Assembly (NCBI GenBank): GCA_026707445.1
Contig: JAPOWV010000004.1
Coordinates: forward strand, 10,170 to 74,169
Direction: 5' to 3'
DNA: 64,000 bases
Origin: Gammaproteobacteria bacterium
GTDB taxonomy: Bacteria > Pseudomonadota > Gammaproteobacteria > Steroidobacterales > Foliamicaceae
Part shown: positions 1 through 64,000 of the stretch, piece by piece
Position numbering within the stretch: the first letter of the stretch is position 1
Layout: every line of letters starts with the position of its first letter
Position numbers and translations under genes: made by a program
Notes under the pieces: generated by a model
Told to the model about the DNA's origin: nothing
Databases searched by the model: none
What the model saw: only the letters and a program-made list of their open reading frames with translations

Positions 1-1
1 T

Positions 2-3000
2 CGCGGTAGCCGACTCACCGGCATTCAGGGTGACGGCGCGGTTGAGGTTATCGCTACCCGTGCTTACGGGCTGGATGCCGTCGAAGTAACCTGGAAGGGG
101 CCGGGCGGACTTGGGGAACGCATTCTCTACCGGGGCGACGAGGCCAGTCTGCAGGAAGTCGCTTCAGGCGGCCGCTTCGCGTTCGACGGCGATGGCCATG
201 CGTTCCGGCTAGCATCCGAAGCATTGCGGATTCGCTTGGCGCACTTGTTCGACCCGTTCGTGGCCGTGAATGCGTCTCTGATCGAACCCTTGCCGCATCA
301 GTTGACCGCGGTGTACGGGGCCATGCTGGACCGGCAGCCGTTGCGGTTTCTCCTGGCGGACGATCCCGGCTCCGGCAAGACGATTATGGCCGGCCTTCTT
401 ATCAAGGAACTGCTGATTAGGGGCAGTCTGGAGCGCTGCCTGATCATTGCGCCAGGCGGCTTGGTGGAGCAGTGGCAGGACGAGCTTTCCGACAAGTTCG
501 ATCTCCACTTTCAAATCATGAGCCGGGAGCAGATCGAGATGTCCGTTACCGGCAATCCATTCGTGGAACACCCCCGGTTGATTGCCCGGCTCGACATGCT
601 GGCGCGAAACGACGAACTGAAGGCCAAGCTTGAGGCGGCGCCGGAGTGGGACCTAGTGGTTTGCGACGAAGCGCACCGGATGTCGGCGAGCTTTTTTGGC
701 GCGGAAGTTAAGTACACGAAGCGCTACCAACTTGGTGCTCTTGCTGGCCGACAGGCGAGGCATTTCCTGCTGATGACGGCCACGCCGCACAACGGTAAGG
801 AGGAGGATTTCCAGCTCTTTATGGGGCTTCTGGACGAAGATCGATTCGAGGGACGCTTCCGCCAGGGCGTTCACAAGATCAATCCAGCGGACATGATGCG
901 CCGGCTCACCAAGGAAGAACTATTTCGCTTCGACGGCAGCCCACTATTCCCGGAACGCCGTGCCTACACGGTGTCGTACGAGCTTTCGCCCAAGGAAGCT
1001 AATCTGTACAGCGAAGTGACGCATTACGTGCGCGAGGAGATGAATCGTGCCGACCGGCTGGCCGATGATGGATCGCGCCGAAGGAACAACGTGGGCTTTG
1101 CCCTGCAAATCCTGCAGCGTCGCCTGGCCTCCTCGCCTGCTGCAATCCACGAGTCTCTCAAGCGCCGCCTGGGACGCCTCGAAACACGGCTGGAGGAAGA
1201 GAAGCTCGGCCGCAAGGGTGGAGGCGAAGCAGCCTCGCCACCGCCGCTTACGACCAGCTTAGGGCAGGAGTTGGACGAAGACGATCTCGAAGATGCGACC
1301 GGCGAAGAAATTGAGGCTCATGAGGATCGACTGCTCGACCTGGCCACGGCGGCGCAAACGATTGAGGAGCTTGAGGCCGAAATCGCAACGTTGCGAGAGC
1401 TGGAGAAGATGGCAAAGGCGCTTCGCCGGTCCGGTGAAGATACCAAGTGGCGCGAACTGGACCGGATTCTCGAAAACCCGCTGGTGCAGGATTCGTCGCG
1501 CGCTGGACGCCGCAAGCTTCTTATCTTCACCGAAGCCCGCGATACTCTCGAGTATCTGGCCGAGCGCATCCGCAACCGCACCGGCGAGGCGGACAGCGTA
1601 TCGGTAATCCACGGCGGTGTGCCGCGGGATCGTCGGCGCGCCGTCATTGCGGCTTTCAACGACGATCCGAAGGTGCGCTTTCTTGTTGCAAACGATGCGG
1701 CGGGGGAAGGCGTGAATCTGCAACGCGGCGCCCATCTGATGGTCAACTACGATCTTCCGTGGAACCCGAATCGTCTGGAGCAGCGCTTCGGCCGCATACA
1801 CCGGATTGGCCAGACGGAGGTGTGCCACCTCTGGAACCTGTTGGCCAGCGAGACTCGCGAAGGCGCAGTTTATGAGAGGCTGCTGACGAAGCTGGAAATT
1901 GCGCGCGACACGCTGGGCGGTAAGGTGTATGACGTGCTTGGCGAACTCTTCGCGGGGCGCCCTCTCGCGGAACTTCTTATGGAGGCCATTCGCTACGGCG
2001 ATCAGCCGGATGTGCGCGCCCGCCTGCTCCAGAGCATGGATGGCGTGGTTGACACGGACAATATCAACGCGCTGGTTACCCGCAATAAACTGACCCGGGA
2101 AGGGATTGATCCCATCACACTACGGACGCTGCGCGAGAATATGGAACGCGCTGCCGCCCGGCGGCTGCAGCCGCATCATGTCCGCTCCTTCTTCGAGGCG
2201 GCCTTTAGCGAATCAGGCGGCGTTATGCGCAGGCGAGAGCAGCGCCGGTTCGAGGTCAAGCGCGTGCCGCCCCTGCTGCGGGACCGCGACCGACTGATGG
2301 GGCGGGCGGACCCTGTTCTGCCCCGCTATCAGCGGATATGTTTCGATAAGGAGGCAGTTTCCGTTCAGCCGCAGGCGGTGCTGATGGCGCCGGGGCACCC
2401 GTTGCTGGACGCATTGATTGACTTGACTCTTGAACGCCACGGGGATGTTCTCACGCGGGGAACGGTATTGATCGACGAGGCGGACAGGCACAGCGCGCCG
2501 CGAGTTCTGATCGTGCTACGTCACATCATCCGGGATGGCAGGCAAACTCGGCATGGCAAGCCCCAGTCAATATCTGAGCGCCTACAGTTCGTTTGGCTCG
2601 ACAAATCGGGGCAAGCCTCGCAGGGCGGCGCAGCACCGTACCTCGACTGCCGCGCGCCCAATGAGGAGGAGAGGGAACAGCTCGCGGACTTGCTCAACGC
2701 ATCCTGGCTGAAGGAACCGCTGGAGGAGCACGCCCTGGAGCTTGCCGTCAGTCAACTGGTGCCTCGGCACCTCAGTGAAGTCAAGGAACGGCTGCTCCCG
2801 GAAATCGCCAAGATTGAGGCGGCGGTCAAGGAGCGCCTGCGCCGCGAGATCACGCATTTACAGCATCGTGCTTTTGAAGTGGAGGCCGAAGAACGCGCCG
2901 GCAAGAAACCACGCCTCAATTCGGAGAACATTCGCCGTCAGGCCAACGTGCTCACAGGGCGGCTGGAGCTTCGGTTGAAGGAAATCGCCCGCCAGCGGGA

Positions 3001-3535
3001 CATTGCGCCGCTTCCGCCCGAGATTTGCGGCGCCGCTGTGGTGGTTCCGGCTGGAATGGTCAGCTCGAAGCAGACGGCGCCTGAAGACGCGGGCCCTGTG
3101 GAAGACGCTCCGAATGCGCTTAGCCGCGCACAGGTCGAAGCCAGAGCAATGCAGGACGTGATGGAATGCGAGCGCAATTTGGGATTCGAGCCTCGCGACG
3201 TGTCGGACGAAGATCGTGGCTACGATATCGAAAGCCGCGACCCAGGCAATGGCGCACTTCGCTTCATCGAAGTAAAGGGTCGCCGCGCAGACGCGCGGGC
3301 GATTACTATCACCCGCAACGAAATGCTCACAGCGCTCAATGCGCAGAAGGCCTATATTCTGGCAGCGGTGCTGGTGGAAAAGGACATGGCTCACGCGCCG
3401 CTTTACGTGACGAATCCGGCTTCGCTATTCGGCCCCGAACCTGCGTTCAACGAGGTTTCTAGGTCGATCTCAGTCTCTTCCATCAAAGCGGCGGCGCAAG
3501 AGAACGCGACAAAGACCGGCCTGGCCCCGAAATGA
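2..3535 (+). CDS. Superfamily-2 (SNF2/DEAD-like) helicase with C-terminal DUF3883-like restriction-endonuclease-fold domain; 5' end lies outside the window
   Basis: Frame 2 is open from nt 2 (RGSRLTGIQGDG...FRLASEALRIRLAHLFDP), so the listed start at 224 (TTG) is internal. Helicase motifs: LLADDPGSGKTIMAG (I), VVCDEAHRM (II), LLMTATPHNGK (III), VANDAAGEGVNLQ (V), WNPNRLEQRFGRIHRIGQ (VI). C-terminus GYDIESRDPGNGALRFIEVKGRR..ITITRNEM resembles DUF3883. Confidence 0.9.
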   Translation, partial: RGSRLTGIQGDGAVEVIATRAYGLDAVEVTWKGPGGLGERILYRGDEASLQEVASGGRFAFDGDGHAFRLASEALRIRLAHLFDPFVAVNASLIEPLPHQLTAVYGAMLDRQPLRFLLADDPGSGKTIMAGLLIKELLIRGSLERCLIIAPGGLVEQWQDELSDKFDLHFQIMSREQIEMSVTGNPFVEHPRLIARLDMLARNDELKAKLEAAPEWDLVVCDEAHRMSASFFGAEVKYTKRYQLGALAGRQARHFLLMTATPHNGKEEDFQLFMGLLDEDRFEGRFRQGVHKINPADMMRRLTKEELFRFDGSPLFPERRAYTVSYELSPKEANLYSEVTHYVREEMNRADRLADDGSRRRNNVGFALQILQRRLASSPAAIHESLKRRLGRLETRLEEEKLGRKGGGEAASPPPLTTSLGQELDEDDLEDATGEEIEAHEDRLLDLATAAQTIEELEAEIATLRELEKMAKALRRSGEDTKWRELDRILENPLVQDSSRAGRRKLLIFTEARDTLEYLAERIRNRTGEADSVSVIHGGVPRDRRRAVIAAFNDDPKVRFLVANDAAGEGVNLQRGAHLMVNYDLPWNPNRLEQRFGRIHRIGQTEVCHLWNLLASETREGAVYERLLTKLEIARDTLGGKVYDVLGELFAGRPLAELLMEAIRYGDQPDVRARLLQSMDGVVDTDNINALVTRNKLTREGIDPITLRTLRENMERAAARRLQPHHVRSFFEAAFSESGGVMRRREQRRFEVKRVPPLLRDRDRLMGRADPVLPRYQRICFDKEAVSVQPQAVLMAPGHPLLDALIDLTLERHGDVLTRGTVLIDEADRHSAPRVLIVLRHIIRDGRQTRHGKPQSISERLQFVWLDKSGQASQGGAAPYLDCRAPNEEEREQLADLLNASWLKEPLEEHALELAVSQLVPRHLSEVKERLLPEIAKIEAAVKERLRREITHLQHRAFEVEAEERAGKKPRLNSENIRRQANVLTGRLELRLKEIARQRDIAPLPPEICGAAVVVPAGMVSSKQTAPEDAGPVEDAPNALSRAQVEARAMQDVMECERNLGFEPRDVSDEDRGYDIESRDPGNGALRFIEVKGRRADARAITITRNEMLTALNAQKAYILAAVLVEKDMAHAPLYVTNPASLFGPEPAFNEVSRSISVSSIKAAAQENATKTGLAPK

Positions 3536-6483
3536 TCATCCAGCGCAAGAAACTCATCGAAGTGTCGCTGCCGCTCGAAGCCATCAATGCGGCATCGGCG
3601 CGGGAGAAGTCCATCCGGCACGGCCACCCTTCAACTCTGCACCTGTGGTGGGCGCGTCGACCGCTCGCGGCCTGCCGGGCAGTGCTCTTTACCCAGCTTG
3701 TGGATGACCCGTCGTCCTGGCCCGACGAATACCCCACCGAGGAGGACCAAGCACGGGAGCGTGAGCGCCTCCACGGCATCATCAAGGATATGGTGCCTTG
3801 GAAGGCCACCAACAACGAACGTATCCTCGGCAAGGCGCGCTACGAAATTGCCAGATCGATCGCCCGCGGGCGCGGCGATACACTGCCGCAGGTCAACGAT
3901 AACGAGGCGGTGCTGGACTATCTTGCCGAGCACGCGCCGCCAGTCTGCGATCCATTCTGTGGCGGAGGTTCGATTCCGCTCGAAGCGCAACGCTTGGGCC
4001 TGCGCGCCCACGGTTCGGACCTCAATCCCGTCGCAGTGCTGGTCTCCAAGGCGACCTGCGAAATCCCGCCTAAGTTCGCCAATCGACCGCCCATCAATCC
4101 CGACCGTGATCTACATGTCACGTGGAAAGGTGCGCAGGGGCTGGCCGAGGACATTCGCTATTACGGCCGATGGATGCGTGATCAAGCGGAATCCCGCATC
4201 GGGCACCTCTATCCGAAGGTGCGAGTCACCAAGGCCATTGCGGCTGACCGAGACGAATTCAAGCCGTACGTCGGCAAGGACCTGACTGTCATCGCCTGGC
4301 TCTGGGCGCGAACGGTCGCGTCTCCGGATCCAATGATGCGCGGAAAGCATGTGCCGCTTGTCTCATCGTTGATGCTTTCCACGAAACCGGGGAAGAAAGC
4401 GTGGGCTGACATTCTTCGTGACGTCGCTTCACGGGATGGTTGGCGCTTCGAAGTCAATGCCGGAACGCTGGGTAAGGAGGACGAAACCAAAAAGAAACTG
4501 GGGACAAAAGCGGGAAAGGCGCAGGATTTCCTTTGCTGCCTGAGCGGGACACCTGTTCAGCGGACCTATATTCAACTCGAAGGCAAATCCGGGCATCTAG
4601 GCAAACGGTTGATGGCCATTGTGTTGGCTGGCTCCCGGGAGCGGCTTTATTTGTCACCTAACGATCTGCACGAAGGGATAGCTGAATCGCCTGAATTCGC
4701 AGAAATGACGTCAAGCGCGCGAAGCAAATTCCTGTCGGGCACCACGCCTACGCGCGCCATGATTACCGGGGGAGTGTGTTCGGCATACGGGTTTGCAACT
4801 TGGGGACACCTCTTCACCGATCGCCAACTCGTGGCTCTAACGACATTTTCGGGTCTGTTGGAAGAAGCACGCGAGCAGGTGCTGTCGGATGCGCGGGACG
4901 TTGTCGAGGGCTATGGCTCGGCGGCCGACTGGCTACAGGATACGACTTGTCTCGCTGATAATGGTACTGGCGCGCAGGCGTATGCCGATGCCGTAGCGAC
5001 CTACCTCGGATGTGCTGTCGACAAGGCCGCCGATTATTGGAGCGGGTTATGTAGCTGGCACTCGTCTGGCCAGAAGATGAGAAATACATTTGGCCGACAA
5101 GCGATTCCCATGGTTTGGGATTACGCAGAAGGCAATCCATTTTCTGCGTCGACCGGAAACTGGGTCGCTTGCACCGATTGGGTTTGGAAGGTCGTTGGCG
5201 CGTCTCCGGTAGCGGGCATTCAAGCAGCCGTGATACAGCAGGATGCCGCCGGAGAAACGCGACTTGCACACGACGCGATTGTCGCAACCGACCCCCCCTA
5301 CTATGACAACATCGGCTATGCAGAATTGTCGGACTTCTTCTACGTGTGGCAGCGTAGAACTCTGCGCAATGTTTGGCCGGACCTATTTCGCCGTGTCTTA
5401 GTGCCGAAGGATGAGGAATTAGTGGCCACTCCATACCGCCACGGCGGCAAGGCGGCGGCTGAGCAGTTCTTCATGGACGGCATCGGCAAGGCGCTCGCCA
5501 ATATGCACGCATCAGGACGAGATGATTTCCCAGTAACCATCTACTACGCTTTCAAACAGTCAGAGATTGCCAATGAGGGGTTGACTTCGCCTGGATGGGC
5601 AACGTTTCTCCACGCGGTGATCCAAGCGGGCTATGTTATCGGCGGCACATGGCCGGTCAGGACGGAGCTGGTCAACAAGATTATCGCTATCAACGCAAAC
5701 GTTCTCGCCTCCTCCATCGTCCTCGTCTGCCGCAAACGACCGCCGGATGCGCCGGTCATCACCCGCCGGGAGTTTGTGGCGCGGCTTCGCTCGACGCTGC
5801 CGGCTGCGTTGGCCAGAATTCGCGCCGGTGGCGTCGGTCCGGTGGACATGGCGCAGGCCTCAATCGGTCCGGGCATGGGAGTGTTCACAGCGGCAGCGAA
5901 GGTGCTGGAGCCGGACGACACGCCCATGACGGTACGCACGGCGATAGCGCTTATCAACCAGATTCGGGACGAAATCTCGGGCGAGGAGGCAACGGGCTAC
6001 GATGCCGACACTCGCTTTTGCATCGAATGGTTCGAGAACTTCGGAATGGACGAGGGCAAATCCGGGGATGCCATCACCATGGCCCAAGCCTACGACATCG
6101 GCATTGAGGATCTGGAAAACGCGGGTGTGTTTGACGCTCGAGGGGGATCGGCGCGCCTGCTGCGTCGCGACGAATTGCCGGGCGACTGGAATCCCGCCAC
6201 CGACAGGCGATTGACCGACTGGGAATGCGCTCAGCATCTGGCCCGCACGCTCGAATCGCCCGCAGGCGGAATCGAGACCGCCGCGAAGCTCTATGCGAAC
6301 ATGCCGCCGGAGCGTAGCGAGGCCGCGCGAATGCTCGCCTACCGCCTCTACGATATCTGCGAGCGCAAGGATCGTGCGGCGGAGGCGCAGGTTTGGAACA
6401 TGCTGGCGCGGGAGTGGACTGCGCTGGAAACCGCCGCCGCCGCCATTGAGCCGAAGCTCGGATCAGGGCAGCTTCTTCTTTGA
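3532..6483 (+). CDS. DUF1156-family DNA methyltransferase (N6-adenine/N4-cytosine type, DPPY motif)
   Basis: N-terminus KKLIEVSLPLEAINAASAREKSIRHGHPSTLHLWWARRPLAACRAVLF is the DUF1156 signature. SAM-binding motif VCDPFCGGGSIPLEAQRLG; catalytic ATDPPYYDNIGYAELSDFFYVW. Start ATG overlaps the helicase stop (ATGA at 3532-3535). Confidence 0.9.
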   Translation: MIIQRKKLIEVSLPLEAINAASAREKSIRHGHPSTLHLWWARRPLAACRAVLFTQLVDDPSSWPDEYPTEEDQARERERLHGIIKDMVPWKATNNERILGKARYEIARSIARGRGDTLPQVNDNEAVLDYLAEHAPPVCDPFCGGGSIPLEAQRLGLRAHGSDLNPVAVLVSKATCEIPPKFANRPPINPDRDLHVTWKGAQGLAEDIRYYGRWMRDQAESRIGHLYPKVRVTKAIAADRDEFKPYVGKDLTVIAWLWARTVASPDPMMRGKHVPLVSSLMLSTKPGKKAWADILRDVASRDGWRFEVNAGTLGKEDETKKKLGTKAGKAQDFLCCLSGTPVQRTYIQLEGKSGHLGKRLMAIVLAGSRERLYLSPNDLHEGIAESPEFAEMTSSARSKFLSGTTPTRAMITGGVCSAYGFATWGHLFTDRQLVALTTFSGLLEEAREQVLSDARDVVEGYGSAADWLQDTTCLADNGTGAQAYADAVATYLGCAVDKAADYWSGLCSWHSSGQKMRNTFGRQAIPMVWDYAEGNPFSASTGNWVACTDWVWKVVGASPVAGIQAAVIQQDAAGETRLAHDAIVATDPPYYDNIGYAELSDFFYVWQRRTLRNVWPDLFRRVLVPKDEELVATPYRHGGKAAAEQFFMDGIGKALANMHASGRDDFPVTIYYAFKQSEIANEGLTSPGWATFLHAVIQAGYVIGGTWPVRTELVNKIIAINANVLASSIVLVCRKRPPDAPVITRREFVARLRSTLPAALARIRAGGVGPVDMAQASIGPGMGVFTAAAKVLEPDDTPMTVRTAIALINQIRDEISGEEATGYDADTRFCIEWFENFGMDEGKSGDAITMAQAYDIGIEDLENAGVFDARGGSARLLRRDELPGDWNPATDRRLTDWECAQHLARTLESPAGGIETAAKLYANMPPERSEAARMLAYRLYDICERKDRAAEAQVWNMLAREWTALETAAAAIEPKLGSGQLLL

Positions 6484-6588
6484 GCGGCAATGCCTCAGGG
6501 TACACTCAGGTGTTCGCGGCCTTTTCGGCCTTTGTTTCCGGACAGGAATCTGTATCGCGCCTGTTGATGGTTCAATGAGCATCGCAAC

Positions 6589-9500
6589 ATGAGCGCCAGA
6601 AGCGCGGCGCAGCCAGCCAAGCAGCGGGTTGACCAGGGGCTTGAGGCGCTACGGCTTGCGCTAGCCCCCTATGTGGCGAAGCACATGCGCGACCGGCACG
6701 GCGAGGATTGGCAACGTTACGCCAGCCGAGCCCGGCCCCGTGGTTCCGCGGGTGAACTCGATCTGTACGGTCTTCTCAAGACCCTGTTAGACAACTGGAA
6801 CGACCTGTTCCGCCATGATCGGGAGGTCAGAAAGCGGCGCAGCTTTATTTCGATTTGCCTCGACGCCCGCAACGCGGCGGCCCATTTTGCGGGACGCATG
6901 GAGGATCGGGAAGCATTGCGGTATCTCGACGCCATGCGGGAACTCTGCTTGGCCGTAGGCGCGGGTGTGCAGACAAAGCGTATAGAAGGCCTTTACGAAC
7001 TGCAGCAGACTGCGAGTGCGCAGCTACCTTCGGCCAGTCTGGCGCTTGACGTGGAGCCGCCACCGCCAGCCCGGCTTGCTCCCTGGCGGGATGTATGCGA
7101 ACCCCATCCGGACGTGCTCGAGGCGCGATTTTCGGATGCCGAATTCGCGGCCAACCTGGCGCAGGTGGATCAGGGCGAAGGCGGGGAGGAGTACGCGAAT
7201 CCTGCCGCCTTCTTTCGCATTACGTACGCCACCGAGGGACTGCGTCGCGTTCTCACGAGCGCAATTGCCCGCCTCGCCGTCAAGGGTGGTGACCCGGTGA
7301 TCGGGCTGCAGACAAATTTTGGCGGGGGTAAAACGCACACCATGCTTGCGCTTCATCATGTGGCAGGTGCCTCCGAGGCGGGCTACAAACCGGAGGAACT
7401 TGCCGGGTTGGCCCCGATCTTCGATGCAGCTGGCGTTACTACTCTCGGTAGGGTAAGGCGAGCTGTTTTCGTGGGTACGCATAAGGGTGCCGCGGAGGTG
7501 ATGTACGTCGAAGGAGATCGTGAAATCCGCACCTTGTGGGGATACATCGCCTGGCGTCTCGGTGGATGGGAAGCCTTTGACCACATTGCCGCTTCGGAGG
7601 TGGCGCGCACCAACCCGGGCTCGGAACGCTTGATACCCATTCTTCGTGCCGCCGCGCCCTGCCTGATTCTCATGGATGAAGTCGTGGCCTTTGCACGCCA
7701 ACTGCGAGGACTGGAGTACGATGCCTTTCACGCTTTCGTTCAGTCGCTAACCGAGGCGGCTGCGGCGGTTCGGGGAGCAGTGGTGGTGGGATCATTGCCC
7801 GAATCGGGCGCCGAGGTGGGGGATGAGCAGGGGCGCGACGCCCTGCGGCGCCTGGAGAAGATATTCGGGCGTGTGCAGTCGGCATGGATGCCCGCCAGCG
7901 GCATCGAAACCTTCGAAATCGTCCGTCGCCGCCTGTTTCAGCCTTTGGATGAAGCGGGCGAAAAGGCCCGCGATGCAACTATCAGGGCTTTCCGCAAGCT
8001 CTACCGGGACAATCGCGCCGATTTTCCGCCATATGTCCGGGAACCGGCCTATGCAGAGGAAATGCGTAGCGCTTGGCCCATTCATCCGGAGGTGCTGCGC
8101 CGGTTTTCAGGCGATTGGTCGGTGCTTGACAAGTTTCAGCGCACCCGAGGAATCCTCAAGATCATGGCCAGCGTGGTGTATGCGCTTTGGAGCGGTGAGA
8201 GTAACGCGCCGCTGATTTTGCCCGCGCTGCTTCCGTTTCGCGACCCAAAGTCCCGGTCGGCGCTGCTTGAGCCTCTCAACCCGGTTTTCGGAGCCATTCT
8301 CGACTCCGAAGTGGATGGCGAGCAGTCTCTGACCGCCCGCATCGAAGCCCAGCGTCCGCGGTTGCTCAAGGCGCACGCGGCCACGCTCGCTGCTCGCTCG
8401 GTATTCTTCGCCACCGCGCCTCAAAATGGTGCGGTGCGAGGCGGAATGATGGGTGCCGAACTGCGCCTTTCCTGCGCCCAGCCGGGTGATCAGATTGCCA
8501 TTTACGGCGAGGCGCTGCAGGAGATCGCCTCACGTTCGGCCCACCTTTACCAAGACGAAAATCGCTATTGGTTCTCGCCCCAGCCGACCCTCAACAAGGT
8601 CGCCGCTGATCGCGCTCGGGACATCAATGATGAGCAGGCGGATCAGCGCATTATTGAATTCCTGCGCGAGGAGCGGCGATTCCGCGCCGGCTTTGCCAGG
8701 GTTCATGCAGCGCCCGATCATCCGGCCGATATTGACGATCAACGCTCCACAGCGCTTGTGATCTTGCCGCCTTCGAAGCCTCACGAATCAGGTGCCGGTT
8801 CGAACTCCGAGGCCGGTCTTGCCGCGGCCGAAACAATCGAGCGACGGGGCAGCGGACAACGTCGCTACCGCAATGCGCTGGTGTTCTTGGGACCTGACGC
8901 GGCGAACTTGGCTTCGGCTCGCGAAAATGCGCGCCGCGAACGGGCGTGGGCCTCAATACTCAAGGATAGCGATCTTCAGCAAAATCTCACGCGCGCACAG
9001 TTGGACAATGCACAAAAACAAGCGAGCCGCAGCCTTGATGCGCTTCGTCAGAGCGTTCGGGCCGCTTGGGTTCATGTGCTTTACCCGTCGTCTCCCGATG
9101 AAGGAGACACGGAATCGCGTCCCGACGTGGGATATGTCATACGCTCGACTCGGCTTGTCAACCGCGGCGGAGGCAAGGGCATCCCGCAGGCGGTTTGGGA
9201 CAAGGTAAGCACCGACGGTGGCGTGATTGCAGAGATGGGTCCTGCGAACCTTGCACAAAGCCTGGAGCCCGTCTGGCCCGCTGACGCAAAACATATCACC
9301 ATCGAGCAGATTCGAGACTGGTTCGCGTCCTATGTTTATTTACCCCGTCTGCGTGATGAAGTTGCGCTTGATGGTGCTGTGCGGCGCCTAGTTGCCGACC
9401 TCGCCTCGCCTTATGCGTTTGCGACCTCGTTCGATGAATCGGCGAACACCTATGAAGGTGTTGTGGAGGGCGAAATCGGACCGCTGACGGAGCTTGGGAC

Positions 9501-9882
9501 GGGTCTGCTTGTGCGTCGGGAAGCTCTTCAGAAGGAAGCGACCCTCGGTGAGCAGGAGGCGACAAAGAAGGAACAACAGCCCGCTGCTGGCGAAAAAGCT
9601 GGGGTCCGGGACAAGGAGCCGTCGGCAGCCAAACCACAACCCAAGCGGTTTTACGCAAGCCTGCCGATCGATTCGGACCTCGCGGGGCTTGAGGTGGCGC
9701 GCATCATGGACGGGCTGCTCGTGGAGCTTACGCGGACCGATGGATCCGACCTCAAACTCACCCTAGAGATTGAAGGGACCTCGACGAGCGAAGGCTACCC
9801 GAAAGATGTCGTGGATACCGTCAAGGCGAACGCGCGCGACCTCAAGCTGGACACGGAGTCATTTGGTTTTGAGGAGGATTGA
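6589..9882 (+). CDS. DUF499-family P-loop ATPase with N-terminal Swt1-like HEPN domain
   Basis: Walker A LQTNFGGGKTHTMLAL and Walker B-like CLILMDEVVAF. N-terminal region ..ICLDARNAAAHFAG carries an R-x4-H HEPN motif (nt 6868-6885). 1097 aa, co-directional, 105 nt after the methylase. Confidence 0.85.
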   Translation: MSARSAAQPAKQRVDQGLEALRLALAPYVAKHMRDRHGEDWQRYASRARPRGSAGELDLYGLLKTLLDNWNDLFRHDREVRKRRSFISICLDARNAAAHFAGRMEDREALRYLDAMRELCLAVGAGVQTKRIEGLYELQQTASAQLPSASLALDVEPPPPARLAPWRDVCEPHPDVLEARFSDAEFAANLAQVDQGEGGEEYANPAAFFRITYATEGLRRVLTSAIARLAVKGGDPVIGLQTNFGGGKTHTMLALHHVAGASEAGYKPEELAGLAPIFDAAGVTTLGRVRRAVFVGTHKGAAEVMYVEGDREIRTLWGYIAWRLGGWEAFDHIAASEVARTNPGSERLIPILRAAAPCLILMDEVVAFARQLRGLEYDAFHAFVQSLTEAAAAVRGAVVVGSLPESGAEVGDEQGRDALRRLEKIFGRVQSAWMPASGIETFEIVRRRLFQPLDEAGEKARDATIRAFRKLYRDNRADFPPYVREPAYAEEMRSAWPIHPEVLRRFSGDWSVLDKFQRTRGILKIMASVVYALWSGESNAPLILPALLPFRDPKSRSALLEPLNPVFGAILDSEVDGEQSLTARIEAQRPRLLKAHAATLAARSVFFATAPQNGAVRGGMMGAELRLSCAQPGDQIAIYGEALQEIASRSAHLYQDENRYWFSPQPTLNKVAADRARDINDEQADQRIIEFLREERRFRAGFARVHAAPDHPADIDDQRSTALVILPPSKPHESGAGSNSEAGLAAAETIERRGSGQRRYRNALVFLGPDAANLASARENARRERAWASILKDSDLQQNLTRAQLDNAQKQASRSLDALRQSVRAAWVHVLYPSSPDEGDTESRPDVGYVIRSTRLVNRGGGKGIPQAVWDKVSTDGGVIAEMGPANLAQSLEPVWPADAKHITIEQIRDWFASYVYLPRLRDEVALDGAVRRLVADLASPYAFATSFDESANTYEGVVEGEIGPLTELGTGLLVRREALQKEATLGEQEATKKEQQPAAGEKAGVRDKEPSAAKPQPKRFYASLPIDSDLAGLEVARIMDGLLVELTRTDGSDLKLTLEIEGTSTSEGYPKDVVDTVKANARDLKLDTESFGFEED

Positions 9883-10101
9883 ACGGTAGGACCAGATGCG
9901 GGCGTCCCGCCCTCCGCCTGGCCTGTCAGTATCGTGGCCCTCCCGCGCATCTAATGCCGGCTTCGTGACCTGCATGCATACCACCTCGTAGTTTTCCCAA
10001 GCTCTTGTGCTTGCGATGTGATAAGCACTGGCGCTTTGGGCTCATCCTGCGAAGGGTTTCTCTTACAATTGCCTTACTCACAAATTCCCGGAGGAATTGT
10101 G

Positions 10102-10377
10102 ATGCCAGCGCTTGAGCGGCTCATGACTACCGTTTCTACACAGGGTCAGATCATCCTGCCCAAGGCCATTCGCCAGGCTTTGGGCTGGGAAGCGGGGGAA
10201 AAGCTGATTGTGGAGCAGGTCCGGGAAGGTGTGGTGCTTAGGCCGTTGCCGATGTTTGCTGCGACCACACCCAGCGAGGTGTTCGGATACCTGAGGTTCG
10301 GTGGCGCCTCGAAGACCGTCGAGAAAATGAACGCCGGCATCCCGGCGGAGGCAAAGCGGCGTCATGAAGGCGGTTGA
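10102..10377 (+). CDS. AbrB/MazE/SpoVT-family antitoxin
   Basis: TVSTQGQIILPKAIRQALGWEAGEKLIVEQVREGVVLRP is a typical SpoVT-AbrB swapped-hairpin motif. ATG at 10102 is preceded by GGAGGA (10091-10096). The ORF-track start at 10018 is probably too far upstream. Confidence 0.8.
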   Translation: MPALERLMTTVSTQGQIILPKAIRQALGWEAGEKLIVEQVREGVVLRPLPMFAATTPSEVFGYLRFGGASKTVEKMNAGIPAEAKRRHEGG

Positions 10378-10450
10378 CACCAATGTCGTCGTTCGCTACC
10401 TGACCGGCGACGACCCGTCGCAGGCAGCAAGGGCCAGAAGCGCAATTGAT
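10364..10450 (+). pseudogene. Truncated PIN-domain toxin (VapC) remnant, first ~29 codons only
   Basis: MKAVDTNVVVRYLTGDDPSQAARARSAI matches the start of VapC/PIN toxins (first acidic residue in DTNV) and overlaps the antitoxin stop. After ~aa 29 the frame is just the alternative frame of the next gene and loses all PIN similarity. Confidence 0.65.
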
Positions 10451-10691
10451 GGAGGCAAAAGATATGACAGACTGGAACACCTGTCCGGCGGTGGAACGAA
10501 AGCCGGGAAGAGTCAGCGGGGCGTGGGTTTTCACCGGCACGCGGATTCCTTTGTCGGCACTTTACGAGAACCTTGCCGGCGGCGCTACGGTGGATGAGTT
10601 CGTCGAGTGGTTCCCGGGCGTCGATGAGAAGCAGGTTCGCACGGTGCTCGAGCACGAAGCTCAAGCGTTGAGAATGGCATTGGCACGTTGA
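10446..10691 (+). CDS. DUF433-family protein (putative antitoxin)
   Basis: PGRVSGAWVFTGTRIPLSALYENLAGGATVDEFVEWFPGVDEKQVRTVLEH fits the DUF433 pattern (GTRIPV..aG.s.eEi...yP.l). Start could be 10446, 10449 or 10464. Confidence 0.7.
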   Translation: MMEAKDMTDWNTCPAVERKPGRVSGAWVFTGTRIPLSALYENLAGGATVDEFVEWFPGVDEKQVRTVLEHEAQALRMALAR

Positions 10692-11020
10692 AGCTGCTAT
10701 TCGATCAAGGCACACCTGCACCTCTGCGGAAGCACATCGCATCGCATTCCGTGGATACGCTGGCGGAGAAGGGTTGGTCCGAAAAGGATAACGGCGAGTT
10801 ACTCGATCTCGCCGAGCAGGAGGGATACGAGGTCCTAGTGACGACCGACCAAAGCATGCGGCACCAACAGAATGTGGAGGGCAGGCACATTGGCATTGTC
10901 GTTTTGCTTTCGGCGAACTGGCTGCAAGTGCGCGATCACACGTTGGAAGTAGTTAAAGCGATCGCCGCCGTCCAGCCAGGAAGGGTCATCGAGGTGCCGG
11001 TCCGGTCGCAAGAGACATGA
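10688..11020 (+). CDS. DUF5615-family (Mut7-C/PIN-like) putative toxin
   Basis: MKLLFDQGTPAPLRKHI...DNGELLDLAEQEGYEVLVTTDQSM fits the DUF5615 pattern. TTG start overlaps the DUF433 stop (TTGA at 10688-10691). DUF433-DUF5615 is a recurrent two-gene TA-like pair. Confidence 0.65.
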   Translation: MKLLFDQGTPAPLRKHIASHSVDTLAEKGWSEKDNGELLDLAEQEGYEVLVTTDQSMRHQQNVEGRHIGIVVLLSANWLQVRDHTLEVVKAIAAVQPGRVIEVPVRSQET

Positions 11021-11030
11021 GTACGAGCGC

Positions 11031-11861
11031 ATGACCTATCGCATCGGCATCATCGGAACCGGCGCCGCGCCGACCGGGACCAATGTCCCGCCCGCGCCCA
11101 TCAGGGAAATCGCCGCGGTCGGCTTCGCGCCGGAACTGATCGAACCGCGCCTGCGCACCTTCCCGATGACGCCGTACGATCGGGGCCTGACGGCGCTGGC
11201 CTACCTGGACTGCGCGCTGGAAGCGGAGAAGGCGGGATTCGACGCCGTGTTCATCAATACCGTGGGCGACTACGGTATCGACGAGATGAAATCGGCGACC
11301 TACATGGTGGTCGTCGGCGCCGGCGAAGCGACCATGGCCATGTGCGTGAACACCGGCCGCCGTTTCTCCATCGTCACGGTCTGGCCCCCCAAACTGAACT
11401 TCATTCAGCAGGAGCGGCTGAACAGTTGCGGCATGCAGGACCGCTGTGCGTCCATTCGCAACGTCCAGGAGGACCGTGAAGTCGAAGGGGTCGAACAGGC
11501 CGCCGCCACCACTGCAGGCCTGAAGGATCGGAATGAATCGCTGAAGAGACGCATCGTCGACGCCATCAACGCGGCGGTATCCGAAGACGGCGCCGACACC
11601 ATCATGCTCGGCTGCACCTGCATGGCGCACGTCGGTCCCGACGTCGCGGCGCAGGTGAACGTGCCGGTCTTCGAGTCCATGCGCACCGGCTACAAGACCG
11701 CCGAAGCGCTGCTCACGCTCGGCGTGCGCCACAGCGACGCCGCCTACCCCAAACCCAACCCCGACAATCTCAGCGCTGTGGGCGCGCTGGTCGCCGGCCA
11801 GGGCAACATGGACCTGGGTGGCGACTGCGAAGTCTGCCTGACCCCCGAAGACGAAGCGTAG
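11031..11861 (+). CDS. Asp/Glu/hydantoin racemase family protein
   Basis: RIGIIGTG.., GFDAVFINTVGDYGIDE, GRRFSIVTVWPP and GADTIMLGCTCMAHV..VNVPVFESMRTGYKTAEALLTLG match the two-cysteine racemase fold pattern. Confidence 0.6.
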   Translation: MTYRIGIIGTGAAPTGTNVPPAPIREIAAVGFAPELIEPRLRTFPMTPYDRGLTALAYLDCALEAEKAGFDAVFINTVGDYGIDEMKSATYMVVVGAGEATMAMCVNTGRRFSIVTVWPPKLNFIQQERLNSCGMQDRCASIRNVQEDREVEGVEQAAATTAGLKDRNESLKRRIVDAINAAVSEDGADTIMLGCTCMAHVGPDVAAQVNVPVFESMRTGYKTAEALLTLGVRHSDAAYPKPNPDNLSAVGALVAGQGNMDLGGDCEVCLTPEDEA

Positions 11862-11899
11862 ACGTCCTGACGGGCGGTCAGACTCGCCATCCGGCTCGG

Positions 11900-14365
11900 T
11901 TAGAAGTTGTAGGCGAGGCGGATGCCGTAGCTCCTCGGTATGGGAGCCGAGACGCGGACTTCGTTCTTGTTCGGACCGCGAATGAAGGTGAACAGGTCAA
12001 CGCCGAGACCACCCTGTATGAACTCGTCGTGATCCAGCGCGTTCTCGACGAAGGCCTCGACCGAAAGACTCGAACCGCGCAGGCCGATGCGAACATTCAC
12101 GTTGTCGTAGGGCGACGTTTTCGCGATATTGGAAAAATCCGTATAGCGGCTGCCCTGGTGCGCCCAGTCCACCCGTCCGTACCAGTCCCAGTCGCCCATC
12201 AGATTGTCTTCGTACTGACCTGAAACGGCCCAGGTGACTCGCGGGGCGCTGGGCAATTCATTGCCGACCACGCCGTCGAAGCTGCCGTAGACCAGGTTGC
12301 AGTCGCCGCAAACGAAGGACTTCACCTCGGTATCGTTGAGGCCGTATGAGGCGGCGAACGTCAGGTTCTCGGTGGCCTGAAACTGGCCTTCAAACTCGAT
12401 GCCTCTGAGTTCCGCCGTGCCGTTATTCAGCACGATGTTGATCAGGTTGGCCACGCCGTCGGCAACCACGGGAATGCTGTTGCCCACCTGCCCGTTCAGC
12501 CATTCATCGTAGTACAGGGCCAGGGTGGTCCGGGCACGGCCTCCCAGCCAGGTGGCTTTCCAACCGAACTCGTAGTTGTCGAGCTTCTCCTCGAGAATGT
12601 TGAGGCCGGCCGTGGGCGCCACGGCCCTGAGCGCATCCAGCACGGCCTGGCTTGCGCCGGCCAGCACCGCGTTGAAGCGTCCCGGTCGAAAACCGCGCGA
12701 ATACAGCACGTAAACCGTCGAGTTGTCCGCGTACTTGTAGTCCAGCGAGATGCGCGGAGCAAAGCTCGTGAAGGTCGCGCTGAAGGCCAGCGGCGATTCG
12801 GGAGGGAGCTGATTGACGCCGATCAGCGTGTTCTCGGAGATCTTGTCCCACTGATAGCGCGCTTCGGCGCTCAGGGTCAGTTTGGGCGTGATGTCGTAAT
12901 AGGCGGCGCCGAACACGGCGGGCGTTTCGACTTCGCGTTCAACGATGGCCGCCGTGAAGAACGGACCGACGATCAGGTTGCCGTACACGGTCTGGCCCGG
13001 CGAATACGCGTCAAAGTAGTTGAAGCCCGCGACCCAGCGAAGGCGCTTGTCCTGAGGCGAAGTGACGCGGAACTCCTGGCTCCAGTCCTCCTGCTCGCTC
13101 TGGATCGCCAGCGTGGTATTCCAGTCCGGACGGATGTCCGTGCGGCCGAGCACGCCGATGAACAGGGGCGCGAAAGGGTTGGGCCGTGAGCGGCCGTCCC
13201 GGTAGTTCAGGTCGATGACGTTCTGGTTCTTGTCGGTATGGAATGCCGACAGCGAGGTGAACGAATAACCGGACGAATGTTCGAAGTCGATGCGCAGGCT
13301 GGTCTGGAAGGCCTCACGCTTGAGTCCCGGCGCCCGATGGAAGTCGGGATCGAACACCAGCCAGTTGGGATTGGGATCGAACAGGGTTTTCTCGAGGATC
13401 GGATCGATCACCGTGTCGGCGGAAAAGATCGCCGGGTCCACCTCGCCCATGCTCGGCAGTTCGCCGCAAACGTAGCCGAACGCGGCGCGCGAACCTTCCT
13501 GCACGCCCGGGCGAAGCGGCGCGCTCAACGGATCGCAGCTGCCGTCGATATTGCCGCGCCCATTGAATTGATCCTGCTTGAGCGCGAACTGCGTGGCGGA
13601 CCAGTCTTCGTCCACGAAGAAATTGACGAACAGCTTTGCCTTCAGCGAGTCTGTGGGCGTGAAAACGATTGAAGTGGAAATGGAATTGGTGGTGCGTTCG
13701 CCCAGTTCGTCGGACGGGTCGGCATAGTTGTCGATGTAACCCCCCTGACGCCAGTGCCGGCCGCTGACCCGCATCGACAGCTTGTCCCTGACGAGGGGAC
13801 CCTCGACCATGATGTGCTGTTCGTTGGATCCGAAACTTGAAAAATCGGTGGAAATACGGCCGCCGAATTCATCGCCGGGTTCCTTCATCACGAAATTCAG
13901 GGCGCCGACGAAGGTGGACCGGCCGAAATATGCGCTCTGCGGGCCTTTCAGGATCTCGACGCGCTCGGTGTCGACAATGCTGGGCGAGTAGCCGCCAACC
14001 ACAGGGGCGCCGTCGATGAACAGCAGTCCGCCGGCGTTGATGCCCACGTTGATGTTCAGGTACAGGCCCCGGAACACCAGGGCGTTGCGCGAACGGTCAT
14101 TGCGCCCCGAGCCGCCCTGCTGGTTGGTGAAGCTGAGACTGGGCGTATACAACTGAATGTCGGTCAGCTCCGCCATATTGATGGATTCCAGTTCCTCCGC
14201 GGAGAAGGCCGTAATGGCCAGCGGCACTTCCATCAGGTTCTCTTCGACCTTTCGGGCCGTCACCACGATTTCTTCCAGCGCCAGTTCCTGCGCGCTTGCC
14301 GGTGTGCCCGAAAGCACGATAAACGGGATCGCCGCGGCGACGGCCGCAATCAAAAAACGTCTCAT
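11900..14365 (-). CDS. TonB-dependent outer-membrane receptor
   Basis: Signal peptide MRRFLIAAVAAAIPFIVLSGTPASAQE from the ATG at 14365; plug-domain motifs EEIVVTARK and ERVEILKGPQSAYFGRS; C-terminal SYGIRLAYNF. Confidence 0.9.
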   Translation of the reverse strand: MRRFLIAAVAAAIPFIVLSGTPASAQELALEEIVVTARKVEENLMEVPLAITAFSAEELESINMAELTDIQLYTPSLSFTNQQGGSGRNDRSRNALVFRGLYLNINVGINAGGLLFIDGAPVVGGYSPSIVDTERVEILKGPQSAYFGRSTFVGALNFVMKEPGDEFGGRISTDFSSFGSNEQHIMVEGPLVRDKLSMRVSGRHWRQGGYIDNYADPSDELGERTTNSISTSIVFTPTDSLKAKLFVNFFVDEDWSATQFALKQDQFNGRGNIDGSCDPLSAPLRPGVQEGSRAAFGYVCGELPSMGEVDPAIFSADTVIDPILEKTLFDPNPNWLVFDPDFHRAPGLKREAFQTSLRIDFEHSSGYSFTSLSAFHTDKNQNVIDLNYRDGRSRPNPFAPLFIGVLGRTDIRPDWNTTLAIQSEQEDWSQEFRVTSPQDKRLRWVAGFNYFDAYSPGQTVYGNLIVGPFFTAAIVEREVETPAVFGAAYYDITPKLTLSAEARYQWDKISENTLIGVNQLPPESPLAFSATFTSFAPRISLDYKYADNSTVYVLYSRGFRPGRFNAVLAGASQAVLDALRAVAPTAGLNILEEKLDNYEFGWKATWLGGRARTTLALYYDEWLNGQVGNSIPVVADGVANLINIVLNNGTAELRGIEFEGQFQATENLTFAASYGLNDTEVKSFVCGDCNLVYGSFDGVVGNELPSAPRVTWAVSGQYEDNLMGDWDWYGRVDWAHQGSRYTDFSNIAKTSPYDNVNVRIGLRGSSLSVEAFVENALDHDEFIQGGLGVDLFTFIRGPNKNEVRVSAPIPRSYGIRLAYNF

Positions 14366-14500
14366 CGTTAGTCCCCTCCAAACAATGCAGCCCCGGGAAG
14401 AGCCGCAGGCATGGGCTTCATGGCGAAGCCCGGTTAGCGCCAAAAGCATAACCGACACCCCACCGCACGAAAAAGCGAGGTGCTACCCTAGCCCACAAAG

Positions 14501-15988
14501 ATGAGTCCCGGGCCGTCAAAGATTCTGCTCACCCGGCGCACGTTCAATTCGTCCGTCGCCCTGGCGTCGATGGCCGTGGCCGCCCCATTCGTTCATACCC
14601 GTCGCGCCCGGGCGCGCGAGTCGGCCGACGTGGTCGTGATCGGGTCCGGTCTGTCCGGTCTGAACGCCGCCTGGATTCTCAGCGAAGCCGGCGCCGACGT
14701 TCTGGTGCTCGAAGGCGGCAACCGTATCGGCGGCCGTGTGTGGAGCGCCGAGGAAAAGTGGATAACGAACGCGGGAGAAGTGCCCATTGAGCTTGGGGCA
14801 TCGCAAGTGGGTCCTTCGTACGCCCGCGTCCTCTACGCTATCGACCGCCTCAAGCTCCCGACCCTGGACGAGGACCGAACGGTATTGCCGTTCGCCTATC
14901 ACCTCGACGGCACGCTGATCAAGGGATCGGAATGGCCCGACTCTCCTCATAACCGGACGGTCGGCGACGAACGCGAAATCCCCGCCGTTCAGTTCGGGGC
15001 GGCCATGCTGGCCCGACTCAATCCGCTGAAGGAACTGGACGACTGGCTGGATCCGCGTTTCAGCGACCATGACGTTTCCATTCATGACCTGCTTGCGCGC
15101 CACGGGGTGTCGGAAGGCGGCATACGGCTGGCGGGGCACCAGTCCGACCTTCACGGGGTTTCCGCGCTGCGCCTTTTCCAGGAGCAGACCCGCGGTTCGT
15201 TCGAGGAACGGTTTGCCGGCGCGCTGGGCGACGACGGCCAACCCATCGAACACTGGCCGAAGAACCTTGCCGGCGGGACCGTCGCCCTGCCTCTGGCCAT
15301 GGCCGCGCAGTTACCGCGGGAAGTGCGGCTTGGCCAGCAGGTTACGGCGATTGAAATCGAACCGGACGCGGTTGACGTGCGCACGCTGGACGGCGGCCGT
15401 TACCGCGCCAGGTTCGCCGTCGCGGCGACGCCGTTCACGGTATTGCGGGACGTTTCCATCTGGCCGCGCCCTCCCGGCGCGCAGTTCCAGGCCATTCAGC
15501 GGCTCAATTACGCCGAAACCACGCGGGCGTTCTGCCGGATCAGGGAACCCTTCTGGCAGGAGGACGGCTATGAGCCGTCGCTGTTTTCCGACGGGGCCGT
15601 GCGGATGTTCTGGACGATCGACAATCACACCGGCGACGGGGAGCACCGGGGGATGTTCGTGCTGACCAATACGGCGGGCAAGCAGGTCGCCGCGCGGCCA
15701 CCGGAGAGCGCCGTCCGCTTCCTGATCGACGAGATGGAGCGCATCCGGCCCGCATCGCGCGGCCAGATCGAGATCCTTCGCTACCACTCCTGGGAACGCC
15801 AGCCGCTGCAACGCGGCTGCAGCCCGATGTTCGCCCCCGGCCAGGTGACGGCGTTCGCGAACGAAATGATCCTGCCTCACGGCCGCCTGCACTTCGCCGG
15901 CGAGCATACCCGGCGGCTGGATTATGGAATGGAGGCGGCCATGGAGGCGGGAGAACGGGCGGCCCTCGAGATCCTTGATCGGATCTAG
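14501..15988 (+). CDS. Flavin-containing amine oxidase family protein with Tat signal
   Basis: Twin-arginine leader LTRRTFNSSVALASMAVAAPF. FAD dinucleotide fold DVVVIGSGLSGLNAAWILSEAGADVLVLEGGNRIGGRV; C-terminal GRLHFAGEHT. Confidence 0.85.
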   Translation: MSPGPSKILLTRRTFNSSVALASMAVAAPFVHTRRARARESADVVVIGSGLSGLNAAWILSEAGADVLVLEGGNRIGGRVWSAEEKWITNAGEVPIELGASQVGPSYARVLYAIDRLKLPTLDEDRTVLPFAYHLDGTLIKGSEWPDSPHNRTVGDEREIPAVQFGAAMLARLNPLKELDDWLDPRFSDHDVSIHDLLARHGVSEGGIRLAGHQSDLHGVSALRLFQEQTRGSFEERFAGALGDDGQPIEHWPKNLAGGTVALPLAMAAQLPREVRLGQQVTAIEIEPDAVDVRTLDGGRYRARFAVAATPFTVLRDVSIWPRPPGAQFQAIQRLNYAETTRAFCRIREPFWQEDGYEPSLFSDGAVRMFWTIDNHTGDGEHRGMFVLTNTAGKQVAARPPESAVRFLIDEMERIRPASRGQIEILRYHSWERQPLQRGCSPMFAPGQVTAFANEMILPHGRLHFAGEHTRRLDYGMEAAMEAGERAALEILDRI

Positions 15989-16047
15989 GGCGGCATCCGG
16001 CGCGCTTGTTGCCGGATAATTGGCGTCATGAGTGCGGGGGGCCAGGC

Positions 16048-18930
16048 ATGATCGGCGTTTCCGGCTGCCGGATGTTCGCGGTCTTGTGGACCGTGGTTGC
16101 GCTTCTTGCGACGTCGTCGGCGTTTGCGCAAGATCCGGCGCCCTCCGGGCCCGGCGGACCCGTGATCGAGGAGATCGTGGTGGTGGGTTCGCTGATCAAG
16201 CGGCGCGTCGTCTACGAAGGACGCGCGCCGGTGCAGACGCTGGACGCCGAGTTGTTCGAGTCGACAGGCGCCTCCCAGGCCGTGGACATTCTCGGAAGCC
16301 TGACCGCCAACACGGGCTCGTACCTCGCCACACAGCAGAATTACCTGCAGGGCGTTGCGCAATTCAGCCTGCGCGGCGTCGGGCTGTCTTCCACGCTGAC
16401 GCTGATCAATGGACGCAGGGCCGGGTTCGCGCCGGTTTCCAACGACGTCGGACAGAGCTTTTTCGATATCAACTCGCTGCCCGTGCCTCTGATCGAGCGC
16501 GTCGAGATACTTCGCGACGGCGCTTCCGCGACCTACGGCTCGCAGGCGGTGGCGGGTGTCGCCAACATCGTTACCCGCAAGGGCTTTACCGGGCTGGAGA
16601 TCACCGGCGGCTACCGGTCCGCCAGCAATCGAGCATACGACCTGGGTTTCGCGTCGGGCATCGAGATGGCGCGAGGTAATGTCAGCCTGCACGGAGCATG
16701 GCTCAAGCAGGACGAGAACTTCCGAACGGAATTCGACTGGATGATTCCCCGGGCCATCGACCCGGATGGGGACGGTGACATCGTGGAAGGTTCCTTCGAC
16801 TCGGGAAGGGGCTCGCCGGGCAGTTTCCGGCGAGCCGTGGCCAACCCGGACGGCACTTATTCCCCTTTTCAGGTCGGCGGTCTGGACACGCCCCGCTTCC
16901 CGGACCCCGACTGCCGAGCGGGAGGAGGTTATCCGAGCGGTTCGCTGTGCCGGATGGACTTTTCCGACCAGCGCACGATGATCGCCGCCGAGCAACGTGC
17001 CCAGTTTTTCGCCGACGCCGAATTCGAGCTGGCCGGCGGGGTCGCGGTTTTCTCGGAAATCGGCTATTCGCTCAACGAGGTGAAGGACCGGGTGGGCAAC
17101 ATGCTGCTGTTCCGGGGCAACGTCCAGCGTACCAACGAGTTCTTCGTGCCCGCCAGCCACCCCTTCAATTTCTGGACCGACCCGGACGACGATGGCGTTC
17201 TCACTTACGTTGCGCCCTCCGACTGGAGTCCCGACGTACACGAGGCGGTGTCGCTCGGCTACTTCGGCCGGCCGCTGGGCGCGGAGGCGGCCGGCGAAAA
17301 CTCCGGCGACGAACCGCGGAAGTTCGACAATCTCCGGGTGATGATCGGCCTCGATGCCGAATTACCCGGCGGCTGGACGGGGCAGGGCTACCTTGCGCGG
17401 GCGAGGACCGACCTTTCCGTGAACTCGGAACGGCACTGGGTGGCCGCCGAGTTTGCCCGGGTCGTGGCCGACGGGCTGTGGAACCCTTTCGGTACGCGCC
17501 TGGTTGCGCCCGACCTGGTCACGCCCAAGACCGTGGCCGGCGACGGACTGGCGCCGGCGCTGGCCGGCAGGCGCGCCGCCAACGATCCCGAGGTCCTGCA
17601 GCGGTTCCACAGCGTCAGGATGGAGACCGCGGAGAGCGTTCAGGAAGTGGTGGAGATCGTGGCTACCGGCGACCTTTTCGAGTGGCGCGGCCGGCCCGTG
17701 TCGCTGGCCGCCGGTGCGCACTATCGCCACCTGCATTACGCGTATCAGCCCGATCCCCTGAATGCTTCCGGCGAAGGTCCGCGGGAAATTCGCGACTTTC
17801 CCCGGGACGCGGACCAGCATGTGTGGGCGGTATTCGCCGAGAGCCTGTTCTGGTTCGGCGACCGCGCGGAATTGCAGCTCGCCGCCCGTCACGAGCGCTA
17901 CGATCAGGCCGGCAACACCACCGACCCGAAGATCGCCGCGCAGTTCTTCGCCAACGACTGGCTGTCGCTGCGCGCGTCCTGGGGCACGTCCTTTCAGGCG
18001 CCCAGCGTGTTCCAGGCAGCCGGCAACATCAGTTCGCGAACGCTTGCCGACCCCTTCCGCTTCGACGGTCAGGGCGTCGGGCAATGCACGATCGGATCAT
18101 CGGGCGAAATCCTGAACCGCGGCGACAACTTCGCCCTCGCCACGGTGCTGCGCGGAGGGGGACTCAAGCCCCAGACGGCGCGGTCGGCCAACCTGGGCCT
18201 GCTGTTGCGGCCCCTGGACAACTTCGCGTTCAGTCTGGATCTCTGGACGCTGGACTACCGCAGCGTCATTGCCCAAAGGCGCAGTTTTCAGGCGATCGTG
18301 GACGATGACTGCCGCGACGACGGCCGGCCCAACGACCCACGCGTGCAACGCGATTCCTCCGGGCAACTCAGCGTGGTGACGACCGATTACGAGAACGTCG
18401 GGGCGGTTCGCAGCCGGGGCCTGGATGCCAACGCCTACTATGACCTTGAATCGTCCGCCGGGGATTTCCGCATCAGCGCCGACGCCACCCTGTTGACCCG
18501 ATTCGACGTGAATTCCGCCGGCGAAGGCTTTGTCGATCAACTCGGTAGCCGCAACGACACCAACGGTTTCGCGCCCACGCCCGAGTTGCGGCTCAATCTC
18601 GGCCTTGCCTGGCGCCGGGGGGCCCACGCTGCGGGTCTGACCGTACGCTACGTGGATTCGTACAAGAACGACGAAGTCGCGTCCCTGCCGGAGATTTCCT
18701 CGTGGACGACGCTGGACGTGAACTACAGCTACCTGCTGGACAGCCTTTTCGGCGGCGAGGCCACGCTTTTCGTGGGCGCCCGCAATCTGACCGACGAGGA
18801 CCCGCCGCCGCTACCCAGCGGCCGCGAGGGCGTTCACCGCTACAACCTGCGTCCGGGTTACGACGGATTCGTGCACGACATCAAGGGCCGCACGCTCTAC
18901 TTACGCTTCCGCTATCGCCCGTGGGGCTAG
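16048..18930 (+). CDS. TonB-dependent outer-membrane receptor
   Basis: Signal peptide ..MFAVLWTVVALLATSSAFAQD; plug motifs IEEIVVVGS and ERVEILRDGASATYGSQAVAGVANIVT. Start is uncertain (16006, 16048 or 16072). Confidence 0.9.
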   Translation: MIGVSGCRMFAVLWTVVALLATSSAFAQDPAPSGPGGPVIEEIVVVGSLIKRRVVYEGRAPVQTLDAELFESTGASQAVDILGSLTANTGSYLATQQNYLQGVAQFSLRGVGLSSTLTLINGRRAGFAPVSNDVGQSFFDINSLPVPLIERVEILRDGASATYGSQAVAGVANIVTRKGFTGLEITGGYRSASNRAYDLGFASGIEMARGNVSLHGAWLKQDENFRTEFDWMIPRAIDPDGDGDIVEGSFDSGRGSPGSFRRAVANPDGTYSPFQVGGLDTPRFPDPDCRAGGGYPSGSLCRMDFSDQRTMIAAEQRAQFFADAEFELAGGVAVFSEIGYSLNEVKDRVGNMLLFRGNVQRTNEFFVPASHPFNFWTDPDDDGVLTYVAPSDWSPDVHEAVSLGYFGRPLGAEAAGENSGDEPRKFDNLRVMIGLDAELPGGWTGQGYLARARTDLSVNSERHWVAAEFARVVADGLWNPFGTRLVAPDLVTPKTVAGDGLAPALAGRRAANDPEVLQRFHSVRMETAESVQEVVEIVATGDLFEWRGRPVSLAAGAHYRHLHYAYQPDPLNASGEGPREIRDFPRDADQHVWAVFAESLFWFGDRAELQLAARHERYDQAGNTTDPKIAAQFFANDWLSLRASWGTSFQAPSVFQAAGNISSRTLADPFRFDGQGVGQCTIGSSGEILNRGDNFALATVLRGGGLKPQTARSANLGLLLRPLDNFAFSLDLWTLDYRSVIAQRRSFQAIVDDDCRDDGRPNDPRVQRDSSGQLSVVTTDYENVGAVRSRGLDANAYYDLESSAGDFRISADATLLTRFDVNSAGEGFVDQLGSRNDTNGFAPTPELRLNLGLAWRRGAHAAGLTVRYVDSYKNDEVASLPEISSWTTLDVNYSYLLDSLFGGEATLFVGARNLTDEDPPPLPSGREGVHRYNLRPGYDGFVHDIKGRTLYLRFRYRPWG

Positions 18931-18941
18931 TTCCGGCCGGA

Positions 18942-19346
18942 TCAGTCCGCTATCCATGCCAGGACCATGTCCCTGAGGGCGACAATCCCGATCACGTTGC
19001 GCTCCTGATCCACCACCAGCGCCCGGCGCAAGCCCAGGGCCGTCAGGTGACGGACTGCGTACCGGACCAGCATGGTGGCGGGGAGCGACACGACCGGTTT
19101 CGTCATCACTTCGTACACGTGAACGCGGTCCGGGGCGCGATTCCGGGCAATGACCTCGCGGGCGATACCTTGTATATCGATCAATCCGGCTTCGTCGTCC
19201 GCGTCGCGGCGGTTGACGACCAGCGAGGTAATCGAGTGGCGACGCATCAGCGCGGCTGCGTCGGACACCGTGGCAAGCCCGTCGATGCTCCTGACGTCGC
19301 CGATCATCACTTCGCTTACGCGAATCTTGCGTTTGTCGGTGCTCAT
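18942..19346 (-). CDS. CBS-domain pair protein
   Basis: Two CBS repeats (VSEVMIGDVRSIDGLATVSDAAALMRRHSITSLVV.. and VYEVMTKPVVSLPATMLVRYAVRHLTALGLRRALVVD..IGIVALRDMV). Start overlaps the stop of the PII-like gene. Confidence 0.85.
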   Translation of the reverse strand: MSTDKRKIRVSEVMIGDVRSIDGLATVSDAAALMRRHSITSLVVNRRDADDEAGLIDIQGIAREVIARNRAPDRVHVYEVMTKPVVSLPATMLVRYAVRHLTALGLRRALVVDQERNVIGIVALRDMVLAWIAD

Positions 19347-19693
19347 AGTTCCTCCTCCACTTCCTTCATCAGTGTCGGCAGCTGGGTGCTCATGCCGACC
19401 GCGTCCTCGATGGCGATCTGAAACGCGACGCCGGCGCCCGGGTCGGTTTCAAAGCGCCCGGCGTCACGGATCCGTTCCAGTATCTCCCTGGCCCTCGCTT
19501 CCGCCACCAGGAACAGTACAACGTCCCGCATGGCCGTAAGTTCAAGCCCGAGAAAAGTCTTTTCGGGCTTCAGGCCCTCCCCGCGCACGCTGGTAATCAC
19601 CGTTGCGCCCGTTGCGCCGGCTTCCCGCGCCGCCTCAATGATGTCGGCGGTCTTGTCGTCCGGAACCAGGGCGACAATGAGCTTCATATACAT
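19343..19693 (-). CDS. P-II (GlnB)-like signal-transduction protein
   Basis: MKLIVALVPDDKTADIIEAAREAGATGATVITSVRGEG.. has the PII beta-alpha-beta pattern. ~115 aa, sits directly downstream of two DUF1538 genes. Start is 19693 or 19687. Confidence 0.7.
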   Translation of the reverse strand: MYMKLIVALVPDDKTADIIEAAREAGATGATVITSVRGEGLKPEKTFLGLELTAMRDVVLFLVAEARAREILERIRDAGRFETDPGAGVAFQIAIEDAVGMSTQLPTLMKEVEEEL

Positions 19694-19705
19694 CGCTTGA
19701 TGCTC

Positions 19706-20476
19706 CTATTCTGTCTTTGAGCCGCGCAGCCGCGCGATGGCGGACACGGCCATGGCGTAGGCGAGCACGGACATGATGGGAAAAACGCTGGCGAACGCGA
19801 TCAGGCCGAACCCGTCGATCAGGGGGCTTCGACCGGGCACCGAGGCGGCCAGTCCGAGTCCCAGCGCGGCCAGCACCGGTACCGTCACGGTTGATGTGGT
19901 GACGCCGCCGCTGTCGTATGCCAGCGGGATGATGTTTCGGCCGGAACGAAAGGTCTGCACGATGACGACGGCGTAGGCCGCGATGATGTACCAGGGCAGG
20001 GGCGTGCCGGTCACGATCCGCAGGCACCCCAGCGCCACGCCCACGGCCACTCCCAATGCCACGGCGAACCGCAGCCCGTTGGCGGCTATCGAGCCTCCGG
20101 AAACGTCCTCCGCCTTCAGTGATACGGCGATCAGCGAAGGTTCCGCCACGGTTGTGGCGAAACCGATTGCCGCGGCGAACGCGTAGACCACGAGGTAGTC
20201 GTCCCAGCGGACCACGGCGGATTCCGCGCCCTCGAGCGCGGCGGACGTGAGTTGCACCGCCATGGTTTCCCCGATCGGGAACAGCGCTTCCTGCAGGCCC
20301 ACGAGAAACAGCGTGAGGCCCAGCAAGACAAACACAAAGCCCAGCGCGATCCGGCCCGGATTCGGCGCCGGCCGCCGCAACACCGCCGCCTGGAACAGAA
20401 ACAGAATGGCGACGATGGGCGCCACGTCCAACAGGGTGCCGAGCCCGGTTTGCAGCAGTATCGTCACGAATTCCAT
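19706..20476 (-). CDS. DUF1538-family integral membrane protein
   Basis: Polytopic hydrophobic protein, paralogous to the upstream gene (shared ..[24 protein letters not shown]...[15 protein letters not shown]). ATG overlaps the upstream stop (TAATG). Confidence 0.75.
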   Translation of the reverse strand: MEFVTILLQTGLGTLLDVAPIVAILFLFQAAVLRRPAPNPGRIALGFVFVLLGLTLFLVGLQEALFPIGETMAVQLTSAALEGAESAVVRWDDYLVVYAFAAAIGFATTVAEPSLIAVSLKAEDVSGGSIAANGLRFAVALGVAVGVALGCLRIVTGTPLPWYIIAAYAVVIVQTFRSGRNIIPLAYDSGGVTTSTVTVPVLAALGLGLAASVPGRSPLIDGFGLIAFASVFPIMSVLAYAMAVSAIARLRGSKTE

Positions 20477-21225
20477 TACGGCACCATGCCGTACGCGAGC
20501 ACGAAAATCATCGGTGTGAGACTGGCGAACGCGATCAGGCCGAAACCGTCCAGCATCGGATCACGGCCCTTGATCGAAGATGCCAGTCCCACGCCAAGCG
20601 CCGTGACCAGCGGGACCGTGATCGTGCTCGTGGTCACGCCGCCCGAGTCGTACGCCACGCCGATAATCTCATCCGGTGCGAACAGCGTCATGAGCGTGAC
20701 CAGCACGTAACCTCCGATGATCAGGTAGTGCAGCGGCCATCCCATGAGAATGCGCAGCACGCCCAGCACGATCGCGAGGCCCACGGAAAAGGCGACTACC
20801 ATGCGCAGTCGAAAGGCGTACGTGTTGCGCGCTTCCTCGCTTCCGGCGATCGCGCCGGCCTCGGCCGCTACCTCTGCGGCCTTGTCGCCCACTGCAATAA
20901 GGGCCGGTTCCGCCACCGTGGTCCCGAAGCCGAGGCAGAAGGCAAAAGCCAGGAGCGCGGCCGCGCTGCCCTTGTGAGCGAACGCGCGGGCAATCGCTTC
21001 TCCCAACGGGAACAGTCCCAGTTCCAGCCCCTGAACGAAAAGCGCCAACCCCAACACGACGCAAACGAGCCCCAGCGCCACGCCGGCCAGATCGGGAAAC
21101 GGCTGCCGGATCACGGCGACCTGGAAAAAGGCGATCACGAGGATGATGGGCGCCAGGTCGCGCAATGCATCGGCGAGCCGCCGCCAGAGCGCCGTTAGTG
21201 TCGTGCCAAGCCGATAACGTCGCAT
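20476..21225 (-). CDS. DUF1538-family integral membrane protein
   Basis: Paralog of 19706-20476 ([55 protein letters not shown]). Confidence 0.75.
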
Positions 21226-21302
21226 CCTTCAACGCCGCCCTTTTGAAGCCCCGATCTTTGCAAACGCCCTGGTGGTGGCGGCGCCGGCTATGAGCAAGCC
21301 GC

Positions 21303-22736
21303 TCAGCCCATCTTCATCGTTTCGAAGAACGCCTTGTTGCGCTTGGTGTCGCGCATCTTGTCGATCAGGAATTCGGCGGCCGCAAGTTCGTCCATGGGAT
21401 GCAGGAGCTTGCGCAGCACCCAGATCTTCTGGATTTCGTCGTCTGCGGTAATCAGGTCTTCGCGCCGCGTGCCGGAGCGGTTGATGTTGATGGCGGGGAA
21501 GACGCGCTTCTCGGAAATCCGCCGGTCCAGGTGAATCTCCGAGTTGCCGGTGCCCTTGAATTCCTCGTAAATCACCTCGTCCATCTTCGAGCCGGTGTCC
21601 ACGAGCGCCGTGGCGAGAATGGTGAGGCTGCCGCCTTCCTCGATCTTGCGCGCTGCGCCGAAAAAACGCTTGGGACGCTGCAGGGCGGTGGCTTCGACAC
21701 CGCCGGAGAGCACCCGGCCGGATGAAGGCGTGACCGTGTTGTAGGCGCGCGCCAGCCTCGTAATCGAGTCCAGCAGGATCACGACGTCGCGGCGGTGTTC
21801 GGCCAGCCGGCGGGCCTTGTGCAGGACCATCTCGGCTACCTGCACGTGCCGCGTGGCCGGTTCGTCGAAGGTGCTGGACACCACTTCGCCGCGCACCGTG
21901 CGCTGCATTTCCGTTACTTCCTCCGGACGCTCGTCGATCAGCAGGACGATCAGAAAGGTTTCCGGATAGTTCGCCGCAATCGACTGGGCGATGTTCTGCA
22001 GCAACATGGTCTTTCCGGCCTTGGGCGGCGAAACGATCAGCCCGCGCTGTCCCTTGCCCACGGGAGCGGCCATGTCGATTATGCGCGAGGTCAGGTCCTC
22101 CGTGCTGCCGTTGCCCTGTTCGAGCGTGTAGCGTTCCTGCGGAAACAGCGGCGTGAGGTTTTCGAAAAGCACCTTGCCCTGGGAATTTGCCGGCGCTTCG
22201 AAATTGATCTTGTGCACTTTCAGGAGTGCGAAGTAGCGTTCGTTATCCAGCGGCGGCCGCACCAATGCCGCCAGCGTGTCTCCGGTACGCAAGTTGAATC
22301 GGCGGATCTGCCCAGGCGCCACATAGATGTCGTCCGGCCCCGCAAGGTATGACTCGTCGGCCGAACGCAGGAAGCCGAAACCGTCCTGGAGTATTTCCAG
22401 AACGCCTTCGGCGTAGATGGACGCGCCCTCGTTGGCATGTGCCTTGAGGACCGAAAAGATGATGTCCTGCTTGCGGGCCCGGGACAGGCTTTCCAGCCCC
22501 AGTTCGCGTCCCTGCTCCAGCACCTTGGCGACCGGCAGCTTCTTGAACTCGCCCAGCTTGAGCACATGGCCCAGCTTTTCCAGTTGCTCGTCGGTGATCG
22601 TTTCCTCGACCGTGAAGACGCCCACGTCGTCGTGCTGGCGCCCATCCCGGCGTCGGCCTCGCGGTGCAGCGTTGGGGTTGCGGGGTCGCGGCCGTCGGCC
22701 ACGCTGTCTTCCCGGGTTTCCGGCGTAATTTCTCAC
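21303..22736 (-). CDS. rho: Transcription termination factor Rho
   Basis: [29 protein letters not shown] (RNA-binding domain), Walker [17 protein letters not shown], ..[22 protein letters not shown]. The listed start is a GTG overlapping the trxA stop and adds an Arg-rich ~40-aa extension. An alternative GTG is at 22625. Confidence 0.95.
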
Positions 22737-23053
22737 AGTTTTTCTTCCAGCATCCTCGTGATCTGTTGCCGGGGCTGCGCCCCGACAACCTGCATTTCCA
22801 CCTGCCCGTTCTTGAACAGGATGAGCGTGGGAATGCTGCGGACGTTGTATCGGAAGGCGGTTTGCTGGGCCTCATCGACGTTAAGTTTGACGACCTGCAT
22901 ACGCCCTTCGTATTCGTCCGCAATCTGCTCCAGGACCGGCGCGATCATCTTGCAGGGACCGCACCACTCCGCCCAGAAATCAACCAGTACCGGCAATTCA
23001 TTGTTCAGCACGTCGGCCTGGAAACTGTCTTCCGCTACCTGGGTAACGCTCAT
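22733..23053 (-). CDS. trxA: Thioredoxin
   Basis: [18 protein letters not shown] active site; 106 aa; upstream of rho as in enterobacterial synteny. Confidence 0.97.
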
Positions 23054-23263
23054 ATCAGGGTCTCCTCAAGAGGCATGTGGAGAAGAAATATATTGACGAA
23101 GCCCCTCGCTTCGCCTGAAAAAATCCTCGGCCCGCGTCGGTAATCTGCGAATGGTTCGAAAACGGCTGCGCCAGCTTGGAAAGGCCACGCGCCCCCGAAC
23201 GATCTCGGGCGTGGCGGTCATTCTACATGAAAAAATGCGCGCCGGGTTGGTTCCGCGACGGGC

Positions 23264-24571
23264 TTGACACTAGTGCCGCACCCGGCTGGACACGGCACTA
23301 AAATACGCAGCGTCCAAAAAGTCCGCACATTGTCCGAAGAAACCGTTTATTTCGACTCGCTGGAGTTGCCGCCGGCCTTGCGCGCGGGAATAAAGCGCGC
23401 CGGCTTCGAGACACTGACCCCGATACAGGCCAAAACCCTGCCGTTGCTGATGGCCGGCCGGGACGTGGCCGGGCAGGCCCAGACCGGCACCGGCAAGACC
23501 GCCGCGTTTCTGCTGGCATTGTTCGACCGGCTGCTCGGAAATCCCTCGCCGAAGCGGAGCAAGATTTCGGCCCCGCGCGCGGTCGTGCTGGCGCCGACAC
23601 GCGAACTGGCGCAACAGATCGAGCGCGACGCGAGCCTGCTCGGAGGCGCCACGGGGCTGAGCATGATGGTGGTGTACGGCGGAGCGGCGTACAAGTCGCA
23701 GCGGGAACGCCTGGGCAGCGGCGTGGACGTGCTGATCGGCACGCCCGGGCGGCTGCTGGATTACTACCGTCAGGGCGTATTTTCCCTGCATGCCGTGGAA
23801 GTGATCGTGATCGACGAGGCGGACCGCATGTACGACCTCGGCTTCATCCGCGACATCCGTTACGTGATGCGCCGCCTGCCGCCGCGCGAAAAGCGCCTGA
23901 GCATGCTGTTTTCCGCCACTTTGGGATACCTGGTCCTGGAGCTGGCGACACAACACCTGAACCACCCGGAAATCGTGCGGATCGAGCCGGACAAGAAGGT
24001 CGTCGACGAAGTGGAGCAATGGCTTTACTACCCGTCCAGCGAGGAAAAGGCGCCGCTTCTGGCCGCGCTGTTGTCGCGCAAGGAGGTGGAGCGCAGCATG
24101 GTCTTCGTCAACACGCGCAGGGAGGCCGACCACCTGGCCCGCTGGCTGGACAAGTGGGCCGGCACCGCGCAGGCGATTTCCGGCGACGTTCCGCAGACGA
24201 AACGCATGCGCATGCTCAAGCGCTTTCACGACGGCGAGCTTCCGGTGCTGGTCGCCACCGACGTCGCGTCCCGGGGCCTTCATGTGCCGGACGTGAGCCA
24301 CGTCTTCAACTACGACCTGCCGCAGAATCCGGAGGACTACGTGCATCGCATAGGGCGCACCGCGCGGGCCGGCGAGATGGGTCACGCGGTGAGTTTTGCC
24401 TGCGAGCACTATGCCTATTCGCTGCCGGAGATCGAGACCTTCATCGGCCACTCGATCGAGCGCATGCCGATCGACCAGGACATGCTGGCGCCGTACATGC
24501 AAGCGCCTTCCCCCAGGGCGTACCGCCGCAAGTCCAAGCGCAAGGGCGGCGGCCGCCCGCGTCGGCGTTAG
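23264..24571 (+). CDS. rhlB: DEAD-box ATP-dependent RNA helicase RhlB
   Basis: Q-motif TPIQAKTLP, AQTGTGKT, VIDEADRM, SAT, HRIGRTARAG, basic C-tail. Divergent from trxA as in E. coli. The true start may be downstream of 23264. Confidence 0.9.
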   Translation: MTLVPHPAGHGTKIRSVQKVRTLSEETVYFDSLELPPALRAGIKRAGFETLTPIQAKTLPLLMAGRDVAGQAQTGTGKTAAFLLALFDRLLGNPSPKRSKISAPRAVVLAPTRELAQQIERDASLLGGATGLSMMVVYGGAAYKSQRERLGSGVDVLIGTPGRLLDYYRQGVFSLHAVEVIVIDEADRMYDLGFIRDIRYVMRRLPPREKRLSMLFSATLGYLVLELATQHLNHPEIVRIEPDKKVVDEVEQWLYYPSSEEKAPLLAALLSRKEVERSMVFVNTRREADHLARWLDKWAGTAQAISGDVPQTKRMRMLKRFHDGELPVLVATDVASRGLHVPDVSHVFNYDLPQNPEDYVHRIGRTARAGEMGHAVSFACEHYAYSLPEIETFIGHSIERMPIDQDMLAPYMQAPSPRAYRRKSKRKGGGRPRRR

Positions 24572-24578
24572 GGCTTTC

Positions 24579-25397
24579 ATGAACCGTGCCGCAGCGCCGG
24601 ACCTGGCCGGCCTGATCGGGCCTGTCACCGGACTGGCCCGGGAAGCCGGCCGCCGCATCCTCGAGCTGTTTCGCTCGGATATGCTGGGCGTGAACTACAA
24701 GCGGGATCGTACGCCGGTCACCAAAGCCGACCATGCCGCGCACGATCACATCGTTGCCGGTCTTGAGCGCCTCACGCCGGGGATCTCGGTGTTGTCGGAG
24801 GAGTCCGGCGCGGAACAGCATGCAAGAGAGCGATCCGGCTGGGACTGGCATTGGCTGGTCGATCCGCTGGACGGCACGCGCGAGTTCATTCGCGGCGGCG
24901 AGGAATTCACCGTGAATATTGCGCTGATCCGCGGTGGGGCGCCGGTACTCGGTGTGGTGGACGCTCCGGCCAAGGGGATCGTGTTCTTCGGTCATGAGGA
25001 CGGCGGCGCTCACTCCTGCACGGCGGATTCCGATACTCCGACGCCGATTTCCGTCCGGCAGCCTCCCGCGGACCCGTTGCGCGTACTTGCCAGCCGCTCG
25101 CATGCCGGCTCGGCGCTGGAGCTCTACGTCGGCGCGCTGGGCTTAACGCACCGGCGGGCCATCTCCAGTTCGCTGAAGTTCTGTCTGATCGCCCGCGGGG
25201 AAGCGGACGTGTATCCGCGCATGTGGCCCATTTCGGAATGGGATACGGCCGCCGGGCAGGCCGTGCTTGAATGCGCGGGCGGCGCCGTGTTCGATTTGCA
25301 GGGCAGGCGGCTGCGTTACGGCAAGGACTCGATCCGCGTTCCGCCGTTCATTGCCTGCGGCGATCCGGCGCACGACTGGCTCGACTACCTTCCGTAG
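24579..25397 (+). CDS. cysQ: 3'(2'),5'-bisphosphate nucleotidase CysQ (inositol monophosphatase family)
   Basis: ATG at 24579 (MNRAAAPDLAGL..). Motifs LSEES, WLVDPLDGTREF and WDTAAGQAVL are typical of CysQ/IMPase. The upstream part of the listed ORF overlaps rhlB and is not coding. Confidence 0.85.
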   Translation: MNRAAAPDLAGLIGPVTGLAREAGRRILELFRSDMLGVNYKRDRTPVTKADHAAHDHIVAGLERLTPGISVLSEESGAEQHARERSGWDWHWLVDPLDGTREFIRGGEEFTVNIALIRGGAPVLGVVDAPAKGIVFFGHEDGGAHSCTADSDTPTPISVRQPPADPLRVLASRSHAGSALELYVGALGLTHRRAISSSLKFCLIARGEADVYPRMWPISEWDTAAGQAVLECAGGAVFDLQGRRLRYGKDSIRVPPFIACGDPAHDWLDYLP

Positions 25398-25411
25398 CCT
25401 TCGCTTCCGGG

Positions 25412-26287
25412 TCAGTCGGCCCAGGCCAGGACGTCGGGGATGTAGCGTTCGGCTTCGGAGAGGTAGGCGGGTGTGAGTTCGTGAAATCCGTGGGTTTTGC
25501 GCCCGACTGCGTGCCAGACGGCGTGACCCGCCTGTTCGGGCATCGCTAGAAAGCGTTGCCAGGGAGCCAGGTACACGGAAGAAAAGACCGCCTCCACGCG
25601 GCTGGGTCCCGGGTCGTTCAGCGCCGGCACGTCCACTACCGTCGTGCCGTATTCGGCCAGCGGTATGGGACGCTCCTCGGGATAGTCCCGCGAGCCCACC
25701 ATCAGCAGCTTGTCGCCGCTGCGCACCCAGCTCAGGTCCAGCACCGCGGGATCGCCGCCGGCTGCCGGCCGTTCGGTAATGTGTCCCTGCGCGTCCGGTT
25801 CCAGAATCATGTGCGAGCCGATCACGTTGGGTTCCACCTGGTTCAACTCGCCGGTAAACGGATTGAGGTATTCCTTGCCGTTGAGAATTTCGCCCGTTTC
25901 GGGATCCTTGAAAACGGTCATCACCTTCGACCAGATCTCATAGCGGTTCTCATCGAGGCGTTCCACGCGCTTGGTCTCGCAGCCCTCGGCGGCAAACAGC
26001 ACGCGCGGGTTCGCGTCCGGCGTCACCGCCACGTAAACGCCGCTCCACCACCAGGGCGAAACGCCGCCGTTCAGGTCCGCGCGCACCCGAACGAAATTGC
26101 GAAACGTGCTTTCGGGGGTGGCGCTCCATGCGTCGCTCAGGTCTTGAGGGGGAGAGGCTTCGTCGAGGGCGGGGACGCCCTCACTCCCGGGAGTGCCGGG
26201 GGCACAAGCTGCCGCCAGGCCGCTCAGCGCAAGGGCCGACACTCCAAGCAGATCCCGCCGGTTCACTTCGCGGTTCGATTCGGGCAT
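25412..26287 (-). CDS. Tat-signal lipoprotein, DUF1838-like hypothetical protein
   Basis: NRRDLLGVSALALSGLAAAC (twin-Arg plus lipobox). Central FKDPETGEILNGKEYLNPFTGE resembles my memory of DUF1838 proteins. Family assignment is tentative. Confidence 0.5.
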   Translation of the reverse strand: MPESNREVNRRDLLGVSALALSGLAAACAPGTPGSEGVPALDEASPPQDLSDAWSATPESTFRNFVRVRADLNGGVSPWWWSGVYVAVTPDANPRVLFAAEGCETKRVERLDENRYEIWSKVMTVFKDPETGEILNGKEYLNPFTGELNQVEPNVIGSHMILEPDAQGHITERPAAGGDPAVLDLSWVRSGDKLLMVGSRDYPEERPIPLAEYGTTVVDVPALNDPGPSRVEAVFSSVYLAPWQRFLAMPEQAGHAVWHAVGRKTHGFHELTPAYLSEAERYIPDVLAWAD

Positions 26288-26344
26288 GGCCGTTTCCTCC
26301 AGATCAATTGGGACTTATAGTAGCGCGACGCGCGGAGAGGCGGT

Positions 26345-27832
26345 ATGCACGAAACAGCGAGATTTCACATCAAGGCGCTTCATGGAATCACCGGATCGGT
26401 GGGCAACCTGGTGTTCTTCGTGTTCGACGTGCTGGTGCTGTTCTATTACCAGCGCGTGCTGGGTTTGTCCGGCGTTCTCACAGGCGTTGCCATACTGGTC
26501 AGCGTGATCGTGGACGCGATCACCGACCCGATTATCGGAGAGTGGTCGGATCGGCTGCGGGCCCGGTTCGGACGCCGCCACACGCTTATGTTCGGCTCGG
26601 TGCTGCCCATGGGGGTTTTCTGCGTGCTGCTTTTCCTGCCCCCTGCGAACCTTCCACAGGCAGGCTTGTTCGCTTGGCTGCTGCTCGCTCTTGTGGGCAT
26701 GCGCGTGATGCTGACTTTCTTCGACGCGCCCGCCGGTGCGGTCACCGCGGAAGTGGCGGCGCGTCCGGCCGATCGGGCCGAAATGGGCATCTACAGGCAA
26801 CTCGCGGGTACCTTGGCCTATCTGGGCGTGGTGTACGTCGCTTTCGGCGTGTTCTTTGCCGCGACCGAGGCGTTTCCCACCGGGCAGGAGAATCCGGAAG
26901 CCTACGCGCCGCTGGGTTTCGTTATTGCCGGTGCGCTGATCCTCTTCATGGTGGTGGCGGCCGCCGGCACCTACCGCCATATTCGCTCCTTCGAGCGGAC
27001 CCTGGCTCCCGCCTCCAAGGCCACTGTAAACGTGCGCGAGACGCTCCTGGCCTGGCTTGAGCTGATTCTCAAGATTCGCAATACCCGCGCCCTCTTCTTC
27101 GGGCTGTTCCTGGCTACCACGATGGGCTCCTGCATCCGGGCATTGAACATCCATTTCGGGACCTACCTGTGGGGCCTCAGGCAGTCGACTGTGGATCTCG
27201 GGTTTCTGCAAATGGGGCAGATGGAGCTTTGGCAGCAGGCGTTTCCGATCGGCATGCTGGCGGCGGTGATCGGCGCACGATTCATCGTCACCCGAACCGA
27301 GCCGAAGTATGTCTATCTCGGCGGCTATTGCATGCTGCTTTCCACGTATGTCCTGCCGCTGTTTCTCACGCTGGCAAACGTGATGCCGGCCTCCGGCAGC
27401 GACCAGCTCGCAATTCTTTTGGCCTCGTTCCATGCTGCCACCGGCGCCGGCGCCGGGCTGATCATGATCTGCTCGGTCGTGATGTTTTCGGAAACCACGG
27501 ACGAGTATTTCTTTGTGAAGAACATATCCCGCACGGCGCTGATCCTTGCGTTGGTTCCGTTTGGGGCCAAGATTGCCAGCGGCATCGGCAAGTCCTTCTC
27601 GGGACTGCTGCTGGACTGGGTCGGTTTTCCGTCAGTGGAATCCGGGGCGGCGGTAACTCCCGATGTGGTCCGTACGCTGGCGCTGTATGCCGGCGTTTTC
27701 TGTTCCGTCGCCGGTCTCGGCGGACTGGCCATGTTCTTTACCTTCCGGCTGACGCGCGACCGTCACAGGGAAATCCTGAGCGGGTTGCGCGAGCGGGAGA
27801 ACCTGGCGCAAGGTACAGCGCCTGCGACGTAG
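26345..27832 (+). CDS. MFS transporter, glycoside-pentoside-hexuronide (GPH) cation symporter family
   Basis: ~12 TM profile. N-terminal LVLFYYQRVLGLSGVLTGVAILVSVIVDAITDPIIGEWSDRLRARFGRRHTLM is the characteristic GPH/MelB-type motif. Confidence 0.8.
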   Translation: MHETARFHIKALHGITGSVGNLVFFVFDVLVLFYYQRVLGLSGVLTGVAILVSVIVDAITDPIIGEWSDRLRARFGRRHTLMFGSVLPMGVFCVLLFLPPANLPQAGLFAWLLLALVGMRVMLTFFDAPAGAVTAEVAARPADRAEMGIYRQLAGTLAYLGVVYVAFGVFFAATEAFPTGQENPEAYAPLGFVIAGALILFMVVAAAGTYRHIRSFERTLAPASKATVNVRETLLAWLELILKIRNTRALFFGLFLATTMGSCIRALNIHFGTYLWGLRQSTVDLGFLQMGQMELWQQAFPIGMLAAVIGARFIVTRTEPKYVYLGGYCMLLSTYVLPLFLTLANVMPASGSDQLAILLASFHAATGAGAGLIMICSVVMFSETTDEYFFVKNISRTALILALVPFGAKIASGIGKSFSGLLLDWVGFPSVESGAAVTPDVVRTLALYAGVFCSVAGLGGLAMFFTFRLTRDRHREILSGLRERENLAQGTAPAT

Positions 27833-27838
27833 ACCGTA

Positions 27839-28648
27839 ATGCCAATACTGACAGACGAGCAGATTCAGGAGGCCGCGAAGCGATTCGACGAGGCCGAACG
27901 GACCAGACGCCAGGTGCGCCCGCTTACTTTCGACTTTCCCGAAATAGACATGGCCGACGCGCACGCTGTGCAGGATGCCTGGGTTGCGATGAAACTCGCT
28001 CGCGGCGCCCGGATTCGCGGGCGCAAGATCGGGCTGACCTCGAAAGCCATGCAACGCGCCATGAATATCGGTGAGCCGGACTATGGGACGCTGCTGGACG
28101 ACATGTTCTTCCACGACGGGGCCGAGATCGAAACGGCGAGCTTTCTCGATCCCCGAGTGGAAGTGGAGATCTCCTTTGTGTTGCAGGATTCCCTGCAAGG
28201 TACGGAGGTGAGCGTGGACCAGGTGCTGGACGCCACCGAAGCTGTCTATCCTTCGCTGGAACTGATCGCGGCGCGAAGCTATCGCATTGATCCGGAGAGC
28301 GGGAAGACCCGTACGGTGGTCGACACCATCGCCGACAACGCGGCGTCAGCGGGGGTCGTGCTGGGCACCCGGGGATTCGATCCACGCGAGGTGGACCTGC
28401 CCTGGTGCGGCGCCGCCCTGTACCGTAACGGCGAAGTGGAGGAAACCGGGCTGGCCGCCGCGGTCATGGGCCACCCGGCCCACGGCGTGTGCTGGCTGGC
28501 GCGCAGGTTCGCCGTGCACGGGATCGCCCTCACGCCGGGCGACGTAATCTTGAGTGGTTCCTTTACCCGGCCGGTGGCGGCCCGCGCCGGTGATTGTTTT
28601 CTGGCAGACTTCGGCCCCCTCGGCCGTATTGGCTGCAGATTTGTATAG
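27839..28648 (+). CDS. hpaH: 2-oxo-hept-4-ene-1,7-dioate hydratase-like (HpaH/HpcG family, FAH fold)
   Basis: Near-collinear with E. coli HpaH: ..AHAVQDAWV..KIGLTSKAMQRAMNIGEPDYGTLLDDMFFHDG..LELIAARS..DTIADNAASAGVVLG..ALYRNGEVEETG..ILSGSFTRPV..CRFV. Confidence 0.85.
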   Translation: MPILTDEQIQEAAKRFDEAERTRRQVRPLTFDFPEIDMADAHAVQDAWVAMKLARGARIRGRKIGLTSKAMQRAMNIGEPDYGTLLDDMFFHDGAEIETASFLDPRVEVEISFVLQDSLQGTEVSVDQVLDATEAVYPSLELIAARSYRIDPESGKTRTVVDTIADNAASAGVVLGTRGFDPREVDLPWCGAALYRNGEVEETGLAAAVMGHPAHGVCWLARRFAVHGIALTPGDVILSGSFTRPVAARAGDCFLADFGPLGRIGCRFV

Positions 28649-28657
28649 GGCAGAACG

Positions 28658-29425
28658 ATGAAATTACCGCAAAACCGGTTCAAGCGCGCGCTGGGTGAAG
28701 ACGGCGTGCAGTATGGCCTGTGGCTCGCCCTTGCATCCCCCGTGGCTGCTGAACTGTGCGCATGCACCGGCTTTGACTGGCTGCTGATCGATGGCGAGCA
28801 CGGGGCCGAAGATTTCCGCTCGGTATATTCGCAAGTGCAGGCGATCGAGGGTACCGGGAGTCAGGCCATCGTAAGGCTTGCGGACGATGACCCGGCCCGG
28901 ATCAAGCGCTATCTGGACATGGGCGTGCAGTCACTGCTGATCCCCATGGTGGACACGGCCGAGCAGGCTGAGAGGCTGGTTGCGGCGGTGCGCTACCCGC
29001 CACGCGGAATGCGCGGGCTGGCCACCTCGATTACCCGCGCATCGCGCTGGACGCAAATCGAGGACTACGCTCGCCAGGCTGACGAGCAGATCTGCCTGAT
29101 TGTGCAAGCGGAAACCGTTACTGCGCTGGACAATCTGAAGGACATCGCCGCCGTGGACGGCGTCGATTCGGTGTTCATCGGACCGTCCGACCTGTCGGCA
29201 TCGATGGGATACCTCGGCCAGCCGGGGCATCCTGAAGTACAGGCCGTCGTAGCCCAGGCCCTGCGCGATATTGCGGCCCTTGGGAAAGCTCCGGGCACGC
29301 TCGCGGGCTCTCCCGAGGAGGCCCGCAGGCACGCGGAGAATGGGGCGAAGTTCCTTGGGATCGGCAGCGACACGGGGCTGCTCGTCAAGGGAACGCAAGG
29401 ATTGCTTTCGTCAGCTCCCCGCTGA
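28658..29425 (+). CDS. hpaI: HpcH/HpaI-family 2-keto-3-deoxy-acid aldolase
   Basis: NRFKRAL..GLWLALASPVAAELCACTGFDWLLIDGEHG, ..VRYPPRGMRG.. and ..VDSVFIGPSDLSASMG match the HpaI/GarL/RhmA family. Confidence 0.85.
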   Translation: MKLPQNRFKRALGEDGVQYGLWLALASPVAAELCACTGFDWLLIDGEHGAEDFRSVYSQVQAIEGTGSQAIVRLADDDPARIKRYLDMGVQSLLIPMVDTAEQAERLVAAVRYPPRGMRGLATSITRASRWTQIEDYARQADEQICLIVQAETVTALDNLKDIAAVDGVDSVFIGPSDLSASMGYLGQPGHPEVQAVVAQALRDIAALGKAPGTLAGSPEEARRHAENGAKFLGIGSDTGLLVKGTQGLLSSAPR

Positions 29426-29920
29426 GATGAATGCCCGGAAGAGGGTCCGGATTTCGTCCAGCGCCTCCGTCAGCGAATGCCCGGCATTCAGCAGGTGCAG
29501 CCGCGCGTGGTTGGCGCGGGCAAAATCGATGCTCCACTCGATCGGAACGATGTCGTCCTGCCAGCCGTGCACGATGAACGCGGGTGCGGTGACGGTTTCT
29601 ACCAGTTCCGGCCAGCCGGGAACGGCCAGGGCGGGCGCCATCAGGAACAGTCCGGCGGCGGGCCGCTGCTGAGCGGCGGCCACGGCCACGTAGCCGCCCA
29701 TACTGCTGCCCACCAGCAGAATTTCCTTGCTTGAATCGCGCATCCGCGCAACCAGTTTCGCGGCCCGATCCGCCGGATCGGGCATTCCCCGGTAGTCGAT
29801 CGAATCCGCTTCAAGGCCGGCATCGCGGGCGTCCCGCGCCAGCGCCGTGATCTTGGTTCCCCACGGGCCGCTCTCCTGGCCGTGGGAAAACAGAACCTCG
29901 CGGCGCTTGCTCACCCGCAC
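29411..29920 (-). CDS. Small alpha/beta-fold esterase (YqiA-like)
   Basis: 169 aa; nucleophile elbow LVGSSMGGYVA; C-terminal ..HGWQDDIVP.. and ..GHSL. Confidence 0.6.
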   Translation of the reverse strand: MRVSKRREVLFSHGQESGPWGTKITALARDARDAGLEADSIDYRGMPDPADRAAKLVARMRDSSKEILLVGSSMGGYVAVAAAQQRPAAGLFLMAPALAVPGWPELVETVTAPAFIVHGWQDDIVPIEWSIDFARANHARLHLLNAGHSLTEALDEIRTLFRAFISAGS

Positions 29921-30765
29921 TCGGCCGGCGTTTCGGGCAGGCGGTCCTGGTCGAAGAACTCCCGCAGCATCGCTCCGGCAATCGGTGGGTAAGCATCCAG
30001 AAACCCATGCCCCCAGCCGGGCAGGTTCACCATCCCGCCGTTACCGATCAGCTTGGGCGCGCGCAGGCTCTGTTCCCAGAGGTCGTCTTCGGGGTTCAGG
30101 ACCAGCAACGGGACCTTCAGGGCCGGCATTCTTTCCCATAAGGGATAGTTGAAGGCGGCCCGGTGGCCCCACCAGTACTTGTCGCCGCCGCGCAGGGACT
30201 CGGTGAAGATGGCCGCGGACTTTTCAAGCGAGTGGTGCTGCATGTGCCAACGGACGAATCCCTTCCAGCGCCTGACCAGGTGTGATCCGTCCTCCGCGAT
30301 TGGCTTGGCAGCGTAGAGGCTCCTGTGCTCCTCGAGCTCCTCTTTGGTGAACAGCGGCGCCGAGATCATAACGACGTGGCGCACCTGCTCGGGCCTTCGC
30401 AGCCCCAGTTCTACCGCCGTCTTGGAGCCCGTGTGGTAACCCACGAGATCGATTTCCTCCAGACCCAACTGTTCCACGACCGCCTCCATGGCGTCGGCAT
30501 AGTCCTCGATCTCAGGCGGCTCGGACGGCGCATCCGAAGCGCCGAAACCCGGCGTGTCGGGCGCCACGGCGAGCCGGTCGCGCGCCAGTTCGCTCAGCAG
30601 GCTCTCGTAAACGAGGCCGGAATTCGGACTCATGTGAAAGCAGAGCACCGCACGGCCGGAGGCGCCCGATGCGGGTTCGGCCACGCGCAGGTGCACCTGC
30701 CCGTGCGGTCCATCAACGTAGATCTTGCGAATCATTCTGTAAGTCTCCTGGACAGGGAATTGCAA
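29911..30765 (-). CDS. Alpha/beta-fold hydrolase
   Basis: 284 aa with the typical layout (..LCFHMSPNSG.., ..LVGYHTGSKTAVEL.., ..GHGFLD..). Substrate unknown. Confidence 0.6.
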   Translation of the reverse strand: MQFPVQETYRMIRKIYVDGPHGQVHLRVAEPASGASGRAVLCFHMSPNSGLVYESLLSELARDRLAVAPDTPGFGASDAPSEPPEIEDYADAMEAVVEQLGLEEIDLVGYHTGSKTAVELGLRRPEQVRHVVMISAPLFTKEELEEHRSLYAAKPIAEDGSHLVRRWKGFVRWHMQHHSLEKSAAIFTESLRGGDKYWWGHRAAFNYPLWERMPALKVPLLVLNPEDDLWEQSLRAPKLIGNGGMVNLPGWGHGFLDAYPPIAGAMLREFFDQDRLPETPAECG

Positions 30766-31077
30766 CTACGCCGGGGCGTTTACTAACGGGTAGCAAAGAT
30801 CACCCCAGTCCTCATCGTCTTCGCATAGCTCGGCCCGCTGCAGCCAACTCAGCGCCCGATGAATGCGCAGACCAAGGCGGTCGGAGCGATCCCGCGTGAT
30901 GCGCTCGGCCCGCTCCATCGGCGCAGCGTGATCGAAGCGCATGGCCTGCTCCTCGTCCTCCTGCTGCCGCAGGGCGATTCCCGCCTCCGTTGCGTCGTGC
31001 ACGACTGCCGGGTTTATCCGCCCCTTGGGGAGCGTTGAGGGATCAGCGGGATCAATCCTGATGCGCATTTCGCTCAT
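30766..31077 (-). pseudogene. Probable chimeric gene remnant (antitoxin-like N-terminal motif fused to the first helix of a HEPN-like protein)
   Basis: 103-aa ORF. DPADPSTLPKGRINPAVVHDATEAGIALRQQEDE resembles N-termini of BrnA/DUF4415-type antitoxins. SDRLGLRIHRALSWLQRAELCEDDEDW resembles the start of a HEPN-type family, then ends abruptly (GDLCYPLVNAPA*) against the next gene. Both similarities are from memory only. Confidence 0.3.
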
Positions 31078-31229
31078 GGTATCCGACCTCTTTCGCGTTG
31101 GCCTCGCGGGCCGAAATGATAGTGCCCTGGGTCAATCGTCCCTGTTTTGGCCCTGGTGTGCGGGGACGTGTGATTTAGCGGCGCGGCGAATAGAAAAAGA
31201 GAGGCTGGTATCCGTGCGAGAATGAGCGC

Positions 31230-31303
31230 GAAGCTGCCGAGGTTGGTTCCTAGCCCTGCCTTGTCAACCGGGTGCTGCGGGTTCGATTCCCGCCGGCAGC
31301 TTC
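31230..31303 (+). pseudogene. tRNA-like element / decayed tRNA (possible island attachment-site remnant)
   Basis: Canonical T-arm GCGGG-TTCGATT-CCCGC (31278-31294). Terminal helix GAAGCTGCCG (31230-39) pairs with CGGCAGCTTC (31294-31303), 10 bp. Only 37 nt lie between the acceptor and T-stem, and no canonical D or anticodon arm folds. CCTGCCTTGTCAAC resembles a tRNA-Asp (GUC) anticodon arm with indels. No CCA end. Confidence 0.4.
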
Positions 31304-31354
31304 CTGCTCGCCGCCAATTATAGCCTCATTTCCGTATAGGATTACGCTCGCTTC

Positions 31355-31564
31355 ATGTCATCCGATTTGAACGATCCGGTTGGAGCGCTTGCCGCATTGC
31401 TGCCAGATTCGCCGCGGCAAAACCTTCGTCAGCCGATCTCGACCGCTCCGAGGACGAGATCATGCGGGATACGATCGGCGACATTGCCGAATCTCGCCGT
31501 GAACGCCGCCACGGCGAGCGATGAGGAACGGTATTTGGCGCGCTTGCGGAAAGAAACATCGTGA
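31355..31564 (+). CDS. Hypothetical small ORF (69 aa) whose stop overlaps the R-M gene start
   Basis: Its TGA overlaps the GTG start of the type IIG gene (GTGA at 31561-31564). No recognisable domain, and composition is not clearly coding. Confidence 0.2.
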   Translation: MSSDLNDPVGALAALLPDSPRQNLRQPISTAPRTRSCGIRSATLPNLAVNAATASDEERYLARLRKETS

Positions 31565-34500
31565 ATTTATTCAACCAAAAGACCCTCGACCGCCAAATCA
31601 CAGGCGCGTTAACCATCCCACCGGATCATCTGTCCCTCTTGGGAGATTGGGCGGAAATGATCAAGACGAAGCGCATCTACTCGTTCAAGGAAACGTCGCT
31701 GCATCCCGATTTCAAGCCCAGGATCGTGGAGGGCGTGTTGGGATACCACGGACCCACCCACGGGCCGGTTTATACAGTCGAGGCAGAACAGGGAATTCTG
31801 CAAGGGAGCGTAGATTTGGCGCTCGGCAGATTTGGCGATGGCCCGCCCGAAATTCTTGCTCCTTTCGAGTTGAAGGGTGCGGGCACTCGTAATCTCGATG
31901 CCATCATGCCTGGCCGAAACAAGAGCCCCGTGCAGCAGGCTTGGGAATACGCAACGAATGTGCCTGGCGTGAAGTGGGTTCTGGTTTCGAATTATGTTGA
32001 GTTGCGGCTTTATGCGTTTGGCGAAGGGACAACCGCGTATGAAGCTTTTTGGTTTGAACGTCTGACCGAGCCGAAAGAATACGCCCGGTTCATGCTTCTC
32101 TTGTCGGCAGATAGTCTGCTGAAAGGACGCACTCTTGATTTGTTGAAAGCGAGCCGTCGCGAAGACAGGGATATTACCGACAGCCTTTACGGTGACTACA
32201 AGGAACTGCGTTCTTTCCTGATCGGAGCGGTTCGCGAGTTAAATACGGGAGTTCGGGAGGCGGATGCGACCATTGAAGAGCTTGAAGCTATTGCTGTCGC
32301 ACAAAAGATTCTCGACCGCATTCTGTTTATCGCGTTCGCAGAAGACACTGGTCTCCTTCCCCGCGAAACCCTCAGTAACGCTTTCCAAAGTCGCGATCCC
32401 TACAACCCTCGACCTGTTTGGAATAACTTCCGTGGTCTGTTCCGGGCAGTTAATGAGGGCAACAAAGAACTGCGCATTCCACCATACAACGGCGGATTGT
32501 TCCTTCCCAATGAAAACATTGATGATTTGAACTTGCCGGACGAAGTCTGCGAAGGATTCAAAGCGATCGGTGACTATGATTTTGCGTCGGAAGTGTCTGT
32601 CACCGTGCTTGGCCACATTTTCGAACAGTCCATAGCGGACATTGAGCGTCTTCAAGCGGTCGCCCGGGGCGAAGAAGAAGATCCAGAAAAAACAACGGCG
32701 ATATCCGGACGCCGCAAGCGCGATGGGGTCGTGTACACGCCTGACTACATTGCCCGGTTTATCGTCGAGGAGACACTTGGTGCTCATTTGGAGGAGATCT
32801 TTGCGTCCATATTGAAACAGTTTGCTTTAGAGGGGGAAGATATATCCGATTTCTCTGTCATACGCTGGCGGCGAAAGTCGGGCGAGTTGGAAGCCTGGGA
32901 AGCCTACCGCGAACGTCTGCGGTCACTGCGAATTGTGGATCCGGCATGCGGTTCCGGGGTGTTTCTAGTAATGGCCTTCGACTATATGAAGCACGAACTT
33001 TTTCGTGTAAACGACAAGATTGCTAAGCTTGAAGGATCGCGTGGCTACACAGAAGATCTTCTCGATCCCGACAGCGAGATACTGTCGAACAATTTGTTCG
33101 GCGTGGACGTGAACTCGGAGAGCGTAGAAATTACGAAGCTATCGCTCTGGATTAAGACCGCCCGCCACGGCAAGGAACTGGATAGTCTTTCAAGGAATAT
33201 TCGGGTTGGGGATAGCCTGATTGAAAGCGCCAACTATGCTTATCTTGAGCACGGATTTGATTGGGCCACTGCCTTTCCAGAGGTAATGGGCGAAGAAGGT
33301 GGCTTCGATATTGTCATAGGAAATCCTCCCTATGTTCGCATGGAGCTACTCAAGGCGCTTAAACCTTACCTGGAAACCCGGTACGAGGTCGTTTCTGACC
33401 GAGCAGATCTTTACTGCTACTTCTACGAACGTGGGTTGAGGCTACTGAAACCTGGAGGACGGCTCGGCTACATTTCCTCAAACACTTTCTTCAAGACGCG
33501 CTCAGGCAAACCACTGCGGAAGTACCTGTTGCGGGAAGCAACCATCGAAAGTGTGGTGGATTTTGGTGATCTTCAGGTCTTTGAAGGCGTAACTACGTAC
33601 CCGGCTATTGTGGTTCTCAGACGCAGCCCCGCGCCACAGGAGCACGAGTTGCGCTTTTGGAAGGTGGTTGCTTTGCCGGAGGCCAACTTTCGCGCGACTT
33701 GGGCTAGGAGCTTGCGCCGTAGAAAATTTCGGCGCCAAAGAGGGACACAATTTGCCGACAAGATGACCTATGAACCCACCGAAACCTGTTCGTGGCATCT
33801 TTTGTGACGCTATTCCCCACGACCAATTCTCGAAAAGCGTTCTGCGGCGCAAGCTCCTAGATCGGCGGATGATTATCCGCAAGCGGTGCTTGATAAGGGT
33901 TCATGGGAACTTGAAGGCGCATCCATGCTCGCCCTGCGCAATAAGATCAGAAGCGGCAAGCCGACACTGAAAGGGGTATACGGTTTACCACTTTACGGCA
34001 TCAAGACCGGGCTTAACGCGGCCTTCGTGATCGATACCGAAATCAAGGACCGACTGTGTGCTGAAGATGCACGATCTATAGAGCTACTGAAGCCATTCCT
34101 AGAGGGTAAGGATCTTAAGCGATGGCGAGCGGAGCCGCGTGGTCGATGGCTTATCTACATTCCGAAAAATCGGGTAAATATCGACGATTATCCGGTGATT
34201 CGAGATTGGCTCCTCCCCTTCCGAGGAAGGCTAGAAAAACGCGCAACAAAGCAGAAATGGTTTGAGTTGCAACAAGCTCAAGAAGCTTATGTCCCGCATT
34301 TCAATGGTCCGAAGATTGCGTACAAAGATATTGGAAACGGTGCGCCGTTTCATGTGGATACAAGCGGAGCTTTCTTGGCAAACACCGGTTACTTCATCCC
34401 AACTGGTGAACACCACATCGCCGCCTACCTGAATTCAAGAGTCTTTTGGTTCACTTATTTGAATGTTAGTGCCCAGCTTAGGGGTGGGTATGTGCGTTTT

Positions 34501-34926
34501 TTCTCGAACCACTTGGGAGAAATGCCTATCCCGGAGCTTTCACCAACCGTCAAGGGGGAACTCTCTGACTTATCAAAGATTGTTCACCAAGATGCTGAGA
34601 AGCGCCTTATCCTGCAACGGGCCTTCATCCGCCGTATTCCCGACCTATGCCCGCCTGAGCGTCAACCAAAACTCACAAAGAAACTTAAGGAATGGTGGCG
34701 GCTTCCGGATTTCGCCGCCTTCCGTACTGAGATAAAGAAGGCATTCAAGGCGGATATTCCGCTTGCCGAGCGATCCGACTGGGAAGACTGGATCGATCGG
34801 GATCGCGCAGAGATCAATCGTCTTTCCGCCGAGGTTGCTGAAGCGGAGATGCGAATCGATCGTATCGTTTACGGCTTGTTTGATTTGACGCGTGAAGAAA
34901 TCGAGTTTCTCGAAGCATCAATCTGA
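31561..34926 (+). pseudogene. MmeI-like type IIG/IIL restriction-modification enzyme (nuclease + gamma-class N6-adenine methyltransferase + TaqI-C-like specificity domain), interrupted by a MITE
   Basis: N-terminal PD-(D/E)xK-like VDLALG..PFELKGAG..SPVQQAWEYA..WVLVSNYVELRLY. Methyltransferase motif I IVDPACGSGVFLV and motif IV VIGNPPYV. C-terminal half (ORF 33886-34926) ..YGIKTGLNAAFVID.. ..IDRIVYGLFDLTREEIEFLE. The first ORF ends at a stop inside the insertion (33805-33807). Both ORFs are in the same frame, and removing 153 nt gives one 1070-aa protein. Confidence 0.85.
33704..33860 (+). mobile_element. 157-bp MITE (copy 1) inserted in the type IIG R-M gene
   Basis: Perfect 16-bp terminal inverted repeats CTAGGAGCTTGCGCCG (33704-19) / CGGCGCAAGCTCCTAG (33845-60). 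No coding capacity. A second copy lies at 39801-39957 in the opposite orientation. Ends are consistent with a CTAG target (TA or CTAG duplication), as in the IS630 or IS5 families. Confidence 0.85.
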
Positions 34927-34937
34927 ACTCGCCGCCT

Positions 34938-34958
34938 CGGCTTTGCTGTGCAAAGCCG
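34938..34958. terminator. Hairpin between convergent R-M gene and ppk2 (possible bidirectional terminator)
   Basis: CGGCTTTGC-TGT-GCAAAGCCG, 9-bp stem, followed by GTTT. The U-tract is weak. Confidence 0.4.
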
Positions 34959-34965
34959 GTTTGGG

Positions 34966-35934
34966 CTACGCGGAATCCATCGGGGTTTCGCCGTCCACGA
35001 CGCGCCTGGCCGGGCCGGCTATCAGCGCATCGGGGCCGCGGACGACCTCCCGGTCCTTGTCGGGATACGGCAGCTTCATGAGGAAATGCTGTAAAGCAGC
35101 GATACGGGCGCGTTTCTTGTCGTCGGACTTGATGACCGTCCAGGGCGCATCGGCTGTATCCGTATAGAAGAACATCGCCTCCTTCGCTTCCGTATAGTCC
35201 TCCCACTTGTCCAGCGATGCAAGATCGATCGGCGAGATCTTCCACTGTTTCAGAGGGTCGGTCCGGCGGCTGTCGAACCTGTGCGCCTGCTCCTCCTGAG
35301 AGACGGAAAAGTAGAACTTGAAAAGGTGAATGCCGCTGTTCACCAGCATGCGCTCCAGGTTCGGACACTGGCGCATGAATTCGAGATATTCCGCCCGCGT
35401 GCAGAAGCCCATCACCCGTTCCACGCCGGCGCGGTTGTACCAGGAGCGGTCGAACAGCACGATCTCCCCTTCAGCGGGGAGATGTTCGATATAGCGCTGG
35501 AAGTACCACTGGCCGCGCTCCCGGTCGTTGGGTTTCTCCAGGGCCACGACGCGTGCGCCGCGCGGATTCAGATGCTCCATGAAGCGCTTTATCGTCCCGC
35601 CTTTGCCGGCCGCGTCGCGTCCCTCGCACAGGACCAGCACCTTTGCGCCCGATTCCTTGATCCACCGTTGGGCCTTGAGCAATTCGACCTGCAGCGAGGC
35701 TTTGTGCCGTTCGTATTCCTTGCGCCGCATCTTGTCGGAATAGGGATAGACGCCCTCCTGGAATACGCGCTTGATGGCGTCGGCGGAATGCGGAGCGTTC
35801 GGGAGGCCGAGGTTCCCCTGCGCCACGCGCGCCTCTTCCTCAGCAGCGTCCGGCTGCTCCGGGCGCGGCTTCGCGCCTGCCCTGCGGGCGGCCTGATCGC
35901 GCCCGTTGCCCTTTACGCCGACCTCCCGGCTCAT
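34966..35934 (-). CDS. ppk2: Polyphosphate kinase 2 (PPK2) family protein
   Basis: YERHKASLQVELLKAQRWIKESGAKVLVLCEGRDAAGKGGTIKRFMEHLNPRGARVVAL (Walker A-like GRDAAGKGG), ..WYFQRY..LPA.GEIVLFDRSWYNRAGVERVMGF.. Confidence 0.9.
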   Translation of the reverse strand: MSREVGVKGNGRDQAARRAGAKPRPEQPDAAEEEARVAQGNLGLPNAPHSADAIKRVFQEGVYPYSDKMRRKEYERHKASLQVELLKAQRWIKESGAKVLVLCEGRDAAGKGGTIKRFMEHLNPRGARVVALEKPNDRERGQWYFQRYIEHLPAEGEIVLFDRSWYNRAGVERVMGFCTRAEYLEFMRQCPNLERMLVNSGIHLFKFYFSVSQEEQAHRFDSRRTDPLKQWKISPIDLASLDKWEDYTEAKEAMFFYTDTADAPWTVIKSDDKKRARIAALQHFLMKLPYPDKDREVVRGPDALIAGPARRVVDGETPMDSA

Positions 35935-36074
35935 GACCTACCTCTGATGAGAACGGTCGCCCGATTATAGAAGAAGGGGGGCGCAAGCCTGCTTGCATCG
36001 GCTGCCGGTCGCAAGGAGAGTGGACTCTTGGGATACGATTCGGTGTTGAGCGAATAGGGCATGAGGCAATAGAA

Positions 36075-37181
36075 ATGAACCGGTTGACCATGAGGCTGCG
36101 GGCGTTGTTGCTGGGCGCGGCGCTGCTTTCAGTACACGGGTGGGCCCAGCCGAGCCTGGATGATTTCCGGTCCCCGGAAGCTCCCTGCCATGACCGCAGC
36201 CGCGGTCCGCAGACCGCGGTGGTCGATACCCACGTGCACTTCCGGCCGTTCGGCGGGCCTGCCGTTTCTTTTGAAGACATGGTTGATTTTCTGGATCGAT
36301 CGGGGGTTCGGTTCGCCAACGTATACGGCATCGGGCAGATGCTGCCGGTGGGCTCGCCGTGCACCTACTACCTCGATTGTCCGGGCGTTCCGGTGCTGCC
36401 CACGCTCAAGAACGACTTCGTGAACGCGGCGAACTTCATGTCGAATCGGCCGGAGAACGCGCACCTGACCTTGTCCATGACCTTTCCCGATCTTGCGCGT
36501 CCCGAAATGGTGCTAGCCCGCATGGATCTGCTCGACCGGGAGTTTCCCGGCGTGTTCCGCTGGATGGGGGAGGTCAACCTGGTGAAGCAGGCGTTGTTTT
36601 CGAACGCGCACCGGGCGGTTCCGCTTGAAGTGATCGCCGCCTGGGAGCCCTTCATGAAGAGGCTCCGGGAACGCAACATTCCGTTTGCGGTCCATTCGGA
36701 CCTGGGTCACGATGGCCAGCCCATGCAATATCTTCCCTGGATTGAGGAGGTGCTCAGGCTGTATCCGGACAATCCGATCGTGTGGATGCACCTGGGCCTG
36801 TCGCGCGAACTGACCCGGATCGACCCGGGACTGCATCTTGGAGTGTTGCGGCGGCTGCTCGATCGCTATCCCGCGCTGATGGTGGACATTTCCTGGCGGG
36901 TCATCCACGACAACGTCTTTTCCCGGCCCGAATTACGGGCCGCTTACCTGCCGTTCATGGAAGAATATTCCGCCCGCATCCTCCCCGGTTCGGATTTTCT
37001 GGCATCGGCAGACAAGAGTTTCGATGTCTATTCGGAGGAGCTGCGCCTGACCAGCGACATCCTGGCCGACCTGAGCGACGAGGCATTCCGCAATATCGCG
37101 CTGGGTGAAAACTACTTCCGCCTCCTCAGGCTCGACTACAGCGCGCCCGAAATCTGCTCGGCCGAGCCCTCCGCGGAATAA
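36075..37181 (+). CDS. Secreted amidohydrolase-family (TIM-barrel metal-dependent hydrolase) protein
   Basis: Signal peptide MRLRALLLGAALLSVHGWAQP; metal-binding VVDTHVHFRPFGG; later ..FAVHSDLGHD.. and ..IVWMHLG. Confidence 0.55.
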   Translation: MNRLTMRLRALLLGAALLSVHGWAQPSLDDFRSPEAPCHDRSRGPQTAVVDTHVHFRPFGGPAVSFEDMVDFLDRSGVRFANVYGIGQMLPVGSPCTYYLDCPGVPVLPTLKNDFVNAANFMSNRPENAHLTLSMTFPDLARPEMVLARMDLLDREFPGVFRWMGEVNLVKQALFSNAHRAVPLEVIAAWEPFMKRLRERNIPFAVHSDLGHDGQPMQYLPWIEEVLRLYPDNPIVWMHLGLSRELTRIDPGLHLGVLRRLLDRYPALMVDISWRVIHDNVFSRPELRAAYLPFMEEYSARILPGSDFLASADKSFDVYSEELRLTSDILADLSDEAFRNIALGENYFRLLRLDYSAPEICSAEPSAE

Positions 37182-37207
37182 GCACGCGAACGCAAGTCCT
37201 GACCGCC

Positions 37208-38317
37208 GTGACTATCAGCTTGGGCTCGCGGGCATGGTGGCTGGGCCTGGCGCTGGCCGTTGCGGTTGCAGTCGTGGCCAGCTACTCGGCCGAATGGATC
37301 GGCGAGTCGGTGTTCGGTTTGGCCAGGAGCCCGGTGAGCGCGATCATGCTGGCCATCATTCTGGGCATGGTCCTGTCCAACTCGCTGAACCTGGCGCCTC
37401 TAGCCGCCGACGGACTCAAGTTCTGTTCCACGACCATTCTGCGCATTGGCATCGCCCTGCTCGGAATTCGCCTGAGTCTGTTGAGCGCCGGCAAGTTCAC
37501 GCTGGTCGCCTTGCCCTTCGTGATCCTGGCGATCGCCGCCGGCATGACGGTCGTTGGGTTTCTGGGCCGCAAATTGGGACTGTCGCGGCGGCTGGGAGGA
37601 CTGATCGCTATCGGGACCAGCATCTGCGGCGCCAGCGCCATCGTGGCTACCGCGCCGTTGATCCGCGCCCGGGAATCCGAAGTCAGTTATGCGATTGCCT
37701 GCATAACCGTTTTCGGAATTGCCGCGATGTTTCTCTATCCGATATTGGCGCATGGCTTCTTCGAGAATCGCCCTGAACTCGCCGGTCTCTTTCTCGGCAC
37801 GTCGATTCACGAGACGGCGCAGGTGGCCGGCGCCGGAATGATGTACCAGGCGCAGTACGACGCTCCGGTGGCGCTCGACATCGCAACGGTGACCAAGCTC
37901 GTTCGCAACCTGTGCATGATCGCGATGATCCCCCTGGTCGGCATACTCTTCGGCGCCGAGCGCGGGACGGGAGGCGGTCGGACTGCGGGGGACTACCTGA
38001 GAATGGTTCCGTGGTTCGTGGTGGGATTCGCCGTCTGTTCGACGTTGCGGACCGCGGGTGACGCCGGAGACCAGGCGTTCGGCTTTATCGACCCGAACGG
38101 TTGGCAGCAAATCGTGTCTCTGCTCCGGCGCGCGGCCGAAATCTGCCTGCTTGTGGCAATGGCCGCAGTCGGCCTGAACTCCAGCTTTGCCGGGATTCGC
38201 AGCATCGGCTTGCGGCCGTTCCTTCTCGGACTGTTTGCGGCCGCCGCGGTGGGCGGGGTCAGTTTCCTGATGATTTCGCTGCTCGCGCCGACGCTGCTGA
38301 ACATGACCGGCAACTGA
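37208..38317 (+). CDS. yeiH: YeiH/UPF0324-family membrane protein (putative sulfate-exporter-family transporter)
   Basis: ~10 TM segments. Motifs ..SAIMLAIILGMVLSN.., ..LLRIGIALLGIRLSL.. and ..IGTSICGASAIVATAP..HETAQVAGAG match UPF0324. GTG start. Confidence 0.7.
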   Translation: MTISLGSRAWWLGLALAVAVAVVASYSAEWIGESVFGLARSPVSAIMLAIILGMVLSNSLNLAPLAADGLKFCSTTILRIGIALLGIRLSLLSAGKFTLVALPFVILAIAAGMTVVGFLGRKLGLSRRLGGLIAIGTSICGASAIVATAPLIRARESEVSYAIACITVFGIAAMFLYPILAHGFFENRPELAGLFLGTSIHETAQVAGAGMMYQAQYDAPVALDIATVTKLVRNLCMIAMIPLVGILFGAERGTGGGRTAGDYLRMVPWFVVGFAVCSTLRTAGDAGDQAFGFIDPNGWQQIVSLLRRAAEICLLVAMAAVGLNSSFAGIRSIGLRPFLLGLFAAAAVGGVSFLMISLLAPTLLNMTGN

Positions 38318-38405
38318 TCCGGCAGGGAACGTGATCCGCAGGAGCGGCCGGACGGATGTCCCCGCGTGCCGGCTGTTGGATTGCGCGCCGGCCGGCGCCG
38401 GAAAA

Positions 38406-38621
38406 TCAGGCGTTCAGATCCGGAATCTGTTCACTCTCCAGGCGCGTGATCATGTCCTTCAGGCGCAATTTGCGCTTCTTCATACGTTTCAGCATGAATT
38501 GATCGGCGCTCGCATGTTTTGACATTTCCGCGATGGCGAGATCCAGATCCCTGTGCTCGTCCCTGAGTTGCTTGATTCTTTCCCGATTGGCAAAAACCTG
38601 TGTTTCGACGTTTGAATTCAT
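38406..38621 (-). CDS. DUF465 (YdcH-like) small protein
   Basis: 71 aa from the ATG at 38621: ..RIKQLRDEHRDLDLAIAEMSKHASADQFMLKRMKKRKLRLKDMITRLES is the DUF465 coiled-coil pattern. The longer listed ORF (to 38933) is not supported. Confidence 0.7.
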   Translation of the reverse strand: MNSNVETQVFANRERIKQLRDEHRDLDLAIAEMSKHASADQFMLKRMKKRKLRLKDMITRLESEQIPDLNA

Positions 38622-38739
38622 CTGGCCTTGAATGCAATGGCGCAGGCGCTCCGAAATCCGCTCCCGGCTTCCTGCCCCGCCTACCCTGCATTGTAGCGCG
38701 CCGCTGCCCACTTGCAACGCAGAGGATTGAATCTTCAAC

Positions 38740-38766
38740 GCAACGGTCGATGTGCAACGGTCGATG
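38740..38766. repeat. Tandem direct repeat, 2 x 13 nt (GCAACGGTCGATG) with 1-nt spacer
   Basis: Copies at 38740-38752 and 38754-38766, about 120 nt upstream of the T5orf172 gene ATG. Confidence 0.8.
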
Positions 38767-38885
38767 ATGGCCTCCCGGGCAGGTGACCATACAATAGCAG
38801 CAGCTACGGGGGTGCTGGCGCTTAAGTTTCGACCTTTAGCCCTTAAAGAACGGTGCCGCTGGCACGCAACCAAGAGAAGAAGTTC

Positions 38886-39674
38886 ATGCGGGACGAAAAC
38901 TACTCCGAGGAAGTGCAACGAGCATTTGAGCAAGACAACGAGGATGGAAAGAGAATTGGTCAGGTATGGAAGCTGACCAAAGAGGGGAAGGGACCAGACG
39001 AGATTGCACAGGCGCTGGGTGTGTCTACCTCCACGTTCGTTTACGGCTACAGGAGCTTCATAAAGGCAATTGAGGATGGCGATTTACCGAAGAGCACGAC
39101 ACCGGCTAGGGACTGTGCCTCGGCTCTCCGTGGTTTTTCAGAGCGTCATTACAAATTGGAAATCCTGTCCCGGGCAAATTACTTGCAGATCCGGGATTAC
39201 GCAACAGAATGCGAGCAAATCCACTTCGATCTTAATAAGCGGGAAGAAGAGGACCAAGAGCTTGAGAAACAAACCATTACCGCCCTTGAATCGGCAGGCC
39301 CGGGGATTTATGTGTACACACTGCCACACTATCTTCGTTTTCCCATCGAGCCCAGCAGGGACGAATATGCCGACCACCGTACCTACTTGAAAGTGGGAAT
39401 GTCCGATAAGGATGCTTTTAAGCGGGCTATGGACCAAAACACTACGGCGCTCCCGGAGCCGATTGTGGTGCTGCGAATATATGAGCCGCCAGAAGGCGTC
39501 GAGCTTAAGGACGTTGAAGGCAGGATGCATACCCACTTGACCAACGCTGATCACCTTCGCAACAGGCAGAGGGGAGCGGGAAAGGAATGGTTCCTGACCC
39601 ATCTGAAGTTTCTTGACGCAACCGCCCGTCTTCTTAACCTGGAAACCAAGTTTGAGAAGCCCATTTCGGGCTGA
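38886..39674 (+). CDS. HTH + T5orf172/GIY-YIG-like (MUG113) domain protein
   Basis: C-terminal GIYVYTLPHY..YLKVGMSDKDAFKRAMDQN..PEPIVVLRIY..ELKDVEGRMHTHL..RGAGKEWF fits the T5orf172 pattern (GxxY..KIG.T..R....E..LH....EWF). N-terminal GKGPDEIAQALGVSTSTFVYGYRSF looks like a helix-turn-helix. Lower GC than the flanks. An alternative GTG start is at 38853. Confidence 0.7.
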   Translation: MRDENYSEEVQRAFEQDNEDGKRIGQVWKLTKEGKGPDEIAQALGVSTSTFVYGYRSFIKAIEDGDLPKSTTPARDCASALRGFSERHYKLEILSRANYLQIRDYATECEQIHFDLNKREEEDQELEKQTITALESAGPGIYVYTLPHYLRFPIEPSRDEYADHRTYLKVGMSDKDAFKRAMDQNTTALPEPIVVLRIYEPPEGVELKDVEGRMHTHLTNADHLRNRQRGAGKEWFLTHLKFLDATARLLNLETKFEKPISG

Positions 39675-39800
39675 ACCGGACTGTTTGATCGAGAGTTCAA
39701 GCTGGGCCACTTAGTCGTTACTCAGCCGGCAAGGCGAACGGGCGGTCAGCCTCCAGCAGGCGGGTTAGCCACCGACATATTGGATGGAACGCGGCAAAGG

Positions 39801-39957
39801 CTAGGAGCTTGCGCCCCAGAACGCTTTTCGAGAATTGGTCGTGGGGAATAGCGTCACAAAAGATGCCACGAACAGGTTTCGGTGGGTTCATAGGTCATCT
39901 TGTCGGCAAATTGTGCCCCTCTTTGGCGCCGAAATTTTCTACGGCGCAAGCTCCTAG
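39801..39957 (-). mobile_element. 157-bp MITE (copy 2), inverted relative to copy 1
   Basis: Reverse complement of 33704-33860 with 2 mismatches in 157 nt (aligned by eye). Same CTAG-bounded ends. Intergenic. Confidence 0.85.
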
Positions 39958-40227
39958 AGGAAGGATTGGAACTTGGTATCAATGAGGCACGTTTGTTCTG
40001 CGATCTCATCCGCAGCTATCTAAAATACCTAATTTCGGAACATGAGCGCCTTTCAGTTTAGACATTATGGCCTTTCGCCGAGTAGTTGAGCGTGAGTTGT
40101 GGGCGGTGGCAGGCATTGATCGAGTAAGAGGTGGTCGATGATGATGGCATCTTGGGTGGGCGACAGCGCACTTGCGTTAATTCTCTGGTAGGATCATCAA
40201 TCAGCCCTTTCGCAAAGAGCTTCGGAA

Positions 40228-40479
40228 ATGGCCCAAACGCGCCTGAATGACGAATTTGCCTACTACTTGGCGCACCAGGAACAATTGGTGAGCCAGCACA
40301 ACGGCAAGTGCGTCGTCATTAAGAACAAGAAGATCATCGGCGTGTATGACAATTACCTGGAAGCGGTTAAGGAGACAATCCGCCAAGGGCATCAAGCAGG
40401 CACATTCTTGACACAACGCGTGTCTCCTGGCGAGAAAGACTACACGAGCGTCTTTCATTCCAGGGTAGCGTTCAGCTGA
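40228..40479 (+). CDS. Small hypothetical protein (DUF5678-like), partner of the downstream protease
   Basis: 83 aa; ..YLAHQEQLVSQHNGKCVVIKNKKIIGVYDNYLEAVKETIRQ.. fits the G-K-x-V-x-I..g.i.g...s..ea pattern of small proteins found upstream of retropepsin-like genes. Family name is from memory. Confidence 0.5.
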   Translation: MAQTRLNDEFAYYLAHQEQLVSQHNGKCVVIKNKKIIGVYDNYLEAVKETIRQGHQAGTFLTQRVSPGEKDYTSVFHSRVAFS

Positions 40480-40526
40480 CCGCCAGTTTCACAGTAGAGA
40501 GCAGGGGTGGACTATTCAATTCGCTC

Positions 40527-40973
40527 GTGACGCCGTGCGCCGTGGCATCGCCCATAGACAATGCAGCATCTGCTATTGAGTATCTGGCTCTGTGGGATAC
40601 CGGCGCGACGAGGTCCGTGATTGACAGGCGGGTTGCCAGTCAATGCGCTCTTCTTCCAGTGGGGATTCAGAGGGTGACGGGGGTTCATGGCGCCGCAGAT
40701 GCGAATGCCTACCTCATCAAACTGACGTTGCCCAATGATGTCGTTTTTCCGAGTTTGATGGTCACAGAAGGATCGCTTGGCGAAGAAATCGGCGTTCTTA
40801 TTGGCATGGATGTCATTTCGTGTGGAGACTTCGCCGTCACCAACCGCGACAACCGGACTATATTCACGTTCCGGATGCCATCCATCGCGCGCCACGACTA
40901 CGTCAAAGAACATGAGGCCAGCGAGCGGCGAAGACTCAAGAAGACTCGCAGGAAAGTACGCAAAAGACGTTGA
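40527..40973 (+). CDS. Retropepsin-like (clan AA) aspartic protease, single domain
   Basis: Catalytic LALWDTGATRSVI (D-T-G-A) plus ..VLIGMDVIS.. typical of retroviral-type protease monomers. Strongly basic tail RRRLKKTRRKVRKRR. GTG start; lower GC. Confidence 0.7.
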   Translation: MTPCAVASPIDNAASAIEYLALWDTGATRSVIDRRVASQCALLPVGIQRVTGVHGAADANAYLIKLTLPNDVVFPSLMVTEGSLGEEIGVLIGMDVISCGDFAVTNRDNRTIFTFRMPSIARHDYVKEHEASERRRLKKTRRKVRKRR

Positions 40974-41029
40974 TCGGGTTCTGCCCAAGGCAATGAGCCA
41001 AGGGAGGCGCGGGTTAAACTCGCTCGCCT

Positions 41030-42073
41030 ATGTTGACTTGGATTGCGGCGTTGCCACAACTGAAGCGCAACTGGTATGGGATTGCGGGTGCTGCGGTGCT
41101 GGCGTTTTTTTCGGTAGCAGCGGTTGGAGCGGATACGCTCTCGGACGTGCTGGAGCGGGGCATGTTGCGTTGCGCCGTCATCGAAGCAAGTCCCGGCTTC
41201 AGTTCCATCGACGCCAACGGCCGAAGGTACGGCTTCGACATCGACAACTGCCGAACGGTGGCGGCCGCGGTCCTGGGCGACGCGGATGCGATCGAGTATG
41301 TGCCCATCAACCCCAATACCGCGTTCACCACGTTGCAATCCGGGGGCGTGGACGTTTTCCCCGGGGGCGCCACCTGGACTTTCCTGCGCGACACTTCGCT
41401 GGGGCTGGATTACACCGGCGCCTACCTGTACGCGGGGCAGGGATTCGTCGTGCGCCGCGCATCCGGCGTATCGCGCATCCCGGACCTGGAAGGCGCCACC
41501 ATCTGCGTGGCCCAGGGCACGACCAACGAGCAGAACCTGGCGGACTACTTCCGGGCCCGCCGCATGAAGTATTCGATCGTTACGTTCGCCGACGTTGAGC
41601 GCGGCCTCAACGCCTACTTGGCGGACCGTTGCGACGCCTTTACGACCGAGGTGTTCTCGCTGGCCGGGCGAATCGTGGCGCTGAGGAATCCCGAGGAGCA
41701 CCGGATTCTGGGCGATGTGATTTCCAAGGAGCCGTTTTCCGGCCTTGTGCGTCAGGGCGATCCGCGCTGGCGCGACATCGTGTTCTGGGCCTTCAACTCG
41801 CGCGTGGCCGCCGAAGAATTCGGGCTGACAATGGGCAACGTGGAGGAAATGCGGGCGAGAACCGAGGACGCCGAGGTACGCCGGTTTCTCGGGGTGGAGG
41901 GCGGTTTCGGGCAGCAGCTCGGATTGCGCAACGACTGGGCCTACCAGATTGTCGTCCAGGTCGGCAATTACGGCGAAGTCTTCGCCAGGCATTTCGAGCC
42001 CCTGGGCCTTGAGCGCGGGCTCAATGCGCTGTGGCGCGACGGCGGCCTCATGATCGCGATGCCGTATCGGTAG
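41030..42073 (+). CDS. aapJ: General L-amino-acid ABC transporter substrate-binding protein (AapJ/BztA family)
   Basis: Signal peptide. ..GFDIDNCRTVAAAVLGDADAIEYVP..FTTLQSGGVDV..TWTFLRDTSLGLDY..GQGFVVR..ATICVAQGTTNEQNLADYFRA..ISKEPFSGLVRQGDPRW is collinear with AapJ. Confidence 0.9.
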   Translation: MLTWIAALPQLKRNWYGIAGAAVLAFFSVAAVGADTLSDVLERGMLRCAVIEASPGFSSIDANGRRYGFDIDNCRTVAAAVLGDADAIEYVPINPNTAFTTLQSGGVDVFPGGATWTFLRDTSLGLDYTGAYLYAGQGFVVRRASGVSRIPDLEGATICVAQGTTNEQNLADYFRARRMKYSIVTFADVERGLNAYLADRCDAFTTEVFSLAGRIVALRNPEEHRILGDVISKEPFSGLVRQGDPRWRDIVFWAFNSRVAAEEFGLTMGNVEEMRARTEDAEVRRFLGVEGGFGQQLGLRNDWAYQIVVQVGNYGEVFARHFEPLGLERGLNALWRDGGLMIAMPYR

Positions 42074-42101
42074 GCGCGGGCCCAACGGTCCGGGCGAACT
42101 T

Positions 42102-43067
42102 ATGCGCAAGAACTCCGCCTTCTGGCTGCAGTGCCTGCTGGGCCTGGCGCTCGTGGCGCTGGTCGTTCTGGTTTTCCGCACGACCCAGTCCAACCTGGAA
42201 CTGCTGGGGGTGCAGTCCGGTTTCGATTTTCTGTGGAAGAAAGCCGGGTTCTCGATTTCGCAGCACCTGATTCCGTACACGGAGGATTCGCCGATCTGGG
42301 CCGCGCTGGCCGTGGCAATCCTCAATACCCTGTTGCTGGCGGTGTTCTGCATCTTCCTTGCCAGCGTGCTGGGTCTGGTCGTGGGCATCGGCAGACTGTC
42401 CTCGAACTGGCTGGTTTCCAGGCTGTCCCTGGCCTACCTGGAGCTGTTCCGCAATATTCCGGTGCTGCTGCAGATCTTCTTCTGGTACTACGTCGCATTA
42501 CGCGCCTTGCCGTCATTGGAATCCAGCATCTTCATCACCGACTACCTGGTTCTGAACAACCGCGGCCTCTACTTCCCGTTCATCGAGTTCGGCAACGGTT
42601 TTTCCATCAGTCCGCCCGTGATGGGACGTTTCGCGTACGAAGGCGGTTTCTACCTGATGCCCGAGTTCCTGGCGCTCTGGATCGGCCTTTCCCTGTACAA
42701 CGGGAGCTATATCTCGGAAATCGTCCGTTCGGGCTTTCAGTCCGTGGCGCGCGGTCAATGGGAAGCGGGGGCAGCGCTGGGGCTTAAGCCGGTTACCGTC
42801 CTGCGCCGGGTGGCTTTCCCGCAGGCATTGCGGGCGGTCCTGCCGCCGCTGACGACGGTGTACATGAACATGTTCAAGGCGACCTCGCTGGCGGCTGCGA
42901 TCGCCTATCCCGAGATCGTCTCGGTGTTCGTGGGCACGGTCAACAATCTGGCCGGCCGGCCGGTTGAAGTGATGGCGGTTACGCTGGCCTTCTATGCGGG
43001 CGTCAGCTTCCTGGTGGCCTGGCTGATGGGCCGCTGGAACAAGCGGATAACGCTGCGTGGCCAGTGA
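42102..43067 (+). CDS. aapQ: Amino-acid ABC transporter permease (AapQ/BztB-like)
   Basis: Polytopic; EAA-loop region SEIVRSGFQSVARGQWEAGAALGLKPVTVLRRVAFPQALRAVLPPL. Confidence 0.85.
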   Translation: MRKNSAFWLQCLLGLALVALVVLVFRTTQSNLELLGVQSGFDFLWKKAGFSISQHLIPYTEDSPIWAALAVAILNTLLLAVFCIFLASVLGLVVGIGRLSSNWLVSRLSLAYLELFRNIPVLLQIFFWYYVALRALPSLESSIFITDYLVLNNRGLYFPFIEFGNGFSISPPVMGRFAYEGGFYLMPEFLALWIGLSLYNGSYISEIVRSGFQSVARGQWEAGAALGLKPVTVLRRVAFPQALRAVLPPLTTVYMNMFKATSLAAAIAYPEIVSVFVGTVNNLAGRPVEVMAVTLAFYAGVSFLVAWLMGRWNKRITLRGQ

Positions 43068-44154
43068 TTTGAAGCCATCCGCGGCTCGCCAGGGCCTGTC
43101 GGGCTGGCTCAGGCGCAACCTGTTCTCGTCGTGGTGGAACACGGCGGTCAGCCTGGTCCTGCTGGGTTTGCTGGTGACGCTGGCCGCCAGGCTGTTCCAG
43201 TGGCTGATCATCGAAGCGCAATGGGCCGGGAGCGGCCCGTCCGCCTGCGCCGACACGACCAGCCTGTGCTGGCCTTTCGTGCGGGCGCGCTGGCCGCAGT
43301 TTCTCTACGGCCTTTATCCGTCGGAAGAGGTATGGCGGGTCAATCTGGGCCTGGCGGCCGGCGCGTTGCTGGGAGCGGCGCTGGCCGTTCGCCGGATGCC
43401 TGCGCGGCGCTGGATTGCGGCGTTTCTGCTGCTTGCCTACCCGCCGCTGGCCTGGTGGCTTTTTCGCGGCGGTACGGGCGGGCTCACTCCGGTCGAGACC
43501 TCCCTGTGGGGCGGTTTTTTTCTCACCCTGGTCGTGACGGGATCGGTGTTCTGGGTCTCGCTGCTTGCCGGCGTCCTGCTGGCTCTGGGGAGACAGAGCC
43601 GCCTGGCGCTGTTGCGTCAGGCCTGCACGGTGTGGATCGAGTTCTGGCGCGCGGTACCGGTGCTTGTGCTGCTGTTCGTGGTGATCATCATGCTGCCGCT
43701 GTTCCTGCCGTCGAACGTCGAGATCGACAAGCTCGGCCGGGCGATGATCGCCTTCGCCATCCTCATGTCCACCTACCTGGCGGAGGCTGTGCGCGGCGGC
43801 TTGCAGAGCCTGCCCACCGGCCAGTACGAAGCGGCCCGGGCCCTGGGCCTGAATTGGCGCCAGTCGCGCCTGCACGTGGTGCTGCCGCAGGCCCTGGCGG
43901 TGTCTCTGCCTCAGATCACCAGCAACTTCATCGGGCTGTTCAAGGAGACCACCGTGTTGCTGGTGATCGGCCTGTTTGACCTGCTGGGAGAAGTGCAGCG
44001 GGCGGCCAGCGATCCCCAATGGCTCGGAACGGGCACGACCGCGGCCGGCTACATTTTCGTGGCCGTTTTCTTCTGGACGGCGTGCTTTTGCCTGTCACGC
44101 GCAAGTTCGCGCCTGGAGCGGCGCATGACGCGCTACCGGGCGGTCGCCATCTAG
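43057..44154 (+). CDS. aapM: Amino-acid ABC transporter permease (AapM/BztC-like)
   Basis: Polytopic; AEAVRGGLQSLPTGQYEAARALGLNWRQSRLHVVLPQALAVSLPQI. Overlaps the aapQ stop by 11 nt. Confidence 0.85.
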   Translation: MASDLKPSAARQGLSGWLRRNLFSSWWNTAVSLVLLGLLVTLAARLFQWLIIEAQWAGSGPSACADTTSLCWPFVRARWPQFLYGLYPSEEVWRVNLGLAAGALLGAALAVRRMPARRWIAAFLLLAYPPLAWWLFRGGTGGLTPVETSLWGGFFLTLVVTGSVFWVSLLAGVLLALGRQSRLALLRQACTVWIEFWRAVPVLVLLFVVIIMLPLFLPSNVEIDKLGRAMIAFAILMSTYLAEAVRGGLQSLPTGQYEAARALGLNWRQSRLHVVLPQALAVSLPQITSNFIGLFKETTVLLVIGLFDLLGEVQRAASDPQWLGTGTTAAGYIFVAVFFWTACFCLSRASSRLERRMTRYRAVAI

Positions 44155-44235
44155 TGTCGTGTCACGGCGCCAGCAGCGTCATGCATCGGCGACCACCATC
44201 CCCGGCGCGCGGTTGACGCGCGGCCGGAGTCAAAA

Positions 44236-44273
44236 ATCCCCTTGCGCACCAGGCGCAAGGGGATTCGTTATTT
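44236..44273. terminator. Bidirectional Rho-independent terminator between convergent aapM and a small membrane-protein gene
   Basis: 12-bp perfect stem ATCCCCTTGCGC (44236-47) / GCGCAAGGGGAT (44253-64), 5-nt loop, A-run upstream and TCGTTATTT downstream. Confidence 0.7.
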
Positions 44274-44283
44274 CCGTGGGCGA

Positions 44284-44613
44284 TTAGCCCTTAACGCGAT
44301 TCCAGGTCCTCATGACCAGCACAGAGGCTACGCCGGAATACAGCGCGATCGAAGCCGCGTCCACGATTCCGTCCAGAAGGCCTCCTACCGCGGGTATGTT
44401 GCCGAGTGCGTCTGAGTATCCGGCCATCCCGACACCGATTGCAACAGCCAGATAGGCGGTCGCATCTTCCGCGTCAACTCCCATGAATCCCCAGACAATG
44501 CCGAGAACCGCAAGAACCAGCGGAAGGGTGTTACCGGGAACCGTGCCTTCGGGCAGCAAGCCCTCCAGTATGGCGGCAAGCGCCATCAGCCCTACGACTA
44601 CTCTATTGCCCAT
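44284..44613 (-). CDS. Small hydrophobic membrane protein, hypothetical
   Basis: 109 aa from the ATG at 44613, preceded by a strong SD (GGGAGGATCAAAATG). Three predicted TM helices rich in G/A/L/V. Confidence 0.5.
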   Translation of the reverse strand: MGNRVVVGLMALAAILEGLLPEGTVPGNTLPLVLAVLGIVWGFMGVDAEDATAYLAVAIGVGMAGYSDALGNIPAVGGLLDGIVDAASIALYSGVASVLVMRTWNRVKG

Positions 44614-44786
44614 TTTGATCCTCCCAAGTTGCAGGTTGAAATTGTGAGTTGTCCAGTTCAAGAACCTTTTCAACTCATCCCCATGGCGGAGAATGATTCA
44701 ACGCTCCCCTCTTTTAGCACGGATTGACGCCGGACGCAAACGCACAGTCCCGGTTGCGCCGGGAAATGGTGCGGGACGAAAAAAGA

Positions 44787-45533
44787 CTATTGCCGCAATT
44801 GACCCAGAAAGGTCTTCAGGCGTTCGGTTTCGGGACTTTCGAAGAATTGTTCCGGACGCGAGTCCTCAAGTATTTCCCCGCCGTCCATGAACACCACGCG
44901 ATCCGCCACCTGGCGGGCGAAGCCCATTTCATGGCTCACGCACAGCATGGTCATGCCCTGTCGGGCGAGTTCCACCATCACTTCCAGGACTTCCTGGACC
45001 ATCTCGGGATCCAGGGCCGAGGTCGGCTCGTCAAACAGCATGATTTCCGGTTGCATGCACAGCGCCCTGGCGATCGCGACGCGCTGCTGCTGACCTCCCG
45101 AGAGCTGGGCGGGGTACTTGCCTTCCTGGCCTACCAGGCCCATGCGGCCCAGCAACTCGGCGGCGCGTTCCTCGGCGGCTTCGCGCTTCAGACTGCGGAC
45201 CTTCACCGGAGCAAGACACAGGTTGTCCATGACCGAAAGGTGAGGGAAGAGGTTGAATTGCTGAAATACCATCCCGACCTTCAGGCGAACCCGGCTGCGC
45301 GCGGCGTCGGAGTCCAGCGCGATGCCGGCCACCTCCATGACACCCTCCTGGTACTCCTCAAGGCCGTTCATGCACCGGATCAGCGTGGACTTGCCGGATC
45401 CGGACGGACCGCAAATCACGATTTTCTCGCCCGCCCGGACTTCAAGATCAATCCCGTGGAGCGCCCGGAATTCGCCGTACCACTTGCTTAGTCCGCGGGC
45501 CCGCACGGCGGTCCCCGCCGTCTGCGCGCTCAT
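44787..45533 (-). CDS. aapP: Amino-acid ABC transporter ATP-binding protein (AapP/GlnQ-like)
   Basis: Walker [11 protein letters not shown]-loop, signature [15 protein letters not shown], Walker [12 protein letters not shown]. The ATG at 45533 overlaps the SDR stop (ATGA). Confidence 0.9.
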
Positions 45534-46366
45534 TCCGGTTCCTCTCCGCGCATCCACCAGCCTACGCTGGCGGCTTCCAGTGCAACCCGCCTGGCCCGTT
45601 CGCCGCGGTCGATGTCCAGGCTTGCAAACACCTGCTCGGCCACCGGTCCGATCGGAATGCGCAACCGGTCGGGCGGGTCGTCGACGACGGAAGCTATGAT
45701 CCCGGCCGCGCTTCCGGGAGGCTCACCGCTGCGCTTCTGTGTCAGCAGCGCCCGGTGCAGTGGCTCGTATGCCGCGCCCTGGCGGTTGTAGGAAAGGTGG
45801 TGCAGGGCGCTTTCGTCGCGGCGGAGCATGTCGGTGTCATAGGGACCGGCGTCGAGCAGGGTAACCCGAATGCCGAATCGCTGCACCTCCAGCGCCAGCG
45901 ACTCGGACATTCCTTCCAGCGCAAACTTGCTGGCCGCGTACTGGCCGTCCGCGGGCAGTCCCACCAGGCCGGACAGAGACGAGACCATCAGGATGTGGCC
46001 TGAACCGCGTGTCCGCATGTCCGGGAGGACCGCGCGCGTCAACCTCCAGGCGCCGAGCAGATTGACGTCCAGCAGTTCGCGGAAGCGCGCCTCGTCGGCG
46101 GCCTCCAGCGCGCCGAACGCGTGCAGCCCGGCGTTGTTGATCAGCACGTCGATGCCGCCGGCTTCCCTGACTACCCGCCGTACCGCCTCGTCCACGGAAG
46201 ATTGCGAGGTCACGTCCAGCAATACTTCACCGGCGCCGGTATCGGCGGACAATGCGCCCGAAGCACGAACCCCCGCGTACACCGTGTAGCCACGTACCGC
46301 GAGTTCCCGGGCGGTTGCGAGGCCCAATCCGCGGGAGGCTCCGCTGATCAGAACGCTGCTCGGCAC
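45530..46366 (-). CDS. Short-chain dehydrogenase/reductase (SDR)
   Basis: [18 protein letters not shown] (TGxxxGxG-type), NNAG, catalytic [10 protein letters not shown]. Confidence 0.85.
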
Positions 46367-46382
46367 GGGCGAGATCTCGCGC

Positions 46383-47027
46383 CTATTGCACGATCAGCAA
46401 CAGGTAGTGGTCGGCAAGAAGCACCGCAAACAGGGCGCACAGGTAAACCATGGAATATCCGAAGGTAGGCATGGCCAGGGAATCATCGCCGCGGCGGTAC
46501 ATACGGAATGCGTACCAAAGGAACCGGCCTCCCAGTATCACCGCCCCGAGAAGGTAGAGCGGGCCGCTCATCCCCACCAGGTAAGGAAGCAGGCCGAAGA
46601 TAAACAGCAGGACCGTGTAGCCGAGGATATGCAGTCGGGTCAGTTCGACTCCGTGAGTGACGGGCAGCATGGGCATATCGACCCTGGCGTAATCCTCGCG
46701 TCGATGGATGGCCAGCGCCCAGAAATGCGGCGGCGTCCATACGAACACGATAGCGAACAGCACCGCCGCCCCGGGATCGAACTGGCCGGTCACGGCGATC
46801 CAGCCGAGCCGCGGCGGGGCCGCGCCGGCGGCGCCCCCGATCACGATGTTCTGGGGCGTGGCCCGTTTCAGGAACATCGTGTAAATGACGGCGTAGCCCA
46901 GCAGCGAGGCAAACGTCAGGATTGCGCACAATATGTTGGTGAAGGTCAGCAGGGCCACGACCTTCGGCTTGGTGATTTCCAGGTACTCGCGCCATCGGCC
47001 AGGCGCTTGCAATGCTCTTGTGTTCAT
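46383..47027 (-). CDS. ctaB: Protoheme IX farnesyltransferase (CtaB/CyoE) with ~80-aa internal in-frame deletion; possibly non-functional
   Basis: [14 protein letters not shown].. and ..[54 protein letters not shown] are collinear with CyoE/CtaB. It is only 214 aa, and the segment that normally carries the N-x3-D-x3-D motif (e.g. NNYIDRDIDRKMERT in E. coli CyoE) is absent. Confidence 0.75.
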
Positions 47028-47043
47028 GGTTTCCGGCCCGGCC

Positions 47044-48039
47044 CTATTTTCCGGCGCGCCGCAGTCCGTGACCAAGCGTAACAAGCGCCAGGATCAGCAT
47101 CGCCGCGCAGGCGTTGTGCCCGACCGCGGTTGAGATCGGCAGGTAGAACCACACGTTGGCGACGCCCAGGCCCATCTGAACGAGCATAAGCCCGCCCACC
47201 GCCGCCCCGGCCACACGCACCCTGCTGTCGGCGGCGAAGCTCAGGGCGCGCAGCGAAAGCCAACCCACGGAAAGCAGGACCGCGACAGCCCCGAGCCGGT
47301 GCGTCATGTGAATGGCCGTGCGCGCGGCATTGTCCAGAACGCCGTATTCGTAATTCACCCCCAGGCCCCGCCACATGACAAAGGCCTCGGCGAAGTCCAT
47401 TTCGGGCCACCACTGCCGCTGGCAGGCCGGGAAATCGGGGCAGGCCAGGGCCGCGTAGTTGGCGCTGGTCCAGCCGCCCAGCGCTACCTGTACGACGACG
47501 ACCGCAAGGCCGACCAGGGTCCAGCGGTACAGAGCGCCGCTCGCGCCGGCCGCCCACCCCGATGCGGAAGGACTCCGGCGCAATATCAACCACCACAACA
47601 AAGCCAGTGTGCCGAATCCTCCCAGCAGATGCGCCATCACGACCACCGGCTTGAGCTGCCAGGTGACCGTCCACATGCCCAGCAGGCCCTGGAACAGAAC
47701 CAGGGCGACCAGCGCAAGGGAGGGAACAAGCAGGGCATCGCGCTCGCTGCGCCGCCGCCAGGCCACGGCGCCGATCGCCAGTATCAGGAGCCCCAGTGCC
47801 GCCGCCGCGTAGCGATGAATCATCTCTATCCAGGCCTTCGCCACGTCCACCGGACGGTCGGGGAAAGCGGCGTTCGCCTTTTCGATTTGCTCGGCGCTTT
47901 GCGGGACGTCGATGCGGCCGTAGCAACCGGGCCAGTCGGGACATCCCAAACCCGCGTCGGAAAGGCGCACGAACGCGCCCAGGACGATTACCAGCAAGGC
48001 GAAAGGCGTGGCGAGCAGCGCCAGTCTGCGTATATTCAT
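47044..48039 (-). CDS. ctaA: Heme A synthase (COX15/CtaA)
   Basis: [41 protein letters not shown], ..EMIHRY.., ..HMTHRL.. are conserved His/Cys motifs of COX15. Confidence 0.9.
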
Positions 48040-48128
48040 ACGACCGGATCGGGAAATTTGGGGAAGAGAAAAGGGCGCTACGCTGGACTCTTGTGTCGTG
48101 TCGCGACACTAGAGACCGATGGCGAACT

Positions 48129-50357
48129 TCACTGTGTTCGGAATTGTACCGAAACGCCGTAGGTCCGGGGCGGGGCATAGTGCGCCCAGCTCGCGCCGGC
48201 GAAGCTGGTCCGCTGGTCGGCGTACAGCGTGTCGCTCAGGTTCTTGCACCAGGCGGTGACGAGCCATCGCGCCCCGGCCGGGGTCCAACGAACGGAAACG
48301 TTGGCCACGGCGTAGGCCTTCTGCAAGGATGCGTCGCGCTCGAAGCGTCGGGGTGCGTTGTCGCTGTTGTGCCAGGCATCGTGCTTCCAGCCGTAATCAA
48401 GGTGAAAATCCAGGCCGCCGCTACGGCCCAGGTCCACGCCGTAGCCGGCCGCGAAAGTGAAGGAGTGCCGGGGCGAATGCGGAATCCGGTTCCCGTCGCG
48501 ACGGATGTCGAACCCCTGGATCGTGCCCACAAGGAAGCTGTCGAATCGCGCGTCCAGGTAGCCGTACGCGAGGTTCAGCAGCAGGCTGCCGGACGGCGCC
48601 CAGGTCAGTTCCAGCTCCGCTCCGCTGATGCTTGCACGAGCCGCGTTCTTGACGCGCAGACCGTCGAATGCGGCGGACACTTCGTCGAATAGCAGCGTGA
48701 TTCTCTGCAGGTCGTGGAAGTCGGTAGAAAACACCGCCGCGTTGACCTGCAGCCTGTCGCCCAGCCAGCGGCTCTTTATCCCGAACTCGACGTTGGTTGC
48801 GGTCTCTTCGCGGATCGGCTGCCCGGCCTCGGATGCTCGGCTCACCTTGGTGTCGAAGCCCCCGGACTTGAACCCCTCCGACCAGCTTGCATAGGCCATG
48901 AGTTCCCGCCCGGCAAAAGGCCGCCATTCCGCCACCACTCGCGGCGTGAACGCGTCGAAGGAAGCTTCGGCCGCCACGTCGTAATTCTCGAAGATGATCT
49001 GGAAGGGGATTCCCGGAACCGCGTCGTCGGTGAGCGTGCCGATGGTGCGGTTTTCCTTGTCGTCGCGCGTATACCGCAGGCCCGCGCGGACGGTCAGCAC
49101 CGCGTTGACCTCCCACGACGCGTCGGCGAAAGCCGCCCAGCCGGAAGTGCCGGAAACGCCCAGCCAATCACCGCGGCTGCCGTTCAGCACGCCATCCTGG
49201 TTTACGACGATTTCCTCGTATTCGAGCCGGTCCACGTCCTCGCGGATGTAGTACAGGCCGGCCACCGCCCGCCAGTTCGCGGTCGGGTCGAAAGCATAGC
49301 GGACCTCCAGGCTGAGCTGGTCCGCATCCTCTTCCTGGCCGAAGAGATCGTCGAACCCCTGGCCCACCGCCAGGCTGCGTCCGCCGAACTGGTCCAGGGT
49401 AACGGCGGAGACGTCCCGGTAGGCGGCGATTGCGGTCAGTTCGCCGCTGCCGATCAACTGCTTGAGCCGTGCCGAAAGGCCCCATTGGCTGGCTTCGTAC
49501 CCGATCGGCAAACCATGCTCGGTAACCCGCGGCCGGCCGGTGGAAGCGGAGGGAGGAAACCGGTCCCATCGGGTCACGCTACGGGTCTGGCTGCCGTTGT
49601 CTTCGCGGCTGTAGTCGGCGCTGAAAAGGAAGTCGCGATCATTGCCGGATAGGACACGCAGTTGCCCGCGCACCGCCAGCAGGTCTTCGTCGTCGGATTC
49701 GGCGCCGCTGATCAGGTCCATTCCGTAGCCGTCGCGCGTCTTTCGCAACAACGAGATTTTCCCACCGACACTGGAACTCAGGGGTCCCGAAAGCACGCCC
49801 TTAAGGTCGATGGCGTTGAACGAGCCGTAGCCCGCCAGGAACCTGGCTTCGGTGTCTTCCGTGCTCGGCGGGCGAGTGGTGAGGCTGACAGCGCCGCCCA
49901 CGACGTTCTTGCCGAACAGCACGCCCTGCGGGCCGCGCAGGACGGACGCTTGTTCCAGGTCGAATAGTTCAAAGAAGTAGGACGTGGAGCGGGCGATGTA
50001 CACCTCGTCCACGAACAGGATGACCGAGTTTTCCAGCCCGCTGCGGGTGGCGCCGCTGTTGCCTATTCCACGCACCGTCAGTTCCGGCCGGCCGCTGCTG
50101 AAAGTGGAGTAGGAAAGGTTGGGGATGCGCAATGCCAGTTCGCCGACCTTCTCCACCCGTCCGGCTTCCAGTGCCTCGGCGTCCAGCGCACTGATCGACA
50201 TCGGAACGTCCTGGAGGTTTTCGCTCCGCTTCTGGGCGGTGACAACGATCTCCTCCAGAAATCCTTGCGCGCTCGCCGACGCGCCGATCGCCAGCACGGC
50301 GGCCGGAAGCACGGCCTTCACGGTGGCGTGCACGTGAGATTCGACCTGCGGTGACAC
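48129..50357 (-). CDS. TonB-dependent outer-membrane receptor
   Basis: Signal ..AVLPAAVLAIGASASAQG; plug EEIVVTAQKRSENLQDVP and ASVLRGPQGVLFGKN; beta-barrel C-terminus ..TYGVSVQFRTQ. The GTG start overlaps the ybdK stop by 1 nt. An alternative GTG is at 50321. Confidence 0.9.
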   Translation of the reverse strand: MSPQVESHVHATVKAVLPAAVLAIGASASAQGFLEEIVVTAQKRSENLQDVPMSISALDAEALEAGRVEKVGELALRIPNLSYSTFSSGRPELTVRGIGNSGATRSGLENSVILFVDEVYIARSTSYFFELFDLEQASVLRGPQGVLFGKNVVGGAVSLTTRPPSTEDTEARFLAGYGSFNAIDLKGVLSGPLSSSVGGKISLLRKTRDGYGMDLISGAESDDEDLLAVRGQLRVLSGNDRDFLFSADYSREDNGSQTRSVTRWDRFPPSASTGRPRVTEHGLPIGYEASQWGLSARLKQLIGSGELTAIAAYRDVSAVTLDQFGGRSLAVGQGFDDLFGQEEDADQLSLEVRYAFDPTANWRAVAGLYYIREDVDRLEYEEIVVNQDGVLNGSRGDWLGVSGTSGWAAFADASWEVNAVLTVRAGLRYTRDDKENRTIGTLTDDAVPGIPFQIIFENYDVAAEASFDAFTPRVVAEWRPFAGRELMAYASWSEGFKSGGFDTKVSRASEAGQPIREETATNVEFGIKSRWLGDRLQVNAAVFSTDFHDLQRITLLFDEVSAAFDGLRVKNAARASISGAELELTWAPSGSLLLNLAYGYLDARFDSFLVGTIQGFDIRRDGNRIPHSPRHSFTFAAGYGVDLGRSGGLDFHLDYGWKHDAWHNSDNAPRRFERDASLQKAYAVANVSVRWTPAGARWLVTAWCKNLSDTLYADQRTSFAGASWAHYAPPRTYGVSVQFRTQ

Positions 50358-51502
50358 TAGATGCCGCTTCGGGTTTCGGCAAGGATCTGGTCCACCACCG
50401 AGACCAGCGCTTCCCGGTCGCTGTCGCCTTCCAGGATGCGCAGCCGGAAATGGTCCGTCTGGCGGTCGGCGCCGCTTCCGTTTGCGACGATCTCAAGGGC
50501 GTGCCGCAATTCGCGTTCGCAGTCCAGCGCCTCGGCGTCCTCGCCCAGGGTCTCCACCATCTGGGCCACCAGGTCGGCGATGTCGGTGCGTCCGCCATCG
50601 TCCGTGTTTCCGAGAAAGCCCAGAACGCCGTAGCGCTGGGCAAGCCAGCGGTTTTCCGCGATGATCTCGGTCAGTGGTTCTTCCGGCAACCGGCCCGCGT
50701 GGTACTGCCTAAGCAGCATTCGGATCAGGCAGGCGTACAGCGCGACGATGCACATCGCATCGTCCAGCCGGGTGCAGAGATCGCATATGCGCAGCTCCAC
50801 CGTGGGATAGTGTTGCGAGGGCCGTATGTCCCACCACAGTTCGCTGCCGTCGCTGATGAAATTCATGCGGCGGTAGTTGTCCAGCAGCTGTTCGTAGTCG
50901 GTTGCCGAGTACAGGGCGTTGGGCATGCTGGTGCGGGGCAGCACGCCGATCAGGCACAGCCGGTAGGACTTGTAGCCGGTGTTGTTGCCGTGGTTGAAGG
51001 GCGACGAGGTGGACAGCGCCAGCAGGATGGGCAGATATCGCCGAAGCGCGGTCATCACGCGCACCCGCGCGTCGGGATCGCCGAACCCGGCATGCACGTG
51101 CATGCCGCCCACCAGGTAGCGCCGCACGGCCTCCTGGTAAGTCATTTCGAAGTCTTCGTAACGCTTGCGCGGTGTCGTCAACTGCGCTTGCCAGACGGCA
51201 AAGGGGTGCGTGGAAGAAGCGATCACCGCGGCGCCACGGCCGGCGGCGGCATCGCACACCAGCCTGCGGGTTTCTCCGAGCGCGTCGCGCACTTCGGCGA
51301 CGGAATTGCATACGCGGGTATTGGTTTCGATCTGCGAACGCAGCATTTCCGGCACCACTTTGTGCGGCCCGGCATGCTCCTGGCAGTATTCGAATATCCG
51401 CGGGTCGGGGTCGGCGAGCATGTCGCGCGTGTCCGGATCGACGAGAAAGAACTCCTCCTCGACACCCAGCGTGATCGAAAGGTCAGCTTTCCCGATGTTC
51501 AC
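50357..51502 (-). CDS. ybdK: Carboxylate-amine ligase, YbdK/GCS2 (glutamate-cysteine ligase 2) family
   Basis: [13 protein letters not shown], ..[11 protein letters not shown].., ..GGMHVHAG.., ..[17 protein letters not shown].., ..[16 protein letters not shown]. The GTG start overlaps the copA stop (GTGA). Confidence 0.85.
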
Positions 51503-53973
51503 AGTCCGACCTTCCTCAACCTCAGCGCGTTGCTGATGACCGAAACCGACGACAGGCTCATGGCGGCGGCTGCAATCATGGGCGACAGCAGAAGGCCGAC
51601 GAACGGAAACAGCACGCCGGCCGCGACGGGTACGCCGGCGGAGTTGTAGATGAACGCAAAGAACAGGTTCTGCCTGATATTGCGCATCGTCGCATGCGCC
51701 AGCCGGCGGGCCCGGACGATCCCGTTCAGGTCGCCTCTTACCAGCGTGAAGCCCGCGCTCTCGATGGCCACGTCGGCGCCCGTGCCCATCGCGACCCCCA
51801 CGTCCGCCTGGGCCAGCGCGGGCGCGTCGTTTACGCCGTCGCCCGCCATCGCGACCCTGGCGCCGGATTCCTGCAGCTCTCTTATGATGCGGGCCTTGTC
51901 TTCCGGAAGCACGTCGGCGCGAATCTCATCGATCCCGAGCCTGGAGGCCACGGCCTTTGCGGTGCGTTCGTTGTCTCCCGTGACCATGACGATGCGCAGG
52001 CCTTCGGCATGCAGAGCCTCCAACGCCTGCGGCGTCGTGTCCTTGATTGGATCGGCGACGCTCACAAGCCCGGCCAGCCGGCCCTCGACCACGACGAACA
52101 TGACCGTCTCGCCCTGGTCGCGGCGCCGGTTCGCCATTTCGCTTGCCTTGCCGCCGTCGAGCCCGAGGTCGGCAAGCAGCCTGGCGTTGCCCAGCGCAAC
52201 CGCCTTGCCCGCGACCTGTCCCTTGACGCCTTTCCCGGTGACCGCCTCGAATTCTTCCACTCTCGAAAGGATCAGGCCACGGTCCTCGGCTCCCGCAACG
52301 ATCGCCTCGGCCAGCGGGTGCTCGCTGCCCCGTTCGAGCGACGCCGCCAGCCGCAGCAACTCCGCCTCGTCAATCCCGGCCTCCGCGACCACGTCCGTCA
52401 GCTTCGGCTTGCCCACGGTCAGCGTGCCGGTCTTGTCGACGATCAGCGTGCCGACCCCGGCGAACCGCTCGAGCGCCTCGGCGTTCCTGATCAGCACGCC
52501 GGCCTGCGCGCCCCGTCCGGTCGCCGTCATGATGGACATGGGCGTGGCAAGGCCAAGTGCGCAGGGACAGGCGATGATCAGGACCGAGACCGCCGCCACC
52601 AGGGCATAGGCCATGGCCGGCGCCGGTCCCCAGTTCGACCAGACGGCAAACGCCGCCACCGCGACCAGGACGACGGCCGGCACGAAGTATCCGGCCACCA
52701 CGTCGGCCAGTTTCTGGATCGGCGCGCGGCTGCGCTGCGCCTGCGCGACCATCTCGACGATTTGCGATAGCATGGTGTCGGCGCCGACGCGCCTGGCCTC
52801 GATGACGAGCGTGCCGCTGCCGTTGATCGTTGCTCCGGTCACCGGATCGCCCACCGCCTTTTCGACCGGGACCGGCTCTCCGGTCAGCATGGACTCGTCA
52901 ATCGACGAATTGCCTTCGGCAACCGCCCCGTCCACCGGCACCTTGTCTCCCGGGCGTATCCGCAGTCGATCGCCGACCTGAACGTCGTCGAGCGGGATTT
53001 CCTCTTCGCGTCCATCCGGGCGGATGATGCGCGCCGTCTTCGGCGCCAGGTCCAGAAGCGCCCGGATCGCGTCGCCCGTCCGTTCCCGCGCGCGGAGTTC
53101 CAGTACCTGGCCGAGCAATACGAGAACCACGATGACGGCCGCAGCCTCGTAATAGACCCCGACATGGCCTGCGGCGTCGCGGAATCCGGCCGGAAATATC
53201 CCCGGCGCGATCGTCGCGACCACACTGAACGCATAGGCCGCGCCGACGCCCATGGCGATCAGCGTGAACATGTTCAGGCTTCGGTTGATGACGGACTTCA
53301 CCCCGCGCACGAAGAACGGCCAACCCGACCAGAGGACGACCGGCGTCGCCAGGACGAGTTCGGCCCACCCCGCGATCGCCCCGCCGATCCAACTGCGCAC
53401 GGGCAGGCCGATCATCGGACCCATCGCGAGCGCCAGCACCGGTACCGTCAGCGCGGCCCCGATCCAGAAGCGGCGCGTGAAATCCACGAGTTCCGGATTG
53501 GGTCCCTGGTCTCCGGCCGGCACGCCCATCGGCTCCAGCGCCATGCCGCAACTCGGGCAGTCGGAGGGCTCCTCCCGCACGATCTCGGGGCACATGGGAC
53601 AGGTGTAGAGCGTGCCCTCGGGCACCGGTTCGGGTTCGGGGAGATCTTTCACATAAGCGGCAGGGTCCTCCTCGAATTTTTCCTGGCAACGCGCCGAGTA
53701 GAAGTAGAAGCGCTGGCCTGCGTGTTTGGCGACATGCTGGGCAGTCGCGCGCGCCACGGTTTTGCCCGAGACGGGGCATGTCGCCTCGATGTAGTCTTCC
53801 GGCGCGGCCGCGAACTTGTCGCGGCAACCCGGGTTGCAGAAGCGATAGACGTGGCCGTCGTAATCGAAACTCGGCTTGTCCGCGTCCGGATCGACGGTCA
53901 TGGCGCAGATTGGATCCCTCACGACAGCCGTCTGCGGGCGTTCGTGCTCATGCCGATGCGCGTGAGTAGTCAT
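51499..53973 (-). CDS. copA: Copper-translocating P1B-type ATPase with N-terminal YHS/TRASH-type and zinc-ribbon-like metal-binding modules
   Basis: CPC transmembrane motif ([13 protein letters not shown]), [22 protein letters not shown]-terminus has [34 protein letters not shown] and CPMCPE..CPSCGM. Confidence 0.9.
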
Positions 53974-54117
53974 GGGCTAATTCCCTTTCGTCAATATGGA
54001 CTCGTCGATTCTCACCGGTTTTCTCTTCCCTGTATCCCGCCGGGACCGACCTGACGCCGCGTACATCATAATACCGGGACCAGGAAGATTTCGTAGCTCG
54101 CGTGGAGCACTTCGCCG

Positions 54118-55728
54118 ATGCCGGTATTCGAGACCAAGATAGATTCCAGGTCCGGGGAGTTTGCGGCCAATGCGACGGTCAACCGGGAGTATGCCGCCCG
54201 GCTTGGGGAACTCAAGGCCGACATTGCCCGGGGCGGTTCCGAATCCTCGCGCGCAAAGCACCTGGGGCGCGGCAAGATGCTGGTCCGCGATCGCGTGGAC
54301 ATGCTGATCGATGCCGGCGCCCCGTTCCTCGAAATCGGCCAGCTCGCGGCGCACGAGGTCTACGATCAGCCGGTGCCCGCGGCGGGCCTTGTCTGCGGCA
54401 TCGGGCGGATTCACGGAACGGAATGCATGGTTGTCGCCAACGACGCCACGGTCAAGGGCGGCGCCTACTATCCGCTGACGGTCAAGAAGCATTTGCGCGC
54501 CCAGGAGATCGCGCTGGAAAATCACCTTCCCTGCATATATCTCGCCGACTCGGGCGGCGCCTATCTGCCCATGCAGGATGAAGTCTTTCCCGACCGGGAA
54601 CACTTCGGGCGCATCTTCTACAACCAGGCGAGGCTGTCGGCGCGCAACATCCCGCAGGTGGCGGTGGTCATGGGTTCGTGTACGGCGGGCGGCGCCTACG
54701 TCCCGGCGATGAGCGACGAGACCATCATCGTCAAGGAACAGGGAACCATATTCCTGGGCGGCCCGCCGCTGGTGAAGGCGGCAACGGGAGAGGAGGTGGA
54801 CAGCGAAACGCTGGGTGGCGGAGACCTGCACACGCGGGTGTCCGGCGTAGCCGACTACCTGGCGGAGAATGACGGCCACGCGCTGAGCCTTGCCCGGGGC
54901 ATCGTTCGTCACCTGAACCGGGACGGCGGGGCGCGGGTGGAACCTTCGGCAGCGAAGGATCCCCTGTACCCGGCGGAGGAGATTTACGGAATCGTTCCGC
55001 GCGGCCTTCGTTACATCTACAACGTGCGCGAGGTCATTGCGCGCATCGTGGACGCTTCGGAGTTCGAGGAGTTCAAGCCCCGTTACGGGACGACGCTGGT
55101 TTGCGCATTCGCCAGGCTGGGCGGCTACCCGGTTGGCATACTCGCCAACAACGGAATCCTGTTCTCCGAGTCCGCGCTGAAGGGCGCCCATTTCATCCAG
55201 CTTTGCAACCGGCGCGGAATACCGCTGCTGTTTCTGCAGAACATTGCCGGATTCATGGTGGGCAAGGACTTCGAACGCCGCGGCATCGCCAAGGACGGCG
55301 CCAAGCTGATCACGGCCGTGGCCTGCGCCCGCGTCCCCAAGCTCACGGTGATCATCGGCGGTTCTTTCGGCGCCGGGAACTACGGAATGTCCGGGCGCGC
55401 CTACGGGCCGCGGATGCTCTGGATGTGGCCGAACGCGCGGATCTCGGTGATGGGCGCGGAACAGGCGGCCATGGTGCTGAGCCAGGTCCGCAGCGCCGGC
55501 AAGCGCGCCGGTAGCGGGGAAGATCCGGCGGAAGAGAACGAGGCCTTTCAGCAGAAGATACGGGCCCGGTATGAGCGCCAGGGTCATCCGTACTACGCAA
55601 GCGCGAGACTCTGGGACGACGGCGTGATCGATCCCGTCGATACGCGGGAGGTGCTGACCCTCGGCCTGTCGGCCGTGATGAACGCGCCGTTACCGGAGGA
55701 GGGCCCCTATGGCGTGTTTCGCATGTAA
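54118..55728 (+). CDS. Methylcrotonoyl-CoA carboxylase beta (carboxyltransferase) subunit / acyl-CoA carboxylase beta
   Basis: [27 protein letters not shown].., [92 protein letters not shown]. Confidence 0.9.
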
Positions 55729-55743
55729 GCGTGAGAGATCCTG

Positions 55744-56208
55744 ATGCCGGGCCTCTACTACGAGGACTGCGAGGTCGGCGCCGTGATCAGGCACGAGCTG
55801 CGCCGCACGGTTACCGAAGCCGACAACCTCCTTTTTTCGACGCTGACGCACAACGTTTCACCCCTGCATCTCGATGAGGAATACATGCGCACCACCGAGT
55901 TCGGCCAGCGCATCGTGAACAGCTGCTTTACCCTGAGCCTGATGACCGGCGTGTCGGTGGGCGATACGACCGCCGGGACGGCAATCGCCAATCTGGGGTG
56001 GGAAGACGCGCGTTTCCCCAGACCCGTTTTTCACGGCGATACGCTGCGGATCGAGACCGAAATCCTGGGCAAGCGCGAGAGCAAATCGCGCCCGGATGCC
56101 GGCGTCGTGACCCTTGCCCATCGCGCGTATAACCAGAACGACGAACTCGTGGGGCACTGCCGGCGCGTGGCGCTTATGCGGAAACGCCCACCCGGAGGTC
56201 AGGCCTAG
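55744..56208 (+). CDS. MaoC-like (R)-specific enoyl-CoA hydratase/dehydratase
   Basis: 154-aa hot-dog fold pattern ..[40 protein letters not shown].. Confidence 0.75.
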
Positions 56209-57104
56209 AAACTGAGCGACTGCAGCGCCCGTATGCGCGCATCCAGCGGAGGGTGAGAGGAAAACATGCGCCGGATGCCGGAACGCGCCGAGGCCGAAAT
56301 GCCGAAGGCCGCCATCGACTCGGGCATGGACTGGCCTCGGCCGTAGTTGCGCTTCAACGATTCCAGCGCGTTGATCATCGAGCCCCGCCCGGCCAGGCGG
56401 GCGCCGGCCGCATCGGCGCGGAACTCCCGTCGGCGCGAGTACCACATCACGATGGCGCTGGCCAGGATGCCGAACACGATCTGGGCGGCGATGGTGACGA
56501 CGAAGTAGCCGATGCCCAGGCCACGCTCGTTGCGCAGGACGACGCGGTCGACGATAAAGCCCACGACCCGCGAGAAGAACAGCACAAAGGTGTTCAGGAC
56601 TCCCTGCAGCAAGGTCAGCGTCACCATGTCGCCATTGGCCACGTGGCCGATTTCGTGGCCCAGAACGGCCCGCACCTCTTCGCGGCGCATATGGCGCAAA
56701 AGACCTTCGCTCACGGCCACCAGCGACTTGTTGCGCCGGGCGCCGGTGGCGAAGGCATTGGGCTCCGGCGCCGGGAAGATCCCCACTTCGGGCGTGTCGA
56801 TCCCGGCGCTTCTCGCCAGCTCCCGGGTGGTGTCCAGCAGCCAGACCTCGGTCGGGTTGGAGGGTGCGTCGATGATCTGCGTGCGGGTTGCCCGCTTGGC
56901 CATCCACTTCGACAGGAACAGCGACACGAACGCTCCTCCGAAGCCGAAAATCGCGCAGAAAATGAAAAGGCCGGTGTAATTGAGCGCGTACTCGCCGGCC
57001 GCGTCCATGACCATGCGGTCGACTCCCAGAAGGTTCAGGACCAGCGCGGCAACCGCAAGGACTGCGATGTTGGTCAGGATGAACAGCGCGATGCGAGTGA
57101 ACAT
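56205..57104 (-). CDS. htpX: Membrane zinc metalloprotease HtpX
   Basis: ATG at 57104 ([18 protein letters not shown]..); [11 protein letters not shown] (HExxH); M48 family layout. Confidence 0.92.
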
Positions 57105-57224
57105 GGGGGACGACTCCGGTGCGTCGATAGCGTGTAACAAGTATATGGGGACGAGTGCCGCGGTTTTGCAAGGCAATGCAACGCTTGCGGCGCTTCACGC
57201 TCGCCGCCTACACTTGCCGGTCTG

Positions 57225-58799
57225 ATGTCGGATTTTGACGTGATCGTGATCGGCGGCGGGGTTAACGGCCTGGCCTGCGCCGCGACCCTCACGCGCGAGG
57301 GTTTGAGCTGCTGCGTGCTCGAGCGCAACAGCTACGTGGGCGGCGGCGCGGTAACGCGCGAAGTGACGCTGCCGGGCTTCCGGCACGACCTGTACGGCTC
57401 GTCGCACGTGTGGATTCACTGCAATGCCGACTTCAAGGCGATTCAGCCGGAACTGGAGCGCTTCGGGCTGAAATACATCGAGCCGGAGGACCACATCACC
57501 GGCCATCCGGACCAGGGCGGCGGACCCGGCATCGTGGTTTACAAGAGCGTGGAGCGCACCTGCGAATCCATCGCCGCCTATTCGCCCGCGGACGCGCGCC
57601 GCTACGCCGCGATCTGCGATGACTTCGAACAGATCCGCGAGGGTTTCATCAAGGCTTTCTTCTCGCCCCCGACGCCGCCAAGCACGCTGCCGCGCGCCCT
57701 GGAGCGAAGCGTCGACGGCCTGAATCGCCTCCGCGAGTTTTCCATGTCGGCGCGTGCCTGGGTGGAGGCCAATTTCGAGAACGATTTCGTGCAGGCGATG
57801 ATGCTGAACTGGGCGCTGGCGCCGCAGATACTTCCGGACCAGGAGGGTGCGGGGCAGTCCTTTTACATCATGATCCCGGCGATTCACCACTACGGCCAGG
57901 CGATCCCGGAAGGCGGGAGCCAGCAACTGCCCAGGGCGATGGCCGCCTTCCTGGAAGGCAACGGCAGCCGGGTCAAGACGTCGTCTCCGGTCGAGCGGAT
58001 CGTCGTGGAGCAGGGCCGGGCCTGCGGCGCGCGTCTGGAGTCGGGCGAGACGGTGCGCGCGAGCCGGGCGGTTGTGTCCGCGCTGGAGCCGCGCCAGACC
58101 TTCCTGCGCATGCTGGACTCCGAAATCCTGGAGGACAGTTTCCTCGACATGGTGCGCGGCTATTCCTTCGGCAGGATCACGGTCTGCCGTGTACACCTGG
58201 CGCTGAAGGAACCGCCGCGGTTCGTGAACGGCGAGAGCATGAGCCGCTGCGCCTTCCACCGCATGACCGACAGCATGCCTCAGCTATTGAAGTTCTACGG
58301 CGAACTGGCCATGGGCCTGCCGCCGTCGGACCCCTTCCTGTGGTCGGCATGCTGGACGCTGCTCGATCCGACGCGGGCGCCGGACGGCGGTCATACCCTG
58401 ATATTTGATACTTTCGTTTCCAATTGGCTTGCCGATGGCCGCAATTGGGGCGAAATCGGCGATAACTATGCGCGCGACGTGCTGCTGCCCAAGCTGCGTC
58501 AGTACGCGCCCAATATCGCCGGGGACAACATTCTCGGACAACATGTGGAAACCGGCGAGAGCCTGGAGCGCGCCAATCCGTCGTTCGTCGAAGGAACTAC
58601 GAACGGGGGCGAACGGATCGCTTCGCAGCTCGGCTATTTCCGGCCGTTTCCGGGCTATGCGCACTACCGTTCGCCGGTGCAGGGCCTGTACATGACCGGG
58701 CCGCACTGTCATCCCGGCGGCGGGATCTCGGCCATGGGCACGATCACCGCGCGCGTCATGCTGGACGACTTCGGTATCCGCGAGGCGGATTTCTGGTAA
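57225..58799 (+). CDS. Phytoene-desaturase-family NAD(P)/FAD-dependent oxidoreductase (CrtI-like)
   Basis: FDVIVIGGGVNGLACAATLTREGLSCCVLERNSYVGGG dinucleotide fold; 524 aa; C-terminal ..LYMTGPHCHPGGGISAMG. Confidence 0.8.
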   Translation: MSDFDVIVIGGGVNGLACAATLTREGLSCCVLERNSYVGGGAVTREVTLPGFRHDLYGSSHVWIHCNADFKAIQPELERFGLKYIEPEDHITGHPDQGGGPGIVVYKSVERTCESIAAYSPADARRYAAICDDFEQIREGFIKAFFSPPTPPSTLPRALERSVDGLNRLREFSMSARAWVEANFENDFVQAMMLNWALAPQILPDQEGAGQSFYIMIPAIHHYGQAIPEGGSQQLPRAMAAFLEGNGSRVKTSSPVERIVVEQGRACGARLESGETVRASRAVVSALEPRQTFLRMLDSEILEDSFLDMVRGYSFGRITVCRVHLALKEPPRFVNGESMSRCAFHRMTDSMPQLLKFYGELAMGLPPSDPFLWSACWTLLDPTRAPDGGHTLIFDTFVSNWLADGRNWGEIGDNYARDVLLPKLRQYAPNIAGDNILGQHVETGESLERANPSFVEGTTNGGERIASQLGYFRPFPGYAHYRSPVQGLYMTGPHCHPGGGISAMGTITARVMLDDFGIREADFW

Positions 58800-58850
58800 T
58801 TGAGAATGGCGTGCTTTCCCGCGTGGGAAGCGACGCCGGAGGAAAGAAAG

Positions 58851-60002
58851 ATGAGCAGAATCGAGAAATACACGGGCATGGTGATACAGCCGCACGTCAC
58901 GGTCGCCGAAGACCGCGGCGACATCGAGCGCAACCTCGACCGGGTGCTGAACATGATCGACTTCGGCGTGGGCTACTTCTGGGAGCTGCCGGTGAAGCTG
59001 GTGGTGCTGCCCGAATATTTCCTGCAGGGCGTGACCACTCCGGGCAAGGGCGAGCACGGCATCGAGGGCTTCATGAAGAAGGCGATCACGTTCGACGGCC
59101 CGGAGATGCGCGCGCTAGGCGACAAGGCGCGCGAGTACGGTCTTTACATCGCCGGCGGCGGAGTGGTGGAGCAGGTTCCCGAGTTTCCCGACCGCTGGTT
59201 CAACGCCGCCTTCGTGATCGGGCCTTCCGGCGAGGTGGTCCTTCGCTACCACAAGTGGCACATCCCCGCCAACATCGGCCTGGGGACCAGCCCCCACGAT
59301 CTGCTGGACGAATACCGCGAGGTGTTCGGAGCCGACATCAAGGACCTGTTCCCGGTGATCGATACGGAGATCGGCAAGCTCGGCACCATGACCTGCCACG
59401 ACGGCTGCACGCCGGAGGTCTCCCGCGCGCTGGGCTACAACGGCTGCGAGGTGCTCTGCCATCCCACCGCTCTGCAGGAGATCGAAGGCGTGAGCGAACC
59501 CTGGGATTTCTGGACCTTCACGCGACGGACGCGCGCGCACGACAACATGTGCTACCTGCTGGGCTCGAACTGGGGCACGGTCGACTACGACTACTATCCC
59601 AGGGCCTTCTGCCCCGGCGGCTCGTTCATCATCGACTACACCGGCATGATGCTGCGCCACGCCAACTATCCGTCCGAGCAGGTGATCGGCGCCACCATCG
59701 ACATCGAGGCGCTGCGCGAGCATCGTTCGCGCTGCGGTCACAACTGCTGGGTGGACGTGCGCACCGAGGGCTTCAAACAGATATACGAGAACCCGATCTA
59801 CCCGCCCAACCAGTTCCCGCCGGGCAAGCCGCCGCGCACGCTGGCGGACAAGATGGGGCCGCTGGACACCGTGTTCCGGGACATCTACGGGCGCGGTCAG
59901 TTCATGCCGCCCGCGGGCATGACGGTGGAGGACATGCCGAAGCTGCACCGCAAGCGCGTCACCGCCGCCCAGGACCGCGGCACGCTGAAGAAGAGCGACT
60001 AG
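58851..60002 (+). CDS. Carbon-nitrogen hydrolase (nitrilase/amidase superfamily)
   Basis: ATG at 58851 after GGAGGAAAG. Putative E-K-C triad contexts VVLPEYFLQG, YHKWH and TMTCHDG. Confidence 0.75.
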   Translation: MSRIEKYTGMVIQPHVTVAEDRGDIERNLDRVLNMIDFGVGYFWELPVKLVVLPEYFLQGVTTPGKGEHGIEGFMKKAITFDGPEMRALGDKAREYGLYIAGGGVVEQVPEFPDRWFNAAFVIGPSGEVVLRYHKWHIPANIGLGTSPHDLLDEYREVFGADIKDLFPVIDTEIGKLGTMTCHDGCTPEVSRALGYNGCEVLCHPTALQEIEGVSEPWDFWTFTRRTRAHDNMCYLLGSNWGTVDYDYYPRAFCPGGSFIIDYTGMMLRHANYPSEQVIGATIDIEALREHRSRCGHNCWVDVRTEGFKQIYENPIYPPNQFPPGKPPRTLADKMGPLDTVFRDIYGRGQFMPPAGMTVEDMPKLHRKRVTAAQDRGTLKKSD

Positions 60003-60012
60003 GGGGTCTGCA

Positions 60013-60360
60013 ATGCGCGTAACGAGCGACCTGGCCGACCTCGATATAAAACTCGGGCGCATCAGCCGCCGGGGCGAAGAGCTGGTGGTGGAGAGCGCGC
60101 CGGAAAGCAGCCTCGATGCGCGTATCCGGATTGACGCCTCGGATGCGCGCGGCATGATGGGAAAGGTGCTGAAGTCGGGCGCCGTCTGGGGCTTTCTGCT
60201 GCGTTTGCCGTTTTCGCGCCCGGCGCGCGCGACGCGAACGTCCCGGGGGCGAGGGCGTCCCGCCCTCAACGAAGGCGGAGATGCCGGCGTTCCCCGTTCC
60301 CCGGACAATCCGGCATGGCGGGCGCGGCGCGAGAGTACCGGGCTCAACAAACCTTGGTAG
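60013..60360 (+). CDS. Hypothetical protein (weak call)
   Basis: The first ~65 aa look protein-like; the C-terminal half is Arg/Pro-rich and may be non-coding read-through. No recognisable domain. Confidence 0.25.
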   Translation: MRVTSDLADLDIKLGRISRRGEELVVESAPESSLDARIRIDASDARGMMGKVLKSGAVWGFLLRLPFSRPARATRTSRGRGRPALNEGGDAGVPRSPDNPAWRARRESTGLNKPW

Positions 60361-60389
60361 GCTATAGGGCCTGAGTGGCGGGAACGGTT

Positions 60390-61394
60390 ATGGCGAAAAT
60401 CACGGGATTCGGGGAAATCATGCTGCGGCTGGCCACGCCGCGCGGCCAGGTGCTGGACGGTACCCAATCGCTGGAGGTGGATTTCGGCGGCGCCGAAGCG
60501 AACACGATCGTCGCGCTCGCGCGCCTGGGCCATGACGCGCAGTTCGTGACCGGCCTGCCGGACAACGACTGGGGGCGCCGCGCAGCCGCTATGCTGGCTT
60601 CCGCCGGCGTGCGGCGCAGCACAAGGTATATCGACGGCGCGCGCATGGGAACCTATTTTCTGGAGAGCGGCGCCGGCCTGCGTGGCGGCAGGGTGATTTA
60701 CGACCGCAGGAACTCGGCTTTCGCCGTCTGCGACTGGTCGGATCTCGATTGGTCACGACTGCTGGCCGATTTCGACTGGCTGCATCTGAGCGGCATCACG
60801 CTGGCACTCTCCCAATCCGCTGCCGACGCCTGCGAGAGTGCCGCGAAGGCGGCGCGCGAAGCGGGTTGCCGGGTGTCTTTCGACTGCAACTATCGCGAGG
60901 CACTGTGGGCCGATACCCGTTCCTTCGGGGCGGCCTGCCGCAGGATCGTCGCGCTGGCCGACCTGGTGTTCTGCGGATGCCGCGAGATTCGCTGGATCCT
61001 CGACCAGCCGCGGCCCGACGAGATTTCTCCGGACCCGGCGCACGGCTTCGGCCTGCTCGGGGACGTGGCCCCGCACATGACGGTACTGGCGGGCACCCTG
61101 CACGAGAAGGACGAAAGCGGCGCGCCCAGGCTCGGCGGCTTCGCGACCAACGGCGAAGAATCCGCCAAGCTGGAACCGCATGGCCTGGGTCAGGTCGTGG
61201 ATCCGGTGGGAGGTGGGGACGCTTACGCGGCGGGCGTGCTGCACGGCCTGGCGGAAGGCTGGTCGGTGGTCAGGGCCGCCGAGTTCGCCCTCGCCGCGGC
61301 CGCGCTGAAGCACACCATCATGGGCGATCAACTTCGCGCCACGCCCGCCGAGGTGATGCGCTACGCGGTCAACGGCGGCGCCGTCTCCCGCTGA
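60390..61394 (+). CDS. kdgK: PfkB-family sugar kinase, probable 2-dehydro-3-deoxygluconokinase
   Basis: MAKITGFGEIMLRL..GGAEANTIVALARLG.. and C-terminal VDPVGGGDAYAAG (PfkB signature). Close to the manD gene (62236-63447, opposite strand, one gene between). Confidence 0.8.
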   Translation: MAKITGFGEIMLRLATPRGQVLDGTQSLEVDFGGAEANTIVALARLGHDAQFVTGLPDNDWGRRAAAMLASAGVRRSTRYIDGARMGTYFLESGAGLRGGRVIYDRRNSAFAVCDWSDLDWSRLLADFDWLHLSGITLALSQSAADACESAAKAAREAGCRVSFDCNYREALWADTRSFGAACRRIVALADLVFCGCREIRWILDQPRPDEISPDPAHGFGLLGDVAPHMTVLAGTLHEKDESGAPRLGGFATNGEESAKLEPHGLGQVVDPVGGGDAYAAGVLHGLAEGWSVVRAAEFALAAAALKHTIMGDQLRATPAEVMRYAVNGGAVSR

Positions 61395-61415
61395 AGCGCG
61401 TTTTCGAAGCGGCGA

Positions 61416-62159
61416 TTACCGCAGCGTAACCAGCACCTCGTTGCGGCGCAGCGGCGGGATTGTCCAGGGCGGGTTGTAGCCCGCGACTCGCCAGTCGCCC
61501 TCGTGCCCGATGCCTCGGTCGTCAAGCCAGTCAACCAGGCGCTTGCGTTCCCGCTCCGCGTTCCTGTCGCTCATGAAACCGCCGAAGCGGACGCTGGCCA
61601 CACGGCGCGGCGGCACGTCCCGGACCATGACAGCCGGGTTGGATGGGACCGGAGAGTTATCGGCCGTATAGCCCTCAGGCAATACGAAGGCCATCCTCCA
61701 GGTGTCCATCGTTGCGCCGGCAAATGCCGGGCCCTGGCTGGCGCCCGAGTACTCCGCGGGGCCCATGACCACAGGTGCGGTCATCTGGATCTTCTCGCCG
61801 CGCGGCTCCATTTCCACCGGAGCGGTCATTTCGATCTTGCGCTTGCCGCTGTTCGCGCCGGATATGTAACGCACCAGCCGGCCGAACCCGGTTCGGGTGG
61901 CGGCATCGAAAGGAGGCGAGACCATCGTTTCCGCAATTGCGTAGCCGTCGTAATCGCGGACCTGGAAATCTCCGTCCTCGATGACGACGTTGTACGCCGG
62001 CTCTTCCGCGGCCTTTCCGCCGAACGCGGAGCAGGCTGCTACCGAGGCGGCCGTCACGATGCCGAGCATGCCGGTTCGAACTGTCTTTCGGGCTGGAACT
62101 GGCGCGGGCTGCGCCTTCCCGTTGGTGGAGGTGCTTGGATTGAATGTCGAGGTTGTCAT
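61416..62159 (-). CDS. SOUL/HEBP heme-binding-family protein
   Basis: ..EEPAYNVVIEDGDFQVRDYDGYAIAET.. ..FGRLVRYISGAN..KIEMTAPV.. ..RVAGYNPPWT.P.LRRNEVL. The start may instead be 62069 (MLGIVTAASVAAC, lipobox-like). Confidence 0.8.
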   Translation of the reverse strand: MTTSTFNPSTSTNGKAQPAPVPARKTVRTGMLGIVTAASVAACSAFGGKAAEEPAYNVVIEDGDFQVRDYDGYAIAETMVSPPFDAATRTGFGRLVRYISGANSGKRKIEMTAPVEMEPRGEKIQMTAPVVMGPAEYSGASQGPAFAGATMDTWRMAFVLPEGYTADNSPVPSNPAVMVRDVPPRRVASVRFGGFMSDRNAERERKRLVDWLDDRGIGHEGDWRVAGYNPPWTIPPLRRNEVLVTLR

Positions 62160-62235
62160 GGCAGTGTCCTCGACCTCCCCGCCAATCACCCTGAGTATAC
62201 GCCTGTTTTTTGCGTATGGATTCAGTTGTCCGTCG

Positions 62236-63447
62236 CTACCAGTGCCAGAGCGTACCGTCCTCCAGGCGGTTGACCGGGAGCGAGGCGGGTCGGTAGGGAT
62301 ATTTCGCCGCGAGTTTCTCGTCGATGTCCACGCCGTGGCCGGGCGCTTCGCCCGGATGCAGGTAGCCGTCGTCGAAGCTCCAGGCGCGGGGGAAAACGGC
62401 GTCGGTTTCCTCGGTGTGGCGCATGTACTCCTGGATGCCGAAGTTCGGCACCGACAGGTCGAAGTGCAGCGCGGCGCCCATGCTCACCGGAGACAGGTCG
62501 GTGGCGCCATGGCAGCCGGTGCGCACCTGGTAGAGCGCCGCGAGCGCGGCGATCTGGCGCAGGTGGGTGATGCCGCCGGCGTGTGCGACGGTGCAGCGGA
62601 TGTAGTCGATCAGCTGGTTCTCGATCAGGTCCTTGCAGTCCCAGACGGTGTTGAAGACTTCGCCCACCGCCAGCGGAGTCGTCGTGTGCGAGCGGATCAG
62701 CCTGAAGGACTCCTGGTTCTCGGCCGGCGTGGGGTCCTCCATCCAGAACAAGGCGTAGGGTTCCAGCGCCTTGCCCAGGCGGCCGGCCTCGATGGGCGTG
62801 AGGCGGTGATGCACGTCGTGCAGCAGGTGCGGCGTGAATCCGTATTGTTCGCGCAGCTCGGCGAAAAGCGCCGGCACGGAGTTGAGGTATTTCTCCGACG
62901 ACCAGACGTTCTCCTCGGGGAGCGCCGACGAGGCCGGTTCGTAGTACATCCTGTCCTTGCTTACGCCGTAGGTTCCCGCCAGGCCGGGGACGCCGCACTG
63001 GGCGCGCACGGCCTTGTAGCCGAGTTCCAGGTAGCGGCCCACCTCTTCCACCGCGGCGGCCACGTCCTCTCCGTTGGCGTGGCCGTAGCAGAGCACGCCG
63101 TCGCGGCTTCGACCGCCCAGCAACTGGTACAGCGGCATACCGGCAGCCTTGGCCTTGATGTCCCAGAGCGCGGTGTCCACCGCGCCGATCGCGGTCATCG
63201 TGACCGGCCCGCGGCGCCAGTATGCGCCTCGATACAGGTATTGCCAGGTGTCCTCGATGCGGTGGGCCTCGCGCCCGATCAGCGTGGGGATCACGTGGTC
63301 GTTCAGATAGCTGACGACGGCCATTTCCCGCCCGTTGAGCGTGGCGTCGCCGAGGCCCTGGACGCCGTCGTCCGTGACGATCTTCAGCGTCACGAAATTG
63401 CGGCCAGGGCAGGTCACGATCACGCGCGCTTCGGCAATCCGGGGCAT
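62236..63447 (-). CDS. manD: D-mannonate dehydratase ManD (enolase superfamily)
   Basis: [74 protein letters not shown]. Confidence 0.9.
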
Positions 63448-63716
63448 TAGGGCGTGTTCCCGCTATGCGACGCCGCTCTGCCGGGCCTGTTTTGTTGCCC
63501 GGCAAGGCGCCGCGAGCGCCGTGTGGCTGGCCCACTCAAGCGAGCGGCAACGCCGCCCGGCGGCAAAACAGGCCCGGCCCGAAGGGTTGAGTCTGTCACA
63601 CCGCCACTCGGCGTTGCTCGTCGCTCATTTGGAATGACCAAACTACGCTCCTCGCGCCTTGATTGGCGCCGTGACAGACTCAACAGAGCGGCGTCGCATA
63701 GCGGGAACACGCCCTA
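63448..63716. mobile_element. 269-bp nested-palindrome MITE-like element between the aldehyde dehydrogenase gene and manD
   Basis: Perfect 33-bp terminal inverted repeats TAGGGCGTGTTCCCGCTATGCGACGCCGCTCTG (63448-80 / 63684-716). Two internal long hairpins: 15-bp stem 63480-94/63564-78 and 14-bp stem 63586-99/63671-84. The outermost TA at each end is consistent with a TA target duplication. Confidence 0.8.
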
Positions 63717-64000
63717 GTCCATCCTCGCCATGATCGACTTGGTTTCCATGTAGATCTTGAGGCCCTCAAGGCCGTGCTCGCGGCCCCAGCCGGACTGCTT
63801 GTAGCCGCCGATCGGCATCGAGAGTTCCGGGATGCCGTGCGAGTTGATCCAGACGATGCCGGATTCCAGGCTTTCCGCGATCTCGTGTCCCCGCGCCAGG
63901 TCGCCGGTCCAGACGCTGGCCGCCAGACCGTATCGGCTTTGATTGGCCAGGCGGACGGCCTGCTCCGCCGTGTCGAAAGGCGTTACGGTCACGACGGGCC
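63714..64000 (-). CDS. NAD(P)-dependent aldehyde dehydrogenase, C-terminal part (gene continues beyond the window)
   Basis: ..SRYGLAASVWTGDL..GIVWINSHG..PIGGYKQSGWGREHGLEGL..Y.ETKSI is the conserved ALDH C-terminus. The frame is open to nt 64000. Confidence 0.85.
   Translation of the reverse strand, partial: PVVTVTPFDTAEQAVRLANQSRYGLAASVWTGDLARGHEIAESLESGIVWINSHGIPELSMPIGGYKQSGWGREHGLEGLKIYMETKSIMARMD

Follow-up and report, generated by a model that had tools for sequence, protein, structure and literature searches.

Anantharaman et al. drew attention to the Hma architecture in 2013, around Ava_2192 (PMC3710099); it was named in 2021 by Payne et al. in PADLOC (PMC8565338), and was reclassified in 2026 by Rakesh and Krishnan as the Type-1 DUF499-centred BREX-related (BR) system (PMC12839542). 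The last authors count 2446 taxa with Type-1 BR systems, 1370 with a HEPN fusion and 1076 (~44%) without, and find a helicase-REase fusion in 79%. In their descriptions the helicase also has a TUDOR domain at its N-terminus and an inactive REase, the ATPase ends in a wHTH/RRM tail and the methylase has an HTH triad at its C-terminus; in BR methyltransferases the target-recognition domain is nested in the catalytic core. The Hma triad of ATPase, methylase and helicase mirrors BrxC, BrxXI and BrxHII of Type-3 BREX (PMC12839542).

Experimental information comes from the single experiment on an Hma system and from a homologous system. In the first, Halomonas hmaA alone defends E. coli against phage T4 by ~100-fold, and this protection requires helicase motif VI and the nuclease glutamate, E1104 being the residue mutated in the assays; the nuclease domain is reported to be a nickase, hmaA without the methylase is non-toxic in E. 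coli, T4 propagated on an HmaB-expressing host is still restricted by HmaA, and hmaB or hmaC is absent beside ~15-20% of hmaA homologues (PMC11232893). The second is MANTIS (Gao_RL, Gao_29 or Type-2 BR, with proteins MtsA-D), for which a 2026 preprint by Shaw et al. describes how asymmetric 6-bp sites become hemimethylated after loading by the ATPase; both the AAA+ ATPase and MtsB are needed for methylation, and restriction needs both ATPases (bioRxiv 10.64898/2026.09.23.753747).

An intact Hma locus on an acquired island

The window analysed here, a whole stretch of 64,000 nucleotides from an uncultivated gammaproteobacterium, opens with three co-directional plus-strand genes, hmaA, hmaB and hmaC, whose frames are all intact (Table 1). 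The preliminary description gave them as three very large genes of >1103, 983 and 1097 residues; the last two lengths stand, but the first was counted from an internal TTG, and the window holds 1177 residues of HmaA. That the 5' end of hmaA is cut by the window edge, as also described, is borne out by a metagenome contig identical in sequence to window positions 1-13108: the full gene there (L001:6447-10004) encodes 1185 residues, so that 8 codons alone are missing. The ATGA shared by the hmaA stop and the hmaB start (3532-3535, a 4-nt overlap) and the 105-nt spacing between hmaB and hmaC (6484-6588) are both exactly as first read.

Table 1. Features of the Hma locus and its downstream genes (window coordinates)
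Feature	Position	Strand	Remarks
hmaA, SNF2-family helicase-nuclease	1..3535	+	5'-truncated by window edge; frame open from position 2
SNF2/SF2 ATPase motor of HmaA	281..1810	+	Pfam ResIII/SNF2-rel_dom/Helicase_C
HmaA motor motifs	GSGKT (Walker A) 368-382; DEAH 665-676; motif VI QRFGRIHR 1781-1804	+
NOV_C (DUF3883) PD-(D/E)XK nuclease domain of HmaA	3134..3388	+	Pfam NOV_C
NOV_C predicted catalytic residues	D 3224-3226; E-x-K 3269-3277; extra E 3320-3322	+
hmaB, DUF1156 N6-adenine DNA methyltransferase	3532..6483	+	983 aa; PADLOC HmaB and Pfam DUF1156
DUF1156 domain of HmaB	3568-3777	+	aa 13-82; Pfam 2.8e-32
HmaB motif I, DPFCGGG	FCGGG 3955-3969	+	aa 140-146
Variable HmaB insert between motifs I and IV	4372..4971	+	aa 281-480; presumed target-recognition domain
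HmaB motif IV, DPPY	5290-5301	+	aa 587-590
hmaC, HEPN-fused DUF499 AAA+ ATPase	6589..9882	+	1097 aa; PADLOC HmaC and Pfam
Swt1-type HEPN domain, HmaC N-terminus	6634..6960	+	Rx4H motif RNAAAH at 6868-6885; Pfam HEPN_Swt1
HmaC Walker motifs	GGGKT (Walker A) 7321-7335; Walker B DE 7675-7680	+	100% conserved, 43 homologues
Degenerate TA module	10102..10456	+	MazE/AbrB-type antitoxin 10102-10377; PIN-like toxin remnant 10364-~10456
DUF433/DUF5615 pair	10464..11020	+	DUF433 10464-10691, DUF5615 10688-11020, 4-nt overlap; last island genes

HmaA matches the PADLOC model PDLC00659 with E = 0 (1518.5 bits, profile positions 11-1172 of 1176), HmaB matches PDLC00660 and PDLC00661 near full length (1166.7 and 1139.4 bits) and HmaC matches PDLC00662 at 1.1e-232 (773 bits, profile 3-939 of 941, aa 163-1092); E-values of 0 to 1e-232 exclude chance open reading frames. 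PADLOC defines Hma by each gene occurring once, on a single strand, with at most three embedded genes between and no pseudogene, and the models, copy number, strand, spacing and frames found here all agree with this. The name Hma, given in the preliminary description, is backed by models that match over essentially whole lengths, and the Pfam and PADLOC check proposed there recovers DUF1156, DUF499, NOV_C (formerly DUF3883) and SNF2/Helicase_C. We conclude that hmaA-hmaB-hmaC is an intact copy of the catalogued Hma, or Type-1 DUF499-centred BR, system. The trio cannot be called novel, having been noted in 2013, named in 2021 and reclassified in 2026, and it contributes little to what is known of Hma, being a further intact copy in a family of ~2400 taxa. 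Novelty is limited to the conserved Hsp90/sacsin-like ATPase gene that lies upstream.

The catalytic modules are well preserved. In HmaA, Pfam finds SNF2-rel_dom, ResIII and Helicase_C followed by NOV_C (1.6e-19); the motor motif residues are invariant among 79 homologues, and by sequence RapA is the nearest motor of solved structure (1.7e-34). Conservation of the predicted nuclease residues D1083, E1098, K1100 and E1115, numbered on the full-length protein, is 99-100%, and they correspond to D1084, E1104, K1106 and E1121 of Halomonas HmaA. In HmaB, the DUF1156 signature and DPPY motif of the first reading are both present, and motif I and DPPY are invariant. Between them lies an insert whose identity to 55 homologues falls to 0.28-0.41, with gaps, against 0.5-0.76 elsewhere; it is presumed to be the target-recognition domain, in agreement with the nested position of this domain in BR methyltransferases. 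HmaC carries HEPN_Swt1 (1.1e-14) and DUF499 (1.3e-24), its HEPN residues R94, N95 and H99 are 100% conserved, and variable stretches are found at aa 801-880 and aa 961-1040 (43 homologues). Sequence searches of HmaB and of HmaC against the PDB found nothing.

These proteins show the following Type-1 BR features: a Swi2/Snf2 helicase with an additional C-terminal PD-(D/E)XK REase that keeps its conserved residues, an N6-methyltransferase with an N-terminal DUF1156 and a variable insert inside the catalytic core, and a DUF499 AAA+ ATPase with the optional N-terminal HEPN, in which Walker A/B and Rx4H are invariant. No stand-alone restriction enzyme occurs among the island genes, as had been supposed, and the two embedded nuclease modules suspected instead, NOV_C and HEPN, are both found by Pfam with catalytic residues intact and invariant.

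The locus agrees with catalogued Hma in all three proteins and in domain order, strand and gene order; it has the fusions of HEPN to DUF499 and of SNF2 to NOV_C, and a DUF1156 methylase that carries a nested variable insert, and no essential difference is seen. Across 80 relatives the three genes keep one orientation and are inherited together, and HEPN is fused to the HmaC-type ATPase in 49 of the 56 examined. The window copy differs in being compact, with no embedded genes, whereas insertions separate hmaA and hmaB in 51 of 71 relatives examined here (~63-66% in the literature). It would thus make a convenient minimal construct for Hma biochemistry, to define which motif is methylated, whether methylation depends on HmaC and what HEPN does.

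The island setting proposed at first reading is also confirmed. In sister genomes the site is empty, with purD abutting a racemase gene, which identifies the Hma locus as a 15.5-kb insertion. The island is strain-specific and of lower GC content (0.593, against 0.672 and 0.623); its right boundary lies at ~11026 by empty-site comparison with L164, and no integrase is found within its exact empty-site boundaries. At 90% identity, the clusters that hold HmaB and HmaC have 1 and 3 members, compared with 70-94 for neighbouring housekeeping genes. That the island was acquired horizontally is confirmed, and the empty site offers a clean natural experiment with exact island boundaries. Genes called on it are those for the upstream GHKL ATPase, hmaA, hmaB and hmaC, a 38-aa ORF, and the mazE-like, DUF433 and DUF5615 genes. 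Of the two TA modules said to follow the operon, the DUF433/DUF5615 pair (Pfam 1.3e-12 and 8.4e-07) is intact and is a putative HTH antitoxin with a PIN-like toxin. The other is degenerate: its antitoxin matches Pfam MazE_antitoxin (4.5e-10), but only ~31 N-terminal codons of the toxin remain, beginning MKAVDTNVVV, after which the family character is lost, and the 77-aa ORF that holds this remnant has no Pfam match.

Relation to MANTIS, BREX and DISARM

All three proteins also match a second set of models that corresponds to MANTIS MtsD, MtsC and MtsA: HmaA matches PADLOC PLD_Helicase (1.9e-30) and NCBIfam phospholipD_antiphage (1.3e-48), HmaB matches DUF1156_MTase (3e-21) and DUF1156_antiphage (3.8e-33), and HmaC matches DUF499 (2.6e-31) and DUF499_antiphage (2.9e-41). 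The DUF499 AAA+ ATPases of Hma and MANTIS are homologous, as are their N6-adenine methylases of the DUF1156 type, and in both the effector is an SF2 helicase-nuclease, with cross-matches of 1e-21 to 1e-48. They differ in other respects. Hma has no gene for MtsB (DUF3780/DUF3870), carries its nuclease as a C-terminal PD-(D/E)XK (NOV_C) domain and not as an N-terminal PLD/HKD domain, and has HEPN fused to its ATPase. The NCBIfam MANTIS-type scores of 141, 115 and 166 bits compare with equivalog cut-offs of 1200, 1000 and 1100, and the HmaA matches cover the helicase part alone (aa 337-646 and 455-639), far below cut-off. An assignment to MANTIS or Gao_RL was rejected, the MtsB gene being absent among the island genes and HmaA having no Pfam PLD domain. 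MANTIS is the best mechanistic template for Hma.

Type-3 BREX comprises BrxC, PglXI/BrxXI, BrxHII, PglZ, BrxA and BrxF. HmaA matches PADLOC BrxHII at 4.5e-98, and among the three proteins matches to BrxHI or BrxHII are confined to this helicase. HmaC has no HMMER match to BrxC models, so the link to BrxC rests on the published structural comparison. BREX of any type has the PglZ phosphatase with BrxA and BrxB/F-type proteins; by Pfam family, none of these is seen in the genes called for the island contig. The Hma effector, unlike that of Type-3 BREX, is a REase-fold nuclease. In the called island genes Pfam finds neither DUF3780/MtsB, which marks Type 2, nor a stand-alone PglZ, which marks Type 3.

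The closest sequence relative of HmaA outside Hma is DrmD (PADLOC 5.4e-116; NCBIfam 390.7 bits), the SNF2 helicase of class 1 DISARM, which acts with the DrmMI adenine methylase and DrmA/B/C. Both systems are methylation-associated defences, but DrmD lacks the NOV_C domain present in HmaA. The locus was not assigned to class 1 DISARM: the DISARM_DrmD score lies below its cut-off of 610 bits, and the island contig has no DrmA, DrmB (DUF1998) or DrmC (PLD) in its set of called genes.

A proposed restriction-modification-like scheme and its alternatives

How might the three proteins act together? The preliminary description held that no mechanism was known. This is still partly true of Hma itself, but anti-T4 and nickase activities are reported for HmaA, and the mechanism of MANTIS has been defined. 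We favour, with a probability of about 0.6, a four-step defence that is gated by ATP and resembles restriction-modification. HmaB, through DPPY and its variable recognition insert, would methylate a short host-specific motif as a mark of self. HmaC, an ORC/Cdc6-type AAA+ ATPase homologous to MtsA and BrxC, would load and gate HmaB on DNA and couple recognition of unmodified sites to the effector. HmaA would be recruited to those sites, translocate on dsDNA by its SNF2 motor and nick or cut through its PD-(D/E)XK (NOV_C) domain. The HEPN domain of HmaC might then serve as a backup RNase that could stop translation when DNA restriction fails. We infer these steps for Hma itself, with the methylated motif and the role of HEPN, from what is observed here, namely the protein identities, invariant catalytic residues, variable recognition region, MANTIS-type homology of all three proteins and island status.

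Across 43-79 homologues, conservation of the catalytic residues is 99-100% in the helicase, nuclease, methylase, AAA+ and HEPN modules alike, implying selection on every activity, and the variable regions of HmaB and HmaC fit expectation for specificity and sensor modules. The protection from T4 by hmaA alone, its non-toxicity and the failure of HmaB to protect T4 are not classical restriction-modification behaviour, however, and would be explained if HmaA were an autonomous, methylation-independent nuclease of the Nhi/Hna type that senses a phage-specific DNA structure or modified DNA, with HmaB and HmaC separate or merely modulatory and no self/non-self marking for HmaA. The hmaA homologues that stand without hmaB or hmaC are consistent with this. 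We nevertheless regard it as unlikely, in both its parts, given the co-orientation and co-inheritance of the three genes and the 100% conservation of the methylase and AAA+ catalytic motifs. The DNA of T4, moreover, is glucosyl-hydroxymethylated, which makes this phage a poor test of protection by adenine methylation. The ~15-20% of hmaA homologues that lack hmaB or hmaC, and the absence of MtsB from Hma, also sit uneasily with a restriction-modification-like mechanism.

The intact and fully conserved Rx4H motif, and the frequency of the HEPN fusion both in our relatives and in the 2446 taxa surveyed, raise a different prospect, in which the HEPN RNase of HmaC is the real effector, released when foreign DNA is sensed by the AAA+, helicase and methylase machinery, to cause growth arrest or death and not DNA restriction. 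The Halomonas study did propose a 'non-canonical Abi' behaviour at high MOI, but that phenotype came from hmaA alone, with HEPN absent, and the DNA and membranes of the cells stayed intact (PMC11232893). With ~44% of Type-1 BR systems lacking HEPN, and 79% having the helicase-REase fusion (PMC12839542), abortive infection is the less probable of these two alternatives by some way. Least probable, and in our judgement very improbable, is an epigenetic, regulatory or DNA-repair module that is mobile by chance. SNF2 motors such as RapA and orphan adenine methylases do have housekeeping roles, and Payne et al. find that Hma is not typically enriched beside other defence systems; against this stand the strain-specific insertion missing from sister genomes, the known defence systems often embedded in Hma operons according to the literature (with hmaA-hmaB inserts in 51 of 71 relatives here), the demonstrated anti-T4 activity, the two nuclease modules and the hypervariable specificity regions.

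A GHKL ATPase gene upstream of hmaA

The suggestion that a partner gene might lie upstream proved correct. An Hsp90/sacsin-like GHKL ATPase gene, encoding 1412 residues, lies 63 nt upstream of hmaA, outside the window, and exposes a large unannotated family tied to hma genes. This family comprises at least 1628 sequence clusters, has hma neighbours in 79 of 80 metagenome loci, and is found beside them in every examined locus with enough flanking sequence; it is not mentioned in the Hma or BR papers examined. Its usual place is between hmaA and hmaB, where the reading frames mostly overlap, probably reflecting translational coupling. The order here is permuted, GHKL-hmaA-hmaB-hmaC compared with the usual hmaA-GHKL-hmaB-hmaC.

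The nearest catalogued protein is TmtA of Tiamat, with which it has in common an N-terminal sacsin/Hsp90-like GHKL ATPase region (PADLOC TmtA 6.5e-47, profile positions 73-391 of 1486, ~320 positions). The remaining ~1000 residues, however, are unrelated to any model, and the family is hma-linked, in contrast to the stand-alone gene of Tiamat. With the alignment confined to the N-terminus and not extending over full-length TmtA, the gene was not assigned to Tiamat. The GHKL ATPase probably acts with HmaA, either as an optional fourth subunit or as a regulator. Whether it goes further, as a dedicated fourth subunit that defines an unrecognised four-gene Hma/Type-1 BR subtype and not an independent Tiamat-like system, we rate at slightly under even odds; the permuted arrangement in the window genome would then, with the same near-balanced caution, be a rare form of that subtype. 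If the GHKL protein is a real subunit, three-gene Hma/BR-1 models are incomplete for ~1/6 of the relatives sampled here. It could act as an ATP-driven dimerising clamp that gates or loads HmaA, or could fill the co-activator role that MtsB has in MANTIS. Plant NO VEIN has a similar domain composition, pairing a sacsin-type GHKL domain with NOV_C.

Identity and conservation of the Hma operon

The locus is real and correctly named, and it is an unexceptional, intact representative of a family that is already known and has been much studied of late. The reading frames agree with the preliminary description of three large co-directional genes in positions 1-9882 (see table), the ATG of hmaB and the TGA of hmaA sharing ATGA at 3532-3535 and hmaC following hmaB after 105 nt. 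Only the length of the helicase, put there at more than 1103 aa, has to be revised; that figure takes an internal TTG at 224 as the start, whereas the frame in the window is longer. Two metagenome contigs with the same locus, L001 and L002, are identical to positions 1-13108 and encode exactly the same methylase. On these contigs full-length HmaA has 1185 aa, the window thus being without its first 8 codons only (MVRLEQIV).

Matches to the PADLOC models for HmaA (1518.5 bits, profile positions 11-1172 of 1176), HmaB (1166.7 bits, near full length) and HmaC (773 bits over aa 163-1092, with the HEPN domain outside the model) settle the name Hma, which had already been proposed for the trio. Pfam recovered all the expected families and HEPN in addition: SNF2-rel_dom/ResIII/Helicase_C and NOV_C, formerly DUF3883 (1.6e-19), in the helicase, DUF1156 (2.8e-32) in the methylase, and HEPN_Swt1 (1.1e-14) with DUF499 (1.3e-24) in the ATPase. 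The motifs GSGKT, DEAH, DPPY, RNAAAH and GGGKT are all present, as had been reported. A sequence search of the PDB gave no match at E ≤ 0.01 for HmaB and HmaC, and for HmaA returned generic SNF2 motors only, with RapA at the top.

Relatives were sampled as 80 loci with HmaA homologues (51-80% identity) on one-genome-per-species contigs, neighbours being mapped by tblastn. Wherever the contig extends far enough, hmaB and hmaC lie 3' of hmaA on the same strand, and hmaC carries a HEPN fusion in 49 of 56 loci. An insert of at least 300 nt separates hmaA from hmaB in 51 of 71 loci; the window copy belongs to the compact minority that has none. In alignments of 43-79 homologues the catalytic residues are each 99-100% conserved, namely GxGKT, DEAH, QRFGRIHRIG and the nuclease residues D1083, E1098, K1100 and E1115 in HmaA, DPFxGGG and DPPY in HmaB, and GGGKT, the Walker B DE and HEPN R94/N95/H99 in HmaC. 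Variability in HmaB is focused on aa 281-480, which lie between motifs I and IV of the methylase and presumably form a nested target-recognition insert; the variable stretches of HmaC are aa 121-160, 801-880 and 961-1040. Since all three genes are intact, the system looks functional, to judge by its sequence. A promoter and terminator scan of 6300-10500 gave counts no higher than those for shuffled sequence and is uninformative on an internal hmaC promoter.

Features of the Hma locus and its surroundings (window positions unless a contig is named)
Feature	Position	Strand	Size	Remark
GHKL ATPase gene	L001:2145-6383	co-directional with hmaA	1412 aa	beyond the window
hmaA	open frame from 2 to stop at 3535	+	1177 aa inside window	SNF2 helicase-nuclease
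hmaB	3532-6483	+	983 aa	methylase
hmaC	6589-9882	+	1097 aa	ATPase
PIN/VapC-like toxin remnant	10364-10456		~31 codons	3' of MazE-type antitoxin
Left island junction	L001:~1970			junction comparison
Right island junction	~11026			junction comparison
Empty site	L164:9978-9996			sister MAG comparison
Racemase gene	11031-11861			
TonB-dependent receptor gene	11900-14458	-	852 aa	
Lowest-GC stretch (0.52)	31561-34926			Eco57I/MmeI-type enzyme
PPK2 gene	34966-35934			
T5orf172 ORF	38853-39674		273 aa	

Models for Hma action

The statement in the preliminary description that this trio had been noted earlier was right, and the field has since advanced. Anantharaman et al. (2013) described a DUF499 AAA+ ATPase bearing a Swt1-type HEPN domain, exactly the architecture seen here, with a methylase and an SNF2 helicase-DUF3883 fusion as operon partners, DUF3883 being 'a novel REase domain' (PMC3710099). 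The name Hma was coined by Payne et al. (2021), who counted 1638 instances in 26 phyla (PMC8565338), and a 2024 preprint by the same authors found embedded genes in 62.7% of Hma systems, many of them defence systems. Hma was reclassified by Rakesh and Krishnan (2026) as the Type-1, DUF499-centred BREX-related system, with a restriction-modification-like model; their census covers 2446 taxa, with the HEPN fusion in 1370 and the helicase-REase fusion in 79% (PMC12839542). Liu et al. (2024) found that Halomonas hmaA alone gives E. coli ~100-fold protection against T4, which R610A (motif VI) abolishes and E1104A (nuclease domain) lowers; HmaA alone was not toxic, T4 propagated with HmaB was still unprotected, and the abstract reports nickase activity for the NOV_C domain (PMC11232893).

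In the sister system MANTIS (Type-2, Gao_RL), described in 2026, the AAA+ ATPase MtsA acts as the loader of the methyltransferase MtsC; aided by MtsB, MtsC hemimethylates asymmetric 6-bp sites. Restriction requires the full set of four proteins, with both ATPases needed, and peaks on inverted site pairs (bioRxiv 10.64898/2026.09.23.753747). The make-up of MANTIS matches the PLD_Helicase/DUF1156_MTase/DUF499 model trio, to which the window proteins are homologous (1.9e-30, 3e-21 and 2.6e-31 with PADLOC; 1.3e-48, 3.8e-33 and 2.9e-41 with NCBIfam). Their scores all fall far under the equivalog cut-offs, implying that they are relatives and not members.

How might the three proteins act together? 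Judging from homology with MANTIS and the pattern of conservation, HmaB most likely marks a host-specific adenine motif, while HmaC would gate and load HmaB and link the effector to the sensing of unmodified sites. HmaA would then translocate and nick or cut, with HEPN probably serving as a backup RNase. Our analysis establishes the protein identities, the intact active sites, the variable specificity region and the island status of the locus; others have demonstrated the HmaA phenotype and the logic of MANTIS, and the functions of HmaB, HmaC and HEPN in Hma are ones that we infer throughout.

The main tension for this methylation-based model is that Halomonas hmaA is active alone and is harmless without its own methylase (PMC11232893). 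It is this behaviour that keeps alive the alternative in which HmaA is an autonomous sensor-nuclease. T4 carries modified DNA, however, which makes the Halomonas T4 assay a weak test of protection by methylation. That Hma is primarily abortive and driven by HEPN is less likely, because HEPN is absent from ~44% of systems, and a role for the locus outside defence is very unlikely.

The upstream GHKL ATPase gene

A partner gene had been suspected upstream of the cut operon, and on L001 a gene for an Hsp90/sacsin-like GHKL ATPase does end 63 nt 5' of hmaA. This Hma-linked gene is the sole element of the locus that may be new. Its family comprises at least 1628 sequence clusters, annotated only as 'sacsin N-terminal ATP-binding-like domain-containing protein', 'ATPase' or 'hypothetical'. 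In the Hma and BREX-related papers examined, with supplementary tables covered partly, we found no mention of it, which is absence of evidence only; three GHKL accessions and sacsin/Tiamat were likewise not found in the covered part of the tables of Payne et al., where absence is unproven.

The N-terminus is of the sacsin/Hsp90 type (NCBIfam P_loop_sacsin, 1.3e-20); Pfam SACS is barely over its cut-off (34.2 against 32.8 bits) and HATPase_c_3 is slightly below threshold. Residues of the Bergerat fold are invariant: E48, N52 and D55 (ELLQNADD motif), D78 and G102xxG105xG107. The AlphaFold model of P0019, which belongs to this family, is confident for residues 1-770 only, the C-terminal third being unmodelled; the predicted fold matches the N-terminal and middle domains of Hsp90/TRAP1 and the N-terminal domains of MutL, and no nuclease fold was recognised in these residues. 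Searching the PDB with a profile of the family gave no meaningful match. We rejected the defence protein Tiamat (TmtA) as the identity of the gene, since the PADLOC Tiamat models align to residues 1-~350 only (~21% of the model covered) and linkage to Hma is obligate (79/80 loci).

Among the 80 HmaA-relative loci, 13 encode a full-length GHKL protein (42-66% identity). It lies directly 3' of hmaA in 12 of these, with hmaB beyond it in 10 and a contig end cutting it off in the other 2; L057, the closest relative (80% HmaA identity), has it 5' of hmaA, as does the window genome. A reciprocal search of metagenome contigs with an alignment of 12 GHKL sequences gave 80 best full-length matches, which were kept, and 327 weaker ones beyond them. 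Within the best 80, at least one hma gene adjoins GHKL in 79 loci; hmaA is immediately 5' in all 67 whose upstream flank exceeds 1.5 kb, and hmaB is 3' in 60 of the 63 whose downstream flank does. An overlap of 4 nt between the hmaA stop and the GHKL start is typical, and that of the GHKL stop with the hmaB start spans 8-14 nt; further cassettes are located between GHKL and hmaB. Among cultured isolates, Rhodopseudomonas pseudopalustris (GCA_900110435.1, contig FODT01000005.1; GHKL protein WP_092683740.1) has the genes arranged as hmaA-GHKL-hmaB-HEPN-hmaC.

That GHKL is a core, vertically co-inherited component of Hma is only partly supported. Distances between GHKL proteins track those between HmaA proteins (Mantel r = 0.69, reached by 0 of 999 permutations), but presence on the HmaA tree is patchy, with close sister loci that have no GHKL, and we conclude that GHKL is accessory and optional and does not belong to the core.

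The island and its surroundings

The Hma locus is a horizontally acquired island with housekeeping genes on both sides: purH and purD to its left and, to its right, genes for an Asp/Glu racemase, a TonB-dependent receptor and an amine oxidase. In sister MAGs (e.g. GCA_009845905.1; contigs L164-L167), chosen by a racemase at least 90% identical to that of the window, nothing separates purD from the racemase gene, which it overlaps. The entire block, ~15.5 kb between the purD 3' end and the racemase start by BLASTN and junction inspection, is thus a strain-specific insertion; it holds the GHKL gene, hmaA, hmaB, hmaC, a MazE/AbrB-type antitoxin with a toxin remnant, and a DUF433/DUF5615 pair. The insertion swapped out 18 bp and rewrote the C-terminal residues of PurD. 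GC content is 0.593 within the island and 0.672 and 0.623 on its two sides. No direct repeats of 6 nt or more were found at the junctions and no integrase among the genes called on the contig; a scan of the window found no tRNA, which argues against tRNA-linked integration. At 90% identity the racemase and PPK2 clusters have 94 and 70 members on many contigs, the named ones all 'MAG: Gammaproteobacteria bacterium', compared with 1 for HmaB and 3 for HmaC, implying that Hma genes are rare in this gammaproteobacterial population.

Two toxin-antitoxin modules had been described after the operon. The DUF433/DUF5615 pair is indeed intact; the MazE/AbrB-type pair is decayed, its PIN/VapC-like toxin being reduced to ~31 N-terminal codons (MKAVDTNVVVRYLTGDD...). 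The intact pair begins where this remnant breaks off, which suggests that one module displaced part of the other.

Beyond the island, in an ungapped comparison, the window and L001 lose register from 13109, within the TonB-dependent receptor gene, which suggests an indel or strain difference there; the receptor has 823 and 821 aa as called on the contigs. Finally, the stretch of lowest GC encodes an Eco57I/MmeI-type fused restriction-methylase (748 aa; MmeI_hel, MmeI_Mtase and Eco57I domains) and then, in another frame, a 346-aa ORF with a TaqI_C specificity domain. The two are either one type IIG/IIL enzyme, split or frameshifted, or a variant encoded by two genes. Another region of reduced GC (38-42 kb, 0.56-0.59) holds an ORF with a T5orf172 domain (Pfam 1.5e-05), which may be another mobile or defence-associated gene.

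Follow-up and report, generated by a model that had tools for sequence, protein, structure and literature searches.

The window, the stretch of 64,000 nucleotides of gammaproteobacterial DNA that was analysed as a whole, contains two adjacent annotated gene calls of 716 aa and 333 aa, which we read from their sequence as the two halves of a single accessory Type IIG (Eco57I/MmeI-like) restriction-modification gene. The halves are separated by a 157-nt element bounded by CTAG on both sides, and a second copy of the element lies downstream. The features are as follows.

31561 to 33707, plus strand: 5' part of the predicted Type IIG restriction-modification gene, codons 1-716
33704 to 33860, plus strand: copy 1 of the putative MITE including both CTAGs, 157 nt
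33704 to 33724, plus strand: left terminal inverted repeat, CTAG GAGCTTGCGCCGTAGAA
33805 to 33807, plus strand: in-frame TGA within copy 1, closing the product after 32 element-encoded residues (SLRRRKFRRQRGTQFADKMTYEPTETCSWHLL)
33840 to 33860, minus strand: right terminal inverted repeat, reverse complement CTAG GAGCTTGCGCCGCAGAA
33861 to 34926, plus strand: 3' part of the same predicted gene, codons 717-1070 and the stop
39801 to 39957, minus strand: copy 2 of the putative MITE, CTAG-bounded, inverted, identical to copy 1 at 155/157 positions (98.7%)

The open reading frame at 31561-33807 (748 aa) enters copy 1 and terminates at the TGA at 33805-33807, and the open reading frame at 33886-34926 shares its frame. 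Deletion of 153 nt produces a single stop-free open reading frame of 1070 aa (...EANFRATWAR/SADDYPQAVLDKGSWELEG...). Any of the equivalent 153-nt cuts restores this frame with the junction ...RATWAR/SADDYPQ..., and the insertion point lies after residue 716. The start codon is uncertain: GTG at 31561 agrees with the 1070-aa closest homologue (P0001), and the gene callers of the assemblies chose ATG at 31657. Because they took this later start, the exact 748-aa truncated product is not on record. In Pfam searches, the restored protein matched Eco57I (1.9e-47, residues 510-674), MmeI_Mtase and N6_Mtase, and also TaqI_C (1.1e-11, residues 793-939), the target-recognition domain, which is located in the 3' part together with a C-terminal helical region. 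The 5' part has the features of a gamma-class N6-adenine methyltransferase (motif I VDPACGSGVF, motif IV NPPY) and a helical spacer, with an MmeI_hel score just under the cut-off. A putative PD-(D/E)XK nuclease region (D85...E103-L-K105) was recognised by eye only, and Pfam MmeI_N on the N-terminal region reached 15.7 bits (E = 0.019) against a cut-off of 27. The PADLOC model REase_MTase_IIG (PDLC03609) matched in one stretch with 423 bits, residues 97-1068 aligning with profile positions 96-1063 of 1066, and the alignment to the solved adenine methyltransferase structure 7lni is continuous across the junction. The restored polypeptide thus carries the methyltransferase and the target-recognition domain collinearly with the Type IIG family, and the element is inserted between the Eco57I methyltransferase domain and the TaqI_C recognition domain.

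At E <= 1e-20, the restored protein has 3831 homologues, the best 120 of which are all 1031-1093 aa long. We aligned 37 homologues spanning 1031-1093 aa, and all 37 are gap-free and without an extra segment between residues 716 and 717. A native insertion or intein-like segment was rejected on these grounds, as no homologue has the segment and a stop lies inside it. The closest homologue, P0001, has 91% identity, is exactly 1070 aa long and reads RATWARSADDYPQAVLDKGSWELEG at the junction. Its contig (L001), from a sister strain in another sponge metagenome sample, represents the same chromosomal locus. Positions 1-3124 of L001 align with 30584-33707 of the window at 98.3% nucleotide identity, and positions 3121-3559 align with 33857-34294. 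Exactly 4 nt are shared by the two blocks, namely CTAG, which is present once in L001 and twice in the window. The single CTAG in L001 is the classical signature of an insertion with target duplication. Two further empty alleles were found in contigs from sponge metagenomes: a contig in X5 skips from 33703 to 33857 (153 nt, with 4 ambiguous nt), and a 2.7-kb contig in X6 skips about 153 nt at the same point. Both belong to strains about 95% identical to the window.

An earlier note on this DNA had described a 157-bp CTAG-bounded element with perfect 16-bp inverted repeats at 33704-33860, the two open reading frames in one frame with the stop at 33805-33807, and an uninterrupted 1070-aa frame after removal of 153 nt. 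All of this was confirmed, and the restored gene agrees with its homologues in length and sequence. The note's reading of a MITE with a CTAG target inside a single-polypeptide Type IIG gene is supported by the empty site, the second copy and the profile matches. Of the searches the note had proposed, that for an equivalent segment in full-length homologues found one at this position in 0/37 aligned sequences, and that for further copies and a parent insertion sequence (IS) yielded copy 2 and the eight full-length elements described below. The note had also cited the multiple-of-three net length, together with the CTAG target, as matching IS630- or IS5-type behaviour. We consider this length irrelevant because the in-frame TGA stops translation inside the element; moreover, precise excision restores the frame after an insertion of any length.

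The CTAGs bounding copy 1 are located at 33704-33707 and 33857-33860. CTAGGAGCTTGCGCCG constitutes the perfect 16-nt inverted repeat, the extended match being 20/21 nt, and GGAGCTTGCGCCGYAGAA is present at both ends. The element proper would be 149 nt (33708-33856) if CTAG was duplicated, or 151 nt (33707-33857) if only TA was; both alternatives give a net insertion of 153 nt. Either a TA duplication (ends GGAG...CTCC) or a CTAG duplication (ends GAG...CTC) would fit copy 1, because the target site is palindromic and makes 2-nt and 4-nt duplications indistinguishable. Copy 1 has no transposase gene, and its sole open reading frames are short ones running through from the flanks. As single-stranded DNA, it is predicted to fold into a long terminal stem of -36.6 kcal/mol (z = -5.6). 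These features identify copy 1, as far as its sequence tells, as a non-coding MITE-type non-autonomous transposon at a CTAG target. An Rfam search of the whole window and of ten loci with related repeats assigned neither the element nor the repeats to a family; its single match was an unrelated sRNA in L038.

IS630 elements insert at CTAG with duplication of TA, and IS5 elements duplicate a 4-nt YTAR target. The CTAG flanks of the element are compatible with either the IS630/Tc1-mariner or the IS5 group, to which it had previously been ascribed. An exact scan with TAGGAGCTTGCGCCNNAGAA, using one genome per species, found at least 120 stretches. Among the matches listed, the loci resemble the window element over the terminal 21-30 nt only, and those with paired ends fall into size classes of about 50-54, 92-110, 148-179 and 1577-1647 nt. 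The last class contains at least eight full-length elements of 1577-1647 bp with GGAGYYTGCGCCGYAGAA ends (L111, L115, L116, L082, L016, L063, L073 and L081). All eight listed are flanked by C-TA...TA-G, and all eight also carry the left-end 18 nt of copy 1. The full-length elements encode a protein of 440-456 aa with the Pfam domains DUF772, DDE_Tnp_1 and DDE_Tnp_1_6, and this transposase matched the NCBIfam IS1182 equivalog NF033551 with 396.2 bits (cut-off 270, E = 2.3e-118). The best IS5 model, NF033581, reached only 72.5 bits against a cut-off of 140, and no IS630 model was among the NCBIfam matches. Elements with these ends hence carry a transposase of another family than IS630 or IS5, and we rejected both as the parent, the CTAG target alone being compatible. 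By its ends, the element is best described as a MITE of an IS1182-type lineage, which it resembles in its matching inverted ends, its lack of coding capacity and its target duplication. It differs from this lineage in its internal 110 nt, which match none of the retrieved full-length elements. A Pseudomonadales MAG contains comparable CTAG-bounded 168-bp MITEs, which have 25-30 nt per end in common with the element and an unrelated core.

An element with this exact core was found only twice, as copies 1 and 2. No match to the element was obtained by blastn against 72,556 plasmids; the exact core and the extended 24-nt end patterns gave 0 matches each in JGI metagenome contigs, and viral contigs scanned with the end motif also gave 0 matches. 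In X1 and X2, the core occurs only in the contexts of copies 1 and 2, judged by the flanking loose ends, and the element is therefore low-copy in the host genome. A tblastn search for an IS1182 transposase in the 64-kb window returned chance-level matches only. X1 contains a 2762-nt contig about 84% alike to the IS1182 transposase gene, and in X5 and X6 the word depth of IS1182 relatives is in the thousands; none of these sequences is assignable to the host. Together with the occurrence of the core in only two copies, the chance-level result in the window counts against the reading preferred below, in which mobilisation in trans would have taken place within the host.

Copy 2 belongs to another low-GC accessory island, where it occupies non-coding DNA flanked by a T5orf172-domain gene (38853-39674) on one side and by a gene pair, DUF5678 (40228-40479) and an aspartyl protease, on the other. 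Its deletion reconstitutes no gene, and no empty allele was found for it. Loose ends that carry the flanks of copy 2 occur in X1, X2, X4 and X5. The two copies, 5940 nt apart in inverted orientation with complete ends in each and 98.7% identity, might be regarded as a composite or invertible segment that moves the intervening 5.9 kb or inverts it by homologous recombination. However, the two gene halves remain collinear on either side of copy 1, and L001 passes from the restriction-modification gene into the PPK2 gene free of any element. PPK2, amidohydrolase, transporter and DUF465, the core genes that separate the two copies, are syntenic in sister lineages lacking both islands, and all three assemblies that share the window sequence (see below) have one orientation. 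We rejected a composite transposon, the flanks being ancestral and syntenic, and movement or inversion of the segment appears extremely improbable.

In sister lineages, the slot between PPK2 and the hydrolase is occupied by a toxin-antitoxin-like pair, either with or without a Type III restriction system, and the second island is absent. Both copies thus reside in strain-specific accessory DNA, which has about 52% GC compared with 62.7% for the window. CTAG is strongly depleted in the window: base composition predicts 219 sites and a Markov estimate 59, but only 31 are present. In the two islands, its density is about threefold higher. Seven of the 29 pre-insertion CTAG sites fall within this 10% of the window, so that both insertions would be found there by chance with a probability of about 0.06. 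The enrichment of CTAG in low-GC islands is a suggestive, albeit unproven, simple reason for landing in foreign DNA.

The window sequence recurs at 100% identity over 13.7-21 kb in three independent assemblies, which stem from different samples and studies (L122, L123 and L124); each of them contains copy 1, copy 2 and the divided gene calls. In run X3, a 408-nt unitig spans the whole of copy 1 and both flanks with zero differences. The agreement of three assemblies and single unitigs led us to reject an assembly artefact. These data, with copy 2 and the empty alleles, also make a chance origin of the structure untenable. The contigs of runs X1-X4, which represent the occupied strain, contain the occupied allele only, and no joint across copy 1 was found among them; being assembled contigs, they drop rare variants. 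The insertion is most likely fixed in the host strain, judging from these sequences.

The earlier note had further suggested that precise excision could make the loss reversible, and the same idea can be extended to a switch, in the manner of transposon phase variation, that keeps restriction-on and restriction-off states in the population. Exact removal does restore an undamaged 1070-aa gene, no secondary lesions have accumulated, empty and occupied alleles both occur in sponge metagenomes, and the long terminal hairpin could favour slippage between the duplicated CTAGs. However, the empty alleles are in strains differing by 2-5% in the flanks and not in the occupied strain, and none of the X1-X4 contigs joins the two sides of the element directly. 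DDE transposases that excise by cut-and-paste leave the donor site unsealed, and slippage between repeats of 2-4 nt is rare. The lack of secondary lesions is accounted for equally by a recent insertion, which explains the ratio of 31 synonymous to 8 non-synonymous changes (see below) just as well. A reversible switch is therefore very improbable, and the claim of reversibility is unsupported; the expected empty-site alleles do exist in L001, X5 and X6 but not in the contigs of the host strain.

In our preferred reading, which we hold to be very probable, an IS1182-derived MITE mobilised in trans was inserted by cut-and-paste into the Type IIG gene and created a null allele. A miniature transposon derived from the IS1182 family would have been mobilised in trans by a DDE transposase and would have inserted at CTAG inside the accessory gene of an uncultured sponge-associated gammaproteobacterium, duplicating either TA or the whole CTAG. 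The in-frame stop 32 codons into the element would then sever the nuclease-methylase part from the DNA-reading domain. Given the domain architecture and what is known of MmeI-type enzymes, restriction and modification are most likely both abolished, the truncated product retaining the catalytic parts but lacking the DNA-reading one.

The break lies between domains rather than inside one, and long open frames remain in both halves, which could allow the nuclease-methylase fragment and a separately translated recognition fragment to reassemble as subunits of a split but functional enzyme. Relatives with a separate specificity subunit exist, and BsaXI is among the solved-structure matches. Expression of the 3' part, by contrast, has little to rely on. 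A promoter scan of 33400-34200 found no promoter-like site in or after the element; the first in-frame start in the 3' part is GTG at 33886, before which no Shine-Dalgarno was seen in the sequence, and the first in-frame ATG is farther downstream. Furthermore, none of the best 120 of the 3831 homologues is split. We consider a functional split enzyme very improbable and retain the null allele as the preferred reading.

With L125 as the outgroup, 31 synonymous substitutions fall on the window lineage against 8 non-synonymous ones, and the gene shows no additional stop or frameshift. This divergence is a mosaic, with almost none in codons 1-450 and the remainder clustered elsewhere, and its sequence pattern suggests that it is probably mostly due to recombination predating the insertion. 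Since they would be mostly older than the insertion, the polarised substitutions are uninformative about relaxed constraint. The insertion itself may well be recent, and the absence of further damage fits this notion. In X5, copy 2 was found with its own flanks at >=98% identity, and the restriction-modification allele there is diverged and empty. If both X5 contigs come from one strain, this observation suggests that copy 2 is the older and copy 1 the newer transposition. The similar depths of the two contigs (7.0 and 5.7) allow, without proving, that they represent one strain.

Intragenic bacterial MITEs have been described previously. Rickettsia palindromic elements, ERIC and Correia elements are about 100-170 bp long, have inverted ends, form hairpins and occur inside genes (PMC10969869). 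The element reported here is of like size, with inverted repeats and hairpin potential, and lies inside a gene. Translation usually continues in frame through Rickettsia palindromic elements, which are incorporated into the protein, whereas the present element stops translation and truncates the product. Insertion of IS elements into cas genes is reported to knock out immunity (PMC10359306). Likewise, a mobile element here would disable an immunity gene and remove a barrier to incoming DNA; our case differs in involving a non-autonomous MITE, a Type IIG target and an uncultured symbiont. In Campylobacter jejuni, a Type IIG enzyme switches via a homopolymeric tract in a demonstrably reversible manner (PMC4889913). 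Both cases have in common that a single-polypeptide enzyme is turned off without killing the cell. The reversible homopolymeric tract of C. jejuni contrasts with the MITE here, for which X1-X4 contain only occupied contigs. An IS or MITE insertion in a defence gene is a known event (PMC10359306 for cas genes, PMC10969869 for intragenic MITEs), and the present knock-out is real but ordinary. In the literature searched for MITE or IS insertions in restriction-modification genes, only comparison cases of this sort were found.

For the annotation, our analysis means that the 716-aa and 333-aa calls should be corrected to one disrupted Type IIG gene, and the strain therefore probably lacks that restriction barrier together with the matching methylation motif. 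The locus is also a clean and dated case of MITE activity in an animal symbiont that is uncultured, with the empty and the occupied site, a probable source copy and candidate parents all at hand.

All organism-labelled runs holding the locus are sponge metagenomes, X9 (a weak match) having a coded organism name, and proteins >= 90% identical to those of the neighbouring core genes come from uncultured Gammaproteobacteria MAGs. IS1182-family insertion sequences appear to be common in marine-sponge bacteria. The literature we searched describes neither this element family nor MITEs derived from IS1182 in sponges, and it mentions no IS1182 preference for CTAG, the target at which all eight listed full-length elements and both window copies reside. 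MAGs bearing the names of at least five bacterial phyla have the same ends of about 20 nt. Among the matches listed, the record titles name Vicinamibacterales/Acidobacteria, Bryobacterales, Thermoanaerobaculia, Pseudomonadales and other Gammaproteobacteria, as well as Longimicrobiales/Palauibacter/Gemmatimonadaceae, Binatia, Latescibacterota, a deltaproteobacterium and an Albidovulum MAG. Isolate tags and sponge-metagenome runs indicate that these MAGs are apparently mostly from sponge and coral microbiomes. One could go further and postulate a holobiont-restricted, multi-phylum CTAG lineage of IS1182-type IS, 150-170-bp MITEs, hairpins of about 50 bp and tandem units of about 105 nt, which moves between unrelated sponge symbionts and, CTAG being scarce in their core genomes, prefers the CTAG-richer low-GC islands of recent foreign origin, including defence genes, so that the mobilome systematically, perhaps reversibly, lowers restriction barriers within the sponge. 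We regard this broader model as unlikely. The shared ends across Acidobacteria, Gammaproteobacteria, Gemmatimonadota, Binatia, Latescibacterota and others are in themselves direct sequence evidence for inter-phylum gene flow, apparently in sponge and coral microbiomes, and this cross-phylum spread is a more interesting by-product of the analysis than the gene knock-out.

An exact scan of genome contigs, with one genome per species, found exact matches to the roughly 20-nt ends of the CTAG-bounded MITE in at least 120 stretches (L002-L121). Among the matches listed, the record titles of the end-bearing MAGs name Acidobacteria, Gammaproteobacteria, Gemmatimonadota, Binatia, Latescibacterota and others, and most of these MAGs come from sponge or coral microbiomes, judging by their isolate tags. 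The listed matches also include eight full-length IS1182-type elements, all of which are located at CTAG, for example:

L115:4791-6394, IS1182-type element
L116:3908-5511, IS1182-type element
L063:320-1896, IS1182-type element

The ends shared by MAGs of several phyla, together with the eight CTAG-located elements, suggest that one IS lineage has spread between phyla inside holobionts. Two sponge-metagenome sequencing runs, X5 and X6, gave word depths in the thousands for stretches of the IS1182-type transposase gene (L063:250-1970), where the host genome stands at about 6-11x, and the same element showed many internal-deletion joints. The IS group of L063 is thus extremely abundant and diverse in these two sponge communities.

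Copies of the MITE end are also carried by a conserved CTAG-bounded unit of 105-110 nt, which we observed at loci outside the window and which is not present in the window itself:

L034:3740-4010, 105-110-nt unit
L110:2850-3065, 105-110-nt unit
L085:1260-1375, 105-110-nt unit
L104, L120, L008, L038 and about 20 more loci, 105-110-nt unit

In the unit, two copies of the MITE end form one hairpin, and the rest is made up of the motif GGTGGGGGCTGGGGCC, which is exact, and of another hairpin, the stem of which appears by eye to covary between taxa (GCCGACCCG/CGGGTTGGC, GCCAAACGCG/CGCGTTTGGC, GCCAGACGCC/GGCGTTT). Its left and right ends are not inverted repeats of each other, and it is often arranged in head-to-tail arrays in which neighbours have one common CTAG. 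We found it in MAGs of Acidobacteria as well as Gammaproteobacteria, and it had no match in Rfam. A separate, strong Rfam hit in the sponge gammaproteobacterial MAG of L038 (2553-2832), the 5' ureB small RNA (RF02514, 103.8 bits), is unrelated to the element.

The slot between the PPK2 and alpha/beta-hydrolase genes is a variable defence-island site, as seen when window 31200-35000 is compared with positions 11000-17800 of the sister lineages L127-L130:

window and sister-strain contig L001, Type IIG gene
L127 and L129, Type III-like system (ResIII helicase and N6_N4 methylase) with a Gp49/HTH toxin-antitoxin-like pair
L128 and L130, Gp49/HTH toxin-antitoxin-like pair only

Within the Type IIG gene, the recognition-domain segment (window 34294-34613, restored-gene codons ~860-966) gave no blastn alignment with L001 3559-3877, whereas the remainder of the two sister alleles is 95-98% identical. 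The L001 lineage carries 60 synonymous and 57 non-synonymous changes, and the differences between the two alleles peak in codons ~800-1000. The specificity domain therefore looks swapped or fast-evolving, and the two alleles are likely to differ in the DNA motif that they recognise.

A second low-GC island (window 38400-41000), which the sister lineages lack, contains:

38853-39674, T5orf172-domain gene
39801-39957, MITE copy 2
40228-40479, DUF5678 gene
40527-40973, retropepsin-like aspartyl protease gene

None of its three genes matched a PADLOC defence model. CTAG is strongly under-represented in the whole window: base composition predicts 219 sites and a trinucleotide Markov estimate gives 59, but only 31 occur. 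Its density in both low-GC islands is about three times that of the remaining window.
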